Shown here: one piece after another, positions 1 to 64,000 of the stretch
Position numbering within the stretch: position 1 is the stretch's first letter
How the letters are laid out: each line of letters opens with the position of its first letter
The notes under the pieces: generated by a model
What the model saw: the letters and a program-made list of their open reading frames with translations, nothing else
What the model was told of the DNA's origin: nothing
Database searches by the model: none
Position numbers and translations under genes: made by a program
Virus record (IMG/VR): IMGVR_UViG_3300032268_001296
Span: 48,198-112,197 of that record
Source: a virus
Strand: one strand, 5' to 3'
DNA length: 64,000 bases

Positions 1-290
1 AACTGCTCAAGATACTTCATTCGATTTCCATGAAAGAATTTAACATATTTAGTATGCTGAGCGCCCTGCACTTCAATTGCAACTTTTTTGCTTGCGTTGT
101 AAAAGTCAAAAGAAAGCCGAGTTCCGACTAATTTGAATTCCTCAAAAACAATATCAGATCTCCAGTAAGGATATAAAAAATCCTTAACAGAGAACTGAAA
201 CTTGCTCTTACTTTCCGCTTCCCATTTTACCAAATACTTCCTTGCATTTCTAAGCTCAGCTGTCGATCCAGAAAGAGTTTTAAACTTCAT
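1..290 (-). CDS. PD-(D/E)XK / Vsr-DUF559-like endonuclease, truncated by the window edge
   Basis: Hand translation from ATG at 290: MKFKTLSG...EEFKLVGTRLSFDFYNASKKVAIEVQGAQH. The D...EVQGxxH pattern is typical of Vsr/DUF559 nucleases. Confidence 0.65.
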   Translation of the reverse strand, partial: MKFKTLSGSTAELRNARKYLVKWEAESKSKFQFSVKDFLYPYWRSDIVFEEFKLVGTRLSFDFYNASKKVAIEVQGAQHTKYVKFFHGNRMKYLEQ

Positions 291-1413
291 TAGAAATTGT
301 TTTTTTAAAGTAATTAGTCAAGAAATCACAGAGCTTTTTGTCTGACTCGATAAAGCTGAAAAGAGCGTCTTGACCTTGGATCTTTTCAAACGGAGGGAAT
401 CCATTTTCTTGCAGAAGCTCATTAAACTCTTCTGTCGGAGAAATCCAAGAAGTCTTTTTGGTCAAAAATTCCCAAAGGAACAGCAAATCAACAATTTCTT
501 TTTCCACCCAAATAGAGCTTCCATTTGTTCTTCCATATTTAATTGGATAGGGAATTGTTAGATTTGTTTTTTCGTTTGGTGATTTTTTGACAGTGACTTT
601 TGCAAAGTGTCCAACAATTGGATTGTTCACCAAATCGATTTTGTTTTCAGCTGGATTTTTAAGAATCAAATCTCCCTTGTTTCTCGGTTCAAATTCAAGA
701 ATCCAGTTGGCAAAGTGAAGAAGCGCGTTTCCTCCTGTTGCAGAAGTTTGACGAATAGGAGCTTTTGAATATGGATCTAGCTTAATATCCGCTCGAACTT
801 GACTAATGAATACAGCAATATGCCCACGCTTTGCCAAACCAATAGAAAGACGCTTCATGAAGTTTGCAGCAATTACAGCTCCTCCAGCAACCTTATTTGA
901 ATCTTCAAAGCTTTTGTCTAAGTCCCCTTTGGAAATGAGACCGTCAACAGAATCGAGAAGGAAATAATAAACATTTCCTTCTTCGTTTTTTGCAACCAAT
1001 TGTCTCATTACATCGACAACTGTTTCATAAATATTGCTTTCAAATACGAAGCAAGTTCCTTGTTCCCATTCATCTGCACTAAAAACAAACTTGATTCCAG
1101 ATCGCTCCTGCATTTCTTGAGAAAGCCGACCTTCTGCTTTAATATAAAAGCCTTTTGCTTTTGGAGTCTTTTCTAAGAAATTTTTCATAAAGGAAAGAGC
1201 TGCACTTGTCTTGCCTCCCTCATTCATTCCAACAAATCTATGCAGACCTGGCCCAAGACCACCTCCTAAATGAAGATCTAATTGAAGAGAACCGCTAGAG
1301 ACTTTGTAGTCAATGGCTTCTTCAAAATTGTAGTGATCTGTAGCGTTTTGCTTTAAAAACGAATTTAAAATATCGCTTGACTTCTGGACTTCTTTTTCTT
1401 TGGCTTTACTCAT
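280..1413 (-). CDS. recA: RecA/UvsX-like recombinase
   Basis: SSGSLQLDLHLGGG, Walker A GMNEGGKT, Walker B LLDSV, VFISQVR, TGGNALLHFA. Confidence 0.9.
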   Translation of the reverse strand: MSKAKEKEVQKSSDILNSFLKQNATDHYNFEEAIDYKVSSGSLQLDLHLGGGLGPGLHRFVGMNEGGKTSAALSFMKNFLEKTPKAKGFYIKAEGRLSQEMQERSGIKFVFSADEWEQGTCFVFESNIYETVVDVMRQLVAKNEEGNVYYFLLDSVDGLISKGDLDKSFEDSNKVAGGAVIAANFMKRLSIGLAKRGHIAVFISQVRADIKLDPYSKAPIRQTSATGGNALLHFANWILEFEPRNKGDLILKNPAENKIDLVNNPIVGHFAKVTVKKSPNEKTNLTIPYPIKYGRTNGSSIWVEKEIVDLLFLWEFLTKKTSWISPTEEFNELLQENGFPPFEKIQGQDALFSFIESDKKLCDFLTNYFKKTISNEV

Positions 1414-1756
1414 GTAAAAAATCTTTAATTGTTTTAGTTAATTTGGGAACATGACAGTCATCCCCAACCTTATCACCTAGATGATAATCTTCATACTTAG
1501 AAAGATCAACACAATAATTAAAAGCTCTGAATTTTTGATCCATAGTTTCTTTTAGTTTATCGCATGCTATATAAGCCAAAGAATCAAACTTTCTGTCAAA
1601 AGAAACGATATTCATAAACTCAAGAGAATACCTTTCGCATAGATCATTTAAAAACTTCATTTCTCGCATATAAAACAAACGCTTGTCCTTTTGAGGAACA
1701 AGCGTAAGTCTGGCAAGTATGTGTTTTTTGTTGATTTTAGACTTGGCCATGCTCAA
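1406..1756 (-). CDS. hypothetical protein
   Basis: 116-aa ORF overlapping both neighbours in the operon. Confidence 0.6.
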   Translation of the reverse strand: MSMAKSKINKKHILARLTLVPQKDKRLFYMREMKFLNDLCERYSLEFMNIVSFDRKFDSLAYIACDKLKETMDQKFRAFNYCVDLSKYEDYHLGDKVGDDCHVPKLTKTIKDFLHE

Positions 1757-2786
1757 GTTTATACTCGTTCAAATCATTTGCAACCATTTTTTTGACCAAA
1801 TCTTTGAACGAAGTTTTTGGAGTCCAACCTAATTCATTGCGAGCTTTAGTAGAATCTCCCAATAAAAGTTCCACTTCTGCTGGTCTATGAAACTTAGAAT
1901 TAATAACTAAAAGAACTCTACCAGTTTCGTTTTGACGAAATTCTTCTTGCAAACCATCGCCAAACCAAGTTCCTTTTATTCCAGCAGCTTCAAACGCTAA
2001 TTCAACGAATTCACGAATGGAGTGGGTTTCATTGGAAGATAAAACGTATTCCTTTGGTTCTTTTTGATTAAGCATTTTCCAAACTCCATCTACAAAATCT
2101 TCTGCATCACTCCAATCTCTAAGCGCATCTAGATTACCTAATTCAAGAAGAGAAAAGGATTCTTGTTTGTCTATTGCGTTTTTTATTCTCGCTACATTTT
2201 TAGTGATTTTGCGAGTTACAAATTCTTCTCCTCTGCGAGTGCCTTCGTGATTGAATAACCAGCCCTGAATTGCATAAAGATCATACGAGTCTCTATATAC
2301 TTTAACCAAATGTCGAGCAGAGGCTTTTGCTGCTCCATAAGGACTACGTGGACGAAGAGGATGCTCCTCTGACTGAGGAACAGTCACTACGTCGCCAAAC
2401 TCTTCAGAAGAGCCAGCATTGTAGTATTTACACTTTGGAGCAAATTTTCTAATAGCTTCTAGTTGATACAAAACTGGCATACAGTTTGTATTAAAGTGAT
2501 GTGTTGCCATAGTCCAGCTATTACCGACAAAAGAATTTGCAGCAAAATTAATAAAATAATCTGGTTTTTCTTGCCTTATTATTTCTTCAACATTTCCCTG
2601 ATCAGTTATATCCAGATCGACTAACTTAAATCTTGGATTATGTATGAGATTTTGAATGTTTTTATGATTTGGAACACTCAATCTTCTTACTCCACCAATA
2701 ATGATATGATTTGTATTTTTGATGAGGTATTCCGCCAAGAATGAGCCGTCTTGACCTGTTACTCCAGTTATGATTATTTTTTTCAT
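1737..2786 (-). CDS. gmd: GDP-mannose 4,6-dehydratase
   Basis: ITGVTGQDGSFLAEYL, PRSPYGAAK, FNHEG, FVTRKIT, LGNLDALRDW, RPAEVELLLGD. Confidence 0.93.
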   Translation of the reverse strand: MKKIIITGVTGQDGSFLAEYLIKNTNHIIIGGVRRLSVPNHKNIQNLIHNPRFKLVDLDITDQGNVEEIIRQEKPDYFINFAANSFVGNSWTMATHHFNTNCMPVLYQLEAIRKFAPKCKYYNAGSSEEFGDVVTVPQSEEHPLRPRSPYGAAKASARHLVKVYRDSYDLYAIQGWLFNHEGTRRGEEFVTRKITKNVARIKNAIDKQESFSLLELGNLDALRDWSDAEDFVDGVWKMLNQKEPKEYVLSSNETHSIREFVELAFEAAGIKGTWFGDGLQEEFRQNETGRVLLVINSKFHRPAEVELLLGDSTKARNELGWTPKTSFKDLVKKMVANDLNEYKLEHGQV

Positions 2787-3274
2787 GAATCTCTTTTACT
2801 TAAAATAGGATTATCAATTGGCCAATGAATATTATATTTTGGATCATTCCATTTTAATGTGAATTGATCGTCGCAGTCAATATAATTTCCATCATATGAT
2901 AATTTATAATTATAAACGCAAAAATCAGAAAGAACCAAAAAACTATTTCCAAATCCAGCTGGGATTAATAATTGTTTTTTATTTTCAGAACTTAAAATGA
3001 AAGTTTTATGCTTTTCAAAATCTTTTGAATCTTTTCTATTATCTACTATTACAACAAAAATTTTGCCCCAAAGACATGTTATTAATTTTGTTGTAGAAAA
3101 ATCTCCGTGAATTCCTACTAAGCTATTTTTGCATCTAGTAGCGATTTTATCATGATTGAATTTAATTTGATGATCTTTTTGATCAAAAATAGTATAAATC
3201 TCTCCTCTAAAATCTTCGAAAGATGTAAGTGTATATTCTTTTATATCGTTCAAGCTTTTCATATTGGCTTCCAT
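2783..3274 (-). CDS. rmlC: dTDP-4-dehydrorhamnose 3,5-epimerase family (cupin)
   Basis: FEDFRG, GIHG, VIVDNRKDS, QLLIPAGFGNSFLVLS, WNDP..I.WP...PILSKRD. Confidence 0.85.
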   Translation of the reverse strand: MEANMKSLNDIKEYTLTSFEDFRGEIYTIFDQKDHQIKFNHDKIATRCKNSLVGIHGDFSTTKLITCLWGKIFVVIVDNRKDSKDFEKHKTFILSSENKKQLLIPAGFGNSFLVLSDFCVYNYKLSYDGNYIDCDDQFTLKWNDPKYNIHWPIDNPILSKRDS

Positions 3275-4170
3275 ATTACGAGGGTGTGACCTTCTATGAA
3301 TTTACTTCCATAATTAAGGCGCTTTACATCTAAGATAATAATTTTCTCTTCTTTTTCAAGTTCTCGAAGTCTTGTTAAATAATTTTTTAAATAATTGCGT
3401 TTTTCAAAATATTTCTTTGTAAGATAATCTTGCAAAATATTATCGTCTAAAACTTCAGAAATAGGCTCAAAATTAATACAAAGATCTGGCTTTTTATCAA
3501 GAATATAATTAATAAATTTATCGTGTTTTTCTCCAATTTGTTCTAGAGATGCTACTGTATAAATGCATGAGCCAGAAATATCTACTGAATAATCTGGATC
3601 AAAATAATTAAAATTTTTAGCATCTACATTTTTTATTTGATTAGATTCGCAATAAGAGCGAATAGCTTGCTGAGATGAATCCGTCCAATCTAGACCGCAA
3701 AATTGTTTATCTCCCCATTCTTTTCTCAAACGGAAAAGATGATATCCTGTTCCACAACCAAATTCAAATATTTTGTCAAACTTTTCTGCATATTCAAAAA
3801 GTACAGCATCAACAAAAAAAGAATTTAACTGGTAATCAAAATCTTGAATATAATTTTTAATAATTTTGCCATTAAATTTAGCAATATTATTTTTCGTATG
3901 ATACTTTGGAATTAATGAAGAAAATTCACCAGAATCTACGAACTCGGAAACATTTTCAGCCCAACCTCTTTCCCATTGATCTTTACGCGAATCTCCTGCT
4001 TGAATCAAGTCTTTGTTAAGGGTTTTGATATATTCGAGAATATAGTCTTTAAGATCCTCGATTGAAAGATAATTATAGATCAAGCGCGAACTTGCTATTC
4101 TTTTAATCAAATTTCTATTCTTGATTCGGAATCCTAAACTTTTTTCAATTGTTTTTTTATTGACTATCAT
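3259..4170 (-). CDS. class I SAM-dependent methyltransferase (probably sugar-modifying)
   Basis: Motif I FEFGCGTG, then GLDW; lies inside the sugar cluster. Confidence 0.75.
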   Translation of the reverse strand: MIVNKKTIEKSLGFRIKNRNLIKRIASSRLIYNYLSIEDLKDYILEYIKTLNKDLIQAGDSRKDQWERGWAENVSEFVDSGEFSSLIPKYHTKNNIAKFNGKIIKNYIQDFDYQLNSFFVDAVLFEYAEKFDKIFEFGCGTGYHLFRLRKEWGDKQFCGLDWTDSSQQAIRSYCESNQIKNVDAKNFNYFDPDYSVDISGSCIYTVASLEQIGEKHDKFINYILDKKPDLCINFEPISEVLDDNILQDYLTKKYFEKRNYLKNYLTRLRELEKEEKIIILDVKRLNYGSKFIEGHTLVIWKPI

Positions 4171-5077
4171 GAGCGAGATTTTTTATGCCTTGATATAAAG
4201 GAATTGTGTTGAGCGTTCCAAATTCTTTTTCATATCTTTCGATAGATACTATAACATCTTTAGGGCTATCTTTAAAGCTATTTTTTGGATCGCCAAGTTT
4301 TATTTTTCTACTAAATACGTCGGCAACAATTTGAGCTATTTCTTTAATTGTTGTTTTTTCTGATCCTCCAATGTTATATAGATTATTTTTACTAGATTTT
4401 GTAATATTAGCAATAGCTGTTATACAATCATCGATATGGATATACCTTCGGATCGCTGAGCCATCATCCATTAATTGGATATCCCCGCTTCTAGCCTTGT
4501 TTATGAACTCTGAAAGGACTCGTTTATCGTCTTCTTTGAATCCCTTACCGTAGCAAAGGCATATTCTCAAACTTTTAGCTTCAATCCTAGAATTAAAACT
4601 TAAAATAGACTCACCAAAAAGTTTACTAAGAATATAACAATTTCTTGAGTTATGAGGGTTGATTGTGATTGGAGAGTCTTCGGTATTTAATTCTGATCCA
4701 GAATATACTTCGCTACTACTCATAAAAATAAACTTCCCACCATCAATAACTTTTTCAGAAAGTTTTTGAGTCGATAGTGTATTTAAAGAAAAAGTCTTTT
4801 CTGGATTCATGCAAAACTTTTGCGGTTGACCATAACCAGCACAATGGAAAATGACATCAAACATTGGTAGCCTTTTGATGGCATCTAAGTCTGTTATGTC
4901 GAAACGATTTAGGATAAATGAATTATTTTTAAAATCTTCTGCTATATCTGATAAATAGTTTAAAAAGATTTCACAATTACTTGATGATCTGATAGACTTA
5001 GCCAAATTCGAGCCAATAACCCCAGATCCACCAGTAATTAATATTTTTTTGTTATTTAAAAAAGAAAAACTATTCAT
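4157..5077 (-). CDS. NAD-dependent epimerase/dehydratase (extended SDR)
   Basis: ITGGSGVIG, SSSEVY, YILSK (YxxxK), RRYIHIDD, YNIGG. Confidence 0.88.
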   Translation of the reverse strand: MNSFSFLNNKKILITGGSGVIGSNLAKSIRSSSNCEIFLNYLSDIAEDFKNNSFILNRFDITDLDAIKRLPMFDVIFHCAGYGQPQKFCMNPEKTFSLNTLSTQKLSEKVIDGGKFIFMSSSEVYSGSELNTEDSPITINPHNSRNCYILSKLFGESILSFNSRIEAKSLRICLCYGKGFKEDDKRVLSEFINKARSGDIQLMDDGSAIRRYIHIDDCITAIANITKSSKNNLYNIGGSEKTTIKEIAQIVADVFSRKIKLGDPKNSFKDSPKDVIVSIERYEKEFGTLNTIPLYQGIKNLAHDSQ

Positions 5078-5796
5078 AAATTTTGCTCTACAGTCAATAT
5101 ATTAGATTCGGAATATTCTTTCACTTCATCATTTCTTGTTAAAGAAAATTGATTATTTTCAGACCAAAGATTAATTATAACTGGCCTATCTACACCCCAA
5201 AATTTACTGCATAGACTGCTATTATCTTTTTTTTGAAATTCAGTATTTTCATTGCAGATATAATCAACAAATACTGTTTTATACCCAGCTAAAGAAAGCC
5301 TCATATATAAATCTAATTCACCCATTACTCCCATAAATCTTCTATCTATTCCTCCAACTTTTTTATAAGCCTCTCTAGGGTAGAGCCCACAGACAGGCAA
5401 AAGAGGTAAATAATTTGAAGCTTGACCAGCAATATTTTGATATTGAGTATAATCGAGATGTATATCTTGATAGTAATGACATGTGGCCATAGAACTTGGA
5501 TTATTTTTTACCACATCATACATTGCTTCAATAGCTCCATCTTGGTAATCAATATCATCTACAATCTGCAATAACATTTCTCCTTCACAAAAAAATGCTG
5601 AAGCGTGTTGGCATTGAGATGGCTTTAAATCACTTTTAAAAAATCTAATTTCAGGCGGCAATTCAAAATCTGGTTCAATTGGACCAACAATTACTATTTC
5701 AAAATTTAAATTTGTTTTAGCAATCATTTCGTGTATTCTCATCCATCTATAGGGTCTAATAGATGTCATATAAGCACTAATATTAATTTTTTTCAT
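5074..5796 (-). CDS. putative glycosyltransferase (GT-A/GT2-like)
   Basis: FEIVIVGP, VDDID acidic motif, VGGIDRRF, DLYMRL. Confidence 0.65.
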   Translation of the reverse strand: MKKINISAYMTSIRPYRWMRIHEMIAKTNLNFEIVIVGPIEPDFELPPEIRFFKSDLKPSQCQHASAFFCEGEMLLQIVDDIDYQDGAIEAMYDVVKNNPSSMATCHYYQDIHLDYTQYQNIAGQASNYLPLLPVCGLYPREAYKKVGGIDRRFMGVMGELDLYMRLSLAGYKTVFVDYICNENTEFQKKDNSSLCSKFWGVDRPVIINLWSENNQFSLTRNDEVKEYSESNILTVEQNL

Positions 5797-6676
5797 AAAT
5801 TTTTTGTAACTGTTTGATTATTGATTCATCATCAAATTGCAAATAACAATCTATATTTTCTTTTTTTCCATATTTTTCAATAAATAATTTAGGAATTGAA
5901 ATACAATTTATTGACTCTATGTTTTTAACACTTGTCGCTATTTTAGATAAAATACCAGAATCATAACATGGTTCTATTATTGTTATATTTTTGATAATAT
6001 CGTTATTGTATATAATGCTATTTAATTTAAAAATATCAAATTCTGAAATATTTGTTGTATATAAAATGGTACAATTTAAATTTGACAATTTATTAAAGTC
6101 TTTTATTGCATTTCCAACAATAATACATATGCCATTTTTATTTAAATTCAAAATCTCAAGGTCTTCATAATTATTTTTTATTAAATTTAAATTATTTTCA
6201 GTTTCTGATAATCTAATATATTTAGGATGTTTGATATTAATATTTTCATTAATAATATTTTCTACATCTTTTGAATTTCCAGGACAATATGTTTTAAAAT
6301 TTGGTATAGATGAAATTATTCTAAGATCATTTGGACAATGGTGAGTACATCCTAATGCTGCATAATCATATGAATTGCCGACACTAACAACAAAAGCATT
6401 TACATCTTCATACCCAAAATTTAATTTTAATTGTTCATAACATCTTTCTGTTATGAACGGAGCTATTGAATGAATAAATGGTATAAATCCACTTTTAGAT
6501 AGTCCACAAGCAACTCCAATCATTGATTGCTCCATAATACCCATGTTATATATTCTTCTGCAATCTAAATCAAAACTATCTTTAAATGAAAAAACTCCTA
6601 TATCTCCTAATAAAATAGATATTTTTTCATTATTTTTAAATAATTTATTAAGATAATTATAAAAATGTTTTCTCAT
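5783..6676 (-). CDS. split transketolase-like ThDP enzyme, C-terminal (pyrimidine-binding) subunit
   Basis: NMGIMEQSMIGVACGL, ERCYEQLK, LGCTHH, PKYIRL. Confidence 0.85.
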   Translation of the reverse strand: MRKHFYNYLNKLFKNNEKISILLGDIGVFSFKDSFDLDCRRIYNMGIMEQSMIGVACGLSKSGFIPFIHSIAPFITERCYEQLKLNFGYEDVNAFVVSVGNSYDYAALGCTHHCPNDLRIISSIPNFKTYCPGNSKDVENIINENINIKHPKYIRLSETENNLNLIKNNYEDLEILNLNKNGICIIVGNAIKDFNKLSNLNCTILYTTNISEFDIFKLNSIIYNNDIIKNITIIEPCYDSGILSKIATSVKNIESINCISIPKLFIEKYGKKENIDCYLQFDDESIIKQLQKIYEKN

Positions 6677-6682
6677 ATTGAT

Positions 6683-7423
6683 TTATAAGTTATTTATTAT
6701 ATTCAGATATTCAATTTCTGATGATGGATATTTATGGTGCCATTCTGGATTGTTTTCCATTATTTTACATCCAAAACCTTTAACAGTATTTAATTGAACG
6801 AATTTTGGCAATTCATTATTTTCAAATTTATTAAAAATTTTTGATATAGATTTTTGATTATTTCCATTTTTTACTAAAAATGATTCCCATCCAAATGATT
6901 TAAATTTATTAACACAAGAATCTAGTTTAATAGCTCTTTCGCCTGACTTATTAAAGTCCATGATACATATTAAATTATCTAATTTATAAGTAGATGCTAT
7001 TAATGCTGATTCCCAAATTGTGCCTTCATTAGCTTCTCCGTCGCCAATTAAACAATAAATATTACCAGATTCATTTTTCATTTTCTTTGCTAATGCTAAT
7101 CCCACGCAAAAAGGAAGTCCGTGGCCAAGTGATCCAGTAGATAATTTAATTTCTTTAATTTTTTTAGAAGAAGGATGCCCTCCTAAAATAGAACTCTCTT
7201 GAGAAAAACTATAAAAGTCATCTTCTGTTATAATTTGTTTTTCGAGAAAAATAGCATATAGAGCTAAACTTGCGTGACCTTTGCTCAGAACGAATTCATC
7301 ATTATCTGTTTTTTTATTGAAATATAAAAAGTACAAAAAATCTAATATAGAAAGAGCGCTAGCTATATGTCCTTCTTTATTTAAATAAGAAGTTTTTATT
7401 ATATTTTTTATAAGTTTTTTCAT
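6683..7423 (-). CDS. split transketolase-like ThDP enzyme, N-terminal subunit
   Basis: GHIASALS, FVLSKGHA, STGSLGHG, ThDP motif GDGEANEG...N, TVKGFG, WHH. Confidence 0.9.
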   Translation of the reverse strand: MKKLIKNIIKTSYLNKEGHIASALSILDFLYFLYFNKKTDNDEFVLSKGHASLALYAIFLEKQIITEDDFYSFSQESSILGGHPSSKKIKEIKLSTGSLGHGLPFCVGLALAKKMKNESGNIYCLIGDGEANEGTIWESALIASTYKLDNLICIMDFNKSGERAIKLDSCVNKFKSFGWESFLVKNGNNQKSISKIFNKFENNELPKFVQLNTVKGFGCKIMENNPEWHHKYPSSEIEYLNIINNL

Positions 7424-8148
7424 TTATTAAGTAAATATTTATATTTTTCTTTAATTATTTCAGCTTCTTTTGAATTTGAAGATTGACTATTTGTAGATAA
7501 ACCATTTGGATTATAGTAATAAGATCCAATAATTTCATAAATCTTATCAAATCTTGCTCCTTGGCTTAAACATCTTAGCCAAAAATCGAAATCAGAAGCT
7601 GTTGGGTATTTATTATCAAAATAGCCTAACTTAGTATGAAGACTTTTTCTCCAAACGGGAAGGCAATGAGGAGAATTATTTATCATCATTGATTCTGGAG
7701 TTACAATATCACATGGATATATATCTTTTAAGTTATTATCTTCAAAACTCTCATTTTCTTTATAACTCCATGCTACATAACCATAACAAATATCACATAG
7801 TGGATTATTTTCCATATAGTCAATTTGTCTTTTTAATGAAAAATTACTTCTTCTATCATCTACATTCCAAATTGAAATAATATCTGAACTCGATAAAGTG
7901 ATTCCAATATTTAGAGTATCAGTTACAGAAATTCTTTCTGGTAATTTTTTATATACAATGCTATTATGTTGATAGTTATTAATTATATCACTTGTCGAAT
8001 CTGTAGAATCTGCATCAAGTAGTAAAATTTCTATTTCATTTATGCAATCTTGATTTAACACGTTTTTAAGAAACTGATGAAGAAATTTTTCACCATTATA
8101 TATTGAACAAATTACCGTAGCCCTAGGTTTAAATTTAAATTTATTCAT
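7420..8148 (-). CDS. glycosyltransferase family 2
   Basis: SIYNGEKFL, LLDADSTDST, NVDD, SDFDFWLR. Confidence 0.85.
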   Translation of the reverse strand: MNKFKFKPRATVICSIYNGEKFLHQFLKNVLNQDCINEIEILLLDADSTDSTSDIINNYQHNSIVYKKLPERISVTDTLNIGITLSSSDIISIWNVDDRRSNFSLKRQIDYMENNPLCDICYGYVAWSYKENESFEDNNLKDIYPCDIVTPESMMINNSPHCLPVWRKSLHTKLGYFDNKYPTASDFDFWLRCLSQGARFDKIYEIIGSYYYNPNGLSTNSQSSNSKEAEIIKEKYKYLLNK

Positions 8149-8150
8149 TT

Positions 8151-8957
8151 TTATAAAAGTTGTTGTTTTGCTGCTTTTTTAAATGAGTCTAAGTCGGATT
8201 GACTAAGGTATATGTTTACGTAAACTTTAGAGCGAGGCAATACATAAATTTTCCCATATCTAGATATGTCATAACACATATTCACATGATCACAATGAAA
8301 GTCGCTATGCCATCTAACTTTATTAAAAATATCTGATTTAATAAAAGCGAAACCACCAAAAGAACTCATTGTTATGATTGGCTTTCCTAATGACCAGTTA
8401 AATCTATCTTCTTCTCTAATAAATGGAGAATCACTCCAGTATAATCCAGCATTACCATATGCATCTCTAAATGCATACGTATCATAATATGAATCTAATG
8501 AGCTATTGAAAGTTAAATCTGCTATATTTTGTCTAACATTGGCTGTAACCATAACAGCATCATCTAATTGATTTATGTTTTCGAAATGCATCAGAAAATT
8601 ATCATTATTGAATTCTATGTCAGAATCAATCAATAAAGAATAGTCAAACTGATTTTCTTGAGCTAGACTTTTGCATTTATTTCTACACTCGCAAAGAAAT
8701 TTCATTCTTTCTGGATCGGCAGTACTTCCAAATTTAGGAGCATTTAAAATCTCAGACAAAAAAGACCCATTTCTTTTACTCATCCATTCAGATAAAATTT
8801 CAACTGTTTTGTCTTTAGAGTCATTCTCGTAAAAAAAATAAGAGAACTCAAAGCCATCAATAGACTCTAAATCCTCTAATTGTTTGAGAGTTTTAAAAAT
8901 TGTCTGTTCTGAATCTCTCCAAATACAAAATACTGATACTTTTTTAACCATGCTCAA
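8151..8957 (-). CDS. GT-A fold glycosyltransferase
   Basis: FYENDSKDKT, RNK, DxD motif LIDSDI, YDTYAFRD, SSFGG, CDH. Confidence 0.7.
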   Translation of the reverse strand: MSMVKKVSVFCIWRDSEQTIFKTLKQLEDLESIDGFEFSYFFYENDSKDKTVEILSEWMSKRNGSFLSEILNAPKFGSTADPERMKFLCECRNKCKSLAQENQFDYSLLIDSDIEFNNDNFLMHFENINQLDDAVMVTANVRQNIADLTFNSSLDSYYDTYAFRDAYGNAGLYWSDSPFIREEDRFNWSLGKPIITMSSFGGFAFIKSDIFNKVRWHSDFHCDHVNMCYDISRYGKIYVLPRSKVYVNIYLSQSDLDSFKKAAKQQLL

Positions 8958-8971
8958 TGCATGATAATAAA

Positions 8972-9943
8972 TCAGAGATCGTCTTCTTCAATAAAAACTT
9001 GAACCTCTGACAAATATGTCCACTCTCCAAGGATTTCTTCTTGATCTACAAAGGTAGAATCATCCCAATCCCATTCTGTATCATCTTCATCACTCAAAAG
9101 AATTTCTTCTGAAGCTAGAGAAGAAACAGGTTTCTTACTCCAAAACTTACAGCTCCAGTAGCGAGCTTTCCACTTTGGCCCAACATTGGTATCGCATTGA
9201 TGACGGGCTCTGAAATTTTTTCTGCGATTTGGATCGTCTCTTCGAATTTCCATATTTGGATCTCCAAACTTGACCATAACAACGTTCCCCTTGTCATTCT
9301 TAACATATACGCCGAATTTCTTATTCGATCCGCTAGGAAGCCTGAACGGCTTGTTAAGAGTCTTCTTTTCAGCTTCGGAATAATCTATATCAAATAAATC
9401 GATATTAGCTTCTTCATCAAGATCAACATTCGCTTTGATCAAATCAATTCGAGCTAAATCAAAATCAATAGAATCAAACTGCCAAAAAACATCTTCTGGT
9501 TTTTGCTCGTAATACAACTCCTCGCCCTTAGCGACATCTTGATCTGCGGCACGATAAGAATCTTTCACTTTTCCACCTCTCATCATCTTCAAAAACATAT
9601 TTACTCTAGCCATAGCCCAACTACTTCTGCTTTGACCTGGACGATGAGAAGACGAAAAAGCTCCAAGACCTCTTCTATAAACTTTCTTTAATTGAGATAA
9701 AGAAACTTTCTTTTCGTACTTTTCATTATGAGAATTGACTTTTTCCTGAAGAGAATTAACAACTTTTTCAGCAAATTCTATTTTCCCGCCATCAGTTCCA
9801 GCAGATCCTTTTTTGTTTTTATCTGAACCTGTTTTTTGATCTGATTTTGGAGCGGGAGTTTGAGCTGCGCTTTTTGGCCCAGATCTTTTTGCTTCTGAGT
9901 TATCAAATAACTCTTTAATTTTTAAAGAAAAGTCAACTTCCAT
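8972..9943 (-). CDS. conserved two-domain phage protein with basic domains and an acidic tail, function unknown
   Basis: VYRRGLGAF..HRPG..WAMARVNMF domain plus KKFGVYV..VKFGDPNM..RRKNFRARH..ARYWSC.W domain; GTGTAA motif upstream. Confidence 0.6.
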   Translation of the reverse strand: MEVDFSLKIKELFDNSEAKRSGPKSAAQTPAPKSDQKTGSDKNKKGSAGTDGGKIEFAEKVVNSLQEKVNSHNEKYEKKVSLSQLKKVYRRGLGAFSSSHRPGQSRSSWAMARVNMFLKMMRGGKVKDSYRAADQDVAKGEELYYEQKPEDVFWQFDSIDFDLARIDLIKANVDLDEEANIDLFDIDYSEAEKKTLNKPFRLPSGSNKKFGVYVKNDKGNVVMVKFGDPNMEIRRDDPNRRKNFRARHQCDTNVGPKWKARYWSCKFWSKKPVSSLASEEILLSDEDDTEWDWDDSTFVDQEEILGEWTYLSEVQVFIEEDDL

Positions 9944-9973
9944 ATATAAGATATATTACACTTTTTTTTTGTT

Positions 9974-11626
9974 TTATGCCTCACAAGTTTTGCAAGACAT
10001 GATAGAACGAGCTAATTCTTGAGCTGGATTAGCGCTTCTTTGGTAATACATGCCCTTGATTCCATTTTCCCAAGCAAAAATCATTAATTCATTTACATCT
10101 TTTGGAGATGCATTTGGAGGAATCATGATATTTAAGCTCTGTCCTTGATCAATACTCTTTTGTCTTTGCGCTGCTTGAATAACGATTTCTTTTTGAGAAA
10201 TCTCTCCAAAAGTTTTGAAAACTTCTTTTTCTTGCTCAGTTAAGAAATCAAGATGCTGAACACTTCCACCGTGAACTAGAATAGATTTCCAAATTTCAGT
10301 AGTGTCAAAACCTTTAGAATTTAGAAGCTCTTTCAAGTGTGGGTTTTTGTAAGTGAATTTTCCCTTTGCAAGATCTTTTACAAAGTAGTTGCTGTTTAAT
10401 GGTTCAATCGACGGAGAAACTTGTCCTAAGATAAAAGAACTTGATGTTGTTGGAGCAACAGCCAAAGTCGTAGAATTTCTGCGACCATAACCGTTTAGCA
10501 GAGGAGCTTCGCCGAACAACTTAGAAAGCTCTTCGGAAGCTTTGTCTGCGCGAGTTCTAATGCTTTTCCAAATTGAAGAATTCAGAAGCTTAGCATCCAT
10601 AGATTCAAAGCTAATCATCTTCGATTGAAGGTATGTGTGCCAACCTAAGACACCAACTCCAAGAGCACGCTGATTAATAGCGAAACGTCGTGGAGCTTCC
10701 ATAAACGGCATATCCTGCGTTTTGTTAATAAACTCGGTCATAACCGCGTCCAAGAAGAAAACAAGAGTTTCTACAGCATCTGTCTTTTCAATTTCATCCC
10801 ACTTTTCAAGATTCAGAGAAGACAGGTTACAAACAAAAGATTCATCTTCGGAACTCGAAAGCATGATTTCATTGCAAAGGTTACTTGCATTGATCTTAAG
10901 ATTTTTATCCTTATACACTTGTGGAGCTTGATTGTTAGCATTATCAGAAAAGAACAAATATGGATATCCACTTTCAAATCTCTTCTTAATGACAAGACCC
11001 CAAATCTTTCGAAGATCTTTATCTCCATCAAGCATCTTCTTCATCCATTCATCAGAAACACAAACACCAATAGACATTTCTTGAATTTCATGACCATCAG
11101 AACGAATTTTCAAGAATTCTTCAATATCTGGATGATCAATCGGAAGATAAGCTGCAAAAGATCCTCTGCGAACGTTGCCCTGAGATACAACATTCATAAG
11201 CTTATCGTAAAGCTCCATGAAATGCACAGCTCCAGTTGATTCGCCTCCAGAACTAATTGGCGCTCCTCGTCCACGAAGCTCTCCAAAGTATGCAGAGGTG
11301 CCACCTCCAGCTTTCGTCATCATTGCGACTTCGGAAAGCTTATGCCCAGCAATCTGCTCCAGCTTATCAGAGATATAAGAACCAAAACAGCTAATAGGCA
11401 ATCCTCTTGATCTTCCGAAATTACTCCAAATTGGAGAAGACAAAGAATAAAAACCACGAGACATATAAAATTCGAATTTTTCTGCAAAACCAGAGATGCC
11501 TAGAAGGTTCTCAGCTGTGTTCGCGATTTCTAAAATTCTTTGCTCGGCGGTTTCGCCAGCAAGCAAGTAACCTCTCTCAAGAAACTTTCTTGAGTCTGCA
11601 TTAAGCCAATAGTATTTTTCAGTCAT
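9974..11626 (-). CDS. nrdA: class I ribonucleotide reductase alpha subunit (short, no ATP cone visible)
   Basis: GLPISCF, KAGGG, SQGNVRRG, catalytic ASNLCNEI, RRNSTTLAVAPTTSSS, C-terminal CKTCEA. Confidence 0.95.
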   Translation of the reverse strand: MTEKYYWLNADSRKFLERGYLLAGETAEQRILEIANTAENLLGISGFAEKFEFYMSRGFYSLSSPIWSNFGRSRGLPISCFGSYISDKLEQIAGHKLSEVAMMTKAGGGTSAYFGELRGRGAPISSGGESTGAVHFMELYDKLMNVVSQGNVRRGSFAAYLPIDHPDIEEFLKIRSDGHEIQEMSIGVCVSDEWMKKMLDGDKDLRKIWGLVIKKRFESGYPYLFFSDNANNQAPQVYKDKNLKINASNLCNEIMLSSSEDESFVCNLSSLNLEKWDEIEKTDAVETLVFFLDAVMTEFINKTQDMPFMEAPRRFAINQRALGVGVLGWHTYLQSKMISFESMDAKLLNSSIWKSIRTRADKASEELSKLFGEAPLLNGYGRRNSTTLAVAPTTSSSFILGQVSPSIEPLNSNYFVKDLAKGKFTYKNPHLKELLNSKGFDTTEIWKSILVHGGSVQHLDFLTEQEKEVFKTFGEISQKEIVIQAAQRQKSIDQGQSLNIMIPPNASPKDVNELMIFAWENGIKGMYYQRSANPAQELARSIMSCKTCEA

Positions 11627-11631
11627 ATATT

Positions 11632-12342
11632 TTATTTATTTTTATTCCTTCTCTTTTCCCAAGCCGCTCTCATTTTTTCTTTAGCAGATTCGCTATGTTT
11701 TTTTCCATACATATTATTCGACTCTCCAGAGTTTAAATTTTGTAATTTTTTTCGAGTTTCTTCTGAAATTGAATTTTTTTTATAGTAATCAATCATTATT
11801 TTTCTATGCTGTTCTTTTTTTTCATCACTCCAATACTTAGCATTAAATAATTTAATTTTTTCACGCTGCTCTTCAGAGATCCATGGTTTGCCGCTATTCT
11901 TTCTAGTTTCAATCATTTTTCTATAAGATTCTTTTGATCTATTTTTGAGAGCTTCTTTTTGTTTTTCGATTGTTTCTTTTGATTTTGGTTTTTTCATTTT
12001 GTTTTTTGTAGATTCAGATAGTTTGTATCCGCCCTTATTAACAAAATCTTTTCCGCCGTTATGTAAGTTAAGAAACTTTTCGTTTTCAGCAGCATTGACC
12101 TTCTTAAGAAATCTATTTTCATAAATTAAAGCTTGTTTTCCATTTTCAAAAACTTTAATTTTTAATACTAAGAATGAATTAATTCCATCTTTTTCAATTA
12201 ATTTTTTGACTACTTTAGAGGTTGTTCTATAACCTTCTTGAGTCATTAAGTTACATGGATCTGCTGAAGAATTAATTTTGCAGCCAGCATAATATTTTTG
12301 ACTTGGAATATGTTTTATAATATAAAAATACGGCTGTGTCAT
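11632..12342 (-). CDS. free-standing GIY-YIG (Seg-like) homing endonuclease with NUMOD3-like motifs
   Basis: YFYIIKH..KYYAG variant of GIY-YIG; NNMYGKKHSESAKEKMR and SEETRKK motifs. ATG 12342 chosen because GTGTAA lies 8 nt upstream. Confidence 0.75.
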   Translation of the reverse strand: MTQPYFYIIKHIPSQKYYAGCKINSSADPCNLMTQEGYRTTSKVVKKLIEKDGINSFLVLKIKVFENGKQALIYENRFLKKVNAAENEKFLNLHNGGKDFVNKGGYKLSESTKNKMKKPKSKETIEKQKEALKNRSKESYRKMIETRKNSGKPWISEEQREKIKLFNAKYWSDEKKEQHRKIMIDYYKKNSISEETRKKLQNLNSGESNNMYGKKHSESAKEKMRAAWEKRRNKNK

Positions 12343-12374
12343 AATATGTTTTACACCAAACGACCTGTTGAATA

Positions 12375-13346
12375 TCAAAATAATTCAAGTTCATCAAAAC
12401 ATTGAGATTTTTTAGAATACCCAATATCTTTACTATGAAAGAAGTCGGTCATGTTATTCCCTAAAAGCTCTTCATCGAACCAAGTCGTTAATGATAACAG
12501 ATCTTGATCAATTTCAAAGACTTTTTTAAAGCCAATTTGAGCCATCGATTCATTGATTCTGTTTTTGATGAACTCTTTGAGAATTGGTGCAGACAAAAAC
12601 TCTTCATTCAATCCATTGATCATCCAGTCTACAATCTTGCTTTCAGATTCAAAAGCTTGAACTGCTTCATGAGCGATCTTTGACTCAAGATCAGAATCAA
12701 ATAGTTCTGGATACTCTTCTCTGATAGTATTGATAATTTTGATGCCAACTAGAGCATGGATATTTTCTTCATTGCGAGTGTACTTGACTTGTTGATCAGT
12801 ATCCTTCAATACATTTTTGAAACGAGCAAAATGATTAATAATATAGAACTGACTAAACAAAGAAACGTTTTCAACGAAAAGAGTAAAAAGAATCAAAGCA
12901 TACAAATATTGTTTTTTTGAATCTTTGTAAAATTTGTGAGTATACTTTCTGAGGTATTTAACTCTACCTTGAATCCACTCAAGCTTAAGGTTTTCTTCAA
13001 AAATATCTTCTAAATCTAAAACGTTAAGAAGCCTTTCATATGCATTGTTGTGAATAACCTCCACGTTGGCCATAACGTAGCCTAAATCCTGCATGGATGG
13101 GTGTGGGAGGTTGTCTCCAAGCTTTGCCCAAAAGGTCTTTACGGCGACTTCTATTTGCCCAATTGCCGAAAGGGTTCTCACGATCACTTCTCTTTCTTGA
13201 TCGGTGAGAGAGACCTTAAATTGTTGAACATCAGACTTGAAATTGAACTCCTTGTCAGTCCAAAAGCCATTATGCATTGCCTCTATAAATTGCTCTGTCC
13301 ATGGGTATCTATTTGGCTTTCTTGAAACTTGCTCGGTAAAAATCAT
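12375..13346 (-). CDS. nrdB: class I ribonucleotide reductase beta subunit
   Basis: FWTDKEF, EVIHNNAY, ENVSLFSQF, EENIH, TDFF. Confidence 0.95.
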   Translation of the reverse strand: MIFTEQVSRKPNRYPWTEQFIEAMHNGFWTDKEFNFKSDVQQFKVSLTDQEREVIVRTLSAIGQIEVAVKTFWAKLGDNLPHPSMQDLGYVMANVEVIHNNAYERLLNVLDLEDIFEENLKLEWIQGRVKYLRKYTHKFYKDSKKQYLYALILFTLFVENVSLFSQFYIINHFARFKNVLKDTDQQVKYTRNEENIHALVGIKIINTIREEYPELFDSDLESKIAHEAVQAFESESKIVDWMINGLNEEFLSAPILKEFIKNRINESMAQIGFKKVFEIDQDLLSLTTWFDEELLGNNMTDFFHSKDIGYSKKSQCFDELELF

Positions 13347-13617
13347 AGTAGTATATTTTACACGGTACTTTAGATCCAGCTCTTTTGCAACTGAAAATTT
13401 TTCTTAATTATTTTCTTGACAACTAGAAAAAATATACTACGATTACGTAGTTGCTTTTCGATTAAAAAACAAAGAACTTTTGATGAGCCAAGAACAAACA
13501 ACGATTAATATACTACGAATACGATTAAATTAATTTTAAGTGAAGTTGTTCTATGCGTATTCGGTTTTCCTTTCTAAAGTTATCCAAAATTAATTTAATG
13601 CATGAAAATTTTGATTA

Positions 13618-13646
13618 TTGACAAATTTGAGAACATCTGATATATT
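13618..13646 (+). promoter_or_regulatory. sigma70-type promoter, near-leaderless, for the dut operon
   Basis: TTGACA-17 nt-TATATT, with ATG 13655 only 8 nt downstream. Confidence 0.65.
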
Positions 13647-13654
13647 ACATTGAC

Positions 13655-13936
13655 ATGTCAAAAGAAACCGTATATCAGTCGTACCTCTGCTCTAGCGCAG
13701 ACTGGAATATCGTTATCGACGATGCAGTATCTCATGAAACTGCTGCTTCTTTAGCTTTAGAAAAGCTTTTGGAATCCGATGGCGATAAATTTTCAGTTGG
13801 AGCTGTCATTTCAGTGATTCCAATCAAAAAAGACATAGAGGAAACTCGTCTTATATACTCACCTTCTGTTTTGGCAGATATCGGTATGCATAAATATGCT
13901 GCTGAATTAATTAAACATATTGACAAAGATGATTGA
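13655..13936 (+). CDS. hypothetical protein
   Basis: 93-aa ORF directly after the promoter. Confidence 0.65.
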   Translation: MSKETVYQSYLCSSADWNIVIDDAVSHETAASLALEKLLESDGDKFSVGAVISVIPIKKDIEETRLIYSPSVLADIGMHKYAAELIKHIDKDD

Positions 13937-14444
13937 AAATAATAACTTATCTATTGTTCAGATTAACTCTGAATCTAATGTATTGAAGCCTGCTCATATT
14001 GGTGATGCTGGATACGATGTAATAGCTGCTTCAGATCCAATTATTGTTGGCAAGCGACAACTTGACTATTACTATAGTTCTATTGATTATATAGAATACG
14101 ATACAGATTTAATTATCTCTCCGCAAGAAGGATATCATACTTTTGCTTTCCCAAGGTCTTCAATTTCTAAGACTAACTTAACAATGGCTAATAGTATTGG
14201 TCTTATTGATAACGGGTATAGAGGTACTATTAAGTTTAGATTTAAATATGTGCCTCAGCCAGATAATTATATTATTGGGCATGGCGGTCTACTACTTGAA
14301 GTAGATAAATCTAAGATTTATAAGAAGGGCGATAAGATCGGGCAGCTTGTGTTCGCAAAAACATATACTCCAGATCTTCATCTTGTTTCATCTTTTGAAG
14401 AAACCAATAGAAATTCGGGAGGCTTTGGCAGCACTGGAGCGTGA
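13929..14444 (+). CDS. dut: trimeric dUTPase
   Basis: GDAGYD, FPRSSISK, NSIGLIDNGYRG, GQLV, RNSGGFGSTG. Confidence 0.95.
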   Translation: MIENNNLSIVQINSESNVLKPAHIGDAGYDVIAASDPIIVGKRQLDYYYSSIDYIEYDTDLIISPQEGYHTFAFPRSSISKTNLTMANSIGLIDNGYRGTIKFRFKYVPQPDNYIIGHGGLLLEVDKSKIYKKGDKIGQLVFAKTYTPDLHLVSSFEETNRNSGGFGSTGA

Positions 14445-15028
14445 AAATTATTGGAATTTCTGGTGCCGCAAGAAGCGGCAAAGATACATTTGCTGATTGT
14501 TTGATCGAAGTTTTGAGCAGCATGAACATCGCTTCTCATAAAATGTCTTTCGCAAATCAATTAAAGATCGAAGTAAAAGACTTCTTGCAAAAGACAATCG
14601 GAATTGACTCTTTTACTCAAGATGATGAGGAAAAAAAGATAATCCGACCATTTCTAGTAACATGGGGAACTGAAGTTCGGAGAAAGCAGAATCCAAATAT
14701 CTGGATCGATCATGTTGAATCTCAACTTGATGAAAACAAAGTTAACATTATAACTGATGTTAGGTTTGGTAATGAAATGGATTGGCTTAAAGACAAAGGA
14801 GGATATTCTGTTTTTGTAAGCAGATATCTAGAAAATGGCGCTATGGTTGAACCAGCAAATGAAACAGAATCTGAGAATAACGATATTCTCATAAATCGTT
14901 CTGATTTCCAATTATCTTGGACTACTGTTGAAAATTTAAACTGGCTAACAGCCGTAGCTTATGAAACACTTCATAAGCTTGTTCCAGAAAAAGAATTAGA
15001 ATTATGGACTCAGACTTGTCGCTTATAA
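14441..15028 (+). CDS. deoxynucleoside monophosphate kinase (T4 gp1-like)
   Basis: IIGISGAARSGKDT, SFANQLK, WGTEVRR, IITDVRFGNE. Confidence 0.85.
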   Translation: MKIIGISGAARSGKDTFADCLIEVLSSMNIASHKMSFANQLKIEVKDFLQKTIGIDSFTQDDEEKKIIRPFLVTWGTEVRRKQNPNIWIDHVESQLDENKVNIITDVRFGNEMDWLKDKGGYSVFVSRYLENGAMVEPANETESENNDILINRSDFQLSWTTVENLNWLTAVAYETLHKLVPEKELELWTQTCRL

Positions 15029-15573
15029 TCAAAATAAAAGATAATCAGGACAGTGATAGTCTAAAAGAGTTGATAAATAGGCACTCTGGTATTTATCTTG
15101 ATATGGTTAATAAAACTGTATCTGATAGTTGTAACTTTATTAATAAAGCAGATATAATACTAGATAAAGACTTTTCTATTTATTCTGCCGCTTTAAAATA
15201 TAAAGCAGATAAAAATACAAAATTCCCAACTTATTTGGCAAATGAAACTCGCTGGAAGTGCCTCAATCTATATAATAAGAATAAAAAAATGATTGAAGAG
15301 CCTCTTGATGATTCAATCAAGGAAAAACAAAGCTCAGAGGATTTCTTGTCAGATGTTCAGTCTAAGGAAATCTTGAAAAGAGTTTTAGACATGGCTGAAA
15401 AAAATTCAGATTCAAGAGTGAAAAAGATTATTGACATGAGATACTCTTTCGGATATAATAAAGCTCATTCTTGGAAAGAAATCTCCAAAGAACTTAATAT
15501 GAGTATTCAAGGATGTATTGATATTCATAATAAGTTTATCAACAAAGCAAAAAACGAAATAAAAAATGTATAA
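15004..15573 (+). CDS. phage sigma70-family factor (regions 2 and 4)
   Basis: ELINRHSGIY (region 2.1-like), KFPTYL (2.3-like), C-terminal HTH IIDMRY..SWKEISKELNMS. Confidence 0.75.
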   Translation: MDSDLSLIIKIKDNQDSDSLKELINRHSGIYLDMVNKTVSDSCNFINKADIILDKDFSIYSAALKYKADKNTKFPTYLANETRWKCLNLYNKNKKMIEEPLDDSIKEKQSSEDFLSDVQSKEILKRVLDMAEKNSDSRVKKIIDMRYSFGYNKAHSWKEISKELNMSIQGCIDIHNKFINKAKNEIKNV

Positions 15574-15949
15574 CACAATTATCGCAATCGGTCATCTTGT
15601 TAAAGATCCAGAAACTCGCGTCACGAATACTGGAAAGTCTATTTGCACTTTCCGAATTTGTATCTCTGAAAGTAACGCAAAGAATAAGTGTTTTATTGAT
15701 GTGGAAACTTGGGAGAAGACTGCTGAAGTTTGCCAAAAGTATTTGGTAAAGGGTCGTGAAGCAATGGTGGAAGGAGAACTTTCCATGTCTAGTTGGACTG
15801 GAAAAGATGGAAATGCTCAAAGCAAGATGTTCATCAAGGGAAATAAGGTTAAGTTCCTTGGTGGTGGACAAAAAAGCGATAAGCCTACAACTTCCGCAGC
15901 AGTTGTCGATTCTGAATCAAGCGACACCGACGAAGATATTCCGTTCTAA
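15566..15949 (+). CDS. ssb: single-stranded DNA-binding protein
   Basis: IGHLVKDPE, FIDVETW, YLVKG..VEGEL, acidic tail DEDIPF. Confidence 0.93.
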   Translation: MYNTIIAIGHLVKDPETRVTNTGKSICTFRICISESNAKNKCFIDVETWEKTAEVCQKYLVKGREAMVEGELSMSSWTGKDGNAQSKMFIKGNKVKFLGGGQKSDKPTTSAAVVDSESSDTDEDIPF

Positions 15950-17028
15950 TGAAAAAACTACTTATTGAAGCTCCGTTGAACTCTTTGAGTTTTGGCAACG
16001 TCTCTTATAACATTCTTCGTGAAATCTCGAAGATGGAAATCGACGTTGGGCTTTTCCCAGTTGGGAATCCAGATCTTTCTGCATTTGAACAAGATTCTCT
16101 ATTTAATGATTGGCTTCAAAAGTCGATTAATCAAAGATGGGATATTCTAGCTGATAAGCCAGCTTCTTTTAAGTTGTGGCATCTTAATGGTAGCGAAAAT
16201 CGCAAGTCTCAAAATCAAAGTCTTTTGACTTTTTATGAGTGTAGCGAGCCCACTAAACAAGAAGTATCTGTCTGTAAGTCTCAGGACAGAACTTTCTTTA
16301 GTTCTAATTACGCGAAATCTTTGTTTGAAGATTCTGGCTGCAATAATTGCAGTTTTGTCCCAATGGGATTTGATAGTGATTTCCACGTAAACAACAAAAC
16401 CTATTTAAGTGGAGTTATCCACTTTGGTTTGATGGGAAAATTTGAGAAGAGGAAGCATACTGAGAAAATCATCAAGGCTTGGCTCAAGAAATTTGGCAAT
16501 GATAATAGATATCAGCTTACTTGCTGTGTTACGAACCCATTCTTCAAGCCAGAGCAGATGCAGGCAATTATTGCTTCTGTCTTAGATGGAAAGAGATATA
16601 CAAATATAAACTTCCTTCCATATCTGAAGACAAACAAAGAAGTCAATGAGCTAATGAATGCTATTGATATCGACTTGACTGGTCTTAGTGGCGCAGAAGG
16701 CTGGAATCTTCCAAGCTTTAATGCAACTTGTCTTGGCAAGTGGAGCGTTATTTTGAATGCTACATCTCACAAAGATTGGGCAAATTCACAAAACAGTATC
16801 TTAGTTGAGCCAAGTAGAAAAATTCCAGTTTACGATAACTTCTTCTTTTCTAAAGGATCTGAATACAATCAAGGAGAAATCTTTGATTGGAATGAAGACG
16901 AAGTTATTTCAGCTATGCAAATTGCGGCTGATAAATATGGATCAGTTAACACAGAAGGTTTAAACCTTTCTAAAGAAATGACATATAAGAATACTGCTGA
17001 TAAAATACTCAGCTCCATTTTTGAATAA
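15949..17028 (+). CDS. GT4-like (GT-B) glycosyltransferase
   Basis: GKFEKRK, SGAEGWNLPSFNATCLG (EGWxLP motif). Confidence 0.75.
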   Translation: MKKLLIEAPLNSLSFGNVSYNILREISKMEIDVGLFPVGNPDLSAFEQDSLFNDWLQKSINQRWDILADKPASFKLWHLNGSENRKSQNQSLLTFYECSEPTKQEVSVCKSQDRTFFSSNYAKSLFEDSGCNNCSFVPMGFDSDFHVNNKTYLSGVIHFGLMGKFEKRKHTEKIIKAWLKKFGNDNRYQLTCCVTNPFFKPEQMQAIIASVLDGKRYTNINFLPYLKTNKEVNELMNAIDIDLTGLSGAEGWNLPSFNATCLGKWSVILNATSHKDWANSQNSILVEPSRKIPVYDNFFFSKGSEYNQGEIFDWNEDEVISAMQIAADKYGSVNTEGLNLSKEMTYKNTADKILSSIFE

Positions 17029-17044
17029 TAAAAGGAGGTCTAAC

Positions 17045-17440
17045 TTGCCAATCTACATATATCACAATACGGAAACAGATGAGTATATTGAAATCGTTCA
17101 GTCTATGAACGAAGTTCATGAATACTTTGGTAAAAACGGAGATGAGAATACTTGGAAGCGAGTATTTACTGTTCCGAATGCTTCAATTGATTCTCAAGTA
17201 GACCCCTTTTCATCTAAGCAATTTGTAGATAAAACACAAAACAAAAAAGGCACATATGGAGACCTTCTTGATAGAAGCGCAGAACTGAGCGATAAGAGAG
17301 CGGCTTTAGCTGGAGGTAAAGATCCAGTTAAAGAGAAATACTTCTCTGATTATTCTGCGAAACGTAAGGGAGCAAGGCATCCAGATCAAATGAAATCATT
17401 CGAAAATAATAAAGTCAAAGTTGACTTCGGCAAAAGTTAA
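17045..17440 (+). CDS. hypothetical protein with an FmdB-like N-terminus lacking cysteines
   Basis: Probable TTG start, (M)PIYIYHNTETDEYIEIVQSM. Confidence 0.5.
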   Translation: MPIYIYHNTETDEYIEIVQSMNEVHEYFGKNGDENTWKRVFTVPNASIDSQVDPFSSKQFVDKTQNKKGTYGDLLDRSAELSDKRAALAGGKDPVKEKYFSDYSAKRKGARHPDQMKSFENNKVKVDFGKS

Positions 17441-17730
17441 CTTGCTTGATTTTCTGATTCAAGAAGTTGAACTACTTCAATAATTTTGGCCATTGCTTCA
17501 GAAAATTCTGGAATTTCTTCTATTTTATGCCATAGATTTTCAATACGAAAATGCCTAGGTTGATTCAGCACTTCCTTTTTGCCTGCATTATAAGGTAGCA
17601 CTTCTATAATTGCTCTTCCATCTGATTTTGCATTTGGAGTATCTATAATAACTCTTGATATCCATAGAGAGTCAAAAACTACTTCTTCTGAAGAAGGCAC
17701 TATAACTGGTGATGTATTTTGTATTAACAT
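17437..17730 (-). CDS. hypothetical protein (end of tail operon)
   Basis: 97-aa ORF following the NxFG-repeat gene. Confidence 0.6.
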   Translation of the reverse strand: MLIQNTSPVIVPSSEEVVFDSLWISRVIIDTPNAKSDGRAIIEVLPYNAGKKEVLNQPRHFRIENLWHKIEEIPEFSEAMAKIIEVVQLLESENQAS

Positions 17731-17733
17731 ATA

Positions 17734-18330
17734 TTAGAAAGATTGTAAAAAAGTTCTTCTCCATCCTCCAGCTGTGCCAGTGCATACATATAAACCACTA
17801 CCACTAACTCTCAATTCTCCAAATTGTCCAGCTTGAGATGAAGCTCCACTGAATTGAGGCAATAAGACTTTGATTCCAGAATTAAATGATCCTCCACCGA
17901 AAGTATTAAATCCTTGATCTCCAAAAAAATTTTGAGCCCTTGAGCCAAAATTATTTATTGTATCTCCTCCTTCATTTTGGTCTCCAAAAGCATTTGTTAG
18001 ACAATTTACACCAAAAGTATTTTGTTGAGCATCTTGCCCAAACTCATTATTAAGAGATGAATTTCCAAAATAATTAGTTGCGAAACCTCCAAAATCATTA
18101 GTTGATGCTATAACACCAAAACTATTATTTGATGCTCCATTACCAAAACTTGCAGCAGCTATATTGCTCGCGAATGTCTTAATTCCACTTATAGTTTGTG
18201 CGCCAGTTCTAGTAACAACATTAGCTCCATCCCAATTGACTGCTGCATTATTACCCAATGTTATATTGGTACCACTTTGATTTAATAAATACTGAAAAGT
18301 AGTATTAACTGGATTTGGACCTAAGTTCAT
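17734..18330 (-). CDS. small tail-fibre-like protein with NxFG repeats
   Basis: VTRTGAQTISGIKTF, about ten xxFG (mostly NxFG) repeats, C-terminal GELRVSGSGLYVC..WRR. Confidence 0.6.
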   Translation of the reverse strand: MNLGPNPVNTTFQYLLNQSGTNITLGNNAAVNWDGANVVTRTGAQTISGIKTFASNIAAASFGNGASNNSFGVIASTNDFGGFATNYFGNSSLNNEFGQDAQQNTFGVNCLTNAFGDQNEGGDTINNFGSRAQNFFGDQGFNTFGGGSFNSGIKVLLPQFSGASSQAGQFGELRVSGSGLYVCTGTAGGWRRTFLQSF

Positions 18331-18352
18331 TCTTTTATTTTTACACTTATTA

Positions 18353-19540
18353 TTATATATCGTTCCAATTAACAGTTATGTTTTGCCATAAAAAGTTTAA
18401 ATTATTCCAAGTAATAGCATTTGGAATATTTCTCTTCATGAGAAATCCACCAGTTTCATTAGCTTCAAAAGAGAAATCAGCATTGAATGAAATAGTATTA
18501 TTAACTGTTGAAGAAAAACTTAAATTTTCTAGCTTTGCATTTTCTATTCTATAAAAACCTGTAACTAATCTATCAGAATCTCTAAAAGATACTTCAAAAG
18601 AATAACCGCTTTCACTTGTTAGTATAGATTGAAATTGTCCACTTGATATTCCAGACACTAAGCAAGATATTCCAGCTTTTCCATTAACTGGATATTCTAA
18701 TTTGCGACCATAAACATAATTGCTGCCAAGACCATATAAATCAGTTCTAGATAAATCCAAATTTAAATCAAAACTCTGCAATATTGGATTTCCTACAGCA
18801 TCTAATGTTATACCTCCTACTTGCAGATTGTTTAGTTGAAATGAGCTATTATTAGATACGACTACTGGAGGATTGAATTCGTTTCTTAGTTTTGGATCAT
18901 TGGATATATATCCATCTTTTAAACTATCATATAATCCAGAAAGATCTAAAAATCCAGATCCACTATTGTTTCCAGATATACTGTTAATTGCTGGAATAGA
19001 TATTCTTCCTCCAGTTATATTTTCGAATCTAACATTAGAAGCAGAAAATCCAACATCCACAACTGGCACAGAATTTAAATTAAATGAAACAGAATAACTG
19101 TTTAAGAAGCAATTGCCAAAAGTTAAAGCTTGCATTCCGCTAAAATTAACTGAAGAAGCTGGCTTTTTAAAATCATCAAATCCATCTTTAATATCTTCTG
19201 GATCAACGATTACATATATGTTTTGATCTCTATTTTTAAGATCTCTAACGCATGGCGCATATCCAGATCCGCTAGCATTAAATCCAAACAATATCTCATT
19301 GCTGCAATATGGATTTAAGTAGTAACTTAAACTTACATTCGCTTGTGGCGCTCTAACAATATGATTTACAGCATAAGACTGGCTTCCTACTTGTTTTATC
19401 TTTTGGTGCTCGTTTGAAATAGAAAAATCACACTTTTGAACGAGAGGAAATAATCTTGCAGTATCTCCTGTTGTTTTCCAAGCTGGAAAATCTCCCATTG
19501 CGATAAACGCAGAATTACTTTTTAATACTTGTCGATTCAT
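18353..19540 (-). CDS. tail protein, paralogue of the major tail tube protein
   Basis: Aligns by eye with 33623-34759 (VQKCDFSIS..VSLSYYL vs VQSANYNFS..LDFSYYL; FLNSYSV..SVPVV vs FLSDYTL..SLPTV). Confidence 0.7.
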   Translation of the reverse strand: MNRQVLKSNSAFIAMGDFPAWKTTGDTARLFPLVQKCDFSISNEHQKIKQVGSQSYAVNHIVRAPQANVSLSYYLNPYCSNEILFGFNASGSGYAPCVRDLKNRDQNIYVIVDPEDIKDGFDDFKKPASSVNFSGMQALTFGNCFLNSYSVSFNLNSVPVVDVGFSASNVRFENITGGRISIPAINSISGNNSGSGFLDLSGLYDSLKDGYISNDPKLRNEFNPPVVVSNNSSFQLNNLQVGGITLDAVGNPILQSFDLNLDLSRTDLYGLGSNYVYGRKLEYPVNGKAGISCLVSGISSGQFQSILTSESGYSFEVSFRDSDRLVTGFYRIENAKLENLSFSSTVNNTISFNADFSFEANETGGFLMKRNIPNAITWNNLNFLWQNITVNWNDI

Positions 19541-20484
19541 GTTCCTGTAGGTATTATGCCCAGTGGGTCTTCAATTAGATTGATTTCAATATTATGGGAA
19601 TCTAAGTAGTTCCAAGAATGACTCCAAGATGGAGCGTAAAAAACCTTCGGTCTATTATAAACAGATGGTATCTGATGTAAAAATCTTCTATACCCAGCTT
19701 TATTTTCTAAAAAGTGCATTATAGACTTAGCTTCAATTGTTGGTATATTTGTGAATTTATAAGATAGGTTTACTGGAGCCAAATGTTTTCTAGTTTTGAT
19801 TCTTTGAATAAATGAATTCTTAAATTCTATTTTATCTACTTTAATCTGAACATCATTTTGAAGACCGATATCTGGTTCAAAAAAGAAAGATTGAGTCCAC
19901 TTTGAACTTGATCCAGTTGGACCGTCTATGCTTGGCGAAGACGAAGTGTGATCTCCTGAACAATAATAATAGTTGTTTAATTTGTTGCTGCTTATGCCGC
20001 TATAAATTATATCATACTTTTTATATGATCTTCCTGTTGACCAATGCTGCAAACCAGAGTTTATAAATGTCATTCCAGACCAATTTAATAAAGTCGGAGC
20101 TTGATTAACATCAATTGATATTGCCACTTCATAGTGGTTTTTATTAATGTGATTTACTGCATAATTATCAGTTACTCCACTGATTGGCTTATAAAAAGCT
20201 GAAGCATCAGAGAATCTATATAATTCACATCCAGACTTTGACTCTATAAAATTTACAAGTTTTTGAGAATCAAATTGATTTAAATCAAATCTTAATTCAA
20301 ACTTCGCATCTAGACTATTTATTGATAATGGAATTAAATTATAGTATCCATCTTGAGTTTCATAAACGTTTGCTTTAGAAGAAAACGAAACTCTAGATCC
20401 ATAAACTGGACTATATGTTAATCCAGTAATTCTATTTCCAGAACTAAGTAATATGTTATTACTTCTATCGTAAAATGTACTCAT
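19537..20484 (-). CDS. minor tail protein (lambda gpM-like, duplicated domain)
   Basis: Two similar halves (PVYGS..LVNFIESKSG and PDIG..IMHFLENKAG); downstream of tape measure. Confidence 0.55.
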   Translation of the reverse strand: MSTFYDRSNNILLSSGNRITGLTYSPVYGSRVSFSSKANVYETQDGYYNLIPLSINSLDAKFELRFDLNQFDSQKLVNFIESKSGCELYRFSDASAFYKPISGVTDNYAVNHINKNHYEVAISIDVNQAPTLLNWSGMTFINSGLQHWSTGRSYKKYDIIYSGISSNKLNNYYYCSGDHTSSSPSIDGPTGSSSKWTQSFFFEPDIGLQNDVQIKVDKIEFKNSFIQRIKTRKHLAPVNLSYKFTNIPTIEAKSIMHFLENKAGYRRFLHQIPSVYNRPKVFYAPSWSHSWNYLDSHNIEINLIEDPLGIIPTGT

Positions 20485-21272
20485 GAATGTCCTATATAGT
20501 TTAATGTTAATTTAACTCCACCATCTGCCGAGCTTGATAAAGATTCAGAAACTAAAGATGCTTTTGGAATTGTTAACTGTTGAAGAACAGTGGAGTTATC
20601 TCTGGATCTAATTGCAAATGATACTGTTTTGTTTTGGCGAGAGTTTAAAAATCCAGTACTGTTAGATAAGAAAGCATCGTCCACATCTATTTGAACAGAA
20701 GCGGAGTATTCTACAACTGGCATCGTTACTATTTCTTTTGGCAAGATAGATCCTATTGAATAAATTGGTATCCTATCTATTTTAATAGAATAATCAAAAC
20801 CAACAACTCTATTCGTAGAAGTATTGTCGCATGTGACAGATATAGATCCTTGATTTGGAATATGAATCGCTGGAGAAGCAATAGATCCAGATGCATTTTT
20901 TGTTCCAGTCACCATATCATCATAAACAACAATATTGCTTGTGATTTTTGGAATAGATCCGACCGCGCAATTAACTAAGTATTCAGTTAAGTATCCACTG
21001 CGAAATCCATAGTTATTGCCATCGTAATTTATACTTCCGCTTATATTGTTTTCTCCAGTATAATTAATCAATCCGCCGCTGTGTATTAAGTTTTGCGATA
21101 TTGATACTTTTTGTTGTGGAGGACCACTAACAACAGTTTGGCCAACTGAATACCCAAGAGCTTTTAAAACGTTAGAAGATTGAGAATACGAAAATTCTAC
21201 ATTCTCTACACCAATTACTTCTTGGCCAGATATAAATAGTTTGTTTTCGTAATTTGAAATTTGTCCAAACAT
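20481..21272 (-). CDS. tail-tip/tube-fold protein
   Basis: GYLTEYLVNCAVGSIPKI resembles tube GFLSDYTLDLAVGSLPTV; follows tape measure. Confidence 0.6.
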   Translation of the reverse strand: MFGQISNYENKLFISGQEVIGVENVEFSYSQSSNVLKALGYSVGQTVVSGPPQQKVSISQNLIHSGGLINYTGENNISGSINYDGNNYGFRSGYLTEYLVNCAVGSIPKITSNIVVYDDMVTGTKNASGSIASPAIHIPNQGSISVTCDNTSTNRVVGFDYSIKIDRIPIYSIGSILPKEIVTMPVVEYSASVQIDVDDAFLSNSTGFLNSRQNKTVSFAIRSRDNSTVLQQLTIPKASLVSESLSSSADGGVKLTLNYIGHS

Positions 21273-21273
21273 T

Positions 21274-24200
21274 TTACTTTCTCAATGAGCCTCCCAATCT
21301 CTTTTCGTCTTGAATAACTTTAAGAACAACATCTTTGATTTGTCGTGCAAGCTGTTGTTTTTGTTCTGATGCGCCTCCATCGGTTGTTTGAGAAGATTTG
21401 CCAGTTGATCCATCAACATTGATGGTGATATTTCCAGCTGCGCTAGAAGCTTCAATAAGCTCGTCAAGCTTGGCGATGAGCTTCTCGTTCAACTCTTCAG
21501 TCTTTTCTTCTGTGACGATGCTTCCTGCGCCAGCATTGAGCGCTTGTAGATTACCAGCACCAATGTTTTGAGCAGCAGAGCGATTCATAATGAATTCGCC
21601 GCCTGAAAGCATTGCTGGAACTGTGTCGATTCCAGCTCTGAAAGGAATTGAACCTCCAGTTGCAAATCTTTCGTTTGCGCGTTCTTCTATATACTGTCCT
21701 TGCGCGTCAAATGGACCAGTAGTGAATGCTGGTATGTTATTATTATAAACACCATTATTAGATCCTCCAAAATTTAATGGAGAAACTCCTAAACCTCCCA
21801 AAGCAGAATTTACTTCATTTATTTGATCATTATCATATGGATTCACATTATATCCATTTGGAGCATTTTTATTTTTTGATGTTGAATATGATCCCCCAGA
21901 ACTAAATAAATTAGATAAACCACCTTTTCCTTCAAAACCACTCCAAATTCCTTTAGCCGCATCAGTTAATCGTGCTGTTCCAGTTGCACCAGATCCAGCG
22001 TAAGCCTTAAAGAATCCAGATCCAGCAGCTAATACCACCGACAATATGAGTTGCTTTTTCAGTGCATCTTTTTCCGCTTCTGCTTGTTTTCTTGCTTCAG
22101 CTTGAGCTTGCATTTCTTGCATATACAAACCAAAAGCTTGTTCTTTCGCAGCTCTAGTTGCTTCAGCTTGAGGACTGTTATTGCGTCCAAAATTTGTCAA
22201 TCTAACACTTTCTGGTTCCAAGTTTATAGAAGCATAATTTCCTTGATTTATTATCTGATCTCTAGATCCAGAAGTATATCCTTGAGTTGCAAACTTAAGT
22301 AAGTTGCGAGTTCCTTGAATTCCGCCAAGTCCATAAGTTCCTGGAGTAAAGAAACCTCCTTGACCACTTTGTATCATTCCTCCTTTTGCGTAACCGCCTA
22401 ATGTTCCATTATTGATTGCTTCTAAAAATTGAGGTCCATATTTACCAACTGACTTTTTGTTGATAACATATTCGCCGCCCATTAACATTGCAGGGACATC
22501 ATCTTTGGTTCCCGATCCACCTGAAATCATTCCTCCAGAGGCTTTGCCATTTCCTGCAAAAATTTTAGAAATGGATGAAAATACTCCTGAAGATGAATTT
22601 GGATTTGATCCAAGAATCGAATCTATAGCATTAGACATTAATTTCTTGTTCAATTGTCTTACAAAATCTAAAGCTCCAGCTCTAAGAGTATCACTTAATG
22701 ATTTTCCACCTTCAATAGCTTCAGAAATACCATCTACTAAATTATTTTTAAATTGAACGGAAGCATCAACGATTGTCTTATTAAGCTCCAACGTTCTTTC
22801 TTCGTTAGTTTTACTAAACTCTTCTGCAAACAACTGAGGGATTGTTTTTACCTGTCTTTTTCTCGCTATTCTTGCCGCTTCTTCTGGGCTTTGTCCTCTT
22901 TGCTGATTAAGAGTTTCTATTTCATAAGCAATTTCAGCGTTTCTTCTTCCAGATATAGAAGTTAATTTTTCTAATTCTAAATCTTGAATTTTTCGATCAA
23001 TGATATCTGTAGAATCAAGCAGAGATCTTCTAAACATTTCTAAAGCTGATATAACTGGCTCTATTGCTCCAGCTTCTCTTGTGCGAGCATCTGCTGCCGC
23101 TTGGGATGATTCAGCGTCTAATTGAAGACTTTCAGATTCTTGTTTCAATTTTAGGATAAAGTCTTTGATAGCTTGATTATCTTCTTCATTAAATCTAGTC
23201 GCGCCAATAAGGTTTTCAGCTTCTGTTATTAAGCTGCTCATAGTTTTCGCGCTTTCAAAAGCATTCCTATATGTCATTGCTGAAATATCATCTGTTGGTT
23301 TTGCTAAACCCAACAATTCCCCCCTTTTTTCTTCGAGCATTTTATTATAATTTGCAGCATTTTGCACAGCCACAGTATTAGCTTCAATCGCAGCGATTTG
23401 AGCGTCTATTACTCTAATTTCTTCAGTTGATCTACCTAATTTTGAAGCTTGTAATTGAGAAATTCGCTGAGTATTTGAAAACTCAGATCTTCTTGAAGAT
23501 ATGTCTATACCAAAAGCTCTTTGTTGGGAAGCTCTTTGTGCGGAAGAGATTATATCTTTTATTGTTGATGCTTGGTTTTTATATTCCTCTGTTTTTTGTT
23601 GTTGAGTTTTTAAATCTTCCTTATCTAAATTATATTTCTTTAGAAGATTATCTAAAATCTGTTCATTTTCTTTTCTCTGAGCTTCTGTGAGATTAGTTCC
23701 AGTACCCAACAATATATTTATTTCTCCTAGTAATTTAGTAACTGTATCTTTATTTTTGAAATCATCTTCTGAAAAAGTTTTTAATTGTTCTTCTAGCTTA
23801 ATTGTTTGTTTTTTATCTGCTACAAGCAATTTAGCTTTATCAATCTGTCCTTTGAGAAGATTAGAAGTTTCGTCTATTAATTTTCTATCTAAATCGCGCA
23901 AAGCTATTTTATTCTCTAAACTTCTAATATCTTTTTCGCTTAAATTATTAAGCTCCTTGGCAGAAAGCAATTGAAGATCTAATTCTTGAGTAGTTCTTTG
24001 TTGTGCAATTGAAAGATCAATAGTATTCTTTAATTGATTTTGAGCATAAGAAATATTCATTAAATCTAATGCTTCTTTAGCAGTATCTGCAAATGCATTC
24101 TTAAGATCTATAGTTGCATCATATATTCTAAGAATTTCACTTTTTACAGCTTCGCTATTTATGTCAAATCCTATTTTTTGATCATCCGTTAATTGGCTTA

Positions 24201-27200
24201 AAATTGCATTTTGAATCATTCCTATCCCTGTATTTGGATTTGGAGTAGATCCACTTTTTAAATTTTCCAAATCAGACATTATATCTTGTCTAGATTTACC
24301 AATAAACTCTTTTCCAATAGTTCCTGTTGGAGATAAATCTAAATTTCTTTTTGCATTTTTTAACTGCGATGATGTAAATATTAATTTAGAAAAAGAACCT
24401 GTTAATTCATCTACTTCTTTAACAGTTATTTTCCCATCTGCTGATTTTTTTCTTATTTCATCCCACATTCTGTTATAGCTCACACCAGCAGCGTCTGCAT
24501 TTTTAACAACATCTACTAAACTTTTTTCTAATTCTCCAGCTGTAAAGAAATCTGAGCCTTCAAAATCAGCCATAAAACGAGCTGTCATGCTCTCTCTTGC
24601 TGCTCCTCTGACTAAACCTATTGCCGAAGATTCTATTTTCTTTTTTCCTGGTTCAGATAAATTTTCAAATGTAAATGCCGCATTTTTCACCGCTTCGGAC
24701 ATCTTGGCTATATTAGCTGTAGCTGCTTTAGTAATACCATAATATTCATCCATTATTTTTCCACCAGCCGAAAAAGATGCTATTGCTCCAGCTGCTGCTA
24801 ATCCATATGGCCCTAACTTTGCTAACGCTGGACCTACTTTTCCGCCAATTTGGCCTAAACCTTGAATAGCGAATGCTGCTGTCACAAAACCTCCAGCACT
24901 TTCTGATACTATATTAGTATATTTTGCAAGTTGTGATGAAGCATCACTTGTAGCTCCAGTCAATATACTAAATGCTCCTTGCAACGCAAAGATAGTTCCA
25001 AGCATATCTTTTTGTCCACCTTGTGCTTGAACAGTAGCTTCTTTACCAGTTAAGGTTTTGCCTTTACCAAAAGCTCCTTTTGACTGTTCAATGATTGCTT
25101 TTCGAGTTGCATCTGAAGATTTTTTAAGAGCTTCTCTATCATCTTCTAGAGCTTTTATTCTATCTTGCGCTGCTTTTTTGTTTTTACCTCTAGCTTGTTT
25201 TTCATCAGCCGTTGCTTTTCTTAATTCAGTTATAAGATCTGCATAAGCTTTTCCATAATTTCTAGATTCTTCCGCTAAAGCATCACTTCTTGTTTTACCT
25301 ACGTATCCAGAAATGTCTGGCGCATCTGCATAATTCGGCACAAATCCACTTGCCGCACCATATGTTTGCGGATTCATGCCTTCTTTTCTTGCTCTATTGA
25401 TTCCTTGAAATCCACCTGCTGGTTCATCACGGCGATTAGCAACCATTAATCCCATTGGATTAGCCGCGTTTTTAAGAGATGAATTTTTGTCTATGTAGAT
25501 TTGAGAAGCAGGAACTCCCGCAGCCATTTCACGGTTAACTGCATCTTTAAGAGGATTTGCAAAATTTGGCAAGAAGCCTTTTGCGGCTGTTTTCTTTTTT
25601 TTGCTGTCTATATAGTTGAGCATTTTATCAACTACGTCTCTAGCTGGAGATCCAGTAATTCGCGCAAAACCTGGATCAATAAGACTAGCAACTCCACCAT
25701 TAGATGCCATTTCTCTCAATAAAGTCAGCGATCCAATCGGATCTGAAGGATAAGTTGAAAACTTACTCAAGTAATTCTCAGCGTTTTTATTAAGTATATA
25801 ATTAGATCCATGTAAATCAGTAAGATCTAAACCTTTGGTTTTTACAGCGGAGCGTAGAGTTCCAAGTCCAAACAATCTAGCTTTGTCAGAACCAAGTGCT
25901 ATCTTTCCAAGTTTACCAGATATAATTTCTTTTCTTATTGCTCCTCGTCTGTTGGATTCATTGAAACCAGACAATGTTTTTGGACCATAAATACCTGGGA
26001 TGTTCAAATATCTATTGATATACTGACTGATCAACCATTCCTGAGAAAGTGCGTTTTTTGGACCATCTTTATAAAACTTCTTAACACCAACATCTATTCC
26101 CTCTTTTGTTCCAAGTCTTAAAAATCTAGCTTCTGCACCAGATCCAATTTCTCTACTTTTGCTAACAAAGTTTGGGATGTAACCCTTAGCGGCATTAGGA
26201 GATTTTCTAGCTTTGGATTGTTGACTTATTTGAGATAATATTTTTGGAGCGATGTCTCCATCGTTCATTGACTTTTTGATAAGAGTATTAACTTGACCTT
26301 GAAAATTTTCCGTAGACCCACCTCCTCTTTTCGCATCACCTCTTACAGCTTTTACTCCCAACATTTGATTCATTGCAGCTGGGTTAGTAAAATCAAATGG
26401 TCTATTTTCATTTTTTGGATCAAATGAATCAGAAAGACCTTTCATTGTAGTCAATGCAGCTTTACTAGCAGCTTCAAAAAGCTGACCTTCTGCACCCGCA
26501 GGAAGAATTCCTCCTGTGGATGTAGATTTAAGATTTCCTAATTGATCTGCAAATTCTCCCGCTTGCATTCCAGAATAAAGTCGCCCATATAAAGATTGAG
26601 CGAGCGTCACGATTGGACCAGCAAAAAGTTTATTGATTTCTGAAGATATTTGTTCGAAATTCTTTTTAGTAGGAACTCCAGTTTGTTGAATATTGCTTAA
26701 AATGATTTGATCATCATCTAAAATACCTCGCGGCTTATTTTTTTTAAAATCAGAACCTTTTAGTTTTGCCGAAACATATCCAGAAGCATCTCCATTCCTC
26801 GGAGTGACTAAAGCGATTCCTCCTAAAGTATTTGCGTCAATTTTGAAATCGAGAGCGCCTTCTTTAAGTTTCTGCTGTCTTACCTTATCTTCTGTTTGTT
26901 TTCTTTGTGTAGCAATAGATGGATTTCTTTTAAGAACGTTATCAATATTTGATTGGTAAGTTTCTAGGCCATTAGGGAAAACGAATTTTTTTCCACCTGG
27001 TTCTTTTCTGTAGCTTTCTAAATCTGGATAATATTGTCTAATAGTGTCTGCTAAATCAGCAAAGTTTGGTATAAATCCAAAAGAAAGATTTTTTATATAT
27101 TTCCCAAAATCATCAATTTTTCTAGGTCTTCCATATTTATTCGATCTATATTTATCAGTATTGATTAAATCTTGTTTTAACGTTTTTGCTTTTGAAAAAT

Positions 27201-29544
27201 TTCCTCTATCTGATTCATCAGAATGAACTAGCAAACCATTTACTTTGATATTATCTTTATTTTTTGTCCAAACATCTAAAGGTAAATTACGACCATAATT
27301 TTCTATATTCGCTCTTAAAAATTTTAATTTTACATCACTATCGTCCCAAGACCCACTTTTAACCTCTAAAAGAGAAGTTGGACCTTTGAAGCCGTCCACT
27401 GCTGAATTTTCCTTTCCGAACATTCCTCCAGTAGTATATCCATACTGCTTAGCGATTCTTTTCTCATAATCATTAGTTGATTCTCCTTTATTTCTAGGGA
27501 CGTACAATTTTTGATATCCATTTCCAATCAAGTTAACATTATCGTCTTTTGATAATCTTCCATCTGAAGATTGAGATATATTAATTTTTGGCACAAGAGT
27601 CGTACTAAAATATTTTACTATTTCAGAAACTTTTGCAAAATTTGGAATCAATCCGCCAGATGCAGTGATCTTCTTAGCTCCAGATGGCAAGCCCATAGAG
27701 CGAACCATGTCTCTGTTAAAGATAGCTGTTCCGCCACTTCCTCCAAAATTAGGAACCGCATATTCTCCAGTATGAGCTACAATAGATCCTTTTTTGCCTT
27801 GACCAAAATTAAAATTAGGAATAACAACTGGACGATCTCCAGCTTTTGCACCACCAACACCTTTTTTAATGTCGGATGATTCTTGCGATACAGCAGGCAT
27901 GTATCCGCCAGCCGCTTTAGGAACTCTTAAGCCTTCTCCAGAGCTTCTTACTCCTTGTTGATAAAGAGGAGCTGCTAGCGAGCTTGCTGTAGAAGCCATT
28001 CTTCTCATTGCTGCTTCTTGCATTACAATAGCGTCAGACATGACTTTGATCTGAGCCGTGCGATTTCCTTCTAATGCAAAAAGTTGACGCTGAAGATTGA
28101 TATTCTTAGAAAGAGCTGAAGCAATAGACTGTTCAACATTTTGAATCTCTTTTGCTGCTTTACCAATTCCAAAGAAACCTTTTAAGCTTGCAAAACCAAA
28201 TTGCGCAAGATCTTTTGAAAGCTTTAAGATAATAGCTGCAAATAAAGCTAAGCCTGGACCTGTAACAAGATTTCCAATACCTTTAGCTAAACCTCTGAAA
28301 ACATCTCCCAACGCACTTTCTTCGCCAAGAATTTTTTGGATACTTTCTAGAAGGCCATTAAAGAATCCAAGTAAACTTTTAGCACTGTCAGTGATGCCAA
28401 TTTTTCCCAATGTAGCTCCAAGCTGTTCTGCACTTAAAGATGTCTTATTGATTAAAGCAGCTAATGTAACATTTAGAGCCGCATTCTTTTCATAAGCTTG
28501 ATTGGTGCTTTTCAAAGATACTTCGGTAGCTTTAAAAGCTACTGAAGATTGACTGCTCAAATCCTCTAAAGTTGCTAATAATTTATCAATCTGGAATCCG
28601 CCACCAACTTTTTCAGTAATCTCTGCGAGCTGTACTTGATTAAGACTTTTAATTGTTGCCGCTAAGTTTTCGAGAAGTTTTGTAGCTGGCAGTATCTTGC
28701 CTTGAACATCTGTGACAGAAACTCCAAGCTGTTGTAAAGCTTCTAATGTATCTGTTCTTTGCAATCTTGTGAAGATCGTTTTAAACGAGTTACCAATAAC
28801 TGCTCCACCAACTGATGTCTTTTCTTGAACTGCCGTAATAATACCAACCAACTCATCAAAAGAAACTCCAGCCTGTTTCGCAACAGATGACGATCTCTTA
28901 AGACCTTCAATCAAATCCTTTTCAGAAACTGAATATTTTTGAGAAACAGTAACTAATTTGTTTAAAACTTCAGATGTTGTAATGCCTGTGCTTTTAAAAG
29001 CATTAACTGCCGCAGTTAAACCAGAAACAGATCTTTCTGCATCCAATCCAGAAAGGCGAGTTAGAATAAGAGCATCATTAATTCTTTTAAGAGACTCTTC
29101 AGTACTTAAACCTTGTCTAGCTAATTCAAGAGCGCCTTTTGCAACAGCATCAAATGATTGACCTGTATTTTTAGCTACGTTGAATAAAGAGTTTCCGAAT
29201 TTGTCTAATTCAGAAGAACTTTTTTGGAAGACAGAATTGATTTCTGTTAAAGACTTTTCAACTGCAATAGTGTTCTTAACCAAAGAACTAAAAGCGCTAG
29301 ATACACTATTAATAATACCAACAGAAGCTCCGAACGCAAATACGCGAGCATTTGCCGCTTCCATCGACTTAGTGAATTCGTCAGCTTGTCCAGTAATGCG
29401 GCCAAGAGGTTGAGCTAATGCATTAATTTGACGGGAATTCGTTCCCAAATTAATTTGAGCGCCCTTGCCCGCATTTTTCAATGCTGCTTGAATGCTTGCT
29501 TCTAACCCTGTTTGTGTTACTGGTATCTGAACTGACGCTGGCAT
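21274..29544 (-). CDS. tail tape measure protein (2756 aa) with embedded enzyme-like domains
   Basis: N-terminal TMP core (ELARQGLS, QAGVSFDELVGII, GNSFKTIFTRL), long helical region, C-terminal AxGG..DxVPAMLxGGE repeats; AAGGAG upstream. Confidence 0.9.
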   Translation of the reverse strand: MPASVQIPVTQTGLEASIQAALKNAGKGAQINLGTNSRQINALAQPLGRITGQADEFTKSMEAANARVFAFGASVGIINSVSSAFSSLVKNTIAVEKSLTEINSVFQKSSSELDKFGNSLFNVAKNTGQSFDAVAKGALELARQGLSTEESLKRINDALILTRLSGLDAERSVSGLTAAVNAFKSTGITTSEVLNKLVTVSQKYSVSEKDLIEGLKRSSSVAKQAGVSFDELVGIITAVQEKTSVGGAVIGNSFKTIFTRLQRTDTLEALQQLGVSVTDVQGKILPATKLLENLAATIKSLNQVQLAEITEKVGGGFQIDKLLATLEDLSSQSSVAFKATEVSLKSTNQAYEKNAALNVTLAALINKTSLSAEQLGATLGKIGITDSAKSLLGFFNGLLESIQKILGEESALGDVFRGLAKGIGNLVTGPGLALFAAIILKLSKDLAQFGFASLKGFFGIGKAAKEIQNVEQSIASALSKNINLQRQLFALEGNRTAQIKVMSDAIVMQEAAMRRMASTASSLAAPLYQQGVRSSGEGLRVPKAAGGYMPAVSQESSDIKKGVGGAKAGDRPVVIPNFNFGQGKKGSIVAHTGEYAVPNFGGSGGTAIFNRDMVRSMGLPSGAKKITASGGLIPNFAKVSEIVKYFSTTLVPKINISQSSDGRLSKDDNVNLIGNGYQKLYVPRNKGESTNDYEKRIAKQYGYTTGGMFGKENSAVDGFKGPTSLLEVKSGSWDDSDVKLKFLRANIENYGRNLPLDVWTKNKDNIKVNGLLVHSDESDRGNFSKAKTLKQDLINTDKYRSNKYGRPRKIDDFGKYIKNLSFGFIPNFADLADTIRQYYPDLESYRKEPGGKKFVFPNGLETYQSNIDNVLKRNPSIATQRKQTEDKVRQQKLKEGALDFKIDANTLGGIALVTPRNGDASGYVSAKLKGSDFKKNKPRGILDDDQIILSNIQQTGVPTKKNFEQISSEINKLFAGPIVTLAQSLYGRLYSGMQAGEFADQLGNLKSTSTGGILPAGAEGQLFEAASKAALTTMKGLSDSFDPKNENRPFDFTNPAAMNQMLGVKAVRGDAKRGGGSTENFQGQVNTLIKKSMNDGDIAPKILSQISQQSKARKSPNAAKGYIPNFVSKSREIGSGAEARFLRLGTKEGIDVGVKKFYKDGPKNALSQEWLISQYINRYLNIPGIYGPKTLSGFNESNRRGAIRKEIISGKLGKIALGSDKARLFGLGTLRSAVKTKGLDLTDLHGSNYILNKNAENYLSKFSTYPSDPIGSLTLLREMASNGGVASLIDPGFARITGSPARDVVDKMLNYIDSKKKKTAAKGFLPNFANPLKDAVNREMAAGVPASQIYIDKNSSLKNAANPMGLMVANRRDEPAGGFQGINRARKEGMNPQTYGAASGFVPNYADAPDISGYVGKTRSDALAEESRNYGKAYADLITELRKATADEKQARGKNKKAAQDRIKALEDDREALKKSSDATRKAIIEQSKGAFGKGKTLTGKEATVQAQGGQKDMLGTIFALQGAFSILTGATSDASSQLAKYTNIVSESAGGFVTAAFAIQGLGQIGGKVGPALAKLGPYGLAAAGAIASFSAGGKIMDEYYGITKAATANIAKMSEAVKNAAFTFENLSEPGKKKIESSAIGLVRGAARESMTARFMADFEGSDFFTAGELEKSLVDVVKNADAAGVSYNRMWDEIRKKSADGKITVKEVDELTGSFSKLIFTSSQLKNAKRNLDLSPTGTIGKEFIGKSRQDIMSDLENLKSGSTPNPNTGIGMIQNAILSQLTDDQKIGFDINSEAVKSEILRIYDATIDLKNAFADTAKEALDLMNISYAQNQLKNTIDLSIAQQRTTQELDLQLLSAKELNNLSEKDIRSLENKIALRDLDRKLIDETSNLLKGQIDKAKLLVADKKQTIKLEEQLKTFSEDDFKNKDTVTKLLGEINILLGTGTNLTEAQRKENEQILDNLLKKYNLDKEDLKTQQQKTEEYKNQASTIKDIISSAQRASQQRAFGIDISSRRSEFSNTQRISQLQASKLGRSTEEIRVIDAQIAAIEANTVAVQNAANYNKMLEEKRGELLGLAKPTDDISAMTYRNAFESAKTMSSLITEAENLIGATRFNEEDNQAIKDFILKLKQESESLQLDAESSQAAADARTREAGAIEPVISALEMFRRSLLDSTDIIDRKIQDLELEKLTSISGRRNAEIAYEIETLNQQRGQSPEEAARIARKRQVKTIPQLFAEEFSKTNEERTLELNKTIVDASVQFKNNLVDGISEAIEGGKSLSDTLRAGALDFVRQLNKKLMSNAIDSILGSNPNSSSGVFSSISKIFAGNGKASGGMISGGSGTKDDVPAMLMGGEYVINKKSVGKYGPQFLEAINNGTLGGYAKGGMIQSGQGGFFTPGTYGLGGIQGTRNLLKFATQGYTSGSRDQIINQGNYASINLEPESVRLTNFGRNNSPQAEATRAAKEQAFGLYMQEMQAQAEARKQAEAEKDALKKQLILSVVLAAGSGFFKAYAGSGATGTARLTDAAKGIWSGFEGKGGLSNLFSSGGSYSTSKNKNAPNGYNVNPYDNDQINEVNSALGGLGVSPLNFGGSNNGVYNNNIPAFTTGPFDAQGQYIEERANERFATGGSIPFRAGIDTVPAMLSGGEFIMNRSAAQNIGAGNLQALNAGAGSIVTEEKTEELNEKLIAKLDELIEASSAAGNITINVDGSTGKSSQTTDGGASEQKQQLARQIKDVVLKVIQDEKRLGGSLRK

Positions 29545-29589
29545 AAATAGTCCTTACTCCTTTTCACTATTTACACAAAAAAGCGTTTT

Positions 29590-30567
29590 TCATCCCATTA
29601 ATTTCATCAAATCTTCCATATTCATACTGCCTCCATTTTTACTAAGCTCTTCTGAAAGACTAATTTTTTTAGCACTTGGATCAACAAACGATAAATCTTC
29701 TTTTGTTGCTCCGAAAACAGCAGTCGCTCCATTATCAGAATTTTTGAATTTTTCAGCAACCTTTCCAGAATTACGCTTGGATTCTGAGAATCTTAATACA
29801 TCAGATGGATTCTTTTTTATACTATCTGGTATGTCTTCGTTATATTGGAAGATGTTGAAGAATATTCTAGCGTATAAAGCAAGTTTCAATTGATAAACGG
29901 AAAGTTGAATGATGGGCTTTCCATAGAAAGAAAAAAGGTTTTCAGTTTGAGATAAATACATATTGAAGAAATCTCTCAAGACTGCGTGTTGAATATGATC
30001 TTCGTTTAATCTGTTGCTGCACATTTGATGCTGCTTTATCAAATAACCAATATCGTAATCATTTATTTCTGCAAAACTTTCTTCTGTAAATAAATGTTCT
30101 TTTAAAGAAGGATCTTTGTATATAATATAGCGAATAAATTCCTCATTAGATCTTGAAGATCCATAATCTTCAGCAGTTTTACCCACAACCTCTTTTCTTT
30201 TTACTTTAAGGATGTGAAGATCTTTTGATCTTTCGTCAATCGATTCTTGAGTTTTCTCTTTTTGAGAAGGAAGAACTAAATTAGATTTTGTCTGTTTAAG
30301 ATTAGAAACCTCACTTTCTAATTCAGCTATTTTTCTATCGTCTTCCTCCGACCATAAACCATCGGCAACCAACTGATCAAGCATTTGCTTTTCAGTTGGT
30401 ATGCCTTTTTTGATGGCTATGTTTTTGTATTTTTCGTAGTACTTATGAATATATCTTTGATCGCGAATAGAAAAATGCTTTAGATAAACAGGTTGACCTT
30501 TGTAATCAAACTCTGTATATCCATCAAATATCTCTCCTACGATAGCGATATATTCTTCTTCGCTCAC
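29590..30567 (-). CDS. hypothetical protein, probable tail assembly chaperone
   Basis: 325 aa, directly upstream of tape measure. Confidence 0.5.
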   Translation of the reverse strand: MSEEEYIAIVGEIFDGYTEFDYKGQPVYLKHFSIRDQRYIHKYYEKYKNIAIKKGIPTEKQMLDQLVADGLWSEEDDRKIAELESEVSNLKQTKSNLVLPSQKEKTQESIDERSKDLHILKVKRKEVVGKTAEDYGSSRSNEEFIRYIIYKDPSLKEHLFTEESFAEINDYDIGYLIKQHQMCSNRLNEDHIQHAVLRDFFNMYLSQTENLFSFYGKPIIQLSVYQLKLALYARIFFNIFQYNEDIPDSIKKNPSDVLRFSESKRNSGKVAEKFKNSDNGATAVFGATKEDLSFVDPSAKKISLSEELSKNGGSMNMEDLMKLMG

Positions 30568-31325
30568 AGTTCGTTACTTTCTAATCTTGTCATCAAAGAA
30601 TCAAATGAATCTTTGTCAGAAGCTTGATTAAAGAACCAGAAAGCTAGAATTGTCGCAGCCTTCTTAGTAATCAAGAAATACAACGGATCTTCAGATTCTT
30701 CTCTACGATAATATTCTTCAAGACGATCTTCAAAATCCCCACTGCCAAAATATGAAGATGGAGATTCTTCCCCTTCCTCTTGAATGTAAGTCAACATAAT
30801 AACATACCAAAGAATAAGTCTATTTTGAGCTTTAACATCTGCGGTATGATCAAAGAGTGATTGATAATTAGATTCAAATTCTACAATTTGGCGACGAACA
30901 TTTGCGAGTTCAGTTGTAATTTCTTCAACTCGCGCCTTTTGCTTGTCAGTCTTGTTTTGAATAATCTCTAATCTTGAATACTCATTTTGAATATCAAAAA
31001 CCTTTTTGTAAGAATCTACCAAAGACTTAGCATCATCTTCGCTCATTAAGCCTCCTGTATCACTATACTTTTTAGCCAACATAGCTTTTGTCAGGATGCC
31101 CTTTTTGACACACTTACTCATTTCAACACTAAACTCAAGTTCAGCTTCTTCTAATTCTCTACGAGAAGGTCTCTTCAATTTAATCGTAACTGGAACTGAA
31201 GTTTTGATCTTCTTTTTGACCGTGATTTCTTCTTTGGTCTTCTTGTCAATCTTTGTTGTTACTTCTTCCTTTTCGATTTCCTTATCAACACTGAAGCTAT
31301 ATAGCTCTTTGATTTTGTTTTCCAT
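30564..31325 (-). CDS. hypothetical protein, probable tail assembly chaperone
   Basis: 253 aa, coiled coil; position upstream of tape measure. Confidence 0.5.
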   Translation of the reverse strand: MENKIKELYSFSVDKEIEKEEVTTKIDKKTKEEITVKKKIKTSVPVTIKLKRPSRRELEEAELEFSVEMSKCVKKGILTKAMLAKKYSDTGGLMSEDDAKSLVDSYKKVFDIQNEYSRLEIIQNKTDKQKARVEEITTELANVRRQIVEFESNYQSLFDHTADVKAQNRLILWYVIMLTYIQEEGEESPSSYFGSGDFEDRLEEYYRREESEDPLYFLITKKAATILAFWFFNQASDKDSFDSLMTRLESNEL

Positions 31326-31326
31326 T

Positions 31327-31620
31327 TTAGTTATTTTTAAATATAAAGCTTACTGTATAATTTTCCATTTCAGATGAGAAATCTCTTAAAGAATCGTTGC
31401 CACAGTCAAGTATTTTTTTTCTTATCCATGCAAACTTCTTTTCGTCAAAGTGATTTGCAGTATTTATGATAGAATGATATTCTTGTGGAATATTATCATA
31501 AAGCTTATCATAATGATAATCATGATCCGCCTTCATATCTTCAACAATCTTTAACATGTCTTTAAATATAGACGTTACTGACTGTTTATACCGTTTTTCT
31601 AAAAAAAATTGACCATTCAT
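31327..31620 (-). CDS. hypothetical protein
   Basis: 97-aa ORF heading the leftward operon. Confidence 0.6.
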   Translation of the reverse strand: MNGQFFLEKRYKQSVTSIFKDMLKIVEDMKADHDYHYDKLYDNIPQEYHSIINTANHFDEKKFAWIRKKILDCGNDSLRDFSSEMENYTVSFIFKNN

Positions 31621-31665
31621 CCTTATGCCTTAATTTATAATAGATAAAAAAGTGTAAAATTCAAT

Positions 31666-32124
31666 ATGCCAAGTTTAATAAATATCGCAAATCAATTAAA
31701 AGTAACATCCGCTTTTGCAAATTTGCACGATACATTCTCACGAGAGATTACTGTTTATAAAAATTCTAAACAAGTAACTATCTCAAGTTCTGCTCAATAT
31801 AATTCTATTTATGGAAATGCTGGAGCTTATAGCAACACTACAAATCAAACAGTGTCTTCCAAATTCATGGCGAGAATCTACTACATAAAGATGGACGAAG
31901 AATTCTTGTCAGACTCAAGCTCCAATAAAGGATCTCAGAACAAGATAATAATGCCACAAGGATCTGTTAAGATTGTTGTAGATCCAGCTGGTTATCTTTT
32001 TATAAAAGAAGCAAGAAAGGTTGAGTTTGATGGAAAAACCTTTTCAATCAAAAGCGACGGAATTCCAATGGGTCTTTTTGAAAATCAATACTACGAATTC
32101 TTTTTAACTCCATTAGATGAATAA
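31666..32124 (+). CDS. putative head-closure/neck protein
   Basis: Size, beta-rich C-terminus (VEFDGKTFSI), position before tail tube. Confidence 0.5.
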   Translation: MPSLINIANQLKVTSAFANLHDTFSREITVYKNSKQVTISSSAQYNSIYGNAGAYSNTTNQTVSSKFMARIYYIKMDEEFLSDSSSNKGSQNKIIMPQGSVKIVVDPAGYLFIKEARKVEFDGKTFSIKSDGIPMGLFENQYYEFFLTPLDE

Positions 32125-32723
32125 TGAAAATACCAAAGCAAGTATTAGACAGTATTAATTCTCAAGCTGGTAAGATTCTAAGATCTCAAGTAGAAGATGA
32201 TTTGCGAGATATCGTCAATGATATAAAAAAACAAATGATTGAAGAATTTATGAATCATCCCATAACTGAAGAAATTATGAATGGCTACAATGCCCAAAAC
32301 ACATCTAATACTTTAGGCGGTTATGGTAATTTATTTTCTTTTATTGGGTTTGATTCTGGCGATGCACCAATTATTCCTATAATTGAAATGCTGGAAAAAA
32401 CAAACGTATCATTTAATAGAACTTCTAAAAACATTACAACTGCTAACATTTTTATTCCGTCTGCCCGCGAAATATTTGCTCAAACTCCTATGCCTTGGGC
32501 CAATGGAAGAAGTTGGGCCAAAGGAATAGAATCTGGAATTTCTGGATTAGGATTTTATCTTAATTCTTACGGAAAAGGCAACTCTAACGCTGGTATTCAA
32601 GTTGAATCAAAAATGAGAAGCGGTCGCTTTAAAAACGTTCCATACATATCAGCTTTAATAAATAAGTACAGAGCACTTTTCTCTAAAATTAATTACGAAC
32701 AAATAAAAATAAAATTATCATGA
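32124..32723 (+). CDS. putative neck/tail completion protein
   Basis: Synteny within the neck-tube block. Confidence 0.45.
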   Translation: MKIPKQVLDSINSQAGKILRSQVEDDLRDIVNDIKKQMIEEFMNHPITEEIMNGYNAQNTSNTLGGYGNLFSFIGFDSGDAPIIPIIEMLEKTNVSFNRTSKNITTANIFIPSAREIFAQTPMPWANGRSWAKGIESGISGLGFYLNSYGKGNSNAGIQVESKMRSGRFKNVPYISALINKYRALFSKINYEQIKIKLS

Positions 32724-33568
32724 TTGAACAATTTCAACACAGAGCAACAACATCATTCATGCTTTGGTTTGACAACTTTTTGCTAAAAAAAGGTCAAGCA
32801 TTCAGCAATCAAACGGGTGTATTTCACAGGTATTCTGACGATAGATTAGATGATAGATATAAAGCTTTTGGCAGTGCTTATAAACAGTGGGTTACTGACT
32901 CTTCAATCAATGGAGCTGTTGTTCCTTCTGGTGTTTATGTAAACGGAGTTTTTCAACCAAGAAGTAATAGTCTTCTTTTGGATTTTGAAAATGGACGAGC
33001 TTTAATTAGTGGAGTATCTAACGCTGCATCAGTTACTGGATCTTTTGCGGTAAAAGACTTTAACATATACTTCACAAATGATGGAGAAGATGATCTGCTC
33101 GTAGATAAAAAGTACAATTCTAATCCAAGAGTTTATTCTGCGCCAAATACATATGTAGAACCATATGATCAAGTAGTTCCAGCTATATTCATTTCGAGCC
33201 AATCAATGAGGAATGATCCTTTTGCTTTCGGCGGCGAAGATACTACTAAGATCTCAATGAAAGCTGTTGTGCTTGCTGAAAATCCTTATCAATTAGATGG
33301 AGTTCTTTCTATTTTTGCTGATTCTTACAATGAAGTTATTCCTAATATTCCATATTCTGGCAATCCAATTACTGAGTATGGAGATATTAAAAATGGGAAC
33401 TTTTCTTACGAAAATTTAAAAACTCAATATGCAGGAAATCAATTCTTTTTTATTGAAGAAGTTGATACTTCAAAGTTGACAGATAAAGCTCGAAAATCTT
33501 TAGCAAATGATTTGTATATTGGCTTCATTGATTTCGAAATACATCAACAAAGAATGCCTAGAGAATAA
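32720..33568 (+). CDS. putative tail terminator/neck protein
   Basis: VPAIFIS motif; directly upstream of tail tube. Confidence 0.45.
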   Translation: MIEQFQHRATTSFMLWFDNFLLKKGQAFSNQTGVFHRYSDDRLDDRYKAFGSAYKQWVTDSSINGAVVPSGVYVNGVFQPRSNSLLLDFENGRALISGVSNAASVTGSFAVKDFNIYFTNDGEDDLLVDKKYNSNPRVYSAPNTYVEPYDQVVPAIFISSQSMRNDPFAFGGEDTTKISMKAVVLAENPYQLDGVLSIFADSYNEVIPNIPYSGNPITEYGDIKNGNFSYENLKTQYAGNQFFFIEEVDTSKLTDKARKSLANDLYIGFIDFEIHQQRMPRE

Positions 33569-33622
33569 AAATAATTTCACGTTTAGTATTTGAAAATGTA
33601 AACAAAATAAAGATAAAAAATT

Positions 33623-34759
33623 ATGGCACGTAACCGAGTAATTTACCAATCAGAAGCTTTATATGTTAGTGAAGACATTCTTTCCACTGCTACTGGAAAG
33701 CATAGACAGCTTGATCGCGTTCAAAGCGCTAATTATAACTTTTCAATTAGTCGTCAAGATATTAACCAATACGGTGAATTAGCTCGTATTGATTCTGTTG
33801 TTCTTGATCCACCAACTGTTAATCTTGACTTTTCTTACTATTTAACTGACGGTACAAACGAAAGAGCTTTAGGATTCTATGTACAAACTGGAGCTGGAGG
33901 CACTACTGGAAACTTCCCTTCTGGTCACATGACTGCTACCAGCGGCAAGAACTTCTTCATTGTTACCACAGCAGAAGGAAATGATCATAATAGCAACACA
34001 ACAATCGCAAACACTAAGTCAGTTATTGGCATCGGTAATGGATTCTTGTCTGATTATACTCTTGATTTAGCTGTTGGAAGCTTGCCAACTGTTTCTGTAA
34101 CGATTGAAGCTGCTAACATTGTAGCTACTGGAGTAACGTTAACAACTGGATCTGGAATTTCAGGTATTAATCCAGCAATCAATCCTACTGATGGCGCATC
34201 TTATGCTTCAACTGGCATTGCTCTTCCATCTGGAGCTAGCAATCTTGGAAATGGCGGAATTAGCGCTCTTAGACCTGGTGATGTAACTCTTACATTTGGA
34301 AATATTACTGGCGCTGGATCTGGTGTTATTGCGGATTTAGCAAACAATGCAGACGGCATTCACATTCAAAGCGCAAGCTTGTCAATTCCTCTTTCACGCA
34401 GTCCATTGCAGCGTCTTGGAACTAGATTCCCATTTGCTAGAACAGTTGATTTCCCAGTAAGCTCAACTTTAACAGTTAATGCAATTGTTAATGAAATCAC
34501 TGCTGAAAACTTAGCAGCAGTTCTTGATTCGAACATTACAACTGATTTAACATTAACTATCAAAAAGCCAGGAACTTCAGGAGCTACTAATGCTATGATT
34601 TATAACATTAAAGGAGCTAAGCTTGATAGTGAATCATTCAGCTCAAGCATTGGTTCTAATAAGACTGTTGATCTTGTTTTCTCTACTCAAATCGGTGGAC
34701 CCAACGATCTTGATCATGGTGTCTTTGTAAGCGGTATTGGAAGCGGCTCAGTATTCTAA
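33623..34759 (+). CDS. major tail tube protein
   Basis: Gly/Thr/Ser-rich beta protein MARNRVIYQSEALYV, own upstream ATGTAA motif and downstream terminator. Confidence 0.7.
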   Translation: MARNRVIYQSEALYVSEDILSTATGKHRQLDRVQSANYNFSISRQDINQYGELARIDSVVLDPPTVNLDFSYYLTDGTNERALGFYVQTGAGGTTGNFPSGHMTATSGKNFFIVTTAEGNDHNSNTTIANTKSVIGIGNGFLSDYTLDLAVGSLPTVSVTIEAANIVATGVTLTTGSGISGINPAINPTDGASYASTGIALPSGASNLGNGGISALRPGDVTLTFGNITGAGSGVIADLANNADGIHIQSASLSIPLSRSPLQRLGTRFPFARTVDFPVSSTLTVNAIVNEITAENLAAVLDSNITTDLTLTIKKPGTSGATNAMIYNIKGAKLDSESFSSSIGSNKTVDLVFSTQIGGPNDLDHGVFVSGIGSGSVF

Positions 34760-34780
34760 TTATAACTCTCATCAAATAAC

Positions 34781-34812
34781 AAAAAAGCTGGCAGAAATGC
34801 CAGCTTTTTTTG
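34781..34812. terminator. bidirectional intrinsic terminator
   Basis: AAAAAAGCTGGCA-GAAA-TGCCAGCTTTTTT between convergent genes. Confidence 0.85.
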
Positions 34813-34835
34813 TATACTTTATTTTGAAATATAAC

Positions 34836-35291
34836 TTATATAGTAATATTGTCAGCTTCTATTCCCCCAAGTTGTAGAGGCTGCGATTGGTATATATTGT
34901 AGTAATGAGAAAGCTTTTCAACCTTCTTATCACTTTCTTCTGCAAGACTTTTATAAACCTTGGATACTTCGTTTTTATTAGTGAATGTAACAGAGCTATT
35001 GCCATCTCTCAAACTTAGAATATCAGAGCCATTGGTGTTGCCAACTAATCCTCTTAAAGCATTACGAGATTGTTTTCTATAGTAGTTTCCCATGTATAAT
35101 TCTTTGTAAATAGCTTGAGACTCAAGATCTAACTCAGCATCAACTCCACTATAAGAAGTATTAATTCTTGCGTTTAATTCCCCGAGATTAGCAAAAAGCC
35201 AAGCCTCAATATAAGATTGATACATATTTCCTGTATCTCCGTCAAACTCTGTTCGAAAAATATTTAATGCCAAATCACTAAGAACACTCAT
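34836..35291 (-). CDS. putative head-tail adaptor
   Basis: 151 aa; ILSLRDGNSSVTF strand resembles adaptor proteins; downstream of capsid gene. Confidence 0.55.
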   Translation of the reverse strand: MSVLSDLALNIFRTEFDGDTGNMYQSYIEAWLFANLGELNARINTSYSGVDAELDLESQAIYKELYMGNYYRKQSRNALRGLVGNTNGSDILSLRDGNSSVTFTNKNEVSKVYKSLAEESDKKVEKLSHYYNIYQSQPLQLGGIEADNITI

Positions 35292-35305
35292 ACAATATAT
35301 TACAC

Positions 35306-35761
35306 TTAAATATCTCCAAGGATTTTTAATAATTTAGCATGTTTTGGATTGTTTGGATCTGGAACAAAACTATTCACTGGTGATGGCATAATGTTGCGGC
35401 GACTGTTCTTTGTATACGCTTGGAATTCTCTGATTAGATTTTTCTTTAAAGTGGGATATTCATGAAATGGATTAATGCCGATCTTGTTTGCGAGTCTTTG
35501 CAAATCAGTGATAGACATTTCTTTGAGATTCTGCTCAAAAATCTCAAGTTCATTTGTTCCGAATGGACTGATTTGAGATACACCGAGAATAACTTCTAGT
35601 TCTCTCATGTTTTGAACGAATTCTGGAGTATTCACTTGACCGTTGGCTCTCATATGCGAAATTCGTTCAATCAATCCTTGTGGATTGCTAGATCCGTTTG
35701 TTGTTTGAATTTCTGGCTTCAATGCGCCGTTGGTTTCTTCGATTTTCTTTTTTCTAGGCAT
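35306..35761 (-). CDS. hypothetical protein
   Basis: 151 aa with an MSITDLQRLANKIGI helix motif; TATAAT 5 nt upstream of the ATG. Confidence 0.6.
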   Translation of the reverse strand: MPRKKKIEETNGALKPEIQTTNGSSNPQGLIERISHMRANGQVNTPEFVQNMRELEVILGVSQISPFGTNELEIFEQNLKEMSITDLQRLANKIGINPFHEYPTLKKNLIREFQAYTKNSRRNIMPSPVNSFVPDPNNPKHAKLLKILGDI

Positions 35762-35795
35762 ACTTTATTATATCTTAAAACTCATGTTTTTAAAC

Positions 35796-35828
35796 AAAAA
35801 AGAGCCGCCCCGTTAAGGGCGGCTCTTG
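35796..35828 (-). terminator. intrinsic terminator after major capsid gene
   Basis: Minus strand AAGAGCCGCCC-loop-GGGCGGCTCTTTTT. Confidence 0.8.
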
Positions 35829-35844
35829 GGAGGATTTATCGCTA

Positions 35845-36969
35845 TTAAGCAAGACCAGAAACGATCTTACCAACGAGAGCGCGAGTATCGAGAACCATAC
35901 GACCTTCTTCAAGAGAGCCGAAGTAACCGATCTTGCTCTGACGAACGCTGTATTGATCATCAGCGGTAAGAGAGAACTCAGAACCGTTTTCAGAATCAAC
36001 AGCAACTGCGCGAATAAGAGAATCACGGCTACGATCAAGACCGATGATGATTTCTTCAGCAGTATCATCGAATTGAGCGGAATTGCCACCAGCAGCATTT
36101 GTGAATGCAGTAGTTCCAGCAACTGCGTTAAAGACAGTGTTGAAGCGCTGACCCTTACCAAGCTCATTGATTTCCATGATGGAAACACCGTAGAACTCAG
36201 GAATACCTGCGCTGTTGTAGATAGAGGTTCTCATATCTTCTGGAGCAGGAATATCTGTCTTAGTTCCTTGGGTATTGATTGGATTGTAAGCCATTGCACG
36301 AAGTTCTTGAACAACTTCTGGAGAAACAATGATATCAGTCAAGCCACGACCTTGGCGAGCTTCTGGAGTACCACCAAGCCATGAGGTATTGATTCTCTTG
36401 GCAAGAGTGAAGAGTTCGTTAAGATCCGCAAGCAAGAAGCGACCATTAGTATTTGCACGCTGAACGTGCTTCTTACCATTGGTTTGTGCGTTAGCAAGTG
36501 AACCTAAAAGAAGGTTAGCGGAAGTCTTCTCTTGCTTGAAGAGAATTTCTTGTGCAAGACGAGTAAATGTCTTGCTGATAACATCCATACGGCTCTTAGC
36601 AGCATAGCGCTTGTCGAAGCTCAATGCAGAATCAAGAGTATAGGTGTGGATCTTCATTTCAGAAACAGTTGGTAAAACTTGGTTCTGAGGAAGGCCACCA
36701 GCTGCGCTTTGGCTATATACTGTAATATAGTCTTCAGCAGCTACGTCGTAGTATAAATCGAGCGGAATGCTTGGGCTGTCATCAGCATTGAATTGAAGTG
36801 GAGTGAACAAGTTGCTCAAGGTAGGAGCATTGTTGATAACTTCAGCTAAAACTGGACCGATGAATTCAGCAAGAGCAACTTGAGCTTCAACCGCAACACT
36901 GCGATTTTTTGAAGCCATAGCCTTGATTAGTTCGATTTGTTCAGGAGTTCTTTTTAAAGTAATTTTCAT
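35845..36969 (-). CDS. major capsid protein
   Basis: 374 aa, canonical order portal-protease-decoration-MCP, DIIVSPE and IPEFYGVSI motifs, terminator downstream. Confidence 0.8.
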   Translation of the reverse strand: MKITLKRTPEQIELIKAMASKNRSVAVEAQVALAEFIGPVLAEVINNAPTLSNLFTPLQFNADDSPSIPLDLYYDVAAEDYITVYSQSAAGGLPQNQVLPTVSEMKIHTYTLDSALSFDKRYAAKSRMDVISKTFTRLAQEILFKQEKTSANLLLGSLANAQTNGKKHVQRANTNGRFLLADLNELFTLAKRINTSWLGGTPEARQGRGLTDIIVSPEVVQELRAMAYNPINTQGTKTDIPAPEDMRTSIYNSAGIPEFYGVSIMEINELGKGQRFNTVFNAVAGTTAFTNAAGGNSAQFDDTAEEIIIGLDRSRDSLIRAVAVDSENGSEFSLTADDQYSVRQSKIGYFGSLEEGRMVLDTRALVGKIVSGLA

Positions 36970-36991
36970 ATTTAAATTTTTCTAGGTTAAA

Positions 36992-37645
36992 TTAGAGACC
37001 AAGACCAACGATAGCGTAGCTTCCTGTAAGTGGATCAGAAAGGTTAGCGGTTGAAGTGCTTGCAGCGCGTGAACCAGTAGCGATAACAAGAGCAACTCTT
37101 GTTGGATCGGTAATAGCGCAACCAGTAAGCTTTCCGCTAACACCAGATGGAAGCTTAAGACCTCCACCAACACCGATTTGACCAGCGCCAGTTCCGATAG
37201 CTCCAGCAAATGCGGAAGCAGCAAGAGTGAAGACACCGCGAGTTGCAACTGGAACAGCTTGACCTGGAAGCATGCACATAAGCTCTTCAGCTTTTTGTGG
37301 GTAGTAAAGAAGCTTCTCGCCGTTTTCGTCAAGCTTTGCAGTTTGGCAAAGAGTCATACCAACAAGCGCATCACCAGAAGTAGCTGGCTTAAGGCTTAAG
37401 GTAACTCTTGGGTATTGGTTTCTTCCAACATGTGGATAATCAGTCTTGCCAAGATATGATGAATAAGCATCATCATAGGTAATTGTATCAAGGTTTAAGT
37501 TGCCGCTTTCAATGGTAACGAAAACGCCAGCGTCTCCGTTGCCAGTAACGTTAGTATATTCATTAACGTATCCAGTTCCAAGAGCGAACATGTTGATAAC
37601 GTCAGTTTCGTTATATTGTCTGAATGGTAATGTTCTAAGTGCCAT
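36992..37645 (-). CDS. capsid decoration/cement protein
   Basis: GQAVPVATRGVF; lies between scaffold and MCP. Confidence 0.6.
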   Translation of the reverse strand: MALRTLPFRQYNETDVINMFALGTGYVNEYTNVTGNGDAGVFVTIESGNLNLDTITYDDAYSSYLGKTDYPHVGRNQYPRVTLSLKPATSGDALVGMTLCQTAKLDENGEKLLYYPQKAEELMCMLPGQAVPVATRGVFTLAASAFAGAIGTGAGQIGVGGGLKLPSGVSGKLTGCAITDPTRVALVIATGSRAASTSTANLSDPLTGSYAIVGLGL

Positions 37646-37665
37646 ATAATTAGTTTTTTAGATTT

Positions 37666-39228
37666 TTAGGAAATAGTAATGTTGTTGCGAGAAAATGCAC
37701 TTGCAAACTTTTCGCGTAAAGATTTATTTTCTTTTGAAGATTCTTCATTAGAGTTTGGGAGAGCGCTTTCTGAAGCTTGAGCCTTTTCCAAGGCTTCTTC
37801 AGCAAGTTCTTTATCAGTTTTTACTTCAGAAGCTGTCGAAACAGAAGCGAGCTTTTTAGCAACTTCAGCATCGATTCTTTCTTGAATGTCTTTTTCATAA
37901 GAAGCTCTAACTTCTTTATTCTTGTGCTTCCACATGATAGAAAGCTTTTCTTGGTAAGAAGCAAAAGCTTCTTCCGAAGAATCAAGAGACTTGAGATCAT
38001 CAACAAGAACCTTGCGGTCTTCGTCATCAAGATCATAGCTGTTGTCGATAGCTTCCATTCTTGCGTTGAAACGAGCAACTGCCTCTTCTTGCTTTTTGAA
38101 ATTTTCGAATTCGGAAATTCTCTGAGATGCTTCGCCAATTTGAGCTTGAAGCTTTTCTACAGAAGCTTTAAGTTCTTCACGCTCTTTGATTGCTGCGGCA
38201 GCTTCTTCTTCTGCTTTTGTAAGAGAAGCACGATATTCTACATCTTTTTGTTTAATAGCTTCAGCAAATGTGTTAGTCATATTTGCCACAGCTTCTTCTG
38301 AGAATTTCTTCTCAACAAGAAGATCTTTAAGTTCGGAAAGGACTTTTTCAATATCCATAATAGTTTCTTTTTTGTTTTTTACATTAGCTAAATCTATTTG
38401 GGAAATAGACGATTCAGTTTTTTTAAATAAATCTTTCTTTTTTATATCGAAATATAATTTTTTATCTCTTTTATCTTTTATTTCAACCATAGAAGAAGAT
38501 TCATTATCTGAATATAAACCTTTTACATCTGCGGCTGGATTAGTTGTGAAGCCAATTCCCAAAGGATAAATTTCTCCTTTAAGCAAACGATAGATGTTTG
38601 TGCCATCGTCTAATTTTCCAGATCCACCATAAGCCTTAAGTCTTTTTCTCATTTCTTCAAACTGCTTTGGATTTTTTATTATCTCAGCATCTTTTAAATC
38701 AGAACTTCCAACAGCAATAACGAAATCGCTGAAACCAACTTCCCAACTTGTTGAAATAGATTGATACATAGTATCTTCAGGATCTACTGAGCGCTCAATT
38801 AATTTTGCAAACTCTTTGTTTGCGTATTTGTATACAACTGCTCCTAATGAGATATTGTATGGATCGTTTTTATTAATAGCTTCCTCGATATCTATCATCG
38901 AGTTGGTTCCATATTCACTAAATCCAGCGCTAACAATATGCCCAACTACTTTAGACTTATCGTGTTCTATGTTTGTTGGTTTATGTAAGAAATTTTTAAT
39001 TACTCTTGCTGCTGTAGCGGAATCCATGCCGTCGTCATTCTTATTAAACTTATTAATAACTGCGGCATTGAAAGCGGTTCCAAGAATATCTATATTTTCA
39101 GAAAAATCGATATCTTTTGGAAGCAATGGTTTTAAATTTTCTAAAGAAGCTTTTGAAATAAAAGACTCATCTCCCTTGACACAAGAAAGAATTGACGATT
39201 CAAATTTCGTGGTGTATTTATGCTTCAT
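37666..39228 (-). CDS. prohead protease fused to scaffold
   Basis: FNKNDDG, KPTNIEH..VVGHI, STSWEVGF, GIGFTTNPAA, then a long acidic coiled coil. Confidence 0.75.
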   Translation of the reverse strand: MKHKYTTKFESSILSCVKGDESFISKASLENLKPLLPKDIDFSENIDILGTAFNAAVINKFNKNDDGMDSATAARVIKNFLHKPTNIEHDKSKVVGHIVSAGFSEYGTNSMIDIEEAINKNDPYNISLGAVVYKYANKEFAKLIERSVDPEDTMYQSISTSWEVGFSDFVIAVGSSDLKDAEIIKNPKQFEEMRKRLKAYGGSGKLDDGTNIYRLLKGEIYPLGIGFTTNPAADVKGLYSDNESSSMVEIKDKRDKKLYFDIKKKDLFKKTESSISQIDLANVKNKKETIMDIEKVLSELKDLLVEKKFSEEAVANMTNTFAEAIKQKDVEYRASLTKAEEEAAAAIKEREELKASVEKLQAQIGEASQRISEFENFKKQEEAVARFNARMEAIDNSYDLDDEDRKVLVDDLKSLDSSEEAFASYQEKLSIMWKHKNKEVRASYEKDIQERIDAEVAKKLASVSTASEVKTDKELAEEALEKAQASESALPNSNEESSKENKSLREKFASAFSRNNITIS

Positions 39229-39240
39229 ATTTAAAAATCA

Positions 39241-39633
39241 TTAGTCTTCTTCTTCCATTTCTTCCTCTTCTTTTGTTTCTTTATTCTCATGAGAAGCTGG
39301 ATCTGATGGTTTATCCATCTTTTTAAGAATAGCTTTTTGAAGAGCTGGTGGAAGTTTTTTCTGTGCTGGAGTCAATTCCCCAGAATCACTTTCTTCCATA
39401 AGTGTAGCTTGCATTTTATCAAATTGAAGCATACAAGCTTTTGTTGTTGATTCATCGTCCATATCAGTTGTATCAACAAGAGCTTTATCATCTGAAGCGC
39501 ATGCACTCATGAATGATTTGTATACAGCGGCTTTTTTATCTGCCATCTTAGCAAGAGATACTTGAACCTCTCCGTTTTTAATTTCCACTGTTTTTTCAAG
39601 TGGCACTTTAATATCTTCTGGATTAATTTTCAT
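39241..39633 (-). CDS. hypothetical protein
   Basis: 130 aa; LTPAQKKLPPALQKAILKK, acidic tail. Confidence 0.6.
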   Translation of the reverse strand: MKINPEDIKVPLEKTVEIKNGEVQVSLAKMADKKAAVYKSFMSACASDDKALVDTTDMDDESTTKACMLQFDKMQATLMEESDSGELTPAQKKLPPALQKAILKKMDKPSDPASHENKETKEEEEMEEED

Positions 39634-41626
39634 TTATTTTTTGAGAGTGATAGAGTAAAGCAGCTGAATAATCATCTTCTATTTGATGCTCAGAAGCTAT
39701 TTCTAGAACTTCTGGCATTGTTGATAAAGAGGCTATCTCGTCAAAGTTGTTTACACAAGAAGATGCGGTAGCTTCCCAACAATTTAATTCTTTAGAAACT
39801 GCTATTGAATGAGATAGCTGTTCGAGCATTTCGTGCTGTTGATTATTTAACTTTTTCAACTTTAACTTATTCTTTAGTTCTTTTTCCATGTTAGCTTTAA
39901 CAGCTTCGATATTCTTGATTACTGCTTGAATATTTTTTATAGAAAAATTGGCTTTTGTAATTGGTATGCCAGTTGTTCCCTCTGGTCTTCCTGCAACTTT
40001 ATTTGTTTGATTAACTGTTGATTTGTCAGTATTTGGATCTGTCGGAGGCGAAATAAGAGGAACGCCACCAACAATTGGATTATAATATCCGTCCTCTCTT
40101 TCTTTAACAAATCCCTCTTGAGCTGGAGCGATATCTTCCGCCTTTGGAAACTGTCCAGTATGAAACATTTCCATTCCTTGCTGTGGAGTAATGATTCCAA
40201 GCTCCATAAGGCGTGTAGAAACGCGCATAAGCTGAGTTTGATCTCTGATATCAATATCTCTGAAGTGAGCCGTAGGATAGTTTTTTAAGCCCATGTCCTT
40301 AGCTATTCTGCGAATCTCAGGTTGTAAGAAATCATTTAAGAATGCGTTTCTTGCTTCTTTTAATCTATCGATGAAAATTTGAGCTTTTACTTCTGTAGCG
40401 CTGTACTTTTCTTCACCGATAACAATGTTCTGAAGACCTTGTTTAATATCTTCATTCAAAACTTTGTATTTATCTGGACCAAGAACATTATTTAACTCTG
40501 GAATAACGAATTGAGCCTTAGTTGTATAATCAGAAATTAATACTCGGCCAACACTTTCGTTTTTGAATAATGTCTGCATCGCCATCAAGTTATTTTGATT
40601 GATACCTCCCTTATCAGGCTCAGCTCCCATGGTAATTAAGAGAATAACGTTTTCAACAGTTCTTGTGATGGCTTGATCCATCTTCTTTAACTCCATCTTA
40701 GCATTGATATCCTCTAGCACAGGATATCCAAATGGAACAGCAAATGGCTCGTAATCCTGCTTCTTATAAAAAGAGTATGTTAACTTTTTAGGATCAAGCT
40801 CAATTTTTAAACCATCTTGATAATACGCTCCTTTTTTGATGTCTTTTTTAACATCTGCTGGAAGACCATTCAAAATATCTTCATCTTCTTGTGTGATTGG
40901 ATTTTGAAGTCTAGCTAATTCATATTCAGATAGAATTTTTTCATACGCTCCAGTATTAAAGGTAGATCCTCTTTTTGCAACAACATCAAACGGATTTAAC
41001 AGAATATACTTTACGGGAATCTTATTTACCAGCGCAGGTAGATCTCCAATCTGTCGAGTGATCTTTGTAAAATCATCAATTTGGAATTTGCCATCAATTC
41101 TGTATAAGAAAATATTACCGCTTCTATAGTATTCGCGGAAGTATTGGTCTTTTAAATTCCATAGTTTAATTTTCTTAAACCATTCAGTAAAAAAGTCTTT
41201 GCTTTTTTGAGATCCTCCTTCAAAATAAATCTCTGTGTTCGCAAACTCAGCCATAATGTCAATAGCATTTCTAAATATAGCTATATTAGCATATGCTTTT
41301 TGACAAAGCTCGATTGCTTCGCGCACATTAACTCCATCCATCGCATAGCTGTAGGGAAGTAGTCCATTTCTTATGCTACTGAATCTATCAATCGTTCTAT
41401 TAATCGCTGATCTATTGATTCTGCTGCTGCTTTTTTCTGTGTTTGCTGATCTTGCATAAGAAGCTTTAGATACTCCCATAGAAGCACTGGAAACATAAAA
41501 CGGTTCTCCACATAATTCAGGCTCGTATTGAGGTTGAGCATTAAAATTCGGCAAGTTATTTTTTGACTGGCTTAAATTATCCCAATACTGAGATTTTTTA
41601 TTGTATTTGCGCTTTGGCTGTTGCAT
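39623..41626 (-). CDS. portal protein
   Basis: FRNAIDIMAEF, FREYYRSGNIFLY; follows terminase. Confidence 0.8.
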   Translation of the reverse strand: MQQPKRKYNKKSQYWDNLSQSKNNLPNFNAQPQYEPELCGEPFYVSSASMGVSKASYARSANTEKSSSRINRSAINRTIDRFSSIRNGLLPYSYAMDGVNVREAIELCQKAYANIAIFRNAIDIMAEFANTEIYFEGGSQKSKDFFTEWFKKIKLWNLKDQYFREYYRSGNIFLYRIDGKFQIDDFTKITRQIGDLPALVNKIPVKYILLNPFDVVAKRGSTFNTGAYEKILSEYELARLQNPITQEDEDILNGLPADVKKDIKKGAYYQDGLKIELDPKKLTYSFYKKQDYEPFAVPFGYPVLEDINAKMELKKMDQAITRTVENVILLITMGAEPDKGGINQNNLMAMQTLFKNESVGRVLISDYTTKAQFVIPELNNVLGPDKYKVLNEDIKQGLQNIVIGEEKYSATEVKAQIFIDRLKEARNAFLNDFLQPEIRRIAKDMGLKNYPTAHFRDIDIRDQTQLMRVSTRLMELGIITPQQGMEMFHTGQFPKAEDIAPAQEGFVKEREDGYYNPIVGGVPLISPPTDPNTDKSTVNQTNKVAGRPEGTTGIPITKANFSIKNIQAVIKNIEAVKANMEKELKNKLKLKKLNNQQHEMLEQLSHSIAVSKELNCWEATASSCVNNFDEIASLSTMPEVLEIASEHQIEDDYSAALLYHSQKINEN

Positions 41627-41668
41627 TTATATATTTTACACCAAAAGTTTAAAAGTTAACTTTAAAAG

Positions 41669-43528
41669 TTAATTAATAAACATTGGAGTGAATGTTGCTT
41701 GAGTGTTTTCAACTGGAGACGCCATCATGTCATAGTATAAATTCATCATCCAATTTCCTAGAACCAATGTAGAGTAAGAGTCTTTTCTTGCTTTGTCAGC
41801 TCCTCTTTGTTTTTTAAGGTTTGCTGGTAAATCAAAACTTTGAGTACCTTGGCTTGAGCTGGTTACTTGAATTAAAGCACATTGAACTTTAATCATGTCA
41901 ACGTTATCTTTTAAATGCTCAATAAAATCAATCATTTTTGCACCCGACTCTTTCTCGCCTTCTATTCTAGAGTATTTTAAATCTGCAATTGGAATATTGG
42001 CGGATTTTTGTTTGGAGAAATCATCATTCATAGCCATGCTCGCAAACCATATTTTTTTATGATCAAATGCCGATTGTAAAAGCTCGTTTGCATATCTAAT
42101 CCAGAAAGAGCTTGGTTTTCTTAAGAATACTATTCTTCTGCTTTCTAAATTGTATTGATTTCTAGCATCTCGCAAAGCTTTATCATATTCTTGGGTGTTG
42201 TCTAAATCAGCGTCGAAACAATCTAGTTTAAAATTATTCTTTTTGAATAACTCGCTTTCGTTGCAGGAATTCAAAAATTGAACTCCACCGTTATAGTCTC
42301 CAACAACAGCAACAACGTTGAAGTGTTTCATTAAGTAATAAAAATACTCAATGTGCCTTTTTAGATTCGTTCCAGAAAGCGCGTAGGAATGCACTACAAC
42401 GCCTGTTCTTTGATCTGGGATAAGTTTGATGACTTGCATCGAGAAATCGTCTGAGCCATCGCTCTCGGACCAAGAAGGGTCGAAAGAAACAATATACTTG
42501 GCTTTTGGATCTCCTATAACTTCGACACACTGCCCTTCTCCGTCGATTATAGTGCATTGTGACATCTTACTAACCTTGAAGTATCCCGAACTATCATCAG
42601 TGAATACAGAGCCGAATTCTCGCTCAAATTGAGCAACGCTCATTGTTGCTTTAGATTGGTCCAAAAGGTTTGCATCATAAAGCTGTTCAGGAGCGCAATC
42701 ATAACTCAAATGCATAATTACTCGATGAGCTTTATCCTTTTGGTCTGGATTCATTATCAGATTTTCATACTGCAAATAAAGCTTATATAAATATTCAAAT
42801 CTATAACTTGCAGATGAAAGTCCAATGATTTTGTTATGAGGCCAAATATGACGCTCAGATTCTTCCATTTTGCCTTCTTTTATAAGCTTGGTTTCCAAGT
42901 CGTAAACTTGTTGTCTTTCAGTTGGATTTTCTACAACAGCCAAGAACGGCAAAATAACTTCATTTAGAATTTTTTCTGGCATCAAAAGAAGCTCGTCAAT
43001 AATCATTCTTTGGAATCTGAAACCACGAAGCTTTTCTCCATCGCCTAATGGCAGAGCTGTAATTTTACTTCTGCCAATTTCCATGACCCATTCATCATTG
43101 CTTTTAGATATTCTGGTAATACATTGAGATAGTAGAGAGGCTTTCGGACTCTTAGCGATATCTTCAATCTTTCTAAAAATCATCTTAGACTGTCTGAACG
43201 ACTTACTAATAATCCCGATATGAACACCTTGATTAAATATCGCATCTAAAATAGCAAATACAGCTGTGGAGAATGACTTTGAAAGACCTCGACTCCAAAT
43301 ACCCAAAAAGTAATCTGTTTCCATCATCGCTTTAATTGCCATGTGCTGGAATGGAAATAGACTTACCCCAGTAATTAATTCTGAAGAAAAAGATGGATTT
43401 TCTCGCAAGAACTTATACAAAAGAACCTTTGCTTTTTTTTCATCAATGAATCCTTTACAATCAATGATTTCTTGATTTATATTCTTGAATTTTTTATTTA
43501 ATTTTTGCGATCCTTCGTGCCAACTCAT
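41669..43528 (-). CDS. terL: terminase large subunit
   Basis: LFPFQ, Walker A SRGLSKS, LRGFRFQRMIIDE, IIGLSSA, FEREF, nuclease SFDP and RKDSYS. Confidence 0.9.
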   Translation of the reverse strand: MSWHEGSQKLNKKFKNINQEIIDCKGFIDEKKAKVLLYKFLRENPSFSSELITGVSLFPFQHMAIKAMMETDYFLGIWSRGLSKSFSTAVFAILDAIFNQGVHIGIISKSFRQSKMIFRKIEDIAKSPKASLLSQCITRISKSNDEWVMEIGRSKITALPLGDGEKLRGFRFQRMIIDELLLMPEKILNEVILPFLAVVENPTERQQVYDLETKLIKEGKMEESERHIWPHNKIIGLSSASYRFEYLYKLYLQYENLIMNPDQKDKAHRVIMHLSYDCAPEQLYDANLLDQSKATMSVAQFEREFGSVFTDDSSGYFKVSKMSQCTIIDGEGQCVEVIGDPKAKYIVSFDPSWSESDGSDDFSMQVIKLIPDQRTGVVVHSYALSGTNLKRHIEYFYYLMKHFNVVAVVGDYNGGVQFLNSCNESELFKKNNFKLDCFDADLDNTQEYDKALRDARNQYNLESRRIVFLRKPSSFWIRYANELLQSAFDHKKIWFASMAMNDDFSKQKSANIPIADLKYSRIEGEKESGAKMIDFIEHLKDNVDMIKVQCALIQVTSSSQGTQSFDLPANLKKQRGADKARKDSYSTLVLGNWMMNLYYDMMASPVENTQATFTPMFIN

Positions 43529-44463
43529 TTTAAATTCCTTTCGTAATAGTTCATTGCTCCTGTATCTAAGAAATATTGTATGTCAGTATTCCATAACTTT
43601 TTTCCATTAACTAATAACTTAGGAATTAGAATCTGACTATTGCTTCTATTTCCGCTAAAAACAAACTGGCAGCAATCTCTGTACTCAGACTGAATTTCTC
43701 TCATGTTATGAAATGCATAATCAAGATTATATCTCTTGGGAGAGTAGAGGTTTCTTTCTGCCATTTTGTAAAGATTACTTTCTGTCACAACAAAAAGATA
43801 ACATCCAAGATCTCTGCATCTCTGTAACTCTCTTCTAAATCTTTTATACTCAACGGTCATTGTTGAGCAAAAATCAGCAAATGACTTTCTATCTACATAA
43901 GTATAATTATAATCTTCGCCGCCAACTGCATAATCTCCAACATCAAGTTTTAGCTTTTCTGAATTTTTAAATTCTAAAGGTTGCTGCTCTCTAGTATCTA
44001 TATAAATCTTGATATTGCGAAAATCAGAGTGAAATGATTTCGGCAAATTTGCATTAAACATAGGTTCAATGTCACAAGCTTTACAAGCATTTGAATAGCT
44101 TCCAAAAAACTTCTTATATAGCTGTATAGTAGGTAAACTGGAAGTGAAAAGTTCAATAGTATTCGGGCCATATTTTAATTCTTTCTTTTTTATTCTGTTT
44201 TTCAAGCAAGAAATTATATACGGTTGGACTTCGTTAGCTGGAGCAGACTCGCACCATTCTATTAACTGCTTATAATTTGAGAAATCTTTCTCAAAATAAT
44301 CTTCATAGTTTTTAAATTGCAATAAGTCTCCAGAAAGCTTATTTCTTCTTGCAAAATGTTTTACATAGTAATCTCCTAAGATCATACCATGCTTTTTAAT
44401 ATGAGCATGTAAGCTTTTTAGTGAGCCAAAAGACTCTTCGCATTCTTTACAATCAAATGACAT
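43525..44463 (-). CDS. C2H2 zinc finger plus ERCC4/XPF-type nuclease
   Basis: CKEC..HAHIKKH; IYIDTREQQP, VGDY, VDRKSFADF, ELQR. Confidence 0.8.
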   Translation of the reverse strand: MSFDCKECEESFGSLKSLHAHIKKHGMILGDYYVKHFARRNKLSGDLLQFKNYEDYFEKDFSNYKQLIEWCESAPANEVQPYIISCLKNRIKKKELKYGPNTIELFTSSLPTIQLYKKFFGSYSNACKACDIEPMFNANLPKSFHSDFRNIKIYIDTREQQPLEFKNSEKLKLDVGDYAVGGEDYNYTYVDRKSFADFCSTMTVEYKRFRRELQRCRDLGCYLFVVTESNLYKMAERNLYSPKRYNLDYAFHNMREIQSEYRDCCQFVFSGNRSNSQILIPKLLVNGKKLWNTDIQYFLDTGAMNYYERNLK

Positions 44464-45505
44464 CTTCTTGAGAAATTCCTAAAATTCTACTCTTCCATTC
44501 TGGCATACCCTCTAAGCGATGAGCTTCTTCTTTAACGAGAGCTTTTTGCATCTCCGCAATCTTAACCATGTTAAGACGCTCTTCTTCATCTTGAAAATAT
44601 TGAATCAAAGAAAGGATAGAGGCATTTTCTTTATGCTTGCTTTTCATGCGCTCAGCACGATCACCCTGAAGCTTTTTTGTTAAATTTTCAATTCGAGTTT
44701 CGCACTGATGATACTCTGAACTTTTTGCTTTAATAATTTCCGACAAACGAACACTCATTTCCTCTTGATCGTTTGTGATATCAAATATATCATTTAACTT
44801 ATTTAAATGTTTGCTAACAACTTCTAGATTAACGATTTCCTTACACACATTCATGTATAAGTTAATTTCATCTGCTGTTAAATCTGGCTTATCCCAAGTT
44901 AAACGAATAAACTCTTGCTCAAATAATTCCCGATCTTCTTTTGATGTATAATTATTAACAATTTTCAAAAATCTTGAGTTATTTAAATTAACACCAAGCC
45001 TCTCTACGCACACTTTATGTTGCCTATTAATCTTATCTTCCTGCAATTCACTACCAGTTGCGTCGTTGATCTTTTTAACGATTCGGCTCGTCGATTTCGG
45101 CGCTACATAACTACTCAAGCCAACATCACTATCTTGCGATGGAGAATAGTCTGGATTGATTTCTTTTATCACCGAGTAAACTGCTCTTTGTTCCAGCGAA
45201 AGAGGTTTCACCTCTCTATCTGGAAATAGAATTTCAGCAATACGCAAGGAAGAAGAACCTGCGTTAGCATGTTCAACGATAAAGCTTACTTGCTCCTTTG
45301 TGAATTCAATGCCTTCCTTTTTTTTGCGAGTAGAAGTTTTAAACTTCAATCCAGTTTCGATCATATAAGATCGAATAAGTCTTCCTTCTTTGCTTCTTCC
45401 ATCGATTTCTGGATTATCGAATACAATACGAACGATCTCGTTAAGATCGGTTGTTTTGCGGTAAGTGCTTTTAATAAGTTCTTTTTGTTCGTCGGTTAGA
45501 TTCAT
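44453..45505 (-). CDS. hypothetical protein (possible terminase small subunit)
   Basis: 350 aa with HTH-like SSLRIAEIL and coiled-coil C-terminus; upstream of terL. Confidence 0.4.
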   Translation of the reverse strand: MNLTDEQKELIKSTYRKTTDLNEIVRIVFDNPEIDGRSKEGRLIRSYMIETGLKFKTSTRKKKEGIEFTKEQVSFIVEHANAGSSSLRIAEILFPDREVKPLSLEQRAVYSVIKEINPDYSPSQDSDVGLSSYVAPKSTSRIVKKINDATGSELQEDKINRQHKVCVERLGVNLNNSRFLKIVNNYTSKEDRELFEQEFIRLTWDKPDLTADEINLYMNVCKEIVNLEVVSKHLNKLNDIFDITNDQEEMSVRLSEIIKAKSSEYHQCETRIENLTKKLQGDRAERMKSKHKENASILSLIQYFQDEEERLNMVKIAEMQKALVKEEAHRLEGMPEWKSRILGISQEDVI

Positions 45506-46176
45506 AATATGATGTCATATTCTCTAATGATTGCTTCGGCTTTTTGCTTAAGCATTTTTTTTAGGTTTTTGATTTGTTTGTAGCCTGCTTTTCTGTTTTT
45601 CTCATTGCTTTTATAACCCATGAATTTAGCAACTTCTTCTTCGCTTTTATGTTCAAAGAAAAGCATTATGTATACCGTGTAATGAGGTTCGGAAAGTTGG
45701 CACTTTAGCAGTTCGTTTAATTTTGAAACAGAATCAGAAAAGTCTACGTTCGAATCTTGTTTTCGATTTATCTCCTGAGCGTGGTTTTCCATTGGTAATG
45801 GAAGCTTAACACCATATCCTGATTGTTTTTGCTTTGTCCACTTTAAGTAATCTGCGCATGATGAGTTTTGTGTTCCATTTTTAGTCATGGCGCAAAGATT
45901 ATCTCCCATATTAAACTTACACTGCATACAAGGCTTTACATAATTTGTATAATTGTTGCGAATGATGTTTTTAATTTGATTCGATGTTATTCTAGCAATC
46001 CAAGGCTCAAGCGGCTTTGATTGATCCCACATGCTCCATTTGTTATATATGTGGATTTTTATTATTTGGGAAACATCGTCGAAATCAAACCAGTTGATAG
46101 CTTTTAATTGCCACTTCTTTCTAAAGCGCTGAATAACAGCATCTATCACCAAAGAATAGTCTTCGTATTTTTTCAA
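45502..46176 (-). CDS. second phage sigma70-family factor with Cys insert
   Basis: DFDDVSQII, WDQSKPLEPWIARITSNQIKN (region 2), CMQC..C..C, SEEEVAKFMG (HTH). TTG start inferred. Confidence 0.7.
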   Translation of the reverse strand: MKKYEDYSLVIDAVIQRFRKKWQLKAINWFDFDDVSQIIKIHIYNKWSMWDQSKPLEPWIARITSNQIKNIIRNNYTNYVKPCMQCKFNMGDNLCAMTKNGTQNSSCADYLKWTKQKQSGYGVKLPLPMENHAQEINRKQDSNVDFSDSVSKLNELLKCQLSEPHYTVYIMLFFEHKSEEEVAKFMGYKSNEKNRKAGYKQIKNLKKMLKQKAEAIIREYDIIL

Positions 46177-46180
46177 ACTA

Positions 46181-46540
46181 TTATTCACGACGAGTTTTGC
46201 TGCTAACGAAATCATCAACGCTAGAAGCTTTTCTGCGTCTGGTAGTTCTTGGCTCGTTGTTAGATTGGCCAAAAATAGAACCTAAAGAAAAACAATTAGA
46301 TTCAGAGTAATTTTCAACTTCTACTTGCAACTTTCTAATAGAAGGAACATATTCAGCATCTGAATTTTCGGGATCGAAATTTTCTTCATCTTCGTCTTCA
46401 TATTCAGAAGCTCTGGTTTTGGAATTTGTAGGTTTGGCTAAAGAAAGTCCTAGTGAACTACCACAGCCCGAACAAAATTTAGGCTTAGAATAATTATAAG
46501 AATGCTTCATGCCGCAATTTGGACAAAACATAGAATTCAT
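46181..46540 (-). CDS. zinc-ribbon protein
   Basis: FCPNCG..KPKFCSGCG. Confidence 0.75.
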   Translation of the reverse strand: MNSMFCPNCGMKHSYNYSKPKFCSGCGSSLGLSLAKPTNSKTRASEYEDEDEENFDPENSDAEYVPSIRKLQVEVENYSESNCFSLGSIFGQSNNEPRTTRRRKASSVDDFVSSKTRRE

Positions 46541-46593
46541 ACTATTATAATGCAATTATATAGTGTTTTTTCTAGTTATTTTTTTCGACGAAA

Positions 46594-46653
46594 AGACAAG
46601 GCTACCACCTGTATATTTAAGCATCCGCTGCGTGCGTTGTGGTAGCCTTGTCT
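46594..46653 (-). ncRNA. candidate small structured RNA or long hairpin
   Basis: Perfect 15-bp inverted repeat AGACAAGGCTACCAC / GTGGTAGCCTTGTCT around 30 nt, starting 8 nt after a GTGTAA motif. Confidence 0.4.
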
Positions 46654-46661
46654 ATATGTAT

Positions 46662-47390
46662 TTACACTGCTGCTCCGATTTTTTCCAATTTAGACACTAA
46701 AAACTTAAGAATTTCACTACGCACAATATCGTTATGATTAAACATGAAAGTTTGAACTCCTTTGTCTTTGCTTTCTTTATCGTTAAACAAATTGAAGATA
46801 TTTTTGAAGCCTGAGCGCTGCCCGATATCGCTTTGCATGATGTCGCCGCAGATGATAAGCTTAGTGCCTTCGCCTACTCTTGTGATAAGAGTGGTAAGTT
46901 CTTTTAAAGTGAAGTTTTGGCATTCATCAGCAACAACAATCTTGTCTGTCCAGCTTGCTCCGCGCAAAAAGTTAATTGGCACAGCACTGATCATTTCTTG
47001 TTTTTTTAACCAAGCAACATCTTGCGGCTGAACAATTTCTTCAAGCTTGTCGTATAAAGGCATTAAAAACGGATCAAACTTTTCCGCAATATCTCCTGGT
47101 AAACTTCCAAGTCCTTTGTCTGCACTTTCAGCAATGCTTCGAACATACAACAATTCCTTATCTCGATCTGCCGCCATAATCTGAATCGCGGCATAAATCG
47201 CCATGTATGTTTTAGAAGATCCTGCGGGTCCAGAAACAAAAATGATAGAATTGTCTGGATTCAATATGATATTTAAGAATTGAACTTGTTTGTCTGTAAA
47301 TTTGAATTTACGGGCTTTTGTTCTGATCTTATGTTCTAGTTGAGGGTGGAACTCAAGAGAACCCGACTTGTCGAGTTTTTTCTTTGCCAT
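46662..47390 (-). CDS. phoH: PhoH-family ATPase
   Basis: GPAGSSKT, LGSLPGD, FLRGASW, ADECQN, TRVGEG..ICGDIMQSD, DIVRS. Confidence 0.93.
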   Translation of the reverse strand: MAKKKLDKSGSLEFHPQLEHKIRTKARKFKFTDKQVQFLNIILNPDNSIIFVSGPAGSSKTYMAIYAAIQIMAADRDKELLYVRSIAESADKGLGSLPGDIAEKFDPFLMPLYDKLEEIVQPQDVAWLKKQEMISAVPINFLRGASWTDKIVVADECQNFTLKELTTLITRVGEGTKLIICGDIMQSDIGQRSGFKNIFNLFNDKESKDKGVQTFMFNHNDIVRSEILKFLVSKLEKIGAAV

Positions 47391-47413
47391 TCATATATAT
47401 TTACACGCACAAA

Positions 47414-48211
47414 TCAAAGAACGATCTCTCTTAATGAAATATCTCCTGCTAAAATGCCTCCTTCTTCCATGGAAATATTTTGAGAAACAATGCGCGAATT
47501 TGATGACATGGATAAAGGCTGAATAAATATAGAGCTATTATCATCAGCTTTAACGTCTATACTTATCACATCTCCATATCCAGTATAATCAATAAAATTG
47601 CCTATGTTTGTTGCTTTGATTGATAATTCTTTTTCAACACTGTCTAAAAACATTTTTTGAGCAAACTTTTCCCCCAAATTAAATACAGGAGTTCTATTAC
47701 AAGAAACTTGGTAAGATATGGAAGAATAGTTTTTATCAGATAGTAAATCGCCATTAGTGATTAATGTTTTGTACCCATGAGATAAAGAGCTGCTTGGAGG
47801 TTCATTTGTGGTGCCAACAAACGGTTGATTGATTGGGGGATTGTTGCTTATAAATTCCGCAGAGATTAAGATCGGCGCAAATGGAGATATATCAATTCTT
47901 GCGCTACTGCAATAACAAGAAGAGAATTGTGATGATCCTATTTTTAATAAAGCTGCTCTATCTCCAGTAAGAGCCTCAAACAAAAGACTTGGAAATGGAT
48001 ACTGACTTGGTTTATCTGCCACCATATTAATAGATATTTTTGTAGCGGTAGGTCCACCAATTCGGAAGTTATTGTTTTGATTTGGAGCTAAAATGCGAGA
48101 TGGTTCTAAAGATGCTGCATAAGATATGCTTACAGATTTTGCGACAGCGAAATAATCTTCTCCAAAATATTCTGCAATCACTGGTACTTGATTGTGTTTT
48201 ATTACTGGCAT
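47414..48211 (-). CDS. tail-tube-fold paralogue outside the tail cluster
   Basis: ISYQVSCNRTPVFNLG resembles FDYSIKIDRIPIYSIG of 20481-21272 and LSIPLSRSPLQRLG of the tube. Confidence 0.5.
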   Translation of the reverse strand: MPVIKHNQVPVIAEYFGEDYFAVAKSVSISYAASLEPSRILAPNQNNNFRIGGPTATKISINMVADKPSQYPFPSLLFEALTGDRAALLKIGSSQFSSCYCSSARIDISPFAPILISAEFISNNPPINQPFVGTTNEPPSSSLSHGYKTLITNGDLLSDKNYSSISYQVSCNRTPVFNLGEKFAQKMFLDSVEKELSIKATNIGNFIDYTGYGDVISIDVKADDNSSIFIQPLSMSSNSRIVSQNISMEEGGILAGDISLREIVL

Positions 48212-48531
48212 TTTTTTTATTTTTTGGTTTTCCGAAAAAGGGTGTGTTTATTTTTTTTACACTTTTATTTGAGTGAATGTCGATGAGGGTGCTACGTTTT
48301 CGAACAATGGGGGGAGGGGTATGGTTTGGTAGGATTGGGGAGGGGAGATTGAAAAAAGGCACCCCCCGCCCTTTTCGCAACTCTGTGATAGATTTTTTTT
48401 TGAGAAATGGGGGGGTGTCAAGCACGAAGCAAGAAATGCGCAGTGTTTTTTTCGTCGGAAAATACAAAGAAAAGCTTGTCACAAGGTCCGCTTTCGCGTT
48501 ACTCTGCTGCCGCGCCGAGCGCATCACCACC

Positions 48532-48801
48532 ATGACCACCACCACCGTCACCACCACCGTCACCACCACCGTCACCACCACCACCGCGCCTTCGCTGGTT
48601 TCGATTGCCAATCGCATTTCCAAAGCGGTTGCAACCAAGGGGGAATGCTATGCAAGCAAATTCGGGCGAATGACTGCATTCATGACGCTTTTGGGAATCG
48701 ATCTTGAGGTTTATTCTCAAGATGGAAGCATCTCCCGCGAAAAACTTTTCGAGATCTTGGAGGCTCTCGCCACCCAAGCGGAAGCTCAAGAGTCTATCTG
48801 A
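48532..48801 (+). CDS. small early protein with Thr-rich N-terminus
   Basis: MTTTTVTTTVTTTVTTTTAPS from a 12-bp ACCACCACCGTC repeat; start corrected using the promoter at 48476-48505. Confidence 0.7.
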   Translation: MTTTTVTTTVTTTVTTTTAPSLVSIANRISKAVATKGECYASKFGRMTAFMTLLGIDLEVYSQDGSISREKLFEILEALATQAEAQESI

Positions 48802-48811
48802 TGACATAAGT

Positions 48812-48837
48812 GGGAGATAGGCGAAAGCCTATCTCCC
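48812..48837 (+). terminator. GAAA-tetraloop hairpin without U-tract
   Basis: GGGAGATAGGC-GAAA-GCCTATCTCCC. Confidence 0.55.
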
Positions 48838-49130
48838 GTTCATATGTCTTGTAACTCATTGATCTTTAAGTAGTTACAACAGCTGCAACTCACTGAAAAT
48901 CAACGACTTACATCGAAACGACCCCCGAGGGGGCCGCGTCTGCGTAAGTCGTTGATACTAAGCGACTTACGATCTTTGCAACTCGTTGAAAACCAACGAC
49001 TTGCGTCATGACACAAAAAGGTCTTTATGCCTACTCGTCAAGCACGAAGCAAGAAATGCGCAGTGTTTTTTTCGTCGAAAAATACAAAGAAAAGCTTGCA
49101 ACAAGTCGGTTCATGTCCTACTCTCTGCGC

Positions 49131-49316
49131 ATGGTTATTCCGACCGCCACCACCGCCGCCGATGAAGCCGCCCTCGCTCTCGACATCGAAAAAGAAATGC
49201 AGCGTATCTCTGCCATGAGTAATGAAGAGTTTGTGAATGAGTTCATGAACGGCAAAGATTACCCATACGGGGAATGCGATCCATACGAGAACTACAACTG
49301 GCGAGACGACCGCTAA
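49131..49316 (+). CDS. small acidic early protein, leaderless
   Basis: ATG 6 nt after TACTCT (49119-49124). Confidence 0.7.
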   Translation: MVIPTATTAADEAALALDIEKEMQRISAMSNEEFVNEFMNGKDYPYGECDPYENYNWRDDR

Positions 49317-49324
49317 GTCAAGAA

Positions 49325-49352
49325 AAATCGCTCCGAAAGGAGCGATTTTTTT
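49325..49352 (+). terminator. intrinsic terminator
   Basis: ATCGCTCC-GAAA-GGAGCGAT-TTTTTT; identical hairpin at about 51380-51405. Confidence 0.85.
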
Positions 49353-49413
49353 GTGCCTTTTCCAGAAAAAAAAACTTGACAAAATGAAAAAAAATTGTAA
49401 TGGGTGCGAATCC

Positions 49414-49560
49414 GTAAGTCGTTGAGTATCAATGAGTTACGCAGAAACGGCCCCCTGCGGGGGCCCCATCGATGTAAGTCGTTGAGTATCAATGAGTTAC
49501 GCAGAAACGGCCCCCTGCGGGGGCCCCATCGATGTAAGTCGTTGAGTATCAATGAGTTAC
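49414..49560. repeat. exact 60-bp tandem duplication (palindrome plus 33-bp core)
   Basis: Two identical 60-bp units followed by a third palindrome. Confidence 0.95.
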
Positions 49561-49687
49561 AGTATGACACAAAAGAATCTTGACACGCTGTTGTCAAGCA
49601 CAAAGCAGAAAATGCGGAGAGATTTTTTCTGAGAAAAGAACAAAAAAAAGCTTGTCACAAGGTCCGCTTTCGTGCTACTCTTTGCCC

Positions 49688-50035
49688 GTGAGCAACACCA
49701 ACACCGCCGCCGCCGCCATGAACACCGCCACCGCCACCGTTACCCGCTTTCCGAAACAACGTCAATTTGAAGATGGGGAGCGTTTCCTAACCCGCCGATT
49801 GGCCGAGCTTGTGGAAATGAAACGTTCCACCAAGTTTTATGAAATGGCAGAACTTGGCAAGTCCATCGATACGCTGATGGTTATCCTCGGGGATAAAATC
49901 GCCGAAATCATGTCCGACATCGACAAGGACATGGAAGAAATCGAGAATCTCGAATTGGAAGATAGCGTCGAACTTAGACAACAATTGGACACGGTTGGAG
50001 CGCATGCTCTGGATCTACTGTCCGACGCTATCTAA
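49688..50035 (+). CDS. small early protein, leaderless GTG start
   Basis: GTG 6 nt after TACTCT (49676-49681); acidic coiled-coil C-terminus. Confidence 0.7.
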   Translation: MSNTNTAAAAMNTATATVTRFPKQRQFEDGERFLTRRLAELVEMKRSTKFYEMAELGKSIDTLMVILGDKIAEIMSDIDKDMEEIENLELEDSVELRQQLDTVGAHALDLLSDAI

Positions 50036-50097
50036 GTGTTACTCCTCCCCGCTATCCGAAAGGGTAGCGGGGCTTTTCCCTCTTAACTTAACTTATC

Positions 50098-50238
50098 ATG
50101 TTTCCCGCCACTCCCGAAGAATACGAAGAAATGAAATCGGTTTTTAATAAAATACTTTCCGAAGAAGACGTAGATAATTGGAAATGTCGCCGCTGTGGAC
50201 ATTGCGAAGGTGAATGTCTCTGTGAAGAAAACGATTAA
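50098..50238 (+). CDS. 46-aa Cys-rich peptide (below ORF-track cut-off)
   Basis: MFPATPEEYEEMK...WKCRRCGHCEGECLCEEND, followed by terminator CCCCTC-GAAA-GAGGGG-TTTTTTT. Confidence 0.6.
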   Translation: MFPATPEEYEEMKSVFNKILSEEDVDNWKCRRCGHCEGECLCEEND

Positions 50239-50295
50239 ACTTAAGCCCCTCGAAAGAGGGGTTTTTTTATCTTAAAAAATGCAATATCCACAACT

Positions 50296-50360
50296 CATCT
50301 TCGACATATGCAATGACATATCTTGGAGATATGCGATGACATATCTTCGACATATGTGAT
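50296..50360. repeat. three ~23-bp tandem repeats CATATCTTCGACATATGCRATGA
   Basis: Imperfect palindromic core CATATCT-N3-ASATATG; single related copy at about 53952. Confidence 0.7.
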
Positions 50361-50652
50361 GTAACTCGTTGGCGCTCAACGACTTACGTCGATGGGGCCC
50401 CTGCGGGGTCGTTGCTGCATAACTCGTTGACGTTCAATGACTTGCAATCGTTGTAAGTGACTAATACTCAACGACTTACGTCGATGGGGCCCCCCGCCTC
50501 GGTGTAACTCGTTGATGCTCAATGACTTATATCAGGAACATCATCGATATAACTTGTTGATACTCAATAACTTACGTCGAAGGTAGGGGCCCCATGTGCG
50601 TAACTCGTTGATAATCAATGACTTGCAATGTGTGCAACTCGTTGATAATCAG

Positions 50653-50742
50653 ATATTTACAACTTATGTATTTACAGGTTATCTATTTACAGCTTAAGTA
50701 TTTACAAATAATATATTTACAGCTTACTTTCTTGCAGCTTGT
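50653..50742. repeat. six 15-bp tandem repeats, consensus NTATTTACAGCTTAT
   Basis: Exact 15-bp period; a second array of five at 53970-54044 and a degenerate one at about 59441-59498. Confidence 0.85.
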
Positions 50743-50857
50743 CAAGCACAAAGCAGAAAATGCGGAGAAATTCTTTTCGCGAAACGAGCAAAAGAAAGCT
50801 TGCAACAAGCTCGTTCATCATGCATTCTTTCCCCGTCGCCTGACCTCACTTCCTCTT

Positions 50858-51013
50858 ATGCTCGCTTTCGCTACCCTGACCCTCACCTTCGGAACCGAAG
50901 AAATCTCTTTCCGCGTCGTCGCCAACGAGTGGATGCAATCCTATGTCGATAAGATCGTCGAGCGCGAATCGAGCGCTCGCGGCATGCAGCCCGATTCTGT
51001 CACCTGCCGATAA
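50858..51013 (+). CDS. small early protein
   Basis: MLAFATLTLTFGTEEISF; promoter 50800-50828. Confidence 0.6.
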   Translation: MLAFATLTLTFGTEEISFRVVANEWMQSYVDKIVERESSARGMQPDSVTCR

Positions 51014-51099
51014 AAGTGCAAAAGAAAGCTTGCCACTAAGCCCATTTCCTGCCACTCTGTCCCCGCGCCGAGCGCCTCACCACCCACTCCACCACCACC

Positions 51100-51369
51100 A
51101 TGACCCTGCCATTCCCTGCCGATTCCGCCGAGTTCGAAGAATACACCTCCGTCATGGAGGCAATGGCCGATGAGGCCGAAGCGTCCACGCCCGATCCCGA
51201 GCCCGAGGACTTCGAACGAGACGACTACCACCCGAACTCGCAAGAGGAGGACGAAGCCTACTGGGCGAGCATGGAGGAGCGGGACTACGGCGGTGAGGAC
51301 TCCTACCTAGATGCCTACTGGGAGGACCAAGCCGAATATGGCATGGAGGGTTGCTGCGGCGACTTCTGA
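51100..51369 (+). CDS. highly acidic 89-aa early protein (possible DNA mimic)
   Basis: About one third Asp/Glu, almost no basic residues; own promoter 51030-51058. Confidence 0.7.
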   Translation: MTLPFPADSAEFEEYTSVMEAMADEAEASTPDPEPEDFERDDYHPNSQEEDEAYWASMEERDYGGEDSYLDAYWEDQAEYGMEGCCGDF

Positions 51370-51671
51370 GTCAAGCGAAATCGCTCCGAAAGGAGCGATT
51401 TTTTTGTGCCCTCGTCTGAAAAAAAAGCTTGACAAAATACGCAAACATCGTAAAGAATCAATTCGCGTAACTCGTTGAATATCAATGACTTACACCGAGG
51501 CGGGGGGCCCCAGCCCCGTAACTCGTTGAGTATCAGTGAGTTACGTATGTTTCGCCTTTGCCATACCCTGTGATTCTTGTCAAGCGAAAGCAGAAAATGC
51601 GTAGTCTTTTTTTCTGCGGAAAATACAGAAAAGATCTTGCGCCAAGTCGGTTCCCGCTGTATTCTCTGCGC

Positions 51672-51965
51672 ATGACGAACGACGAACTTCTCGCCCTGCC
51701 AATCGGAACCTTCACCAACTTCGGCGTTTTCCGTGGCGTTGAATACCGTGTGGATACCAACGGCAACAAGTGGCCAGTCGCTACTTTCCGCAACTTGGAG
51801 CATGGAACCTCGAAGATTCCTTTCAACGCTTGCTTGATCGGAGGTGTCCGCACTTTCGACAGCTTGGAAATCATCACGGAAGAGCGTTGGGAATGGATGA
51901 AGCAACAGCGTGAAGAAATGGTTAAGCGTTATCTCGATACTCTGCCTCATGGCGCTGCTGTCTAA
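51672..51965 (+). CDS. small early protein, leaderless
   Basis: ATG 6 nt after TATTCT (51660-51665). Confidence 0.7.
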   Translation: MTNDELLALPIGTFTNFGVFRGVEYRVDTNGNKWPVATFRNLEHGTSKIPFNACLIGGVRTFDSLEIITEERWEWMKQQREEMVKRYLDTLPHGAAV

Positions 51966-51990
51966 GATAAAAATTAAATAAAAAAACAAT

Positions 51991-52260
51991 ATGTCAAAAC
52001 GCATTATCTCTTGTCAGGTGTGGGAATGGTATGGTTCCGAAGACTTTACCGAGGGCCGATATAAAGCAAAAGGTGGACAAGAGTTTATCTTTGACGCTAC
52101 TTCTGAAACGGAAGCTCTCGATGAAGACGAACTTATCGAAAAGTTTAACTCCGTGTTTAATCGCCACGGCAGATGGTATCGTTACGAAGCGAAAGATGTT
52201 GACTACTACTTCGAGCCTGTAAAGGTTACTTTTGTGAATGGGGAATTTCAAGCAGTTTAA
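51991..52260 (+). CDS. hypothetical protein
   Basis: 89 aa, GRYKAKGGQEFI. Confidence 0.7.
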   Translation: MSKRIISCQVWEWYGSEDFTEGRYKAKGGQEFIFDATSETEALDEDELIEKFNSVFNRHGRWYRYEAKDVDYYFEPVKVTFVNGEFQAV

Positions 52261-52279
52261 CAATAAAAATACATTAAAA

Positions 52280-52444
52280 ATGAAAGCTATCTTGTTTGGT
52301 CTTTTGCACCTCGCTCCTCTTGTTGGTATCTTTATGATCGCCATCAATCATGAGCCTATCTATCACGCTATCGGAACCGCTATGCTGTGCATGTCTGCTC
52401 TTGTCTTGGGCTATATCCACGGAATCAACAAGTCATTCGGTTAA
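52280..52444 (+). CDS. small two-helix membrane protein
   Basis: MKAILFGLLHLAPLVGIFMIAI..AIGTAMLCMSALVLGYI. Confidence 0.6.
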   Translation: MKAILFGLLHLAPLVGIFMIAINHEPIYHAIGTAMLCMSALVLGYIHGINKSFG

Positions 52445-52660
52445 GTTAGCCTCAGTCGTAACTCGTTGAGCGTCAACGAGTTACGCATATGGGGCCCCCG
52501 CCTCGGCGTAAGTCATTAGTAATCAACGAGTTACGAACTCAGCTTCTTTATCGCAAAATCCAGTTCCGTCAAGCAAAAAGCAGAAATGCGGAGAGATTTT
52601 TTTTCAGAAAAGAGCAAAAAAGATCTTGCGGCGAGTCGGTCCCCGTGCTACTCTTTGCGC

Positions 52661-52792
52661 ATGGAAATCTTCGCCATTTACCGCAACCAGACCGTCGCTC
52701 TTCTTGGATTCGAGGGCGACGAAGCCCTGATTTCATTCGATGACGGTGGGGAAGAATACGTTGCAATCGAAAGCCTCGACATTCTTCCTTAA
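52661..52792 (+). CDS. 43-aa acidic SH3-like peptide, leaderless
   Basis: ATG 6 nt after TACTCT (52649-52654); ALISFDDGGEEYVAIESL. Confidence 0.6.
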   Translation: MEIFAIYRNQTVALLGFEGDEALISFDDGGEEYVAIESLDILP

Positions 52793-52850
52793 AAAAACCC
52801 TTGCGCGGGTTCGATCCCCGTGCTACTCTTTCCCTGTCAGCAAAACCACC

Positions 52851-53087
52851 ATGAACATTTCCCACTTTCAACGCTCCAAAGAAATCGTTAAGATTGATAT
52901 CTCTGCGATGTCTAAGAAAGATATCAACACGTTGATGCAGGAAGTTATCAATATCCTTAACTTCTCCAGACTTACATACTTTCATCAACAAACTAATTGG
53001 GAAGTGCAAATGATCATTAGTCTTGAGAAGTTTCGTCAAAATTGTCTATCTACTTTGAAGTCTGCGCCGAAATACACTAATCAATAA
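52851..53087 (+). CDS. hypothetical protein
   Basis: Promoter 52801-52829; ACCACC-ATG start. Confidence 0.6.
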   Translation: MNISHFQRSKEIVKIDISAMSKKDINTLMQEVINILNFSRLTYFHQQTNWEVQMIISLEKFRQNCLSTLKSAPKYTNQ

Positions 53088-53093
53088 AAAAAT

Positions 53094-53210
53094 ATGGACT
53101 CCACACTTCCCATCATCACTCTTGTCGGATTGTTTTTCTTTACTTGTTTTTGCATGGCTTCTTTCTTTATCGGCTCCGCAATTGGAGAATTTATTGTCTC
53201 TCTGTTTTAA
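53094..53210 (+). CDS. 38-aa hydrophobic membrane peptide
   Basis: MDSTLPIITLVGLFFFTCFCMASFFIGSAIGEFIVSLF, upstream of the lysozyme. Confidence 0.5.
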   Translation: MDSTLPIITLVGLFFFTCFCMASFFIGSAIGEFIVSLF

Positions 53211-53225
53211 GTTTTAAACAATAAA

Positions 53226-53792
53226 ATGAAAGCCCTTACCTTTTCTTTTCTTATGTTTTCTTTGGTTGTCGCTTTGGCACTGCAAACAGTAAATCCTATT
53301 GTTTACTCTAAAAATTTCCCTATCGTAGTTAAGCCCAAAAAACAATATGTTGTTTGGCAAGATAAGATGATCCAAGGCATCAAGTCTTTTGAATCTTTCA
53401 AGCCCGCGCCATATCGTTGTCCCGCTGGTGTTCTAACTGTCGGATATGGTCATACTGGTAAGTTCGCGTCTCAATATGTTAATAAACAACAGGCCGAAAA
53501 ACTACTGATTGAAGAAGTTAATTACTATCGCCAAATTGTTTTGCGTAATGTTAAAGTTCCTCTTACGGAATATCAACTTTGCGCACTAACTTCTTTTGCT
53601 TTTAATACTGGAGAAGCTAATCTCCAAAAACTTATCAATGGAAGGAATAGACTTAACTCTGGTAATTATGATAGCGTGGCGAAGCTTATGCCTATGTATC
53701 GTAAGGGTGGGGGAAAAGTGCTTAAAGGTTTGGTTAAGCGTAGAGCGTGGGAAGTTAGCGTATGGAATGGCGTTATAGATATGCGCGGCTGA
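53226..53792 (+). CDS. GH24 phage lysozyme with N-terminal signal/anchor
   Basis: Catalytic E-x8-C-x5-T (FESFKPAPYRCPAGVLTVGYGHT), ALTSFAFNTG, GLVKRRAWE; hydrophobic N-terminus. Confidence 0.9.
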   Translation: MKALTFSFLMFSLVVALALQTVNPIVYSKNFPIVVKPKKQYVVWQDKMIQGIKSFESFKPAPYRCPAGVLTVGYGHTGKFASQYVNKQQAEKLLIEEVNYYRQIVLRNVKVPLTEYQLCALTSFAFNTGEANLQKLINGRNRLNSGNYDSVAKLMPMYRKGGGKVLKGLVKRRAWEVSVWNGVIDMRG

Positions 53793-54107
53793 AGCTTTTT
53801 ATAACTCGTTGAGCGTCAACGACTTGCGAATCTCTGTAAGTCGTTGATTGTCAACGAGTTACGCCGAGGCGGGGGGCCCCATCGACGTAAGTCGTTGATT
53901 TTCAATGGGTTATGCCGATTGTAAGTCTTTGAGAATCAATGAGTTATACAGCATATCTTCAGCATATGTCTATTTGGCGAATGCGTATTTGCAGCTTATC
54001 TATTTGCAGCTTATGTATTTACAGCTTATTCGTTTACAGCTTGTCAAGAAAAAAAATAGAGAAAAAAAGATTTTGACAAACCAAGGAAACCCAAGTAGGT
54101 TTCACCC

Positions 54108-54251
54108 ATGAAATTCATTCTGTCTTTGATCTTTCGCCGCCGTAAGCCTGTTCTTGGTCCGCAAGTCTTTGCAAGGAAAACTTGGCTCGAAAAGCAAGTT
54201 GAAGAAGCTCAGTATCAGCAATCAAAAAAATTGATTTTGGGCATTGACTGA
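54108..54251 (+). CDS. 47-aa basic peptide, leaderless
   Basis: TTGACA(54073)-17-TAGGTT-6 nt-ATG. Confidence 0.6.
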   Translation: MKFILSLIFRRRKPVLGPQVFARKTWLEKQVEEAQYQQSKKLILGID

Positions 54252-54277
54252 TTCCAGAAAACCTCTAAGCTTTCTCC

Positions 54278-54607
54278 ATGCTCACCACGCAAGAAGTTGA
54301 CCAATACATTCGCCTGACTCTGAAACAATGGGGCTTGGCTCACTTGACCATCGAATGGTTCGAATCAAAAAGGTTTTTGGGTCTTGCTTGCGTTTACGAT
54401 GATAAAATCAAATTAAATGTTTTGATTCTGAACCGCTTCAGTTTGTTTGATGAGGTTCTAAAGCATGAGATTGCCCACTTTCTGACTTTCGAAGCGAACG
54501 GCAAGAAGTTTTTGCGCAAGAATAATCGTTGGCAACTTCACGGCGCGGATTTCAAAGCTCAATGCCGTCGAATGAAAATTCCCGCAAGAACTAGAATCCC
54601 TGTTTGA
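54278..54607 (+). CDS. SprT-like zinc metalloprotease, leaderless
   Basis: LGLA, IKLN, VLKHEIAH, HGADFK; TTGACT-16-TAAGCT-6 nt-ATG. Confidence 0.8.
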   Translation: MLTTQEVDQYIRLTLKQWGLAHLTIEWFESKRFLGLACVYDDKIKLNVLILNRFSLFDEVLKHEIAHFLTFEANGKKFLRKNNRWQLHGADFKAQCRRMKIPARTRIPV

Positions 54608-54641
54608 CTCATTCTGTTTTTTGGTTCATTCTCTCGCCGCC

Positions 54642-54785
54642 ATGAAAAAGCCCAAAACTCTCTCCAAAAACTCTCTTGACATGCGCAACTTAGTGCGGCA
54701 TACTTGCCCGCCGCCCGCCTTCTCCTTCCCAAGCAAAAAGAAACAACAAAACAAGAAAGCCTGCCGCCATGACCGAAACTACTGA
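54642..54785 (+). CDS. 47-aa basic peptide
   Basis: TTGACT(54604)-17-CATTCT-9 nt-ATG; MKKPKTLSKN..SKKKQQNKKACR. Confidence 0.5.
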   Translation: MKKPKTLSKNSLDMRNLVRHTCPPPAFSFPSKKKQQNKKACRHDRNY

Positions 54786-54969
54786 AGAAATTGAATACAT
54801 CCCCACTTGGTCAAGTAATCTTGATCTTTTGCTTGGAGATTGGGCGCATGCCAAGTGCGCAAAAGTTCGTAACGCTGTAAAAGAAGAATTGAATCGTATG
54901 GCTGCTTTAGCTGATGCTTATGAAGCAAGCACAAAAGAAACAACAAAACAAGAAAGCCTGCCGCGATGA
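54769..54969 (+). CDS. small protein, paralogue A
   Basis: PTWSSNLDLLL..EELNRMAALADA. Confidence 0.7.
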   Translation: MTETTEEIEYIPTWSSNLDLLLGDWAHAKCAKVRNAVKEELNRMAALADAYEASTKETTKQESLPR

Positions 54970-55145
54970 ACCAAACGATTGATTGTACTCCTACATGGAC
55001 AGAAAGCCTTCCCCTCCTTTTGCGCATCCTGAAAGATGGAACCACTGCCGAGGGTCGCAAGATCGCAGAAGAAGAATTGTTTCGCATGGCACAAGTTGCT
55101 GATGCTCACGTAGCAAGCGCAAAACAAAAGAAAATTTCTGGTTGA
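54966..55145 (+). CDS. small protein, paralogue B (59 aa, absent from ORF track)
   Basis: MNQTIDCTPTWTESLPLLL..EEELFRMAQVADAH. Confidence 0.7.
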   Translation: MNQTIDCTPTWTESLPLLLRILKDGTTAEGRKIAEEELFRMAQVADAHVASAKQKKISG

Positions 55146-55415
55146 CATGGTGAGGTAACATGGTAGGGGAGTTGTGGTGGCTCCCCTACCTAACCCACTA
55201 AGTATCAACGAGTTACGCCGACGCGGGGGGCCCCGTGCCCGTAAGTCGTTGATAATCAATCACTTGCGTCATGACACAAAAAGTGTTTGACAGTATCCCG
55301 TCAAGCACAAAGCAAAAAATGCACAGTGTTTTTTTCTCAGGAAAATGCCGAAAAGAGCTTGCAACACCTCGGTTTTTCATGCATTCTTTCCCCGTCACCT
55401 GACCCCACAAACCAA

Positions 55416-55850
55416 ATGAACCTGACTCAAGACCTCACCACTGGAATCCTCATCGCCTTCATCTTCATTGGCATTTTCGCCGTCATCGTCACAATCTTCG
55501 TTGAAGCAATCGACCAAAAAAAACACAAGAAAGAGCTTGAATCCATCCGCGAAAAAGCGCACAATCTCCCCGCCAACAAAGTCAAAACTATGCAAACCGA
55601 ACTCGACAACCTGATCGCACAAACCAAAGGTAAGTTCTTCTCGATCACCTTCGTGAAGAAAGACGGCTCCGTCCGCGTCATCAACGGCAAGGACAAGTAT
55701 CAACGCTTGCTCAAGGGCGGCGTGAACAATGTCTCCGTCGCGGGATACGTTCCCTTCGTCAACCGCAACACCGAAACTTGGGCATCTGCTCACAAGGATG
55801 CGGTTGTGACCTTCCGCTGCGGCAAGCTTGTCAAGCAAGTTTCCGCTTGA
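55416..55850 (+). CDS. N-terminal TM helix plus WYL_2/SH3-like domain
   Basis: GILIAFIFIGIFAVIVTIFV then KFFSITFVKKDGSVRVING; terminator at 55861-55891. Confidence 0.6.
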   Translation: MNLTQDLTTGILIAFIFIGIFAVIVTIFVEAIDQKKHKKELESIREKAHNLPANKVKTMQTELDNLIAQTKGKFFSITFVKKDGSVRVINGKDKYQRLLKGGVNNVSVAGYVPFVNRNTETWASAHKDAVVTFRCGKLVKQVSA

Positions 55851-56201
55851 CATCCCCACGCCGCTCCCCGAAAGGGGAGCGGTTTTTTTTTGCGCAATCG
55901 CGAAAAAATCTCTTGACAAAAAAAGAAAATGTCGTAAAGCGATTCAAGTCATAAGTCGCTAATACTCAATGAGTTACACCGATGGGGCCCCCCGCGCCCG
56001 CGTAAGTCCTTGATACTCAACGAGTTACGTAAGCTGCACCTCTACTGCAAAAACTCTGCGCGTCAAGCAGAAAGCAAAAAATGCGGAGAAAAAAGAATCT
56101 CACGAAAACAATGTGAAATGTGTGGACAAATCCGCTGCATGTGGTATCTTCTCCCTGTCGCCGCTGATGGCGACCAACTCCAAACCAAAGCAAATACTAC
56201 C

Positions 56202-57005
56202 ATGGCCCTCATCATCGCAAAAAACAAGGTTTCCGCTGATCAACTCGCGACCGTCGCGACTCCTGACCGCACCGATTCTTTCACCCCGATTCCCCATTTC
56301 GACCTTGTTTCCCTTACGCGGGACGCTATCGGTCGGGCTGGTTTGAGCGTGGACATCGAAGAGCATTCACTGGCTCGCGGCGGGCAACGCTACTTCGGCG
56401 GGTTTGCTCTCAAGGGCGCGGACATCTCGGGCGCGGATCGTCAAATCGTTCTTGGTCTGCGCAACGCTCACGACAAGAGCTTTGCCGCCTCGATCTGCGT
56501 CGGCAATCGGATGCTGGTTTGTGAAAATCTTTGCTTCTCTTCTGATGTGAAGCTTGCCCGCCGCCACACGACCAACATCATGGCGGATCTTCCCCGCGTG
56601 CTGTCGGATGCTGTTTCCCGTGTCGTTTCTCACTGGAATGACATGGAAAAGCGGATCGAGCTTTACAAGGAAACGGAAATCGGTCGCGACCGTGCGGCGG
56701 ATCTCCTGATCGACCTTGTGGATTCCAAGGCTTTCCCCGCTCGCGACATCTACAACGCGATTCAGGAATTCCGCAATCCCCGCCACGTGGAATTCAAGGG
56801 CGGCACTCTCTGGACGCTTTACAACTCGATCACCGAAAACCTCAAGGGTGGCGACCTTTCCAAGCTTCCGTTTCGCACGATGACGGCGCAAAGCGTTTTC
56901 GACCGCATCGCGGGGCATCGTCCGCAGATTGTGGTTGACATCGACGCTGCCGACGCTGGCACGGATGACGAAGCGGAAGCGCCGACCGTGGTGATTTCCG
57001 CTTGA
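56202..57005 (+). CDS. DUF932-family phage/plasmid protein
   Basis: LGLRNAHDKSFAASICVGNRMLVCENL, RRHT, TLWTLYNSITE; terminator at 57016-57045. Confidence 0.75.
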   Translation: MALIIAKNKVSADQLATVATPDRTDSFTPIPHFDLVSLTRDAIGRAGLSVDIEEHSLARGGQRYFGGFALKGADISGADRQIVLGLRNAHDKSFAASICVGNRMLVCENLCFSSDVKLARRHTTNIMADLPRVLSDAVSRVVSHWNDMEKRIELYKETEIGRDRAADLLIDLVDSKAFPARDIYNAIQEFRNPRHVEFKGGTLWTLYNSITENLKGGDLSKLPFRTMTAQSVFDRIAGHRPQIVVDIDAADAGTDDEAEAPTVVISA

Positions 57006-57309
57006 CAAACCAAAGACGCTCCCCGAAAGGGGAGCGTTTTTTTTTGCGCAGTCCGCGAAAAATTTCTTGACAAAAAAAGAAAATGCCGTAAAGAGCACAA
57101 AGTCATAAGTGACTGATAATCAACGAGTTACATCGAGGCGGGGGGCCCCATGTCCGTAAGTCGTTGATAATCAACGAGTTACATCATGACACAAAAAGTT
57201 CTTGACTCTGCCCTGTCAAGCAGAAAGCAGAAAATGCGCAGTGTTTTTTTTCGACATTCACGCAAGAAATCCCTTGCAATGCTCGCCCGTGCTGGTATCT
57301 TTCGCCCGT

Positions 57310-58008
57310 ATGCAACTCCTCAACTCTGGAAACGCCAAGACCCGCAAAGGTGAAAAGCTCGGTTTCATCACGTTCGGCATTCACCTCGCGCCCGCTAACT
57401 TGTCGGGTTTTAACGTGTGCAAAGATGCAAGCGCTGGCTGTGCTGCCGCTTGTCTCAACACTGCGGGACGTGGTGCAATGTCTTCTGTCCAGCGTGCGCG
57501 TATCGCCAAGACACGCTTGTTTTTTACCGATAAAAATACTTTCCTCACTTCTTTGTGGGACGAGGTTTCTAAGGCTATCCGCAAGGCTAAGAAAAATGAT
57601 ATGCAACCTTGCTTTCGTCTTAACCTTACTTCGGATCTTCCGTGGGAAAAGATTAAACTTAACGGCGTGACTGTCTTTGACGCTTTCCCTGATGTCCAGT
57701 TTTACGATTACACTAAAATCCCTTCCCGCATGTCTGCTTTCCTTGCTGGGGACATGCCCGCAAACTATCATTTGACTTTCTCGCGCAGCGAAAGCAATGG
57801 TGAAATTGCGGATGCTATCCTTAAGTCAGGCGGCAATGTCGCAATGGTTTTCCGCAAGTATCTTCCGACGCATTACAAGGGCGCGGAAGTTATCGACGGC
57901 GACGATACAGACTTGCGTTTCCTCGATGGACATGGTAAGGTAATCGGGCTTAAGGAAAAGGGCCTTGCTAAGAAAGACGAAAGCGGTTTTGTTCTTGAGC
58001 CTCAATAA
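57310..58008 (+). CDS. Gp88-like phage protein (CxxxC, radical-SAM-like barrel)
   Basis: VCKDASAGCAAACLNTAGRG, FRLNLTSD, QFYDYTK, YHLTFS, DGDDTDLRFLD. Confidence 0.7.
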   Translation: MQLLNSGNAKTRKGEKLGFITFGIHLAPANLSGFNVCKDASAGCAAACLNTAGRGAMSSVQRARIAKTRLFFTDKNTFLTSLWDEVSKAIRKAKKNDMQPCFRLNLTSDLPWEKIKLNGVTVFDAFPDVQFYDYTKIPSRMSAFLAGDMPANYHLTFSRSESNGEIADAILKSGGNVAMVFRKYLPTHYKGAEVIDGDDTDLRFLDGHGKVIGLKEKGLAKKDESGFVLEPQ

Positions 58009-58059
58009 AATGGACATTTTAAATTTTCTTCTTCTAACGTTTTGTCTTTTAACTCTTAC

Positions 58060-58272
58060 ATGGAAACGCTAGTTCTTCATAGTATCTTACATACTGAGCT
58101 TGGCCATTTCTTTGTTTGCCTTGTCGTGACACAAGATAGTGAACAGCTCACTTGCCATAAGATAGAAACATCAAACGGTGTCGATGTCATCATGCCACCG
58201 CAGGATCTGGACAAGGAGACTCATGATAACTTAAAAGATAAGCTAATCCACCTGCTAGATAAAACCATGTAA
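58060..58272 (+). CDS. hypothetical protein
   Basis: 70-aa ORF after the Gp88-like gene. Confidence 0.45.
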   Translation: METLVLHSILHTELGHFFVCLVVTQDSEQLTCHKIETSNGVDVIMPPQDLDKETHDNLKDKLIHLLDKTM

Positions 58273-58545
58273 TAGGCATATCCGCAACTCGTTGAGGTCC
58301 AGCGAGTTGCGCCAATGCAAGAAAAAAATCCCCTGACGTAAGTCGTTGATTATCAACGAGTTACGGACATGGGGCCCCCCGCGTCGGCGTAAGTCCTTGA
58401 GTATCAGCGACTTACGAATGCGACTCCTTTACCGCAAAAATCATTCTCGTCAACAAGAAAGCAGAAAATGCGGAATCTTTTTTTCGTGAGAAAATACAAC
58501 TAAAAGCTTGCGCTGATCCGCTTCCCGCCGTATTCTCTCCCCGCG

Positions 58546-58926
58546 ATGCAAACGTTTCAAGTCCCTATCGGTCAGCAAGTGCGGGTTTACTTTAACCTTC
58601 ACAAGAAAATGCTATCGGTCCAAACTAAACAAAATGGACAGTGGAAACTTATTGGACATGCCGAAGATGTTTATCTTCACAATGTTACGTTTAAGGTGTC
58701 GGAAGCTGGTCGCCAACGTGTGATTAAAAACAAAAGAAAGAACGTTCATGCCTTCATCATTGGCGAAATCACCGATGGTTTCAAATCTCTGGATCTCGAT
58801 CCTTTCCTTACTGTAAGATACAATCCTTACGAGATGGATAAGTTTCAGTGTCGGGGCGAGAACATCTCTTCTGCGAAAACCGTTATCATCAACGGTCGCC
58901 ACGTTTATGCGCAAAATCCTCAATAA
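58546..58926 (+). CDS. conserved-looking phage hypothetical protein
   Basis: VRVYFNLHK, VSEAGRQRV..KRKNVHAF, YNPY; promoter 58508-58536. Confidence 0.75.
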   Translation: MQTFQVPIGQQVRVYFNLHKKMLSVQTKQNGQWKLIGHAEDVYLHNVTFKVSEAGRQRVIKNKRKNVHAFIIGEITDGFKSLDLDPFLTVRYNPYEMDKFQCRGENISSAKTVIINGRHVYAQNPQ

Positions 58927-58938
58927 ATAATCAATAAA

Positions 58939-59247
58939 ATGAGCCTCAACAAAGCAATCAAACACGGTAAAGAAAAGCGCAAAGAATACTATGGTTCACA
59001 AGCGTTTGCTCATAGCTGCCGCCCGCATGGCAACTGTCCTTACTGCGAAGGTAATCGCAAGTTCTTTGATAAGAAAGCTCGTGTTCGAGCAAACAAACAA
59101 GAACAAATGCAAGACTACTGTGACTCTTATGTTGGCGCGGGCGATCCTACTTGCGCCATGATGGACTTTCAAGAAGTTGTTGCGCGAAAGATTGGCGTTG
59201 ATATCTTTGAACTGTGTATGGTGGAAGAAGACTGGAGCGTGCAATAA
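58939..59247 (+). CDS. small Cys/His-motif protein
   Basis: KAIKHGKEKRK, SCRPHGNCPYCEGNR. Confidence 0.7.
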   Translation: MSLNKAIKHGKEKRKEYYGSQAFAHSCRPHGNCPYCEGNRKFFDKKARVRANKQEQMQDYCDSYVGAGDPTCAMMDFQEVVARKIGVDIFELCMVEEDWSVQ

Positions 59248-59547
59248 GATAAGGTGTCTGTAACTCGTTGAAGGTCAACGAGTTACGTGGATGCACCTCT
59301 TCCTCATAAGTCCTTGAACGTCAACGACTTACGTCGAGGCGGGGGGCCCCGTCCGCGTAACTCCTTGAACCTCAGTCACTTACAACGAATCGCTATAAGT
59401 CGTTGATGCTTAATGAGTTGGGGGATGTTCCCCTACACGCTTATTTGATGCTTATTTATTTACAAATTTATTATTTAGTATTTTTCTGTTTAGCATTTTG
59501 CCTCTCCCTTAGTATTATGCTAAAGGAGAGGCGCTTATTAAGTCAGA

Positions 59548-60030
59548 TTATTCTTCGTCGTTTAAGCCAGCAGCTTCGTCGGCATCATACTCATCGTAAT
59601 CCATTTTATCCACCAAGAACTTAGAGTATTCTTTCTTGTTTCCAATGTCACTGGATTCATCATTGTGATCAAAGCCAAGGGCAGTAAAGGAGCCATAGTA
59701 TCCCATGCCGCTTTCATGATAATCAAGAATGAACTTAGAATCCCGAAACATATTTGCAAGTCCCCAGATTACTCCAATTGGAGGACTCCAAGCGGTATCA
59801 AAAACAGCACACCCAAATTCACAAAGAGATTCGCCAACTTCTTTAGCTTTATCTTCACCTAGATCCCACTTAGTTCCCCAAGCATTAGCTTGAGCACTTG
59901 CTTCAGATTCGCCATCAATGTAATCAGGAGGAACAATGTCGCCAAAGCTCAGTCCCTTTTCTTTCAGGAACTTTTCTAGTTCGGGAGTGATATTCTCGAT
60001 GGTCAGTTTATTTTCGGTCCAATTGGGCAT
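59548..60030 (-). CDS. DUF1281/YubB-like ferredoxin-fold protein
   Basis: MPNWTENKL, WGTKWD, FDTAWSPP, YHESG. Confidence 0.75.
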   Translation of the reverse strand: MPNWTENKLTIENITPELEKFLKEKGLSFGDIVPPDYIDGESEASAQANAWGTKWDLGEDKAKEVGESLCEFGCAVFDTAWSPPIGVIWGLANMFRDSKFILDYHESGMGYYGSFTALGFDHNDESSDIGNKKEYSKFLVDKMDYDEYDADEAAGLNDEE

Positions 60031-60053
60031 AGTAGTATTTGGTTTGTTTTTTA

Positions 60054-60209
60054 TTAAGCGTTAAGATGTTCGCGGCTGATATTAAATCGGCAAGTAATTC
60101 GCAGATTGGGGTTCTTTTGTTTCTTCCAAGCAATAAAGTCTTGTATGTTAGGATCTCCCTTGAGAAACTTATTTACTCCGCCGTCGCTCCAGTGAATAAT
60201 GGTAATCAT
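60054..60209 (-). CDS. 51-aa hypothetical peptide
   Basis: MITIIHWSDGG; fills the gap between tRNA and next gene. Confidence 0.4.
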   Translation of the reverse strand: MITIIHWSDGGVNKFLKGDPNIQDFIAWKKQKNPNLRITCRFNISREHLNA

Positions 60210-60221
60210 GTTTGTGAAAGG

Positions 60222-60294
60222 TAGGGGCGGTGGGAGTTGAACCCACTATCTACCAATTATGAGTTGGCTGCATTAACCGTTCTGCTACACCCCT
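60222..60294 (-). tRNA. tRNA with CAU anticodon (Ile2 or elongator Met)
   Basis: Acceptor AGGGGTG/CGCCCCT, D arm GCA..TGC, anticodon arm GCCAA-CTCATAA-TTGGT, T arm GTGGG-TTCAACT-CCCAC; no encoded CCA; lacks initiator GGG/CCC. Confidence 0.9.
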
Positions 60295-60300
60295 GAAATT

Positions 60301-60711
60301 TTATTCTTCGCCTGCTTCGTCTTGGTAGCCGCCGATATTGTATTCGTTGTTTCGAGAACTGATTTGCTGCATGAAGTTTTCGAACTTCACTTGAGATTCC
60401 ATCACAAGGCGAGCACGTTTAATTGCGCGGCGAGTGAACTGCATCACCATACCAGAATCTCGGCGACCTGCAACCTTATTTTTGCCGAAATGTTCATCCC
60501 ACACGCGGAAGTATTCCTTAATAATAAGAAACTTTTTGAACTGCTCGACGCTGCTCATGTAAAGCAGGTGATTGAACAGATGGTCGGAATGGTTGCTGCC
60601 AAAGATGTTTTCGGCAAGTGTGGCTTCTTCAATTGCTTGCTGCTTGTTGCCAATCAGTCCGATGGCAATTCCGAGACCGTTGTTGGAGACGATGTAGTGT
60701 AGAGGATTCAT
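60301..60711 (-). CDS. hypothetical protein
   Basis: TTGACG-17-TAATTT-9 nt-ATG. Confidence 0.7.
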   Translation of the reverse strand: MNPLHYIVSNNGLGIAIGLIGNKQQAIEEATLAENIFGSNHSDHLFNHLLYMSSVEQFKKFLIIKEYFRVWDEHFGKNKVAGRRDSGMVMQFTRRAIKRARLVMESQVKFENFMQQISSRNNEYNIGGYQDEAGEE

Positions 60712-60801
60712 GTCGGGGAAAAATTACAGCTTAGAACGGGTTTCGTCAAGAAATTGTGAACAGGCGGGGCAGATTTCTCCACCCCGCCCCACCTTCACAC
60801 A

Positions 60802-61701
60802 TTACACCTTGGCCAAAACTCGAATGCCTGCATTGGTGATCTTTCGAGTTCCCTCGATCTTGATCAATGCCTTGCGCAGCAGGTAGGTTTCGATATCGCG
60901 CTGAATGGCAGTGCGAGACATACCAGTTGCAGCGCTCAGCATGCCCAGCGTGCAGTCGCCACGTTCCTTGAGAATAGAAAGAACTTCCATTTCCGTGTTG
61001 TTAAGTCCGTGAACGTTGATGCCAACCAGACCGCGCAATTCATTCCATGCGGTGCGAGTGAACTTGGCGCTGTTCTTTGCCTCGCAATACATTTCAATTT
61101 CTTTGGTTCGCTTGACTGCATCGCGAGCATTGCCACGAACAGTTTCTGCGATCTCAGCAACCAAGCCATCTTCGAACTCTACCCAGTCCAAACGCTTTTG
61201 AATGATCGATCCCAGCTCGATCTCGTTGTAGGGTTTGAAGTCCACAACAGTGAAGCGATCCTTGAGAGGAGGAAAGATCTTGTCGAGTTCGGTAGTCGCA
61301 AAGATATAAGTTTGCTTTTCGAAGTTGAATTCGAAAGTGGACTCACGCCACGAAACCTGCTTGGAGCGTGCGCTTTCCACGTTGAAAACAGTAAGGAAGA
61401 CTTGTTGCAGCTCCTTCGGCAGATTGTGAGCCTCATCAAACAAAATGGTGATTTCGTTGTCCATGATGACAGGCATGAAAACCTGCTCGAAAAACTGCTG
61501 ATTGTTTTTGATGGTTGCGCAGTTGATTTCCAGCAGTGGCTTCTTCAGACTCTTGGCGAATTCCTTGGCGAACTCAGTCTTACCCAGTCCCTTAGCACCG
61601 TTGAACATGAGGAAGGGAGTAAGACCAGTTGCTTTGTGCGCTTCCAAGTAGAAGTTGAGGCGGCTCTTGAGACCTTCTTGACCAATGAGGTTGTCGAACA
61701 T
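60802..61701 (-). CDS. ruvB: RuvB-like Holliday junction branch-migration ATPase
   Basis: LIGQE, GAKGLGKT, FDEAH, FATT, PLKDRF, RGNAR, winged-helix IETYLLRKALI..RKIT. Confidence 0.8.
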   Translation of the reverse strand: MFDNLIGQEGLKSRLNFYLEAHKATGLTPFLMFNGAKGLGKTEFAKEFAKSLKKPLLEINCATIKNNQQFFEQVFMPVIMDNEITILFDEAHNLPKELQQVFLTVFNVESARSKQVSWRESTFEFNFEKQTYIFATTELDKIFPPLKDRFTVVDFKPYNEIELGSIIQKRLDWVEFEDGLVAEIAETVRGNARDAVKRTKEIEMYCEAKNSAKFTRTAWNELRGLVGINVHGLNNTEMEVLSILKERGDCTLGMLSAATGMSRTAIQRDIETYLLRKALIKIEGTRKITNAGIRVLAKV

Positions 61702-61736
61702 ATTGTTTTGATGTGTTTGGTGTTTGGCTTTACTGC

Positions 61737-61979
61737 TTAGAACGAAGTGATCTTGAACTCGATCTTCGGCATTTCTTCCTGCGGCTCGGTGGCAGGTGCG
61801 ATGGAGAGAGTAGCGGGTTTTTCACCCGTGTCAATACCATTTTCGCGAAGAAAAACTTTCGACACTGGAACAATCAGTTGATCGCCCATCAGTGCAACCA
61901 GATCGCAGAGACGAATCTTGACGAAAGAATTGCTGCCTGCTGGACGACCACGACGTTTTGCGTTTGCTTCGTTGCTCAT
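61737..61979 (-). CDS. small protein with AT-hook-like RRGRP motif
   Basis: KRRGRPAGSNSFV; promoter TTGACG-17-TAGGTT-9 nt-ATG. Confidence 0.65.
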   Translation of the reverse strand: MSNEANAKRRGRPAGSNSFVKIRLCDLVALMGDQLIVPVSKVFLRENGIDTGEKPATLSIAPATEPQEEMPKIEFKITSF

Positions 61980-62205
61980 TACGAAACGAACCTACCATGC
62001 CTTTTTCGATGCGTCAAATTTTTTTTCAGAAAAAAATCAGCAGATCAAAACGCGCCAAAGAATCTTTAAATGCATTTAAAATCACCAAAGTGCGCCAAAC
62101 AGCAGGTAATCAATCAAAATGAATGTTCCAGCTAGAAACAGCAGAAAAAGAAACGTACGGTTGAGATCGCGGTTGATTTGATCGCGAGCAGTTCGACGGT
62201 GGCAT

Positions 62206-62927
62206 TTATTTGGCATTTTTTCGCTCACAGTTTGTTGCGTGACAAAATGACACTATAGGTGTGACAAAATGACTCACTGTTTATTTGGCGCTTTCGCGCT
62301 CACAGTTTAGCTGTTTGTTTGCGGCTTATATTTGTTTTTTGCAGATCCGAACGCTCCCTTAGTACCACGCTGCGCATAATGCTTACCACGCCACATCGAT
62401 TCGTACAGCGCACGCATCATTTCCTTTTGCGCCATGATCTGTTCGTCGGTGAGAATATAATCTTGGAATTCGTTATTTGGCGCAATTTCGCTCACAGTTT
62501 CGTTGTTCATATTTTTTTTTATTTTATTGTTTATTTGAGTGGAAAACGTTCACAGTTTGTGTAATATATAGTATAACACGGTGCGACAGCACAATAATAT
62601 TGTCGGGTCGGTTATTTGAAAGCTTCGCTTTCACAGTTTATGCTTAGAACAGGTGAAAACCCTGAGTAAATAGTTCGTCAAGCCCTTTGGGAAGTAGAGA
62701 TCGTGCTTTGCATAAAACGGAAAGTCAAGACTAGAATAGATCGACAAAAAATCAACAGAAAACAGACATTTAAAATTGTCAAAAAAGTTCCTTTTATTTG
62801 GGACTTGATTCTTCGCAGCCGATCTAAGTGCTGCTTTTTGTCGTGTCTTTTTGCCGCTTGATGTGCCGTTCCCAAATATCAAGCTCTCCTTGCACCTCTT
62901 TATTTGGCTCTTCAACGCTCACAGCTG
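62206..62927. repeat. seven copies of bipartite motif TTATTTG-N13-CACAG(TTT)
   Basis: Starts at 62206, 62281, 62473, 62531, 62612, 62794 (CGCAG), 62900; offset between halves always 20 bp. Confidence 0.85.
62307..62510 (-). CDS. hypothetical protein
   Basis: 67-aa ORF with A-rich upstream region. Confidence 0.55.
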   Translation of the reverse strand: MNNETVSEIAPNNEFQDYILTDEQIMAQKEMMRALYESMWRGKHYAQRGTKGAFGSAKNKYKPQTNS

Positions 62928-63054
62928 CAATATAAAAGCCTCTCCAAAACAAATACATTGCTTCGAAGAAGGCGAAAACAGAGATTCCGAGCGCCAAAAT
63001 AGGCGAAATAACTAGTCCTGACAGCACTGCAAGTGCGATTTTTACTGCATTCAT
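62824..63054 (-). CDS. small membrane protein, leaderless
   Basis: TTGACT-17-TACAAT-7 nt-ATG; hydrophobic N-terminal half. Confidence 0.65.
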   Translation of the reverse strand: MNAVKIALAVLSGLVISPILALGISVFAFFEAMYLFWRGFYIAAVSVEEPNKEVQGELDIWERHIKRQKDTTKSST

Positions 63055-63639
63055 TGAGGTTATTGTAGGTTATGTTTTTGTTAGAGTCAAGCGGGAAATC
63101 GTTGATATATCAAGGGTTGGCGGGCCTTTTGGGGTATAAAAAAGAATTATAATTAGGGCTATTCACTCTCCCCCTCTACCCACTTCCTTTTTCACACCCA
63201 TTTTCACGTTGTTTTTCTTTCTATTTATCCCTATGTTTATTACCTTTCTTATACGTATTATATTGTATGTTTTTAGAAGGGAAGGGGTAGATGCTCTACG
63301 AGCATAAAACCCTTATGTATCAAGGGTTGTAGCGTGTTCGAGTGCGTATTTTTCACATAAAAAACACCATAAAAAATACTGAAAAAACCAGTGTATTTTC
63401 GGTGTGTTTTACTGCTCTAAAATCGCGCCATAAACGTGTCAAAAATCGTGTCAAAAAAGACCTTTTCGTGCCACTGAAAACATTTATTCAAAAGAGTGCG
63501 TCATTATGTCACATAAATGAGTTTAATATATATGCATAACGCTTTTTATTAAACACAAATGAATACATCAGGCCCCAAAGTCTTTGAATATTGTTTGTAT
63601 TTATAATACTAGCCCCGAAATCTACTGTTTTAACACATT

Positions 63640-64000
63640 TTAAGTGTTTGGAGTTACCTCTTTATTAAGCTTAGACTCCTGAGTTTTTTCATAGCACAAT
63701 CTCTCAGCAAATCGAATCATGCCATGAACAGCATCGTCTCCTCCATCAATATAGAAACGAAGGCTCCCAAACTTACTTTTGACTTGAGCAATCTTAACTG
63801 GATTACATATTGGAACATTAACCCAAACATCTTTTGGGTAGAGTGTGTTGAATGTAAGTCGACACAAAGCTTCCTCAATCTTCTTTCTCTTTGATTGAGC
63901 CACCTCTCTTTGAACCGATGGGGGAATTGCCCATGCCATGCGATCTTTCGGACGATATGGACGATAAGGATCGACAATCTTAATTAGTTGGTAATAAATC
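63640..64000 (-). CDS. phage hypothetical protein, 5'-truncated by the window edge
   Basis: QVKSKFGSLRFY motif; frame is open to the window end. Confidence 0.65.
   Translation of the reverse strand, partial: IYYQLIKIVDPYRPYRPKDRMAWAIPPSVQREVAQSKRKKIEEALCRLTFNTLYPKDVWVNVPICNPVKIAQVKSKFGSLRFYIDGGDDAVHGMIRFAERLCYEKTQESKLNKEVTPNT

Follow-up and report, generated by a model that had tools for sequence, protein, structure and literature searches.

Does the protein that measures the tail of a phage also bring an enzyme into the host? The question arises from a locus of an uncultured 112-kb phage, of which we analysed a stretch of 64,000 nucleotides (the window, to which all coordinates refer). A preliminary description, made from the sequence of this window, had placed a Bud32/RIO-like atypical kinase inside a tape measure protein (TMP). 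We think that the best overall explanation, to which we give an even chance, is that residues 1128-1319 of this TMP form a catalytically competent minimal protein-kinase-like domain that is carried by the virion and would act at entry.

The tape measure protein and its cassette array

The gene in question (P0001; 21274..29544, minus strand) is a single open reading frame of 2,756 residues. That it encodes a tape measure protein, as the preliminary description had it, is confirmed by a PhageMin_Tail core of the TP901 type (PF10145, residues 124-314, 28603..29175, minus strand; profile match at E 2e-32) and by matches to 10 PHROG tape-measure families (best E 2e-49); more than 160 clusters of giant TMPs are related to it. 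The protein is giant, mostly helical and encoded in a tail gene block: the gene downstream (19537-20484) matches a PHROG minor tail protein, and 8 of the 10 genes neighbouring the TMP gene have no PHROG match. Its N-terminal third has a pI of 9.4-10.2 and its C-terminal half a pI of 5.9. This is a giant TMP of the siphovirus type, with an array of cassettes in its basic, head-proximal third.

The array (residues 546-1406; 25327..27909, minus strand) consists of five modules set off by six linkers of the form G-[FYL]-[IVM]-P-[NA]-[FYV], at residues 546, 630, 823, 1121, 1323 and 1400. Throughout the family this peptide occurs 1,005 times in 188 TMPs, against 32 times in shuffled sequences, with the consensus AAxG[FY][IV]PN[FY]A; a literature search for it gave nothing relevant. 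At least 40 cassette families are found in related TMPs, and their order is shuffled. The limits of the kinase module run exactly from linker to linker. The upstream one, GYIPNFV (residues 1121-1127; 26164..26184, minus strand), is conserved as the N-terminal boundary in 93-94 of the 97 copies of the kinase module and has a model pLDDT below 50; the downstream one, GFLPNFA (residues 1323-1329; 25558..25578, minus strand), is placed by the position of the motif.

Cassette 2 (residues 640-822; 27079..27627, minus strand; pLDDT about 32) is replaced by other sequence in related phages, with 391 or 478 different bases between the same linkers in contigs from two runs. Cassette 3 (residues 833-1120; 26185..27048, minus strand), of a family present in 16 TMPs, has no fold match: its AlphaFold2 model is only partly confident, its best structural Z is 4.4, and it has no ESM match. 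It has been suggested that cassettes 2 and 3 may be PD-(D/E)XK nucleases; an AlphaFold2 pLDDT of 51 and a best structural Z of 4.4 speak neither for nor against this. The 70-residue terminal module (residues 1330-1399; 25348..25557, minus strand) belongs to cassette family 1, which is found in 63 TMPs and almost always comes last in the array.

The kinase cassette itself is present in 26 of 120 related TMPs (22%), and 11 TMPs carry two or three copies of it. A metagenomic contig that is 97.7% identical in the flanking cassette skips positions 25570-26215 and has 46 bases there instead, and natural variants with and without the cassette are present in lake metagenomes (the habitat labels, lake water and freshwater, come from runs with small shares, no RNA data set was listed among the public runs, and the contigs compared are those of relatives and not of this phage). 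Given the linker-to-linker limits, this occurrence, the multiple copies and the contig that lacks it, the kinase is an optional, swappable cassette in a linker-fenced array.

No relative of the module was found among isolated phages (INPHARED) or in 185,579 species genomes. A scan of metagenome contigs returned a single locus, a copy of L004, and when the two copies that diverge most were used to scan viral sequences, only these copies themselves were retrieved. Searches for stand-alone forms (a full HMMER scan and a near-length search) yielded only short pieces with linkers or on tiny contigs. A Bacteroidota MAG is the listed source of one related TMP. A literature search for a kinase within a tape measure protein found nothing relevant.

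A compact, kinase-like cassette

The cassette (residues 1128-1319; 25588..26163, minus strand) is predicted to be a minimal protein-kinase-like domain, on the basis of an AlphaFold2 model, structural and language-model matches and conserved catalytic residues. All the kinase strings named in the preliminary description are there, in a single frame of the minus strand, and the sequence holds the complete residue set of the fold. The Gly-rich loop GSGAEARF (G1134, G1136, A1139, F1141; 26122..26145) is located in the turn between model strands 19-22 and 26-34; the beta-3 lysine K1155 (VGVKKF; 26080..26082) lies within model strand 37-44 and the helix-C glutamate E1169 (SQEW; 26038..26040) within model helix 52-66. 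The catalytic loop DLHGSNYILN (D1243, H1245, N1248, N1252; 25789..25818), with its D-x4-N, leads from model helix 106-122 to strand 136-138, and the metal-binding DxG (D1290-P-G1292; 25669..25677), the equivalent of DFG, comes directly after model strand 173-175; all these elements are on the minus strand.

Conservation of the Lys, Glu, Asp, Asn and Asp had been set beforehand as a test that could refute the kinase. In an alignment of 97 module copies from about 88 giant metagenomic TMPs, with identities down to about 25%, each of these residues is kept in 94-97 copies (Lys in 96; Glu in 94, with Asp in the other 3; D1243 in 96, N1248 in all 97, D1290 in 96). The glycine loop is similarly constant (G1134 in 95/97, G1136 in 97/97, Gly or Ala at 1139 in 96/97, F1141 in 85/97), as are, to a varying extent, H1245 (75/97), N1252 (87/97) and G1292 (88/97), and the near-invariant columns of the alignment coincide exactly with the kinase signature positions. 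The GAEA string in the loop, on which the Bud32/RIO comparison had partly been based, is present here but is peculiar to close relatives; the family-wide loop is the classic GxGx[FY]GxF. Judged by sequence, the kinase pattern is far beyond chance, and the conservation of the G-loop, Lys, Glu, D-x4-N and DxG, together with a dN/dS of about 0.19 against an 80%-identical relative, argues for catalytic competence.

The domain, made up of N-lobe, hinge, catalytic loop and DxG, is also short. Across the family, 22-68 residues (median 48) separate N1248 from D1290, which amounts to an insert before the DxG, and a median of only 29 residues separates the DxG from the downstream linker, so that the C-lobe beyond one helix is absent. 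The cassette has no activation segment, as is the case in RIO, Bud32/PRPK and ABC1/UbiB kinases. It is strongly basic in 93% of copies (median pI 9.7, charge +12).

The AlphaFold2 model, for which the alignments were built with whole TMPs, has a pLDDT of 80 (85-97 in the core) and a pTM of 0.71. Its elements follow in the order beta1-3, helix C, beta4-5, helices D/E and beta7-8, with the motifs on the canonical elements, and this order, together with top structural matches that are all kinases (Z up to 10.9), points to a bilobal protein-kinase-like fold. Foldseek against the PDB returns kinases only, led by RIO2, Bud32 and PRPK (E about 5e-5), and so does a search of a viral structure library. 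In an all-against-all structural search the best 50 chains are all protein-kinase-like, with Z of at least 5 for 225 chains; RIO2 (Z 9.4, 148 aligned residues, rmsd 3.4), Rv3197 (9.4), ADCK3 (9.4) and Bud32 (9.1) are followed by Ark1 (8.7), APH(2'') (8.7), ArkI (8.1) and macrolide phosphotransferases (7.5-7.6). A second structural comparison gives MSMEG_1954 (10.9), PRPK (9.7), RIO2 (9.5) and Bud32 (9.4); the PRPK match covers 143 aligned of 226 residues at 20% identity. By ESM language-model features the nearest named cluster is OspG (0.96, 174 of 256 features shared), followed by APH, ABC1/RIO1, YrbL and Kdo; all neighbours are within the kinase clan, and they include Verrucomicrobiota clusters. 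The neighbouring cassettes are negative with the same tools and thus provide an internal control. A kinase-fold match had likewise been set as a test beforehand, and the model matches nothing but kinases; the fold is nevertheless a predicted one, read from moderate Z values (9-11) of one model.

To which kinase family does the cassette belong? The label "Bud32/RIO-like" is apt as the description of a minimal atypical kinase, in view of the structural matches, but not as a statement of family membership: a profile search against kinase-like families gave no RIO1, OspG, APH, Kdo or Pkinase match at E<=10. Searches of Pfam, PHROG and PDB sequences with the segment or with a 7-sequence profile found no kinase, and PF01163 (RIO1) had no match in the whole phage record, while control genomes did score. 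An N-terminal helix and a flexible loop between beta-3 and helix C are specific to RIO kinases; ahead of beta-1 the model shows just a 5-residue helix (13-17), which falls within the linker, and a short connection joins beta3 to helix C. Bud32 and PRPK are close in structure (Z 9.1-9.4 and 9.7) and share the minimal C-lobe. Bud32 is further marked by association with Kae1/Cgi121 (KEOPS) and by a C-terminal Kae1-binding tail; the cassette ends at a TMP linker some 30 residues past the DxG. RIO and Bud32 tie with ABC1/UbiB-type kinases, and subfamilies are not separable by Z on this model, being tied within about 1.5. A eukaryotic-type Ser/Thr kinase (PF00069) would have Lys at the D+2 position of the catalytic loop, an activation segment ending in APE and helices F-I. 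We rejected it, since there is no Pfam match, a median of just 29 residues comes after the DxG, and D+2 is mostly His (75 of the 97 copies, with Asn in 10 and Tyr in 8). We also rejected membership of the OspG/NleH family (PF22303), which has no Pfam match at E<=10 despite being the nearest ESM cluster. An "integrin-linked kinase" returned by sequence search was discarded as well, the match being to its ankyrin part. With its 190 residues, the cassette would be a small branch of the kinase fold that is dark at the level of sequence.

Proposed action at entry and the alternatives

Lying in the head-proximal third of the TMP, the cassette is probably an active kinase (or ATPase) with an accessory role that is delivered at infection. 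The preliminary description had proposed that it acts from the moment of entry; this is something that we infer too, with a published TMP-fused enzyme as precedent (PMC10770324). ATP-Mg would be bound through K1155/E1169, N1248 and D1290, and the gamma-phosphate would be transferred (or hydrolysed) with D1243 as catalytic base. A folded domain of 190 residues, in three copies, is too large for a tube lumen of about 4 nm, so that unfolding and refolding must be assumed: within the TMP, the domain would travel in the tail lumen in a metastable form that is not its native one. The kinase region would exit the tail last, just before the DNA, and would refold with ATP at hand, either at the cytoplasmic membrane or inside it. 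There it may modify a host target ahead of any phage gene expression. This target may be a protein or, since the domain has a charge of about +12, a polyanionic molecule; the purpose could be take-over or counter-defence. A wider proposal, which we put forward only tentatively, is that the whole head-proximal third is a recombinationally swappable, injected effector polyprotein whose linkers would serve as breakpoints of recombination and as processing or hinge sites, the kinase phosphorylating a defence or take-over target of the host within seconds and without phage gene expression. If this were true, siphovirus tails would deliver a customisable set of enzymes, like the effectors of secretion systems.

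The domain might also use nucleotide without being a transferase, as a switch or ATPase that, for example, senses cytoplasmic ATP and releases or rearranges the TMP channel for DNA entry. RIO and Bud32 act mainly as ATPases or switches in their complexes, and the closest structures are precisely such atypical kinases (RIO2, PRPK/Bud32, ABC1/UbiB type); moreover, the substrate-binding C-lobe is absent, and the domain is physically part of the protein that forms the conduit for DNA. However, a core step of DNA entry should be indispensable, while the cassette is missing from 78% of the related TMPs and from a near-identical phage, and the two or three diverged copies in some TMPs would better suit diversified effectors. 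We consider such a switch quite unlikely, and think the same of late action in the producer cell, where free TMP, before tails are assembled or in the course of assembly, might phosphorylate itself or other proteins of host or phage, the domain being inert cargo in the virion. It is true that the TMP is made in an ATP-rich cytoplasm, in which the domain can fold, that folded domains are too big for the lumen, and that delivery is what we infer; but a late-acting soluble enzyme would have no obvious reason to sit in a ruler, between conserved linkers and among swappable cassettes, and the TMP-fused enzyme of phage P23-45 is used at entry (PMC10770324).

If the cassette is a kinase, its substrate need not be a protein: it could phosphorylate a small molecule, a lipid, a sugar or RNA, like APH, Kdo/WaaP or the archaeal Ark1. 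Ark1, ArkI, APH(2'') and the macrolide phosphotransferases are indeed among its structural neighbours, D+2 is His where Ser/Thr kinases have Lys, 93% of the copies are strongly basic, and the sole hhalign alignment of the module profile is with the catalytic loop of E. coli WaaY (probability 1.5%, not significant; E. coli WaaP gave no alignment). Yet the family G-loop is of the protein-kinase type, the Z values leave the subfamilies unseparated, and the published phage kinases that lack a C-lobe were judged nearer to protein kinases (PMC5512222), so we regard a non-protein substrate as unlikely. A non-catalytic spacer or pseudokinase, adding length or a binding surface to the ruler, seems to us highly improbable. 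Pseudokinases typically lose some catalytic positions, whereas here these positions are kept in almost every copy, with identity elsewhere in the domain down to about 25%; in favour of a spacer are the absence of any sequence-family match in profile searches and the fact that tail length is set by TMP length (PMC1796659).

Comparison with known systems

The closest relatives in architecture may be the C-lobe-less Ser/Thr/Tyr-type kinases that Iyer, Burroughs, Anand, de Souza and Aravind described in 2017 in the "polyvalent proteins" of phages and plasmids (PMC5512222). Like the cassette, these kinases are truncated, with intact active-site residues but the whole C-terminal subdomain lost; they have an insert before the metal-binding Asp, and they are part of giant multi-domain phage proteins, in their case proposed to be injected with the DNA (PMC5512222). 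They occur in (pro)phages of Bacteroidetes and Verrucomicrobia (PMC5512222), host groups that are echoed here by the Bacteroidota MAG and by the Verrucomicrobiota ESM clusters. There are also differences: that paper makes no mention of tape measure proteins (0 occurrences of "tape"), no processing metallopeptidase is seen here, and two diagnostic residues, a Glu ahead of strand 2 and a Gln in the final strand of the N-lobe, are not retained in the TMP cassette family by our own mapping of the columns, which has [FY] and K-E in their place. In this family, variable residues or [FY] occupy positions 1135 and 1138 of the G-loop, and the final strand of the N-lobe follows the pattern I-x-K-E-[VI]-[IV]; Gln occurs at 1206 in only 11 of 97 copies.

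The RIO, Bud32/PRPK and ABC1/UbiB kinases (Rv3197, MSMEG_1954, ADCK3; Z 9.4-10.9 over 125-148 aligned residues) have the same order of motifs, from G-loop through Lys, Glu and D-x4-N to DxG; the cassette has a longer insert before the DxG and a shorter C-lobe, and its context is a virion protein and not the KEOPS, ribosome or ubiquinone settings of those enzymes. The effectors OspG and NleH (structural Z 7.5 and 7.1) are likewise minimal kinases, of 160-200 residues, that are type III-secreted through a narrow conduit into a target cell, but they are separate bacterial proteins aimed at eukaryotic cells, and activation of OspG requires E2~ubiquitin (4q5h).

To our knowledge, every phage kinase described until now is synthesised after entry. 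T7 gp0.7, which PMC5512222 cites as a precedent for very early take-over of the host by a phage kinase, is synthesised from an early gene once the DNA is inside and is not virion-borne; we detected no similarity between it and the cassette.

For a long time, as far as we know, TMP-embedded enzymes were taken to be wall hydrolases; the RNA polymerase fusion of P23-45 changed this view. Peptidoglycan-hydrolase motifs are found inside the Tmp of mycobacteriophage TM4 (PMC1796659), and pb2 of T5 carries a C-terminal peptidase (PMC10038345); these too are enzymes embedded in the ruler and used at infection, and relatives of the present TMP carry lysozyme, GH19, VanY, SLT or NlpC/P60 domains. Unlike the predicted kinase, such hydrolases work without ATP, in the periplasm or wall; their place in the present family is the C-terminal half of the TMP, outside the array and 700-1,000 residues nearer the C-terminus. 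[quoted passage not shown] Virions contain it within the full-size TMP, it transcribes the pre-early genes ahead of all phage gene expression, and it has been proposed to enter the cytoplasm (Chaban et al. 2024, PMC10770324). There, as predicted here, a nucleotide-using, cytoplasm-acting enzyme occupies the N-terminal portion of a giant TMP; the polymerase is a fixed part, with no linker-fenced array, and its activity and presence in the virion were demonstrated by experiment, whereas the cassette is known from sequence and model.

The cassette resembles known kinds, namely the TMP-fused enzymes and the C-lobe-less phage kinases described in 2017 (PMC5512222), and the phage may bring a ready-made kinase into its host. 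The natural variants with and without the cassette would make a clean comparison possible once a cultured member is found. A conserved, catalytically intact and exchangeable kinase in the ruler would extend the single precedent of P23-45, and points to tails of long-tailed phages that hold a variable set of enzymes acting in the cytoplasm.

The tape measure protein and its exchangeable cassettes

The kinase-like motifs named in the preliminary description are all present and in the order stated, and the strand that encodes them is the minus strand: at window 25588-26163 the plus strand holds no ORF, and the stop-free minus-strand translation corresponds to residues 1128-1319 of a single ORF of 2,756 aa (21274-29544). 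This ORF is the tape measure protein (TMP), with PF10145 over residues 124-314 (E 2e-32) and matches to ten tape-measure families of PHROG (best E 2e-49). The record is a linear virus contig of 112,197 bp (36% G+C; estimated completeness 87%), and the genes flanking the TMP (17734-21272 and 29590-31325) are without a PHROG match, except the one at 19537-20484 (minor tail protein, E 6e-8); most of the tail genes can thus not be annotated. The only hint of a host is one related TMP filed under a Bacteroidota MAG.

The TMP is asymmetric in charge (21274-29544): its N-terminal 1,400 residues, all cassettes included, have a pI of 9.4-10.2, against 5.9 for the C-terminal 1,350 residues, and the kinase cassette itself carries +14 (median +12 over copies). 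The C-terminal part contains twice the motif D-x-V-P-A-M-L-x-G-G-E-[YF]-[VI]-x-N (21583-21627 and 22459-22503), which is kept in relatives, with a hydrophobic segment between the two copies (21991-22050).

The N-terminal part is divided into cassettes by six peptides of the pattern G-[FYL]-[IVM]-P-[NA]-[FYV], located at residues 546, 630, 823, 1121, 1323 and 1400. Such linkers number 1,005 in 188 related TMPs (2-18 per protein), versus 32 in shuffled sequences, with the consensus A-A-x-G-[FY]-[IV]-P-N-[FY]-A (the array of this TMP lies at 25327-27909), of which our literature search found no mention in any paper; the peptide may serve for recombination or processing, or as a contact for a chaperone or the tube. 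Kinase copies are bounded by linkers at both ends. When the TMPs were cut at the linkers and the pieces clustered, at least 40 cassette families emerged, and their order varies. A highly conserved module of about 77 residues (70 in this TMP, NPLKDAVNREMAAGVPASQIY..., window 25348-25557) closes the array in 63 TMPs and nearly always stands last. The wall hydrolase domains of related TMPs (lysozyme, GH19, VanY, NlpC/P60) lie 700-1,000 residues past the last linker; in five of these proteins (P0118, P0172, P0174, P0009 and P0016) the C-terminal half, which the array does not reach, contains VanY, GH19, phage lysozyme, NlpC/P60 or SLT domains.

Among 120 TMPs gathered with the entry segment of the array, and hence without regard to the kinase, 26 carried it, and 11 TMPs have two or three diverged copies. 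Contigs of related phages from public runs, aligned to the region, directly display the exchange of cassettes. One of 5.2 kb shows 20 differences in 870 bases of cassette 3 (26185-27048); it lacks 25570-26215, the kinase from one linker to the next, and has 46 bases instead, and at cassette 2 (27086-27632) it has 391 other bases. In a contig from another run, 478 bases replace cassette 2. All break points of these exchanges fall at linker peptides. The kinase module is shown to be an optional, swappable cassette of the TMP.

A predicted kinase fold and its conserved residues

Residues 1128-1319 are predicted to adopt a kinase fold. The AlphaFold2 model that we obtained from the segment aligned with 21 whole homologous TMPs (pLDDT 80, pTM 0.71, core 85-97, below 50 only in the two flanking linkers) has its elements arranged as in a kinase: strands 19-22 and 26-34 flank the GxG turn, strand 37-44 contains the Lys and helix 52-66 the Glu, helix 106-122 and strand 136-138 enclose the D-x4-N loop, and strand 173-175 is followed directly by the DxG (model numbering). 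With this model as query, the Foldseek matches in the PDB were all kinases, RIO2, Bud32 and PRPK ranking highest (E about 5e-5). A search of 48,161 chains by a method independent of Foldseek gave only protein-kinase-like chains among the top 50, with Z of at least 5 in 225 chains; the top matches were RIO2 (Z 9.4, 148 aligned, rmsd 3.4), Rv3197 and ADCK3 (both 9.4), Bud32 (9.1), the RNA kinase Ark1 and APH(2'') (both 8.7), and the effector kinases OspG (7.5) and NleH (7.1); a second look raised MSMEG_1954 up to 10.9 and PRPK to 9.7. These Z values, all from one predicted model, are moderate. In ESM features the segment adjoins the clusters of OspG effector kinases (0.96), APH, ABC1/RIO1, YrbL and Kdo, which all belong to one clan. 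As an internal control, the two upstream cassettes (2 and 3, 26185-27627, candidates for a PD-(D/E)XK-like fold) went through the identical pipeline: their model was poor, Z did not exceed 4.4, and neither a fold match nor an ESM match emerged. The kinase fold claimed in the preliminary description is supported by the predicted structure and by the features, whose leading matches are all of kinase type. In a viral structure library, too, the model matched kinases only, with no tape measure protein among them; one kinase-fold match is BFVD R4T6E8, an uncharacterised protein of 1,100 aa from Haloarcula hispanica tailed virus 1 (E 9e-4).

The Bud32/RIO-like reading is sound as the description of a minimal atypical kinase, with RIO2 and Bud32 at the head of the Foldseek matches, and no profile places the module in RIO or Bud32. 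Neither the segment alone nor a 7-sequence profile matched a kinase in Pfam, PHROG or PDB sequences, and the RIO1 Pfam model had no match in the whole virus record even at E<=10. By every profile the module is outside RIO, Bud32, OspG, APH, Kdo and Pkinase. A word-indexed search found it in 25 giant TMPs. When 1.84 billion representatives were scanned in full with HMMER, it was found in 77 clusters, nearly all of 2,000-5,350 residues, with no cellular kinase among the matches; we found no stand-alone form, the short matches being linker-bearing fragments.

Across 97 aligned copies, conservation reaches at least 90% at G1134, G1136, G1153, K1155, F1157, E1169, D1243, N1248, G1283, D1290 and G1292 and at the G, P and N of both flanking linkers; apart from the kinase signature positions, this set contains little. 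The K/E/D/N/D set, on whose conservation the kinase reading was staked, is among these positions (K1155, E1169, D1243, N1248, D1290). Against a relative of 80% identity, dN/dS is about 0.19. The GAEA loop is present in the window as a local variant of the family-wide GxGx[FY]GxF, and at D+2 the catalytic loop has His, Asn or Tyr instead of Lys. Between N1248 and the DxG stands an insert of 22-68 residues, and the DxG is followed by a median of just 29 residues, which reduces the C-lobe to a single helix.

When and where the kinase would act

Kinases require ATP, which is confined to the cytoplasm in a Gram-negative host, and this favours an action that takes place at the inner membrane or past it. 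The TMP of T5 forms a metastable trimer inside the tube, with its C-terminus in the tip and a C-terminal enzyme that exits first, and its authors note that refolding could be needed (PMC10038345); if the same orientation holds here, the cassette array would be head-proximal and would exit last, beside the DNA. There is a precedent in P23-45 gp96, whose N-terminal RNA polymerase is found in virions within the full-size TMP and transcribes the pre-early genes (PMC10770324). On the T5 orientation, the cytoplasmic ATP and the gp96 precedent, we favour a virion-borne kinase that would act ahead of phage gene expression.

This reading has rivals. Less probably, the module may be an ATPase switch. 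It may also, with less probability, be a kinase that acts in the producer cell, a reading to be set against the virion-borne enzyme of P23-45, or one with a non-protein substrate, the neighbours in fold including the RNA kinase Ark1 and APH(2''). Least probably, it may be an inert spacer, against which stands a catalytic residue set that is intact and under selection in the aligned sequences. Among these possibilities, early action of a kinase carried in the virion is still the one that we prefer.

Comparison with the kinases of polyvalent proteins

Iyer et al. (2017) described a kinase clade in phage "polyvalent proteins" that has lost the C-terminal subdomain, has an intact active site, carries an insert before the Asp, and occurs chiefly in (pro)phages of Bacteroidetes and Verrucomicrobia (PMC5512222). 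The TMP module shares two of four features of these kinases and departs from them in the other two. That paper makes no mention of tape measure proteins. We regard the module, which no profile assigns to a known kinase family, as a new sequence family within the kinase fold, and its carrier as new too.

Follow-up and report, generated by a model that had tools for sequence, protein, structure and literature searches.

Paired 29-bp palindromes that precede almost every gene cassette of an array in an uncultured lake phage and in 66 related contigs are probably a multi-copy operator, the putative docking site of a DNA-binding regulator, a reading to which we give a probability of about 0.6. The palindrome, C-GTAASTCGTTGA-N3-TCAACGASTTAC-G, is present in 35 copies in the window (the whole 64,000-nucleotide stretch that was analysed), all of them at 48851-59421. 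The pattern GTAASTCGTTGA-N3-TCAACGASTTAC with no more than three mismatches has 25 matches in the window, every one between 48885 and 59332, and with up to five mismatches the 35 copies are recovered, in the range 48851-59395. Shuffled sequences contain 0 matches at the three-mismatch limit, and no chance copies are expected. A scan of the full phage, which the first-pass annotation had proposed, found no further copy in the 112,197-bp contig (the reversed control pattern gave 0 matches), which restricts the palindrome to a single 10.6-kb stretch of 112 kb. In IMG/VR, the same palindrome occurs about 470 times across the 66 related phage contigs, mostly as pairs with a 50-bp offset and a GC-rich spacer between them. 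The palindromes are predominantly intergenic (477 of 498), and 103 of 132 pairs are flanked by co-directional genes. The window holds eleven separate palindrome sites:

48851..49004: cluster of four palindromes (starts 48851, 48885, 48944, 48978; spacing 34/59/34), with a GC hairpin-type core at 48912-48943
49414..49560: three identical palindromes in a 60-bp register, a tandem duplication, with a hairpin GGCCCCC-TGC-GGGGGCC within every spacer
50361..50660: cluster of seven palindromes (starts 50361, 50419, 50453, 50504, 50549, 50600, 50634), core 50480 reversed, then a 15-bp tandem array at 50654-50734
51467..51544: pair 51 bp apart, core 51494-51517 forward, centre of the dyad 51428-51584
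52458..52534: pair 50 bp apart, core reversed
53801..53947: cluster of four palindromes (spacing 35/51/34), core 53863 forward; 53837-53953 is a 117-nt inverted copy of 50413-50529 (81%), and a 15-bp tandem array lies downstream at 53971-54051
55190..55267: pair with a degenerate left member, core 55217 forward
55951..56028: pair 51 bp apart, core reversed, centre of the dyad 55912-56067
57105..57182: pair 51 bp apart, core forward, centre of the dyad 57066-57220
58284..58415: three palindromes (spacing 54/51), core 58365 reversed, a hybrid of 55217 and 57132
59260..59421: last cluster, four palindromes (spacing 46/51/38), core 59333 forward, followed by a 15-bp tandem array at 59442-59492, where the plus-strand array ends

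The pairs keep a narrow register. Ten pairs at 50-51 bp had been described, and start-to-start spacings of 51 bp (eight times) and 50 bp (once) bear this out when the pair 55190/55241, with its degenerate left arm, is counted. The auxiliary palindromes at 34-35 bp were found as well, together with spacings of 58-60 bp. In the relatives, the spacing is 50 bp in 117 pairs, 51 bp in 18 and 48 bp in 15. The spacer between paired palindromes measures 21-24 bp and averages 87% GC, and its sequence is not conserved and differs between genomes. The operator reading leaves the need for this GC-rich spacer unexplained, a point that counts against it. Cores read forward five times (51494, 53863, 55217, 57132 and 59333) and reversed four times (50480, 52485, 55978 and 58365), as annotated. 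Core 53863 differs by one base from the reverse complement of core 50480, and reading of the sequence confirmed that core 58365 combines the left part of 55217 with the right part of 57132. Cores from the same genome are more similar to each other than cores from different genomes; of the 93 similar pairs found within genomes, 24 combine cores of opposite orientation. Gene conversion among repeats that work alike either way is a simpler explanation of the two orientations and the hybrid; under the operator reading, core orientation would be irrelevant to function and would drift through gene conversion.

The element had also been delimited as a unit running from CTTGAC to GTCAAG. Three complete copies exist as described (51428-51584, 55912-56067 and 57066-57220), but these motifs are not the boundaries of the repeat. 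Homology between copies runs past both, into the upstream terminator and the downstream promoter (repeat families D4-D6), which does not fit the discrete unit, bounded by terminal inverted repeats, of a MITE such as the Correia element. In the relatives, outer TTGAC arms accompany only 24 of 94 oriented elements. The 156-bp dyad, a variant seen in this lineage, consists of the paired-palindrome unit flanked by a promoter on either side. The promoters, arms and terminators of the window are:

49376..49413, plus strand: inward sense promoter TTGACA-N16-TAATGG, 33 nt before a palindrome
51429-51466, 55913-55950 and 57067-57104, plus strand: inward promoters TTGACA-N16-TAAAGA/C; as at 49376..49413, transcription is predicted to start 3-4 nt ahead of the palindrome
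51545..51584, minus strand (TTGAC on minus): GTCAAG arm, 32-34 nt after the distal palindrome
49037, 49593, 52568, 55300, 56062, 57215 and 58449: further GTCAAG arms; several copies of the arm have a -10-like hexamer at spacer 16-17
51637..51674, plus strand: cassette promoter TTGCGC-N17-TATTCT-N6-ATG with a leaderless start
49096-49133, 52626-52663 and 57274-57312, plus strand: cassette promoters of the same type
51014-51102 and 52793-52853: intergenic promoter-only copies without palindromes
51381..51405, plus strand: intrinsic terminator (GC hairpin and T run) that ends the cassette before it and belongs to the repeated intergenic module
About 49328-49352, 55860-55890 and 57016-57045: other terminators

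The link between pairs and promoters extends to the relatives. A TTGNNN-N16-18-TANNNT-N5-8-ATG promoter lies within 260 nt on exactly one side of 97 of 144 pairs, where chance would give about 0.1 per side. About two thirds of the pairs are upstream of such a sigma-70-type promoter, predicted to give leaderless mRNA, and about a quarter also have a TTGACA promoter with a predicted start 3-4 nt before the palindrome. The palindromes keep a set distance from promoter elements: in 36 cases TTGAC and a palindrome arm are exactly 33 nt apart (about 1.3 expected), and 26 of these 36 sites have a TA-starting hexamer at spacer 16, with the consensus TAAAGA/TATAGA. Distances from the pair to the -35 element cluster at about 15, 25, 36, 47, 70, 81, 91, 101 and 112, with a Rayleigh peak at 10.5-11 bp among 68 de-duplicated modules (P=0.003 against a jitter null). 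When each distance value is counted once, this signal is gone (P=0.44), so shared descent of the modules may inflate it, and helical phasing to the cassette promoter at 10.5-11 bp is suggestive. The majority of pairs are located 60-160 bp upstream of the cassette promoter, a long distance for a classical repressor, and this counts against the operator reading.

Conservation of the palindrome was assessed in 453 distinct copies from the 66 IMG/VR contigs and the window. The 29-bp dyad is nearly invariant, with A3, A4, T10 and their mirror positions at 99-100%. Complementarity of mirror pairs equals the expectation under independence at 12 of 13 pairs; it is 271 observed versus 283 expected at position 5/23, and only 1 of 72 deviations at position 9/19 is compensated. 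Since mirror positions vary independently, what selection appears to maintain is a double-stranded site read by a symmetric protein rather than a hairpin. Such a dyad-symmetric site, with half-sites that degrade independently, is what characterizes a classical dyad operator. No Rfam family matches the element. The protein-bound site predicted by the first-pass annotation fits this strictly conserved dyad without compensatory arm changes, and its cooperative operator fits the fixed 50-bp register and the fixed promoter geometry.

A mechanism consistent with these features can be proposed. Each palindrome would be bound by a symmetric protein, a dimer that may have two reading heads for each half-site, and two complexes on the same face of the helix would bind cooperatively and act on the promoters of a putatively early cassette array. 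At a TTGACA promoter firing into the palindrome, the site would cover about +4 to +30 and would thereby block that promoter. At the main leaderless cassette promoter, the complex would occupy helically phased upstream positions, with site centres at about -64, -74, -85, -96 and so on, and would switch the promoter. The most likely outcome would be joint shut-off of the early genes once the binder accumulates; less likely, the complex would boost them.

Profile searches for a binder covered four array-bearing genomes (G000, G005, which is 100% complete, G006 and G007). They found no HTH_3, HU/IHF or ParB_N domain and no gp71-like protein in these genomes, and no phage-encoded regulator was recognised there. 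PF02195 had no match in any of the four, and a ParB/KorB-type operator or centromere was rejected on this basis. The only conserved helical candidate is a 350-aa protein at 44453-45505, two genes from TerL, with no match to a known fold; it may be a small terminase subunit.

Contigs of the source run itself break at the palindrome repeats, so the order of the cassettes depends on the original assembly; most cassettes follow the same order in a 22-kb relative. Read depth in this one sample is 18.2 left of 48446 versus 38.8 over 54935-63742, which suggests a collapsed terminal repeat, 15 kb or longer, with the same starting point as the array. Beyond phages, the scan for the palindrome was extended to the genomes of 185,579 species. 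The identical palindrome is present as a dispersed chromosomal site in Fibrobacter, and a cellular protein that reads it therefore probably exists. However, Fibrobacter is judged an unlikely host: the few loci read there have Shine-Dalgarno sites and TAnnTTTG-like motifs, in contrast to the TTGACA/TATAAT-type promoters and leaderless genes of the phage.

These observations bear on an unlikely alternative, in which more than 30 high-affinity sites on the first-entering DNA capture a pre-existing host or virion protein, pausing or organising the DNA or titrating a host regulator. The twofold depth, as expected for a terminal repeat, speaks for it, although the depth comes from a single sample, and the probable cellular reader in Fibrobacter and the lack of a recognised regulator in the phage point the same way. 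A precedent is phage T5, whose first-step-transfer DNA bears repeats in one untranslated 1.2-kb block with DnaA boxes, a repeat- and palindrome-rich injection stop signal (bioRxiv 10.1101/866236). As in T5, repeats and palindromes would lie within a long terminal repeat bearing the earliest genes; unlike in T5, they are dispersed between cassettes, and no DnaA boxes were noticed when the sequence was read by eye. Against a decoy stand the differing promoter and translation signals of Fibrobacter, the finding that exact sites among the 185,579 species occur only in Fibrobacter and four small phage-like contigs, and a tight pair-promoter link that a decoy does not need. It is likewise improbable that the units are structural DNA elements of the REP/BIME kind, forming cruciforms or RNA hairpins and serving, between strongly transcribed cassettes, as supercoil sinks, gyrase sites, insulators or processing sites. 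Their single strands do fold well (z -3 to -6.4), they come after terminators, a RuvB-like AAA+ gene lies beside the array and the phage encodes a GHKL ATPase. But structure alone would preserve pairing, whereas base-level sequence is conserved here without compensatory changes and roughly half of the copies are mismatched at the S positions; the RuvB-like gene lies outside the four-genome core.

The first-pass annotation had inferred a recombinogenic centre, with cassette shuffling as one option, and crossover points for site-specific or homology-driven exchange, like PeSLs, integron attC sites or REPINs, would suit the highly mosaic arrays, the cores in both orientations with one hybrid, their homogenisation within genomes and the 117-nt inverted duplication that connects two clusters. 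The comparison does not support this reading, which we consider very unlikely. No tyrosine recombinase, serine recombinase (resolvase) or HUH Y1 transposase was found in the four array-bearing genomes; PF00589 had no match there, while its control matched in 14 of 14 genomes, and PF01797 (HUH Y1 transposase/RAYT) had none either. Gene-family adjacency within arrays is conserved at 20% across the element versus 29% at element-free junctions, a small gap in a region that is mosaic throughout. The indels that could be resolved against the closest relative have their ends at gene borders or within a core and a gene, none of them in palindromes, and resolved junctions fall in part at repeated modules and in part at plain gene borders. 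In addition, the sequence of the palindrome is maintained by selection, and homology-driven exchange has no need of this. An integron attC cassette array was rejected because no integrase was found in the four genomes, the sequence is invariant, the arms do not covary and the cassettes carry their own promoters. REP/REPIN elements with a RAYT were rejected as well, given the absence of PF01797 from the four genomes, the confinement of copies to one stretch and the lack of selection for pairing. Least probable of all are replication or packaging sites, bound by an initiator (with the 15-bp arrays as iterons) or by a small terminase for origin firing or terminal-repeat formation. The 15-bp tandem arrays follow three clusters, the 350-aa protein near TerL could be the terminase subunit, and the arrays adjoin packaging genes and are near contig ends in G000, G006 and G007. 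Yet G005 has two separate arrays, and at least ten separate promoter-tied sites per genome are unlike an origin or pac site. The repeated origin that had been suggested was rejected in view of the GC-rich spacer, the opposite of an AT-rich unwinding element, and the eleven separate sites in the window.

The multi-copy operator has partial parallels in several known systems. Lambda OR/OL with CI and the phi29 p4 sites are operators that control promoters from both sides at once, with helically registered dyad sites at which neighbouring dimers bind cooperatively and one protein blocks one promoter and acts on its neighbour. The palindromes resemble them as dyad sites in a suggested helical register with promoters, binding and cooperativity here being predictions. 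Lambda and phi29 have few sites in one control region, whereas more than ten control regions repeat the design here, with a long GC block as spacer. KorB OB operators of IncP plasmids, single 13-bp sites read by a ParB-family protein, are similar in that one palindromic operator is repeated about a dozen times per replicon at variable distance to promoters, and differ in that no ParB_N domain is present in the four array-bearing genomes.

Cluster O mycobacteriophages carry 17-bp dyad repeats, TGTTCGG-N3-CCGAACA, for which the authors predict a dimeric binder and call the function unknown (PMC4351075, PMC6439249). Both repeats have invariant inverted arms with three free bases between them and at least 30 copies per siphovirus genome, and both are mostly intergenic and denser towards one genome end in phages without integrase. 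Cluster O sites are single and scattered, one third of them inside genes and mostly away from promoters, unlike the 29-bp sites here, which form pairs with a constant 50-bp offset across a GC spacer, in one promoter-tied array. Cluster A stoperators are 13-bp asymmetric sites, oriented with transcription and read by a monomer, an L5 gp71-type repressor (PMC9283540, PMC6550527). The sites described here are palindromic (29 bp) and paired, but, like stoperators, a single predicted binding site recurs many times in the short gaps between genes of one arm, which here is putatively early and holds homologues of L5 gp82 and gp88; as with stoperators, one protein could silence the entire arm. The PeSLs of T4-like phages are composite early-promoter/terminator motifs that provide homology for exchange (PMC4122927, PMC2839356). 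A terminator hairpin with a T run followed by a TTG...TAnnnT promoter is also repeated here between small variable ORFs of a hyperplastic region, and the whole terminator-element-promoter module repeats (D4-D6). PeSLs lack an additional conserved pair of protein sites, and in the present phages the dyad site is constant across distant genomes, whereas promoter and terminator sequences differ.

A wider, rather unlikely view is that the palindrome would be the code of an as-yet-unrecognised DNA-binding protein family. In Fibrobacter, this code would define a small regulon with giant adhesin genes among its members. In the large lake-phage clade, at least 30 high-affinity sites on terminally redundant, first-entering DNA would capture a host or virion protein, gating entry and expression of the takeover array or titrating a host regulator. 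If this operator mimicry were true, one recognition code would be common to cells and phages.

The palindrome GTAASTCGTTGA-N3-TCAACGASTTAC occurs 25 times in the window at up to three mismatches and 35 times at up to five, and every copy lies inside 48851-59421. The full-phage scan proposed in the first-pass annotation finds no copy in the rest of the 112-kb contig, and shuffled sequence and a reversed control pattern also give none. The element, in which two such palindromes flank a GC-rich core, is therefore real, strongly non-random and, as relatives show, widespread. The spacings described for it are borne out: palindromes are paired at 51 bp in eight cases and at 50 bp in one, a further pair has a degenerate left arm, and auxiliary palindromes add at 34-35 bp. 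Reading of the sequence confirms three full dyads with outer CTTGAC and GTCAAG arms. The core runs forward five times and reversed four times, the reversed core at 50480 is nearly identical to that at 53863, and the core at 58365 has the hybrid make-up ascribed to it. We read the element as a paired dyad operator controlling the promoters of the early cassette array, with a probability of roughly 0.6. The idea that CTTGAC and GTCAAG bound the unit does not hold, as the intergenic modules are homologous from terminator through element to promoter (families D4-D6). A MITE was rejected because this homology extends beyond the proposed ends. Several duplications accompany the palindromes:

49414-49560: exact 60-bp tandem duplication of palindrome plus GC hairpin, giving three identical palindromes
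50413-50529 and 53837-53953: 117-nt inverted duplication (81%) joining two multi-palindrome clusters
50654-50734 and 53971-54051: 15-bp tandem array TATTTACAGCTTATS in 4-5 copies, adjoining the duplicated clusters
59442-59492: third tandem array

The 60-bp duplication looks recent. Both clusters of the 117-nt duplication also adjoin CATATC-type short repeats. Logan contigs from the source run break at the array repeats, so the order of the cassettes depends on the original assembly; most of it is retained in a 22-kb relative.

The window makes up the right-hand 64 kb of an IMG/VR viral contig of 112,197 bp. This contig is rated linear and 87% complete, and its two ends show no overlap. A 2,756-aa ORF encodes a tape measure protein, which places the phage among the long-tailed siphoviruses. 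Its relation to isolates is very remote: TerL reaches about 25% and Pol III alpha about 29% identity, and matches of 25-30% are too low to point to a host. Neither the 12-kb array (megablast) nor one 91-bp unit (blastn) has a useful match among 50,697 GenBank phage records. Between 48.3 and 59.4 kb all genes lie on the plus strand, at a GC content of 0.42-0.52 versus 0.30-0.36 elsewhere. Minus-strand genes flank this array, encoding PhoH, an ECF-like sigma and TerL on the left and an Api92-like protein and a RuvB-like AAA+ protein on the right. The array itself encodes a lysozyme, a SprT-like protease, DUF932, GP88 and an L5-gp82-like protein; a literature search on the function of DUF932 gave nothing. 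Cassette genes at 48521-48591, 49142-49160, 49690-49738 and 51075-51105 open with ACC/GCC codon repeats, which yield Thr/Ala/Pro-rich low-complexity N-termini directly after the leaderless start. On the whole contig (G000), genes for a Mom-family protein and a sulfotransferase, together with two glycosyltransferase-like core genes (G000 16280-16936, 17787-18452 and 29684-32730; loci L102 and L103), suggest chemical modification of the phage DNA or virion.

The exact pattern is found in 81 stretches from 66 IMG/VR contigs, which hold 473 copies at up to three mismatches. Position weights widen the site to 29 bp, C-GTAASTCGTTGA-N3-TCAACGASTTAC-G, with A3, A4, T10 and their mirror positions conserved at 99-100%. 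A spacing of 50 bp is by far the commonest in relatives (n = 117), followed by 51 bp (18) and 48 bp (15), and a minority at 58-60 bp has a GC hairpin as spacer. Spacers average 87% GC and differ in sequence between genomes, their similarity being 0.725 within a contig versus 0.571 between contigs. Similar spacers on the same contig share their orientation in 69 pairs and oppose it in 24, and other genomes likewise carry both core orientations. The core CGAGGCGGGGGGCCCC is thus specific to this lineage, and the general form is a palindrome, a GC block and a palindrome. In three further large genomes, the arrays occupy one or two compact regions adjoining the PhoH/sigma/TerL block. An 11.9-kb contig binned with Enterobacterales (L088) carries a variant array whose diverged palindrome pairs are spaced at 42 bp, not 50; lineages therefore need not share one register. 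In two small Bacteroidota-binned contigs (L089, 2853-2879; L093, 2587-2613), a single perfect palindrome lies directly 3' of a tRNA gene and is followed by a terminator-like T run, and in L016 a tRNA ends just ahead of an element. A full-text literature search with the half-site strings returned only primers.

The palindromes are almost entirely intergenic (477 of 498 copies), and 103 of 132 pairs lie between co-directional genes, the median pair standing 70 bp past the upstream stop and 106 bp ahead of the next start. Within 260 nt, the pattern TTGNNN-N16-18-TANNNT-N5-8-ATG is present on exactly one side of 97 of 144 distinct pairs and on both sides of three, against a background of about 0.1 per side. 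This pattern reads as a canonical sigma-70-type promoter with its predicted start at the A of the start codon, which would make the mRNA leaderless. Distances from pair to -35 box fall into classes near 15, 25, 36-37, 47, 69-71, 80-81, 91, 101 and 111-112 bp. In the Rayleigh test, the periodicity is strongest at 10.5-11 bp, with no peak at 8-9 or 12-14 bp. De-duplication at 70% identity leaves 68 modules, for which a jitter null (maximum over periods) gives P = 0.003; P is 0.44 when each distance value is counted once. Helical phasing of the pairs to the cassette promoter is thus suggestive. The outer arms of the dyad may carry a second kind of promoter. TTGAC stands exactly 33 nt from 36 of 894 palindrome arms, compared with about 1.3 expected, and at 30-34 nt in 55 further cases. 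In the 33-nt class, 26 of 36 continue after a 16-nt spacer into a hexamer starting with TA, among them TAAAGA, TATAGA and TAATAA; in front of the hexamer there is often a TG or G. These inward sequences are credible promoters, predicted to start 3-4 nt before the palindrome, so that the site would span about +4 to +30. This is the classical location of a blocking operator. An inward promoter occurs in 24 of the 94 elements that can be oriented by their cassette promoter, on the upstream side (sense) in 9 and on the downstream side pointing back (antisense) in 19, with four elements having both. In the window, the sense promoter is present in four elements and the GTCAAG arm in eight, which accounts for the three complete dyads; the 156-bp dyad is thus a lineage variant of a simpler core.

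Each strand of the unit can fold, as with any palindrome, and a cruciform element has to be considered. It is less likely, since the arms do not compensate one another. Complementary pairs equal the product of column frequencies at 12 of 13 mirror pairs. At the two S positions, C/G, C/C, G/G and G/C are observed 169, 140, 90 and 54 times versus 177, 132, 82 and 62 expected, and only 1 of 72 deviations at positions 9/19 is compensated. The sole excess, at 8/20 (313 observed versus 271 expected), stems from a symmetric TCCTTGA...TCAAGGA variant. An Rfam search at E up to 0.1 returns no family, one chance miRNA match aside. The absence of compensation argues that selection acts on a two-fold symmetric double-stranded sequence and not on folding, as expected of a site for a symmetric protein. 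A single helix-turn-helix normally reads fewer than the 12-13 consecutive base pairs that each half-site specifies, and we infer that a subunit has two reading elements or that four subunits occupy a palindrome. An IHF site was rejected, as the right half-site contains WATCAANNNNTTR only if the free centre supplies WA, and position 15 is A in 44% of copies. GTAAC ... CGAS in the palindrome resembles sigma-X-type elements; an ECF-sigma promoter was dismissed, given an internal spacer of 14 nt, not 16-17, and gene starts at variable distances.

The first-pass annotation had also proposed a recombinogenic, cassette-shuffling site, and this reading loses ground. No tyrosine recombinase, resolvase or Y1 HUH transposase profile matches G000 or three other array-bearing genomes, one of them 100% complete, in searches with positive controls. 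When the ORFs of all loci were clustered and scored for how often a family retains the same downstream neighbour, retention inside arrays was 20% at junctions with an element versus 29% without (34% without when the gap is at least 60 bp). The array is mosaic throughout, and any preference for the element as a border is weak. Compared with the closest relative, one 251-bp gene has been inserted at a plain gene border, and a cassette absent from the window was lost by deletion from inside a core to the gene end, not by palindrome-to-palindrome exchange. Gene conversion among orientation-independent repeats fits the features that had favoured a recombination site: a hybrid core, cores in both orientations and the likeness of cores within a genome. 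A recombination site is less likely than an operator.

A role in DNA entry draws on the sequencing depth. In the source run, depth is 18.2 for a 61.7-kb contig ending at 48446 versus 38.8 for an 8.8-kb contig (54935-63742), and 36-44 inside the array. The doubling coincides with the start of the plus-strand array (48.45-48.6 kb) and persists to at least 63742, which suggests, in this one sample, that a direct terminal repeat of 15 kb or more has been collapsed and begins where the array begins. Such an architecture would be like that of T5 or SPO1 and, if true, would send the array into the cell ahead of the remaining DNA, as happens with T5. The element might then capture a pre-existing protein on the entering DNA, an unlikely alternative beside the cassette promoters that accompany most pairs. 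An origin or packaging site is likewise less likely for an element placed in this way. Cluster O mycobacteriophages have unexplained 17-bp dyad repeats that resemble the element, as do the stoperators of Cluster A mycobacteriophages and the PeSL modules of T4-like phages; each of the three differs from it in defining features.

Candidates for the binding protein were sought among the phage's own genes. About 70 phage proteins were compared with Pfam, PHROGs and NCBIfam, which reveals no regulator; the matches are the lysozyme, SprT, DUF932, GP88, L5 gp82, PhoH, two ECF-like sigmas, the RuvB-like protein, and replication and sugar enzymes. HTH_3, HU/IHF and ParB_N profiles have no match in the four array-bearing genomes. 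The 33 gene families common to these genomes comprise replication, nucleotide, sugar and virion functions, the two ECF-like sigmas and a few unassigned proteins. The sigma-like genes, a conserved gene for a 350-aa protein and a gene pair beside the array are:

15004-15573, plus: sigma-like core gene 2
44453-45505, minus: 350-aa protein, in 39 loci at 41-98% identity
45502-46272, minus: sigma-like core gene 1, matching ECF-type models, including Bacteroidota- and Verrucomicrobia-type subfamilies, below cut-offs
60802-61701, minus: RuvB-like 299-aa protein, full-length RuvB alignment (E 1e-28, below family cut-off), C-terminal winged helix
61737-61979, minus: 80-aa protein with RGRP AT-hook-like N-terminus, just upstream of the RuvB-like gene

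Despite the ECF-like sigma genes, early-array promoters are of the TTGACA/TATAAT type, and two gene classes are probably read by different polymerase holoenzymes. The 350-aa protein is the sole unassigned core protein with a DNA-binding look: its model (pLDDT 78) has two N-terminal three-helix bundles and a long coiled coil. It may be a DNA-binding factor or, from its position, the small terminase subunit. Fold and profile comparisons with the PDB give no match, the Atlas returns only unnamed phage clusters, and five Fibrobacter genomes hold no homologue. The RuvB-like and AT-hook-like gene pair adjoins the array in some relatives and lies outside the four-genome core. Besides the 350-aa and 80-aa proteins, candidate binders are the product of 60301-60711 and two small beta-rich proteins, encoded at G000 37898-38116 and at window positions 55416-55850.

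In a search of 185,579 species, each represented by a single genome, the exact palindrome turns up in four Fibrobacter MAGs, in four small contigs that look phage-like, and nowhere else. Fibrobacter genomes with the site carry 4-9 dispersed single copies at up to three mismatches, and 43 of 201 sampled Fibrobacterota genomes have the 27-bp palindrome at up to two mismatches; controls give 0 in both cases (Fibrobacter loci L086, L087, L090, L092, L094-L101 and L105-L124). Half of the sites examined represent one orthologous locus, where the palindrome lies between a gene for a giant Big_9/cadherin surface protein (adhesin) and a diverging operon encoding a 136-aa protein, an M23 peptidase and a 149-aa lipoprotein-like protein. 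These sites look like an undescribed regulon. One glycosyltransferase-like match aside, the neighbours of the Fibrobacter sites have no homologues in the phage. The few loci read have Shine-Dalgarno sites and TAnnTTTG-like motifs, unlike the phage array, and Fibrobacter was set aside as host.

In large uncultured phages, the early "host-takeover" regions mostly resist reading: their small genes have neither assigned function nor known control logic. Here, one well-defined cis-element marks nearly all control regions of such arrays in dozens of lake phages. It offers a handle for locating arrays, for delimiting cassettes and promoters, many of them leaderless, and for isolating the regulator by DNA bait. 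Fibrobacter, a culturable genus, provides an experimental route to the protein family, and the shared recognition sequence leads one to ask how it came to be in both a bacterial genus and a phage clade. If the binder switches all cassettes together, it would be a master switch of the early programme in a widespread freshwater phage group, and the significance would be larger still if it proved to be a new protein family that Fibrobacter also has or a factor gating DNA entry.
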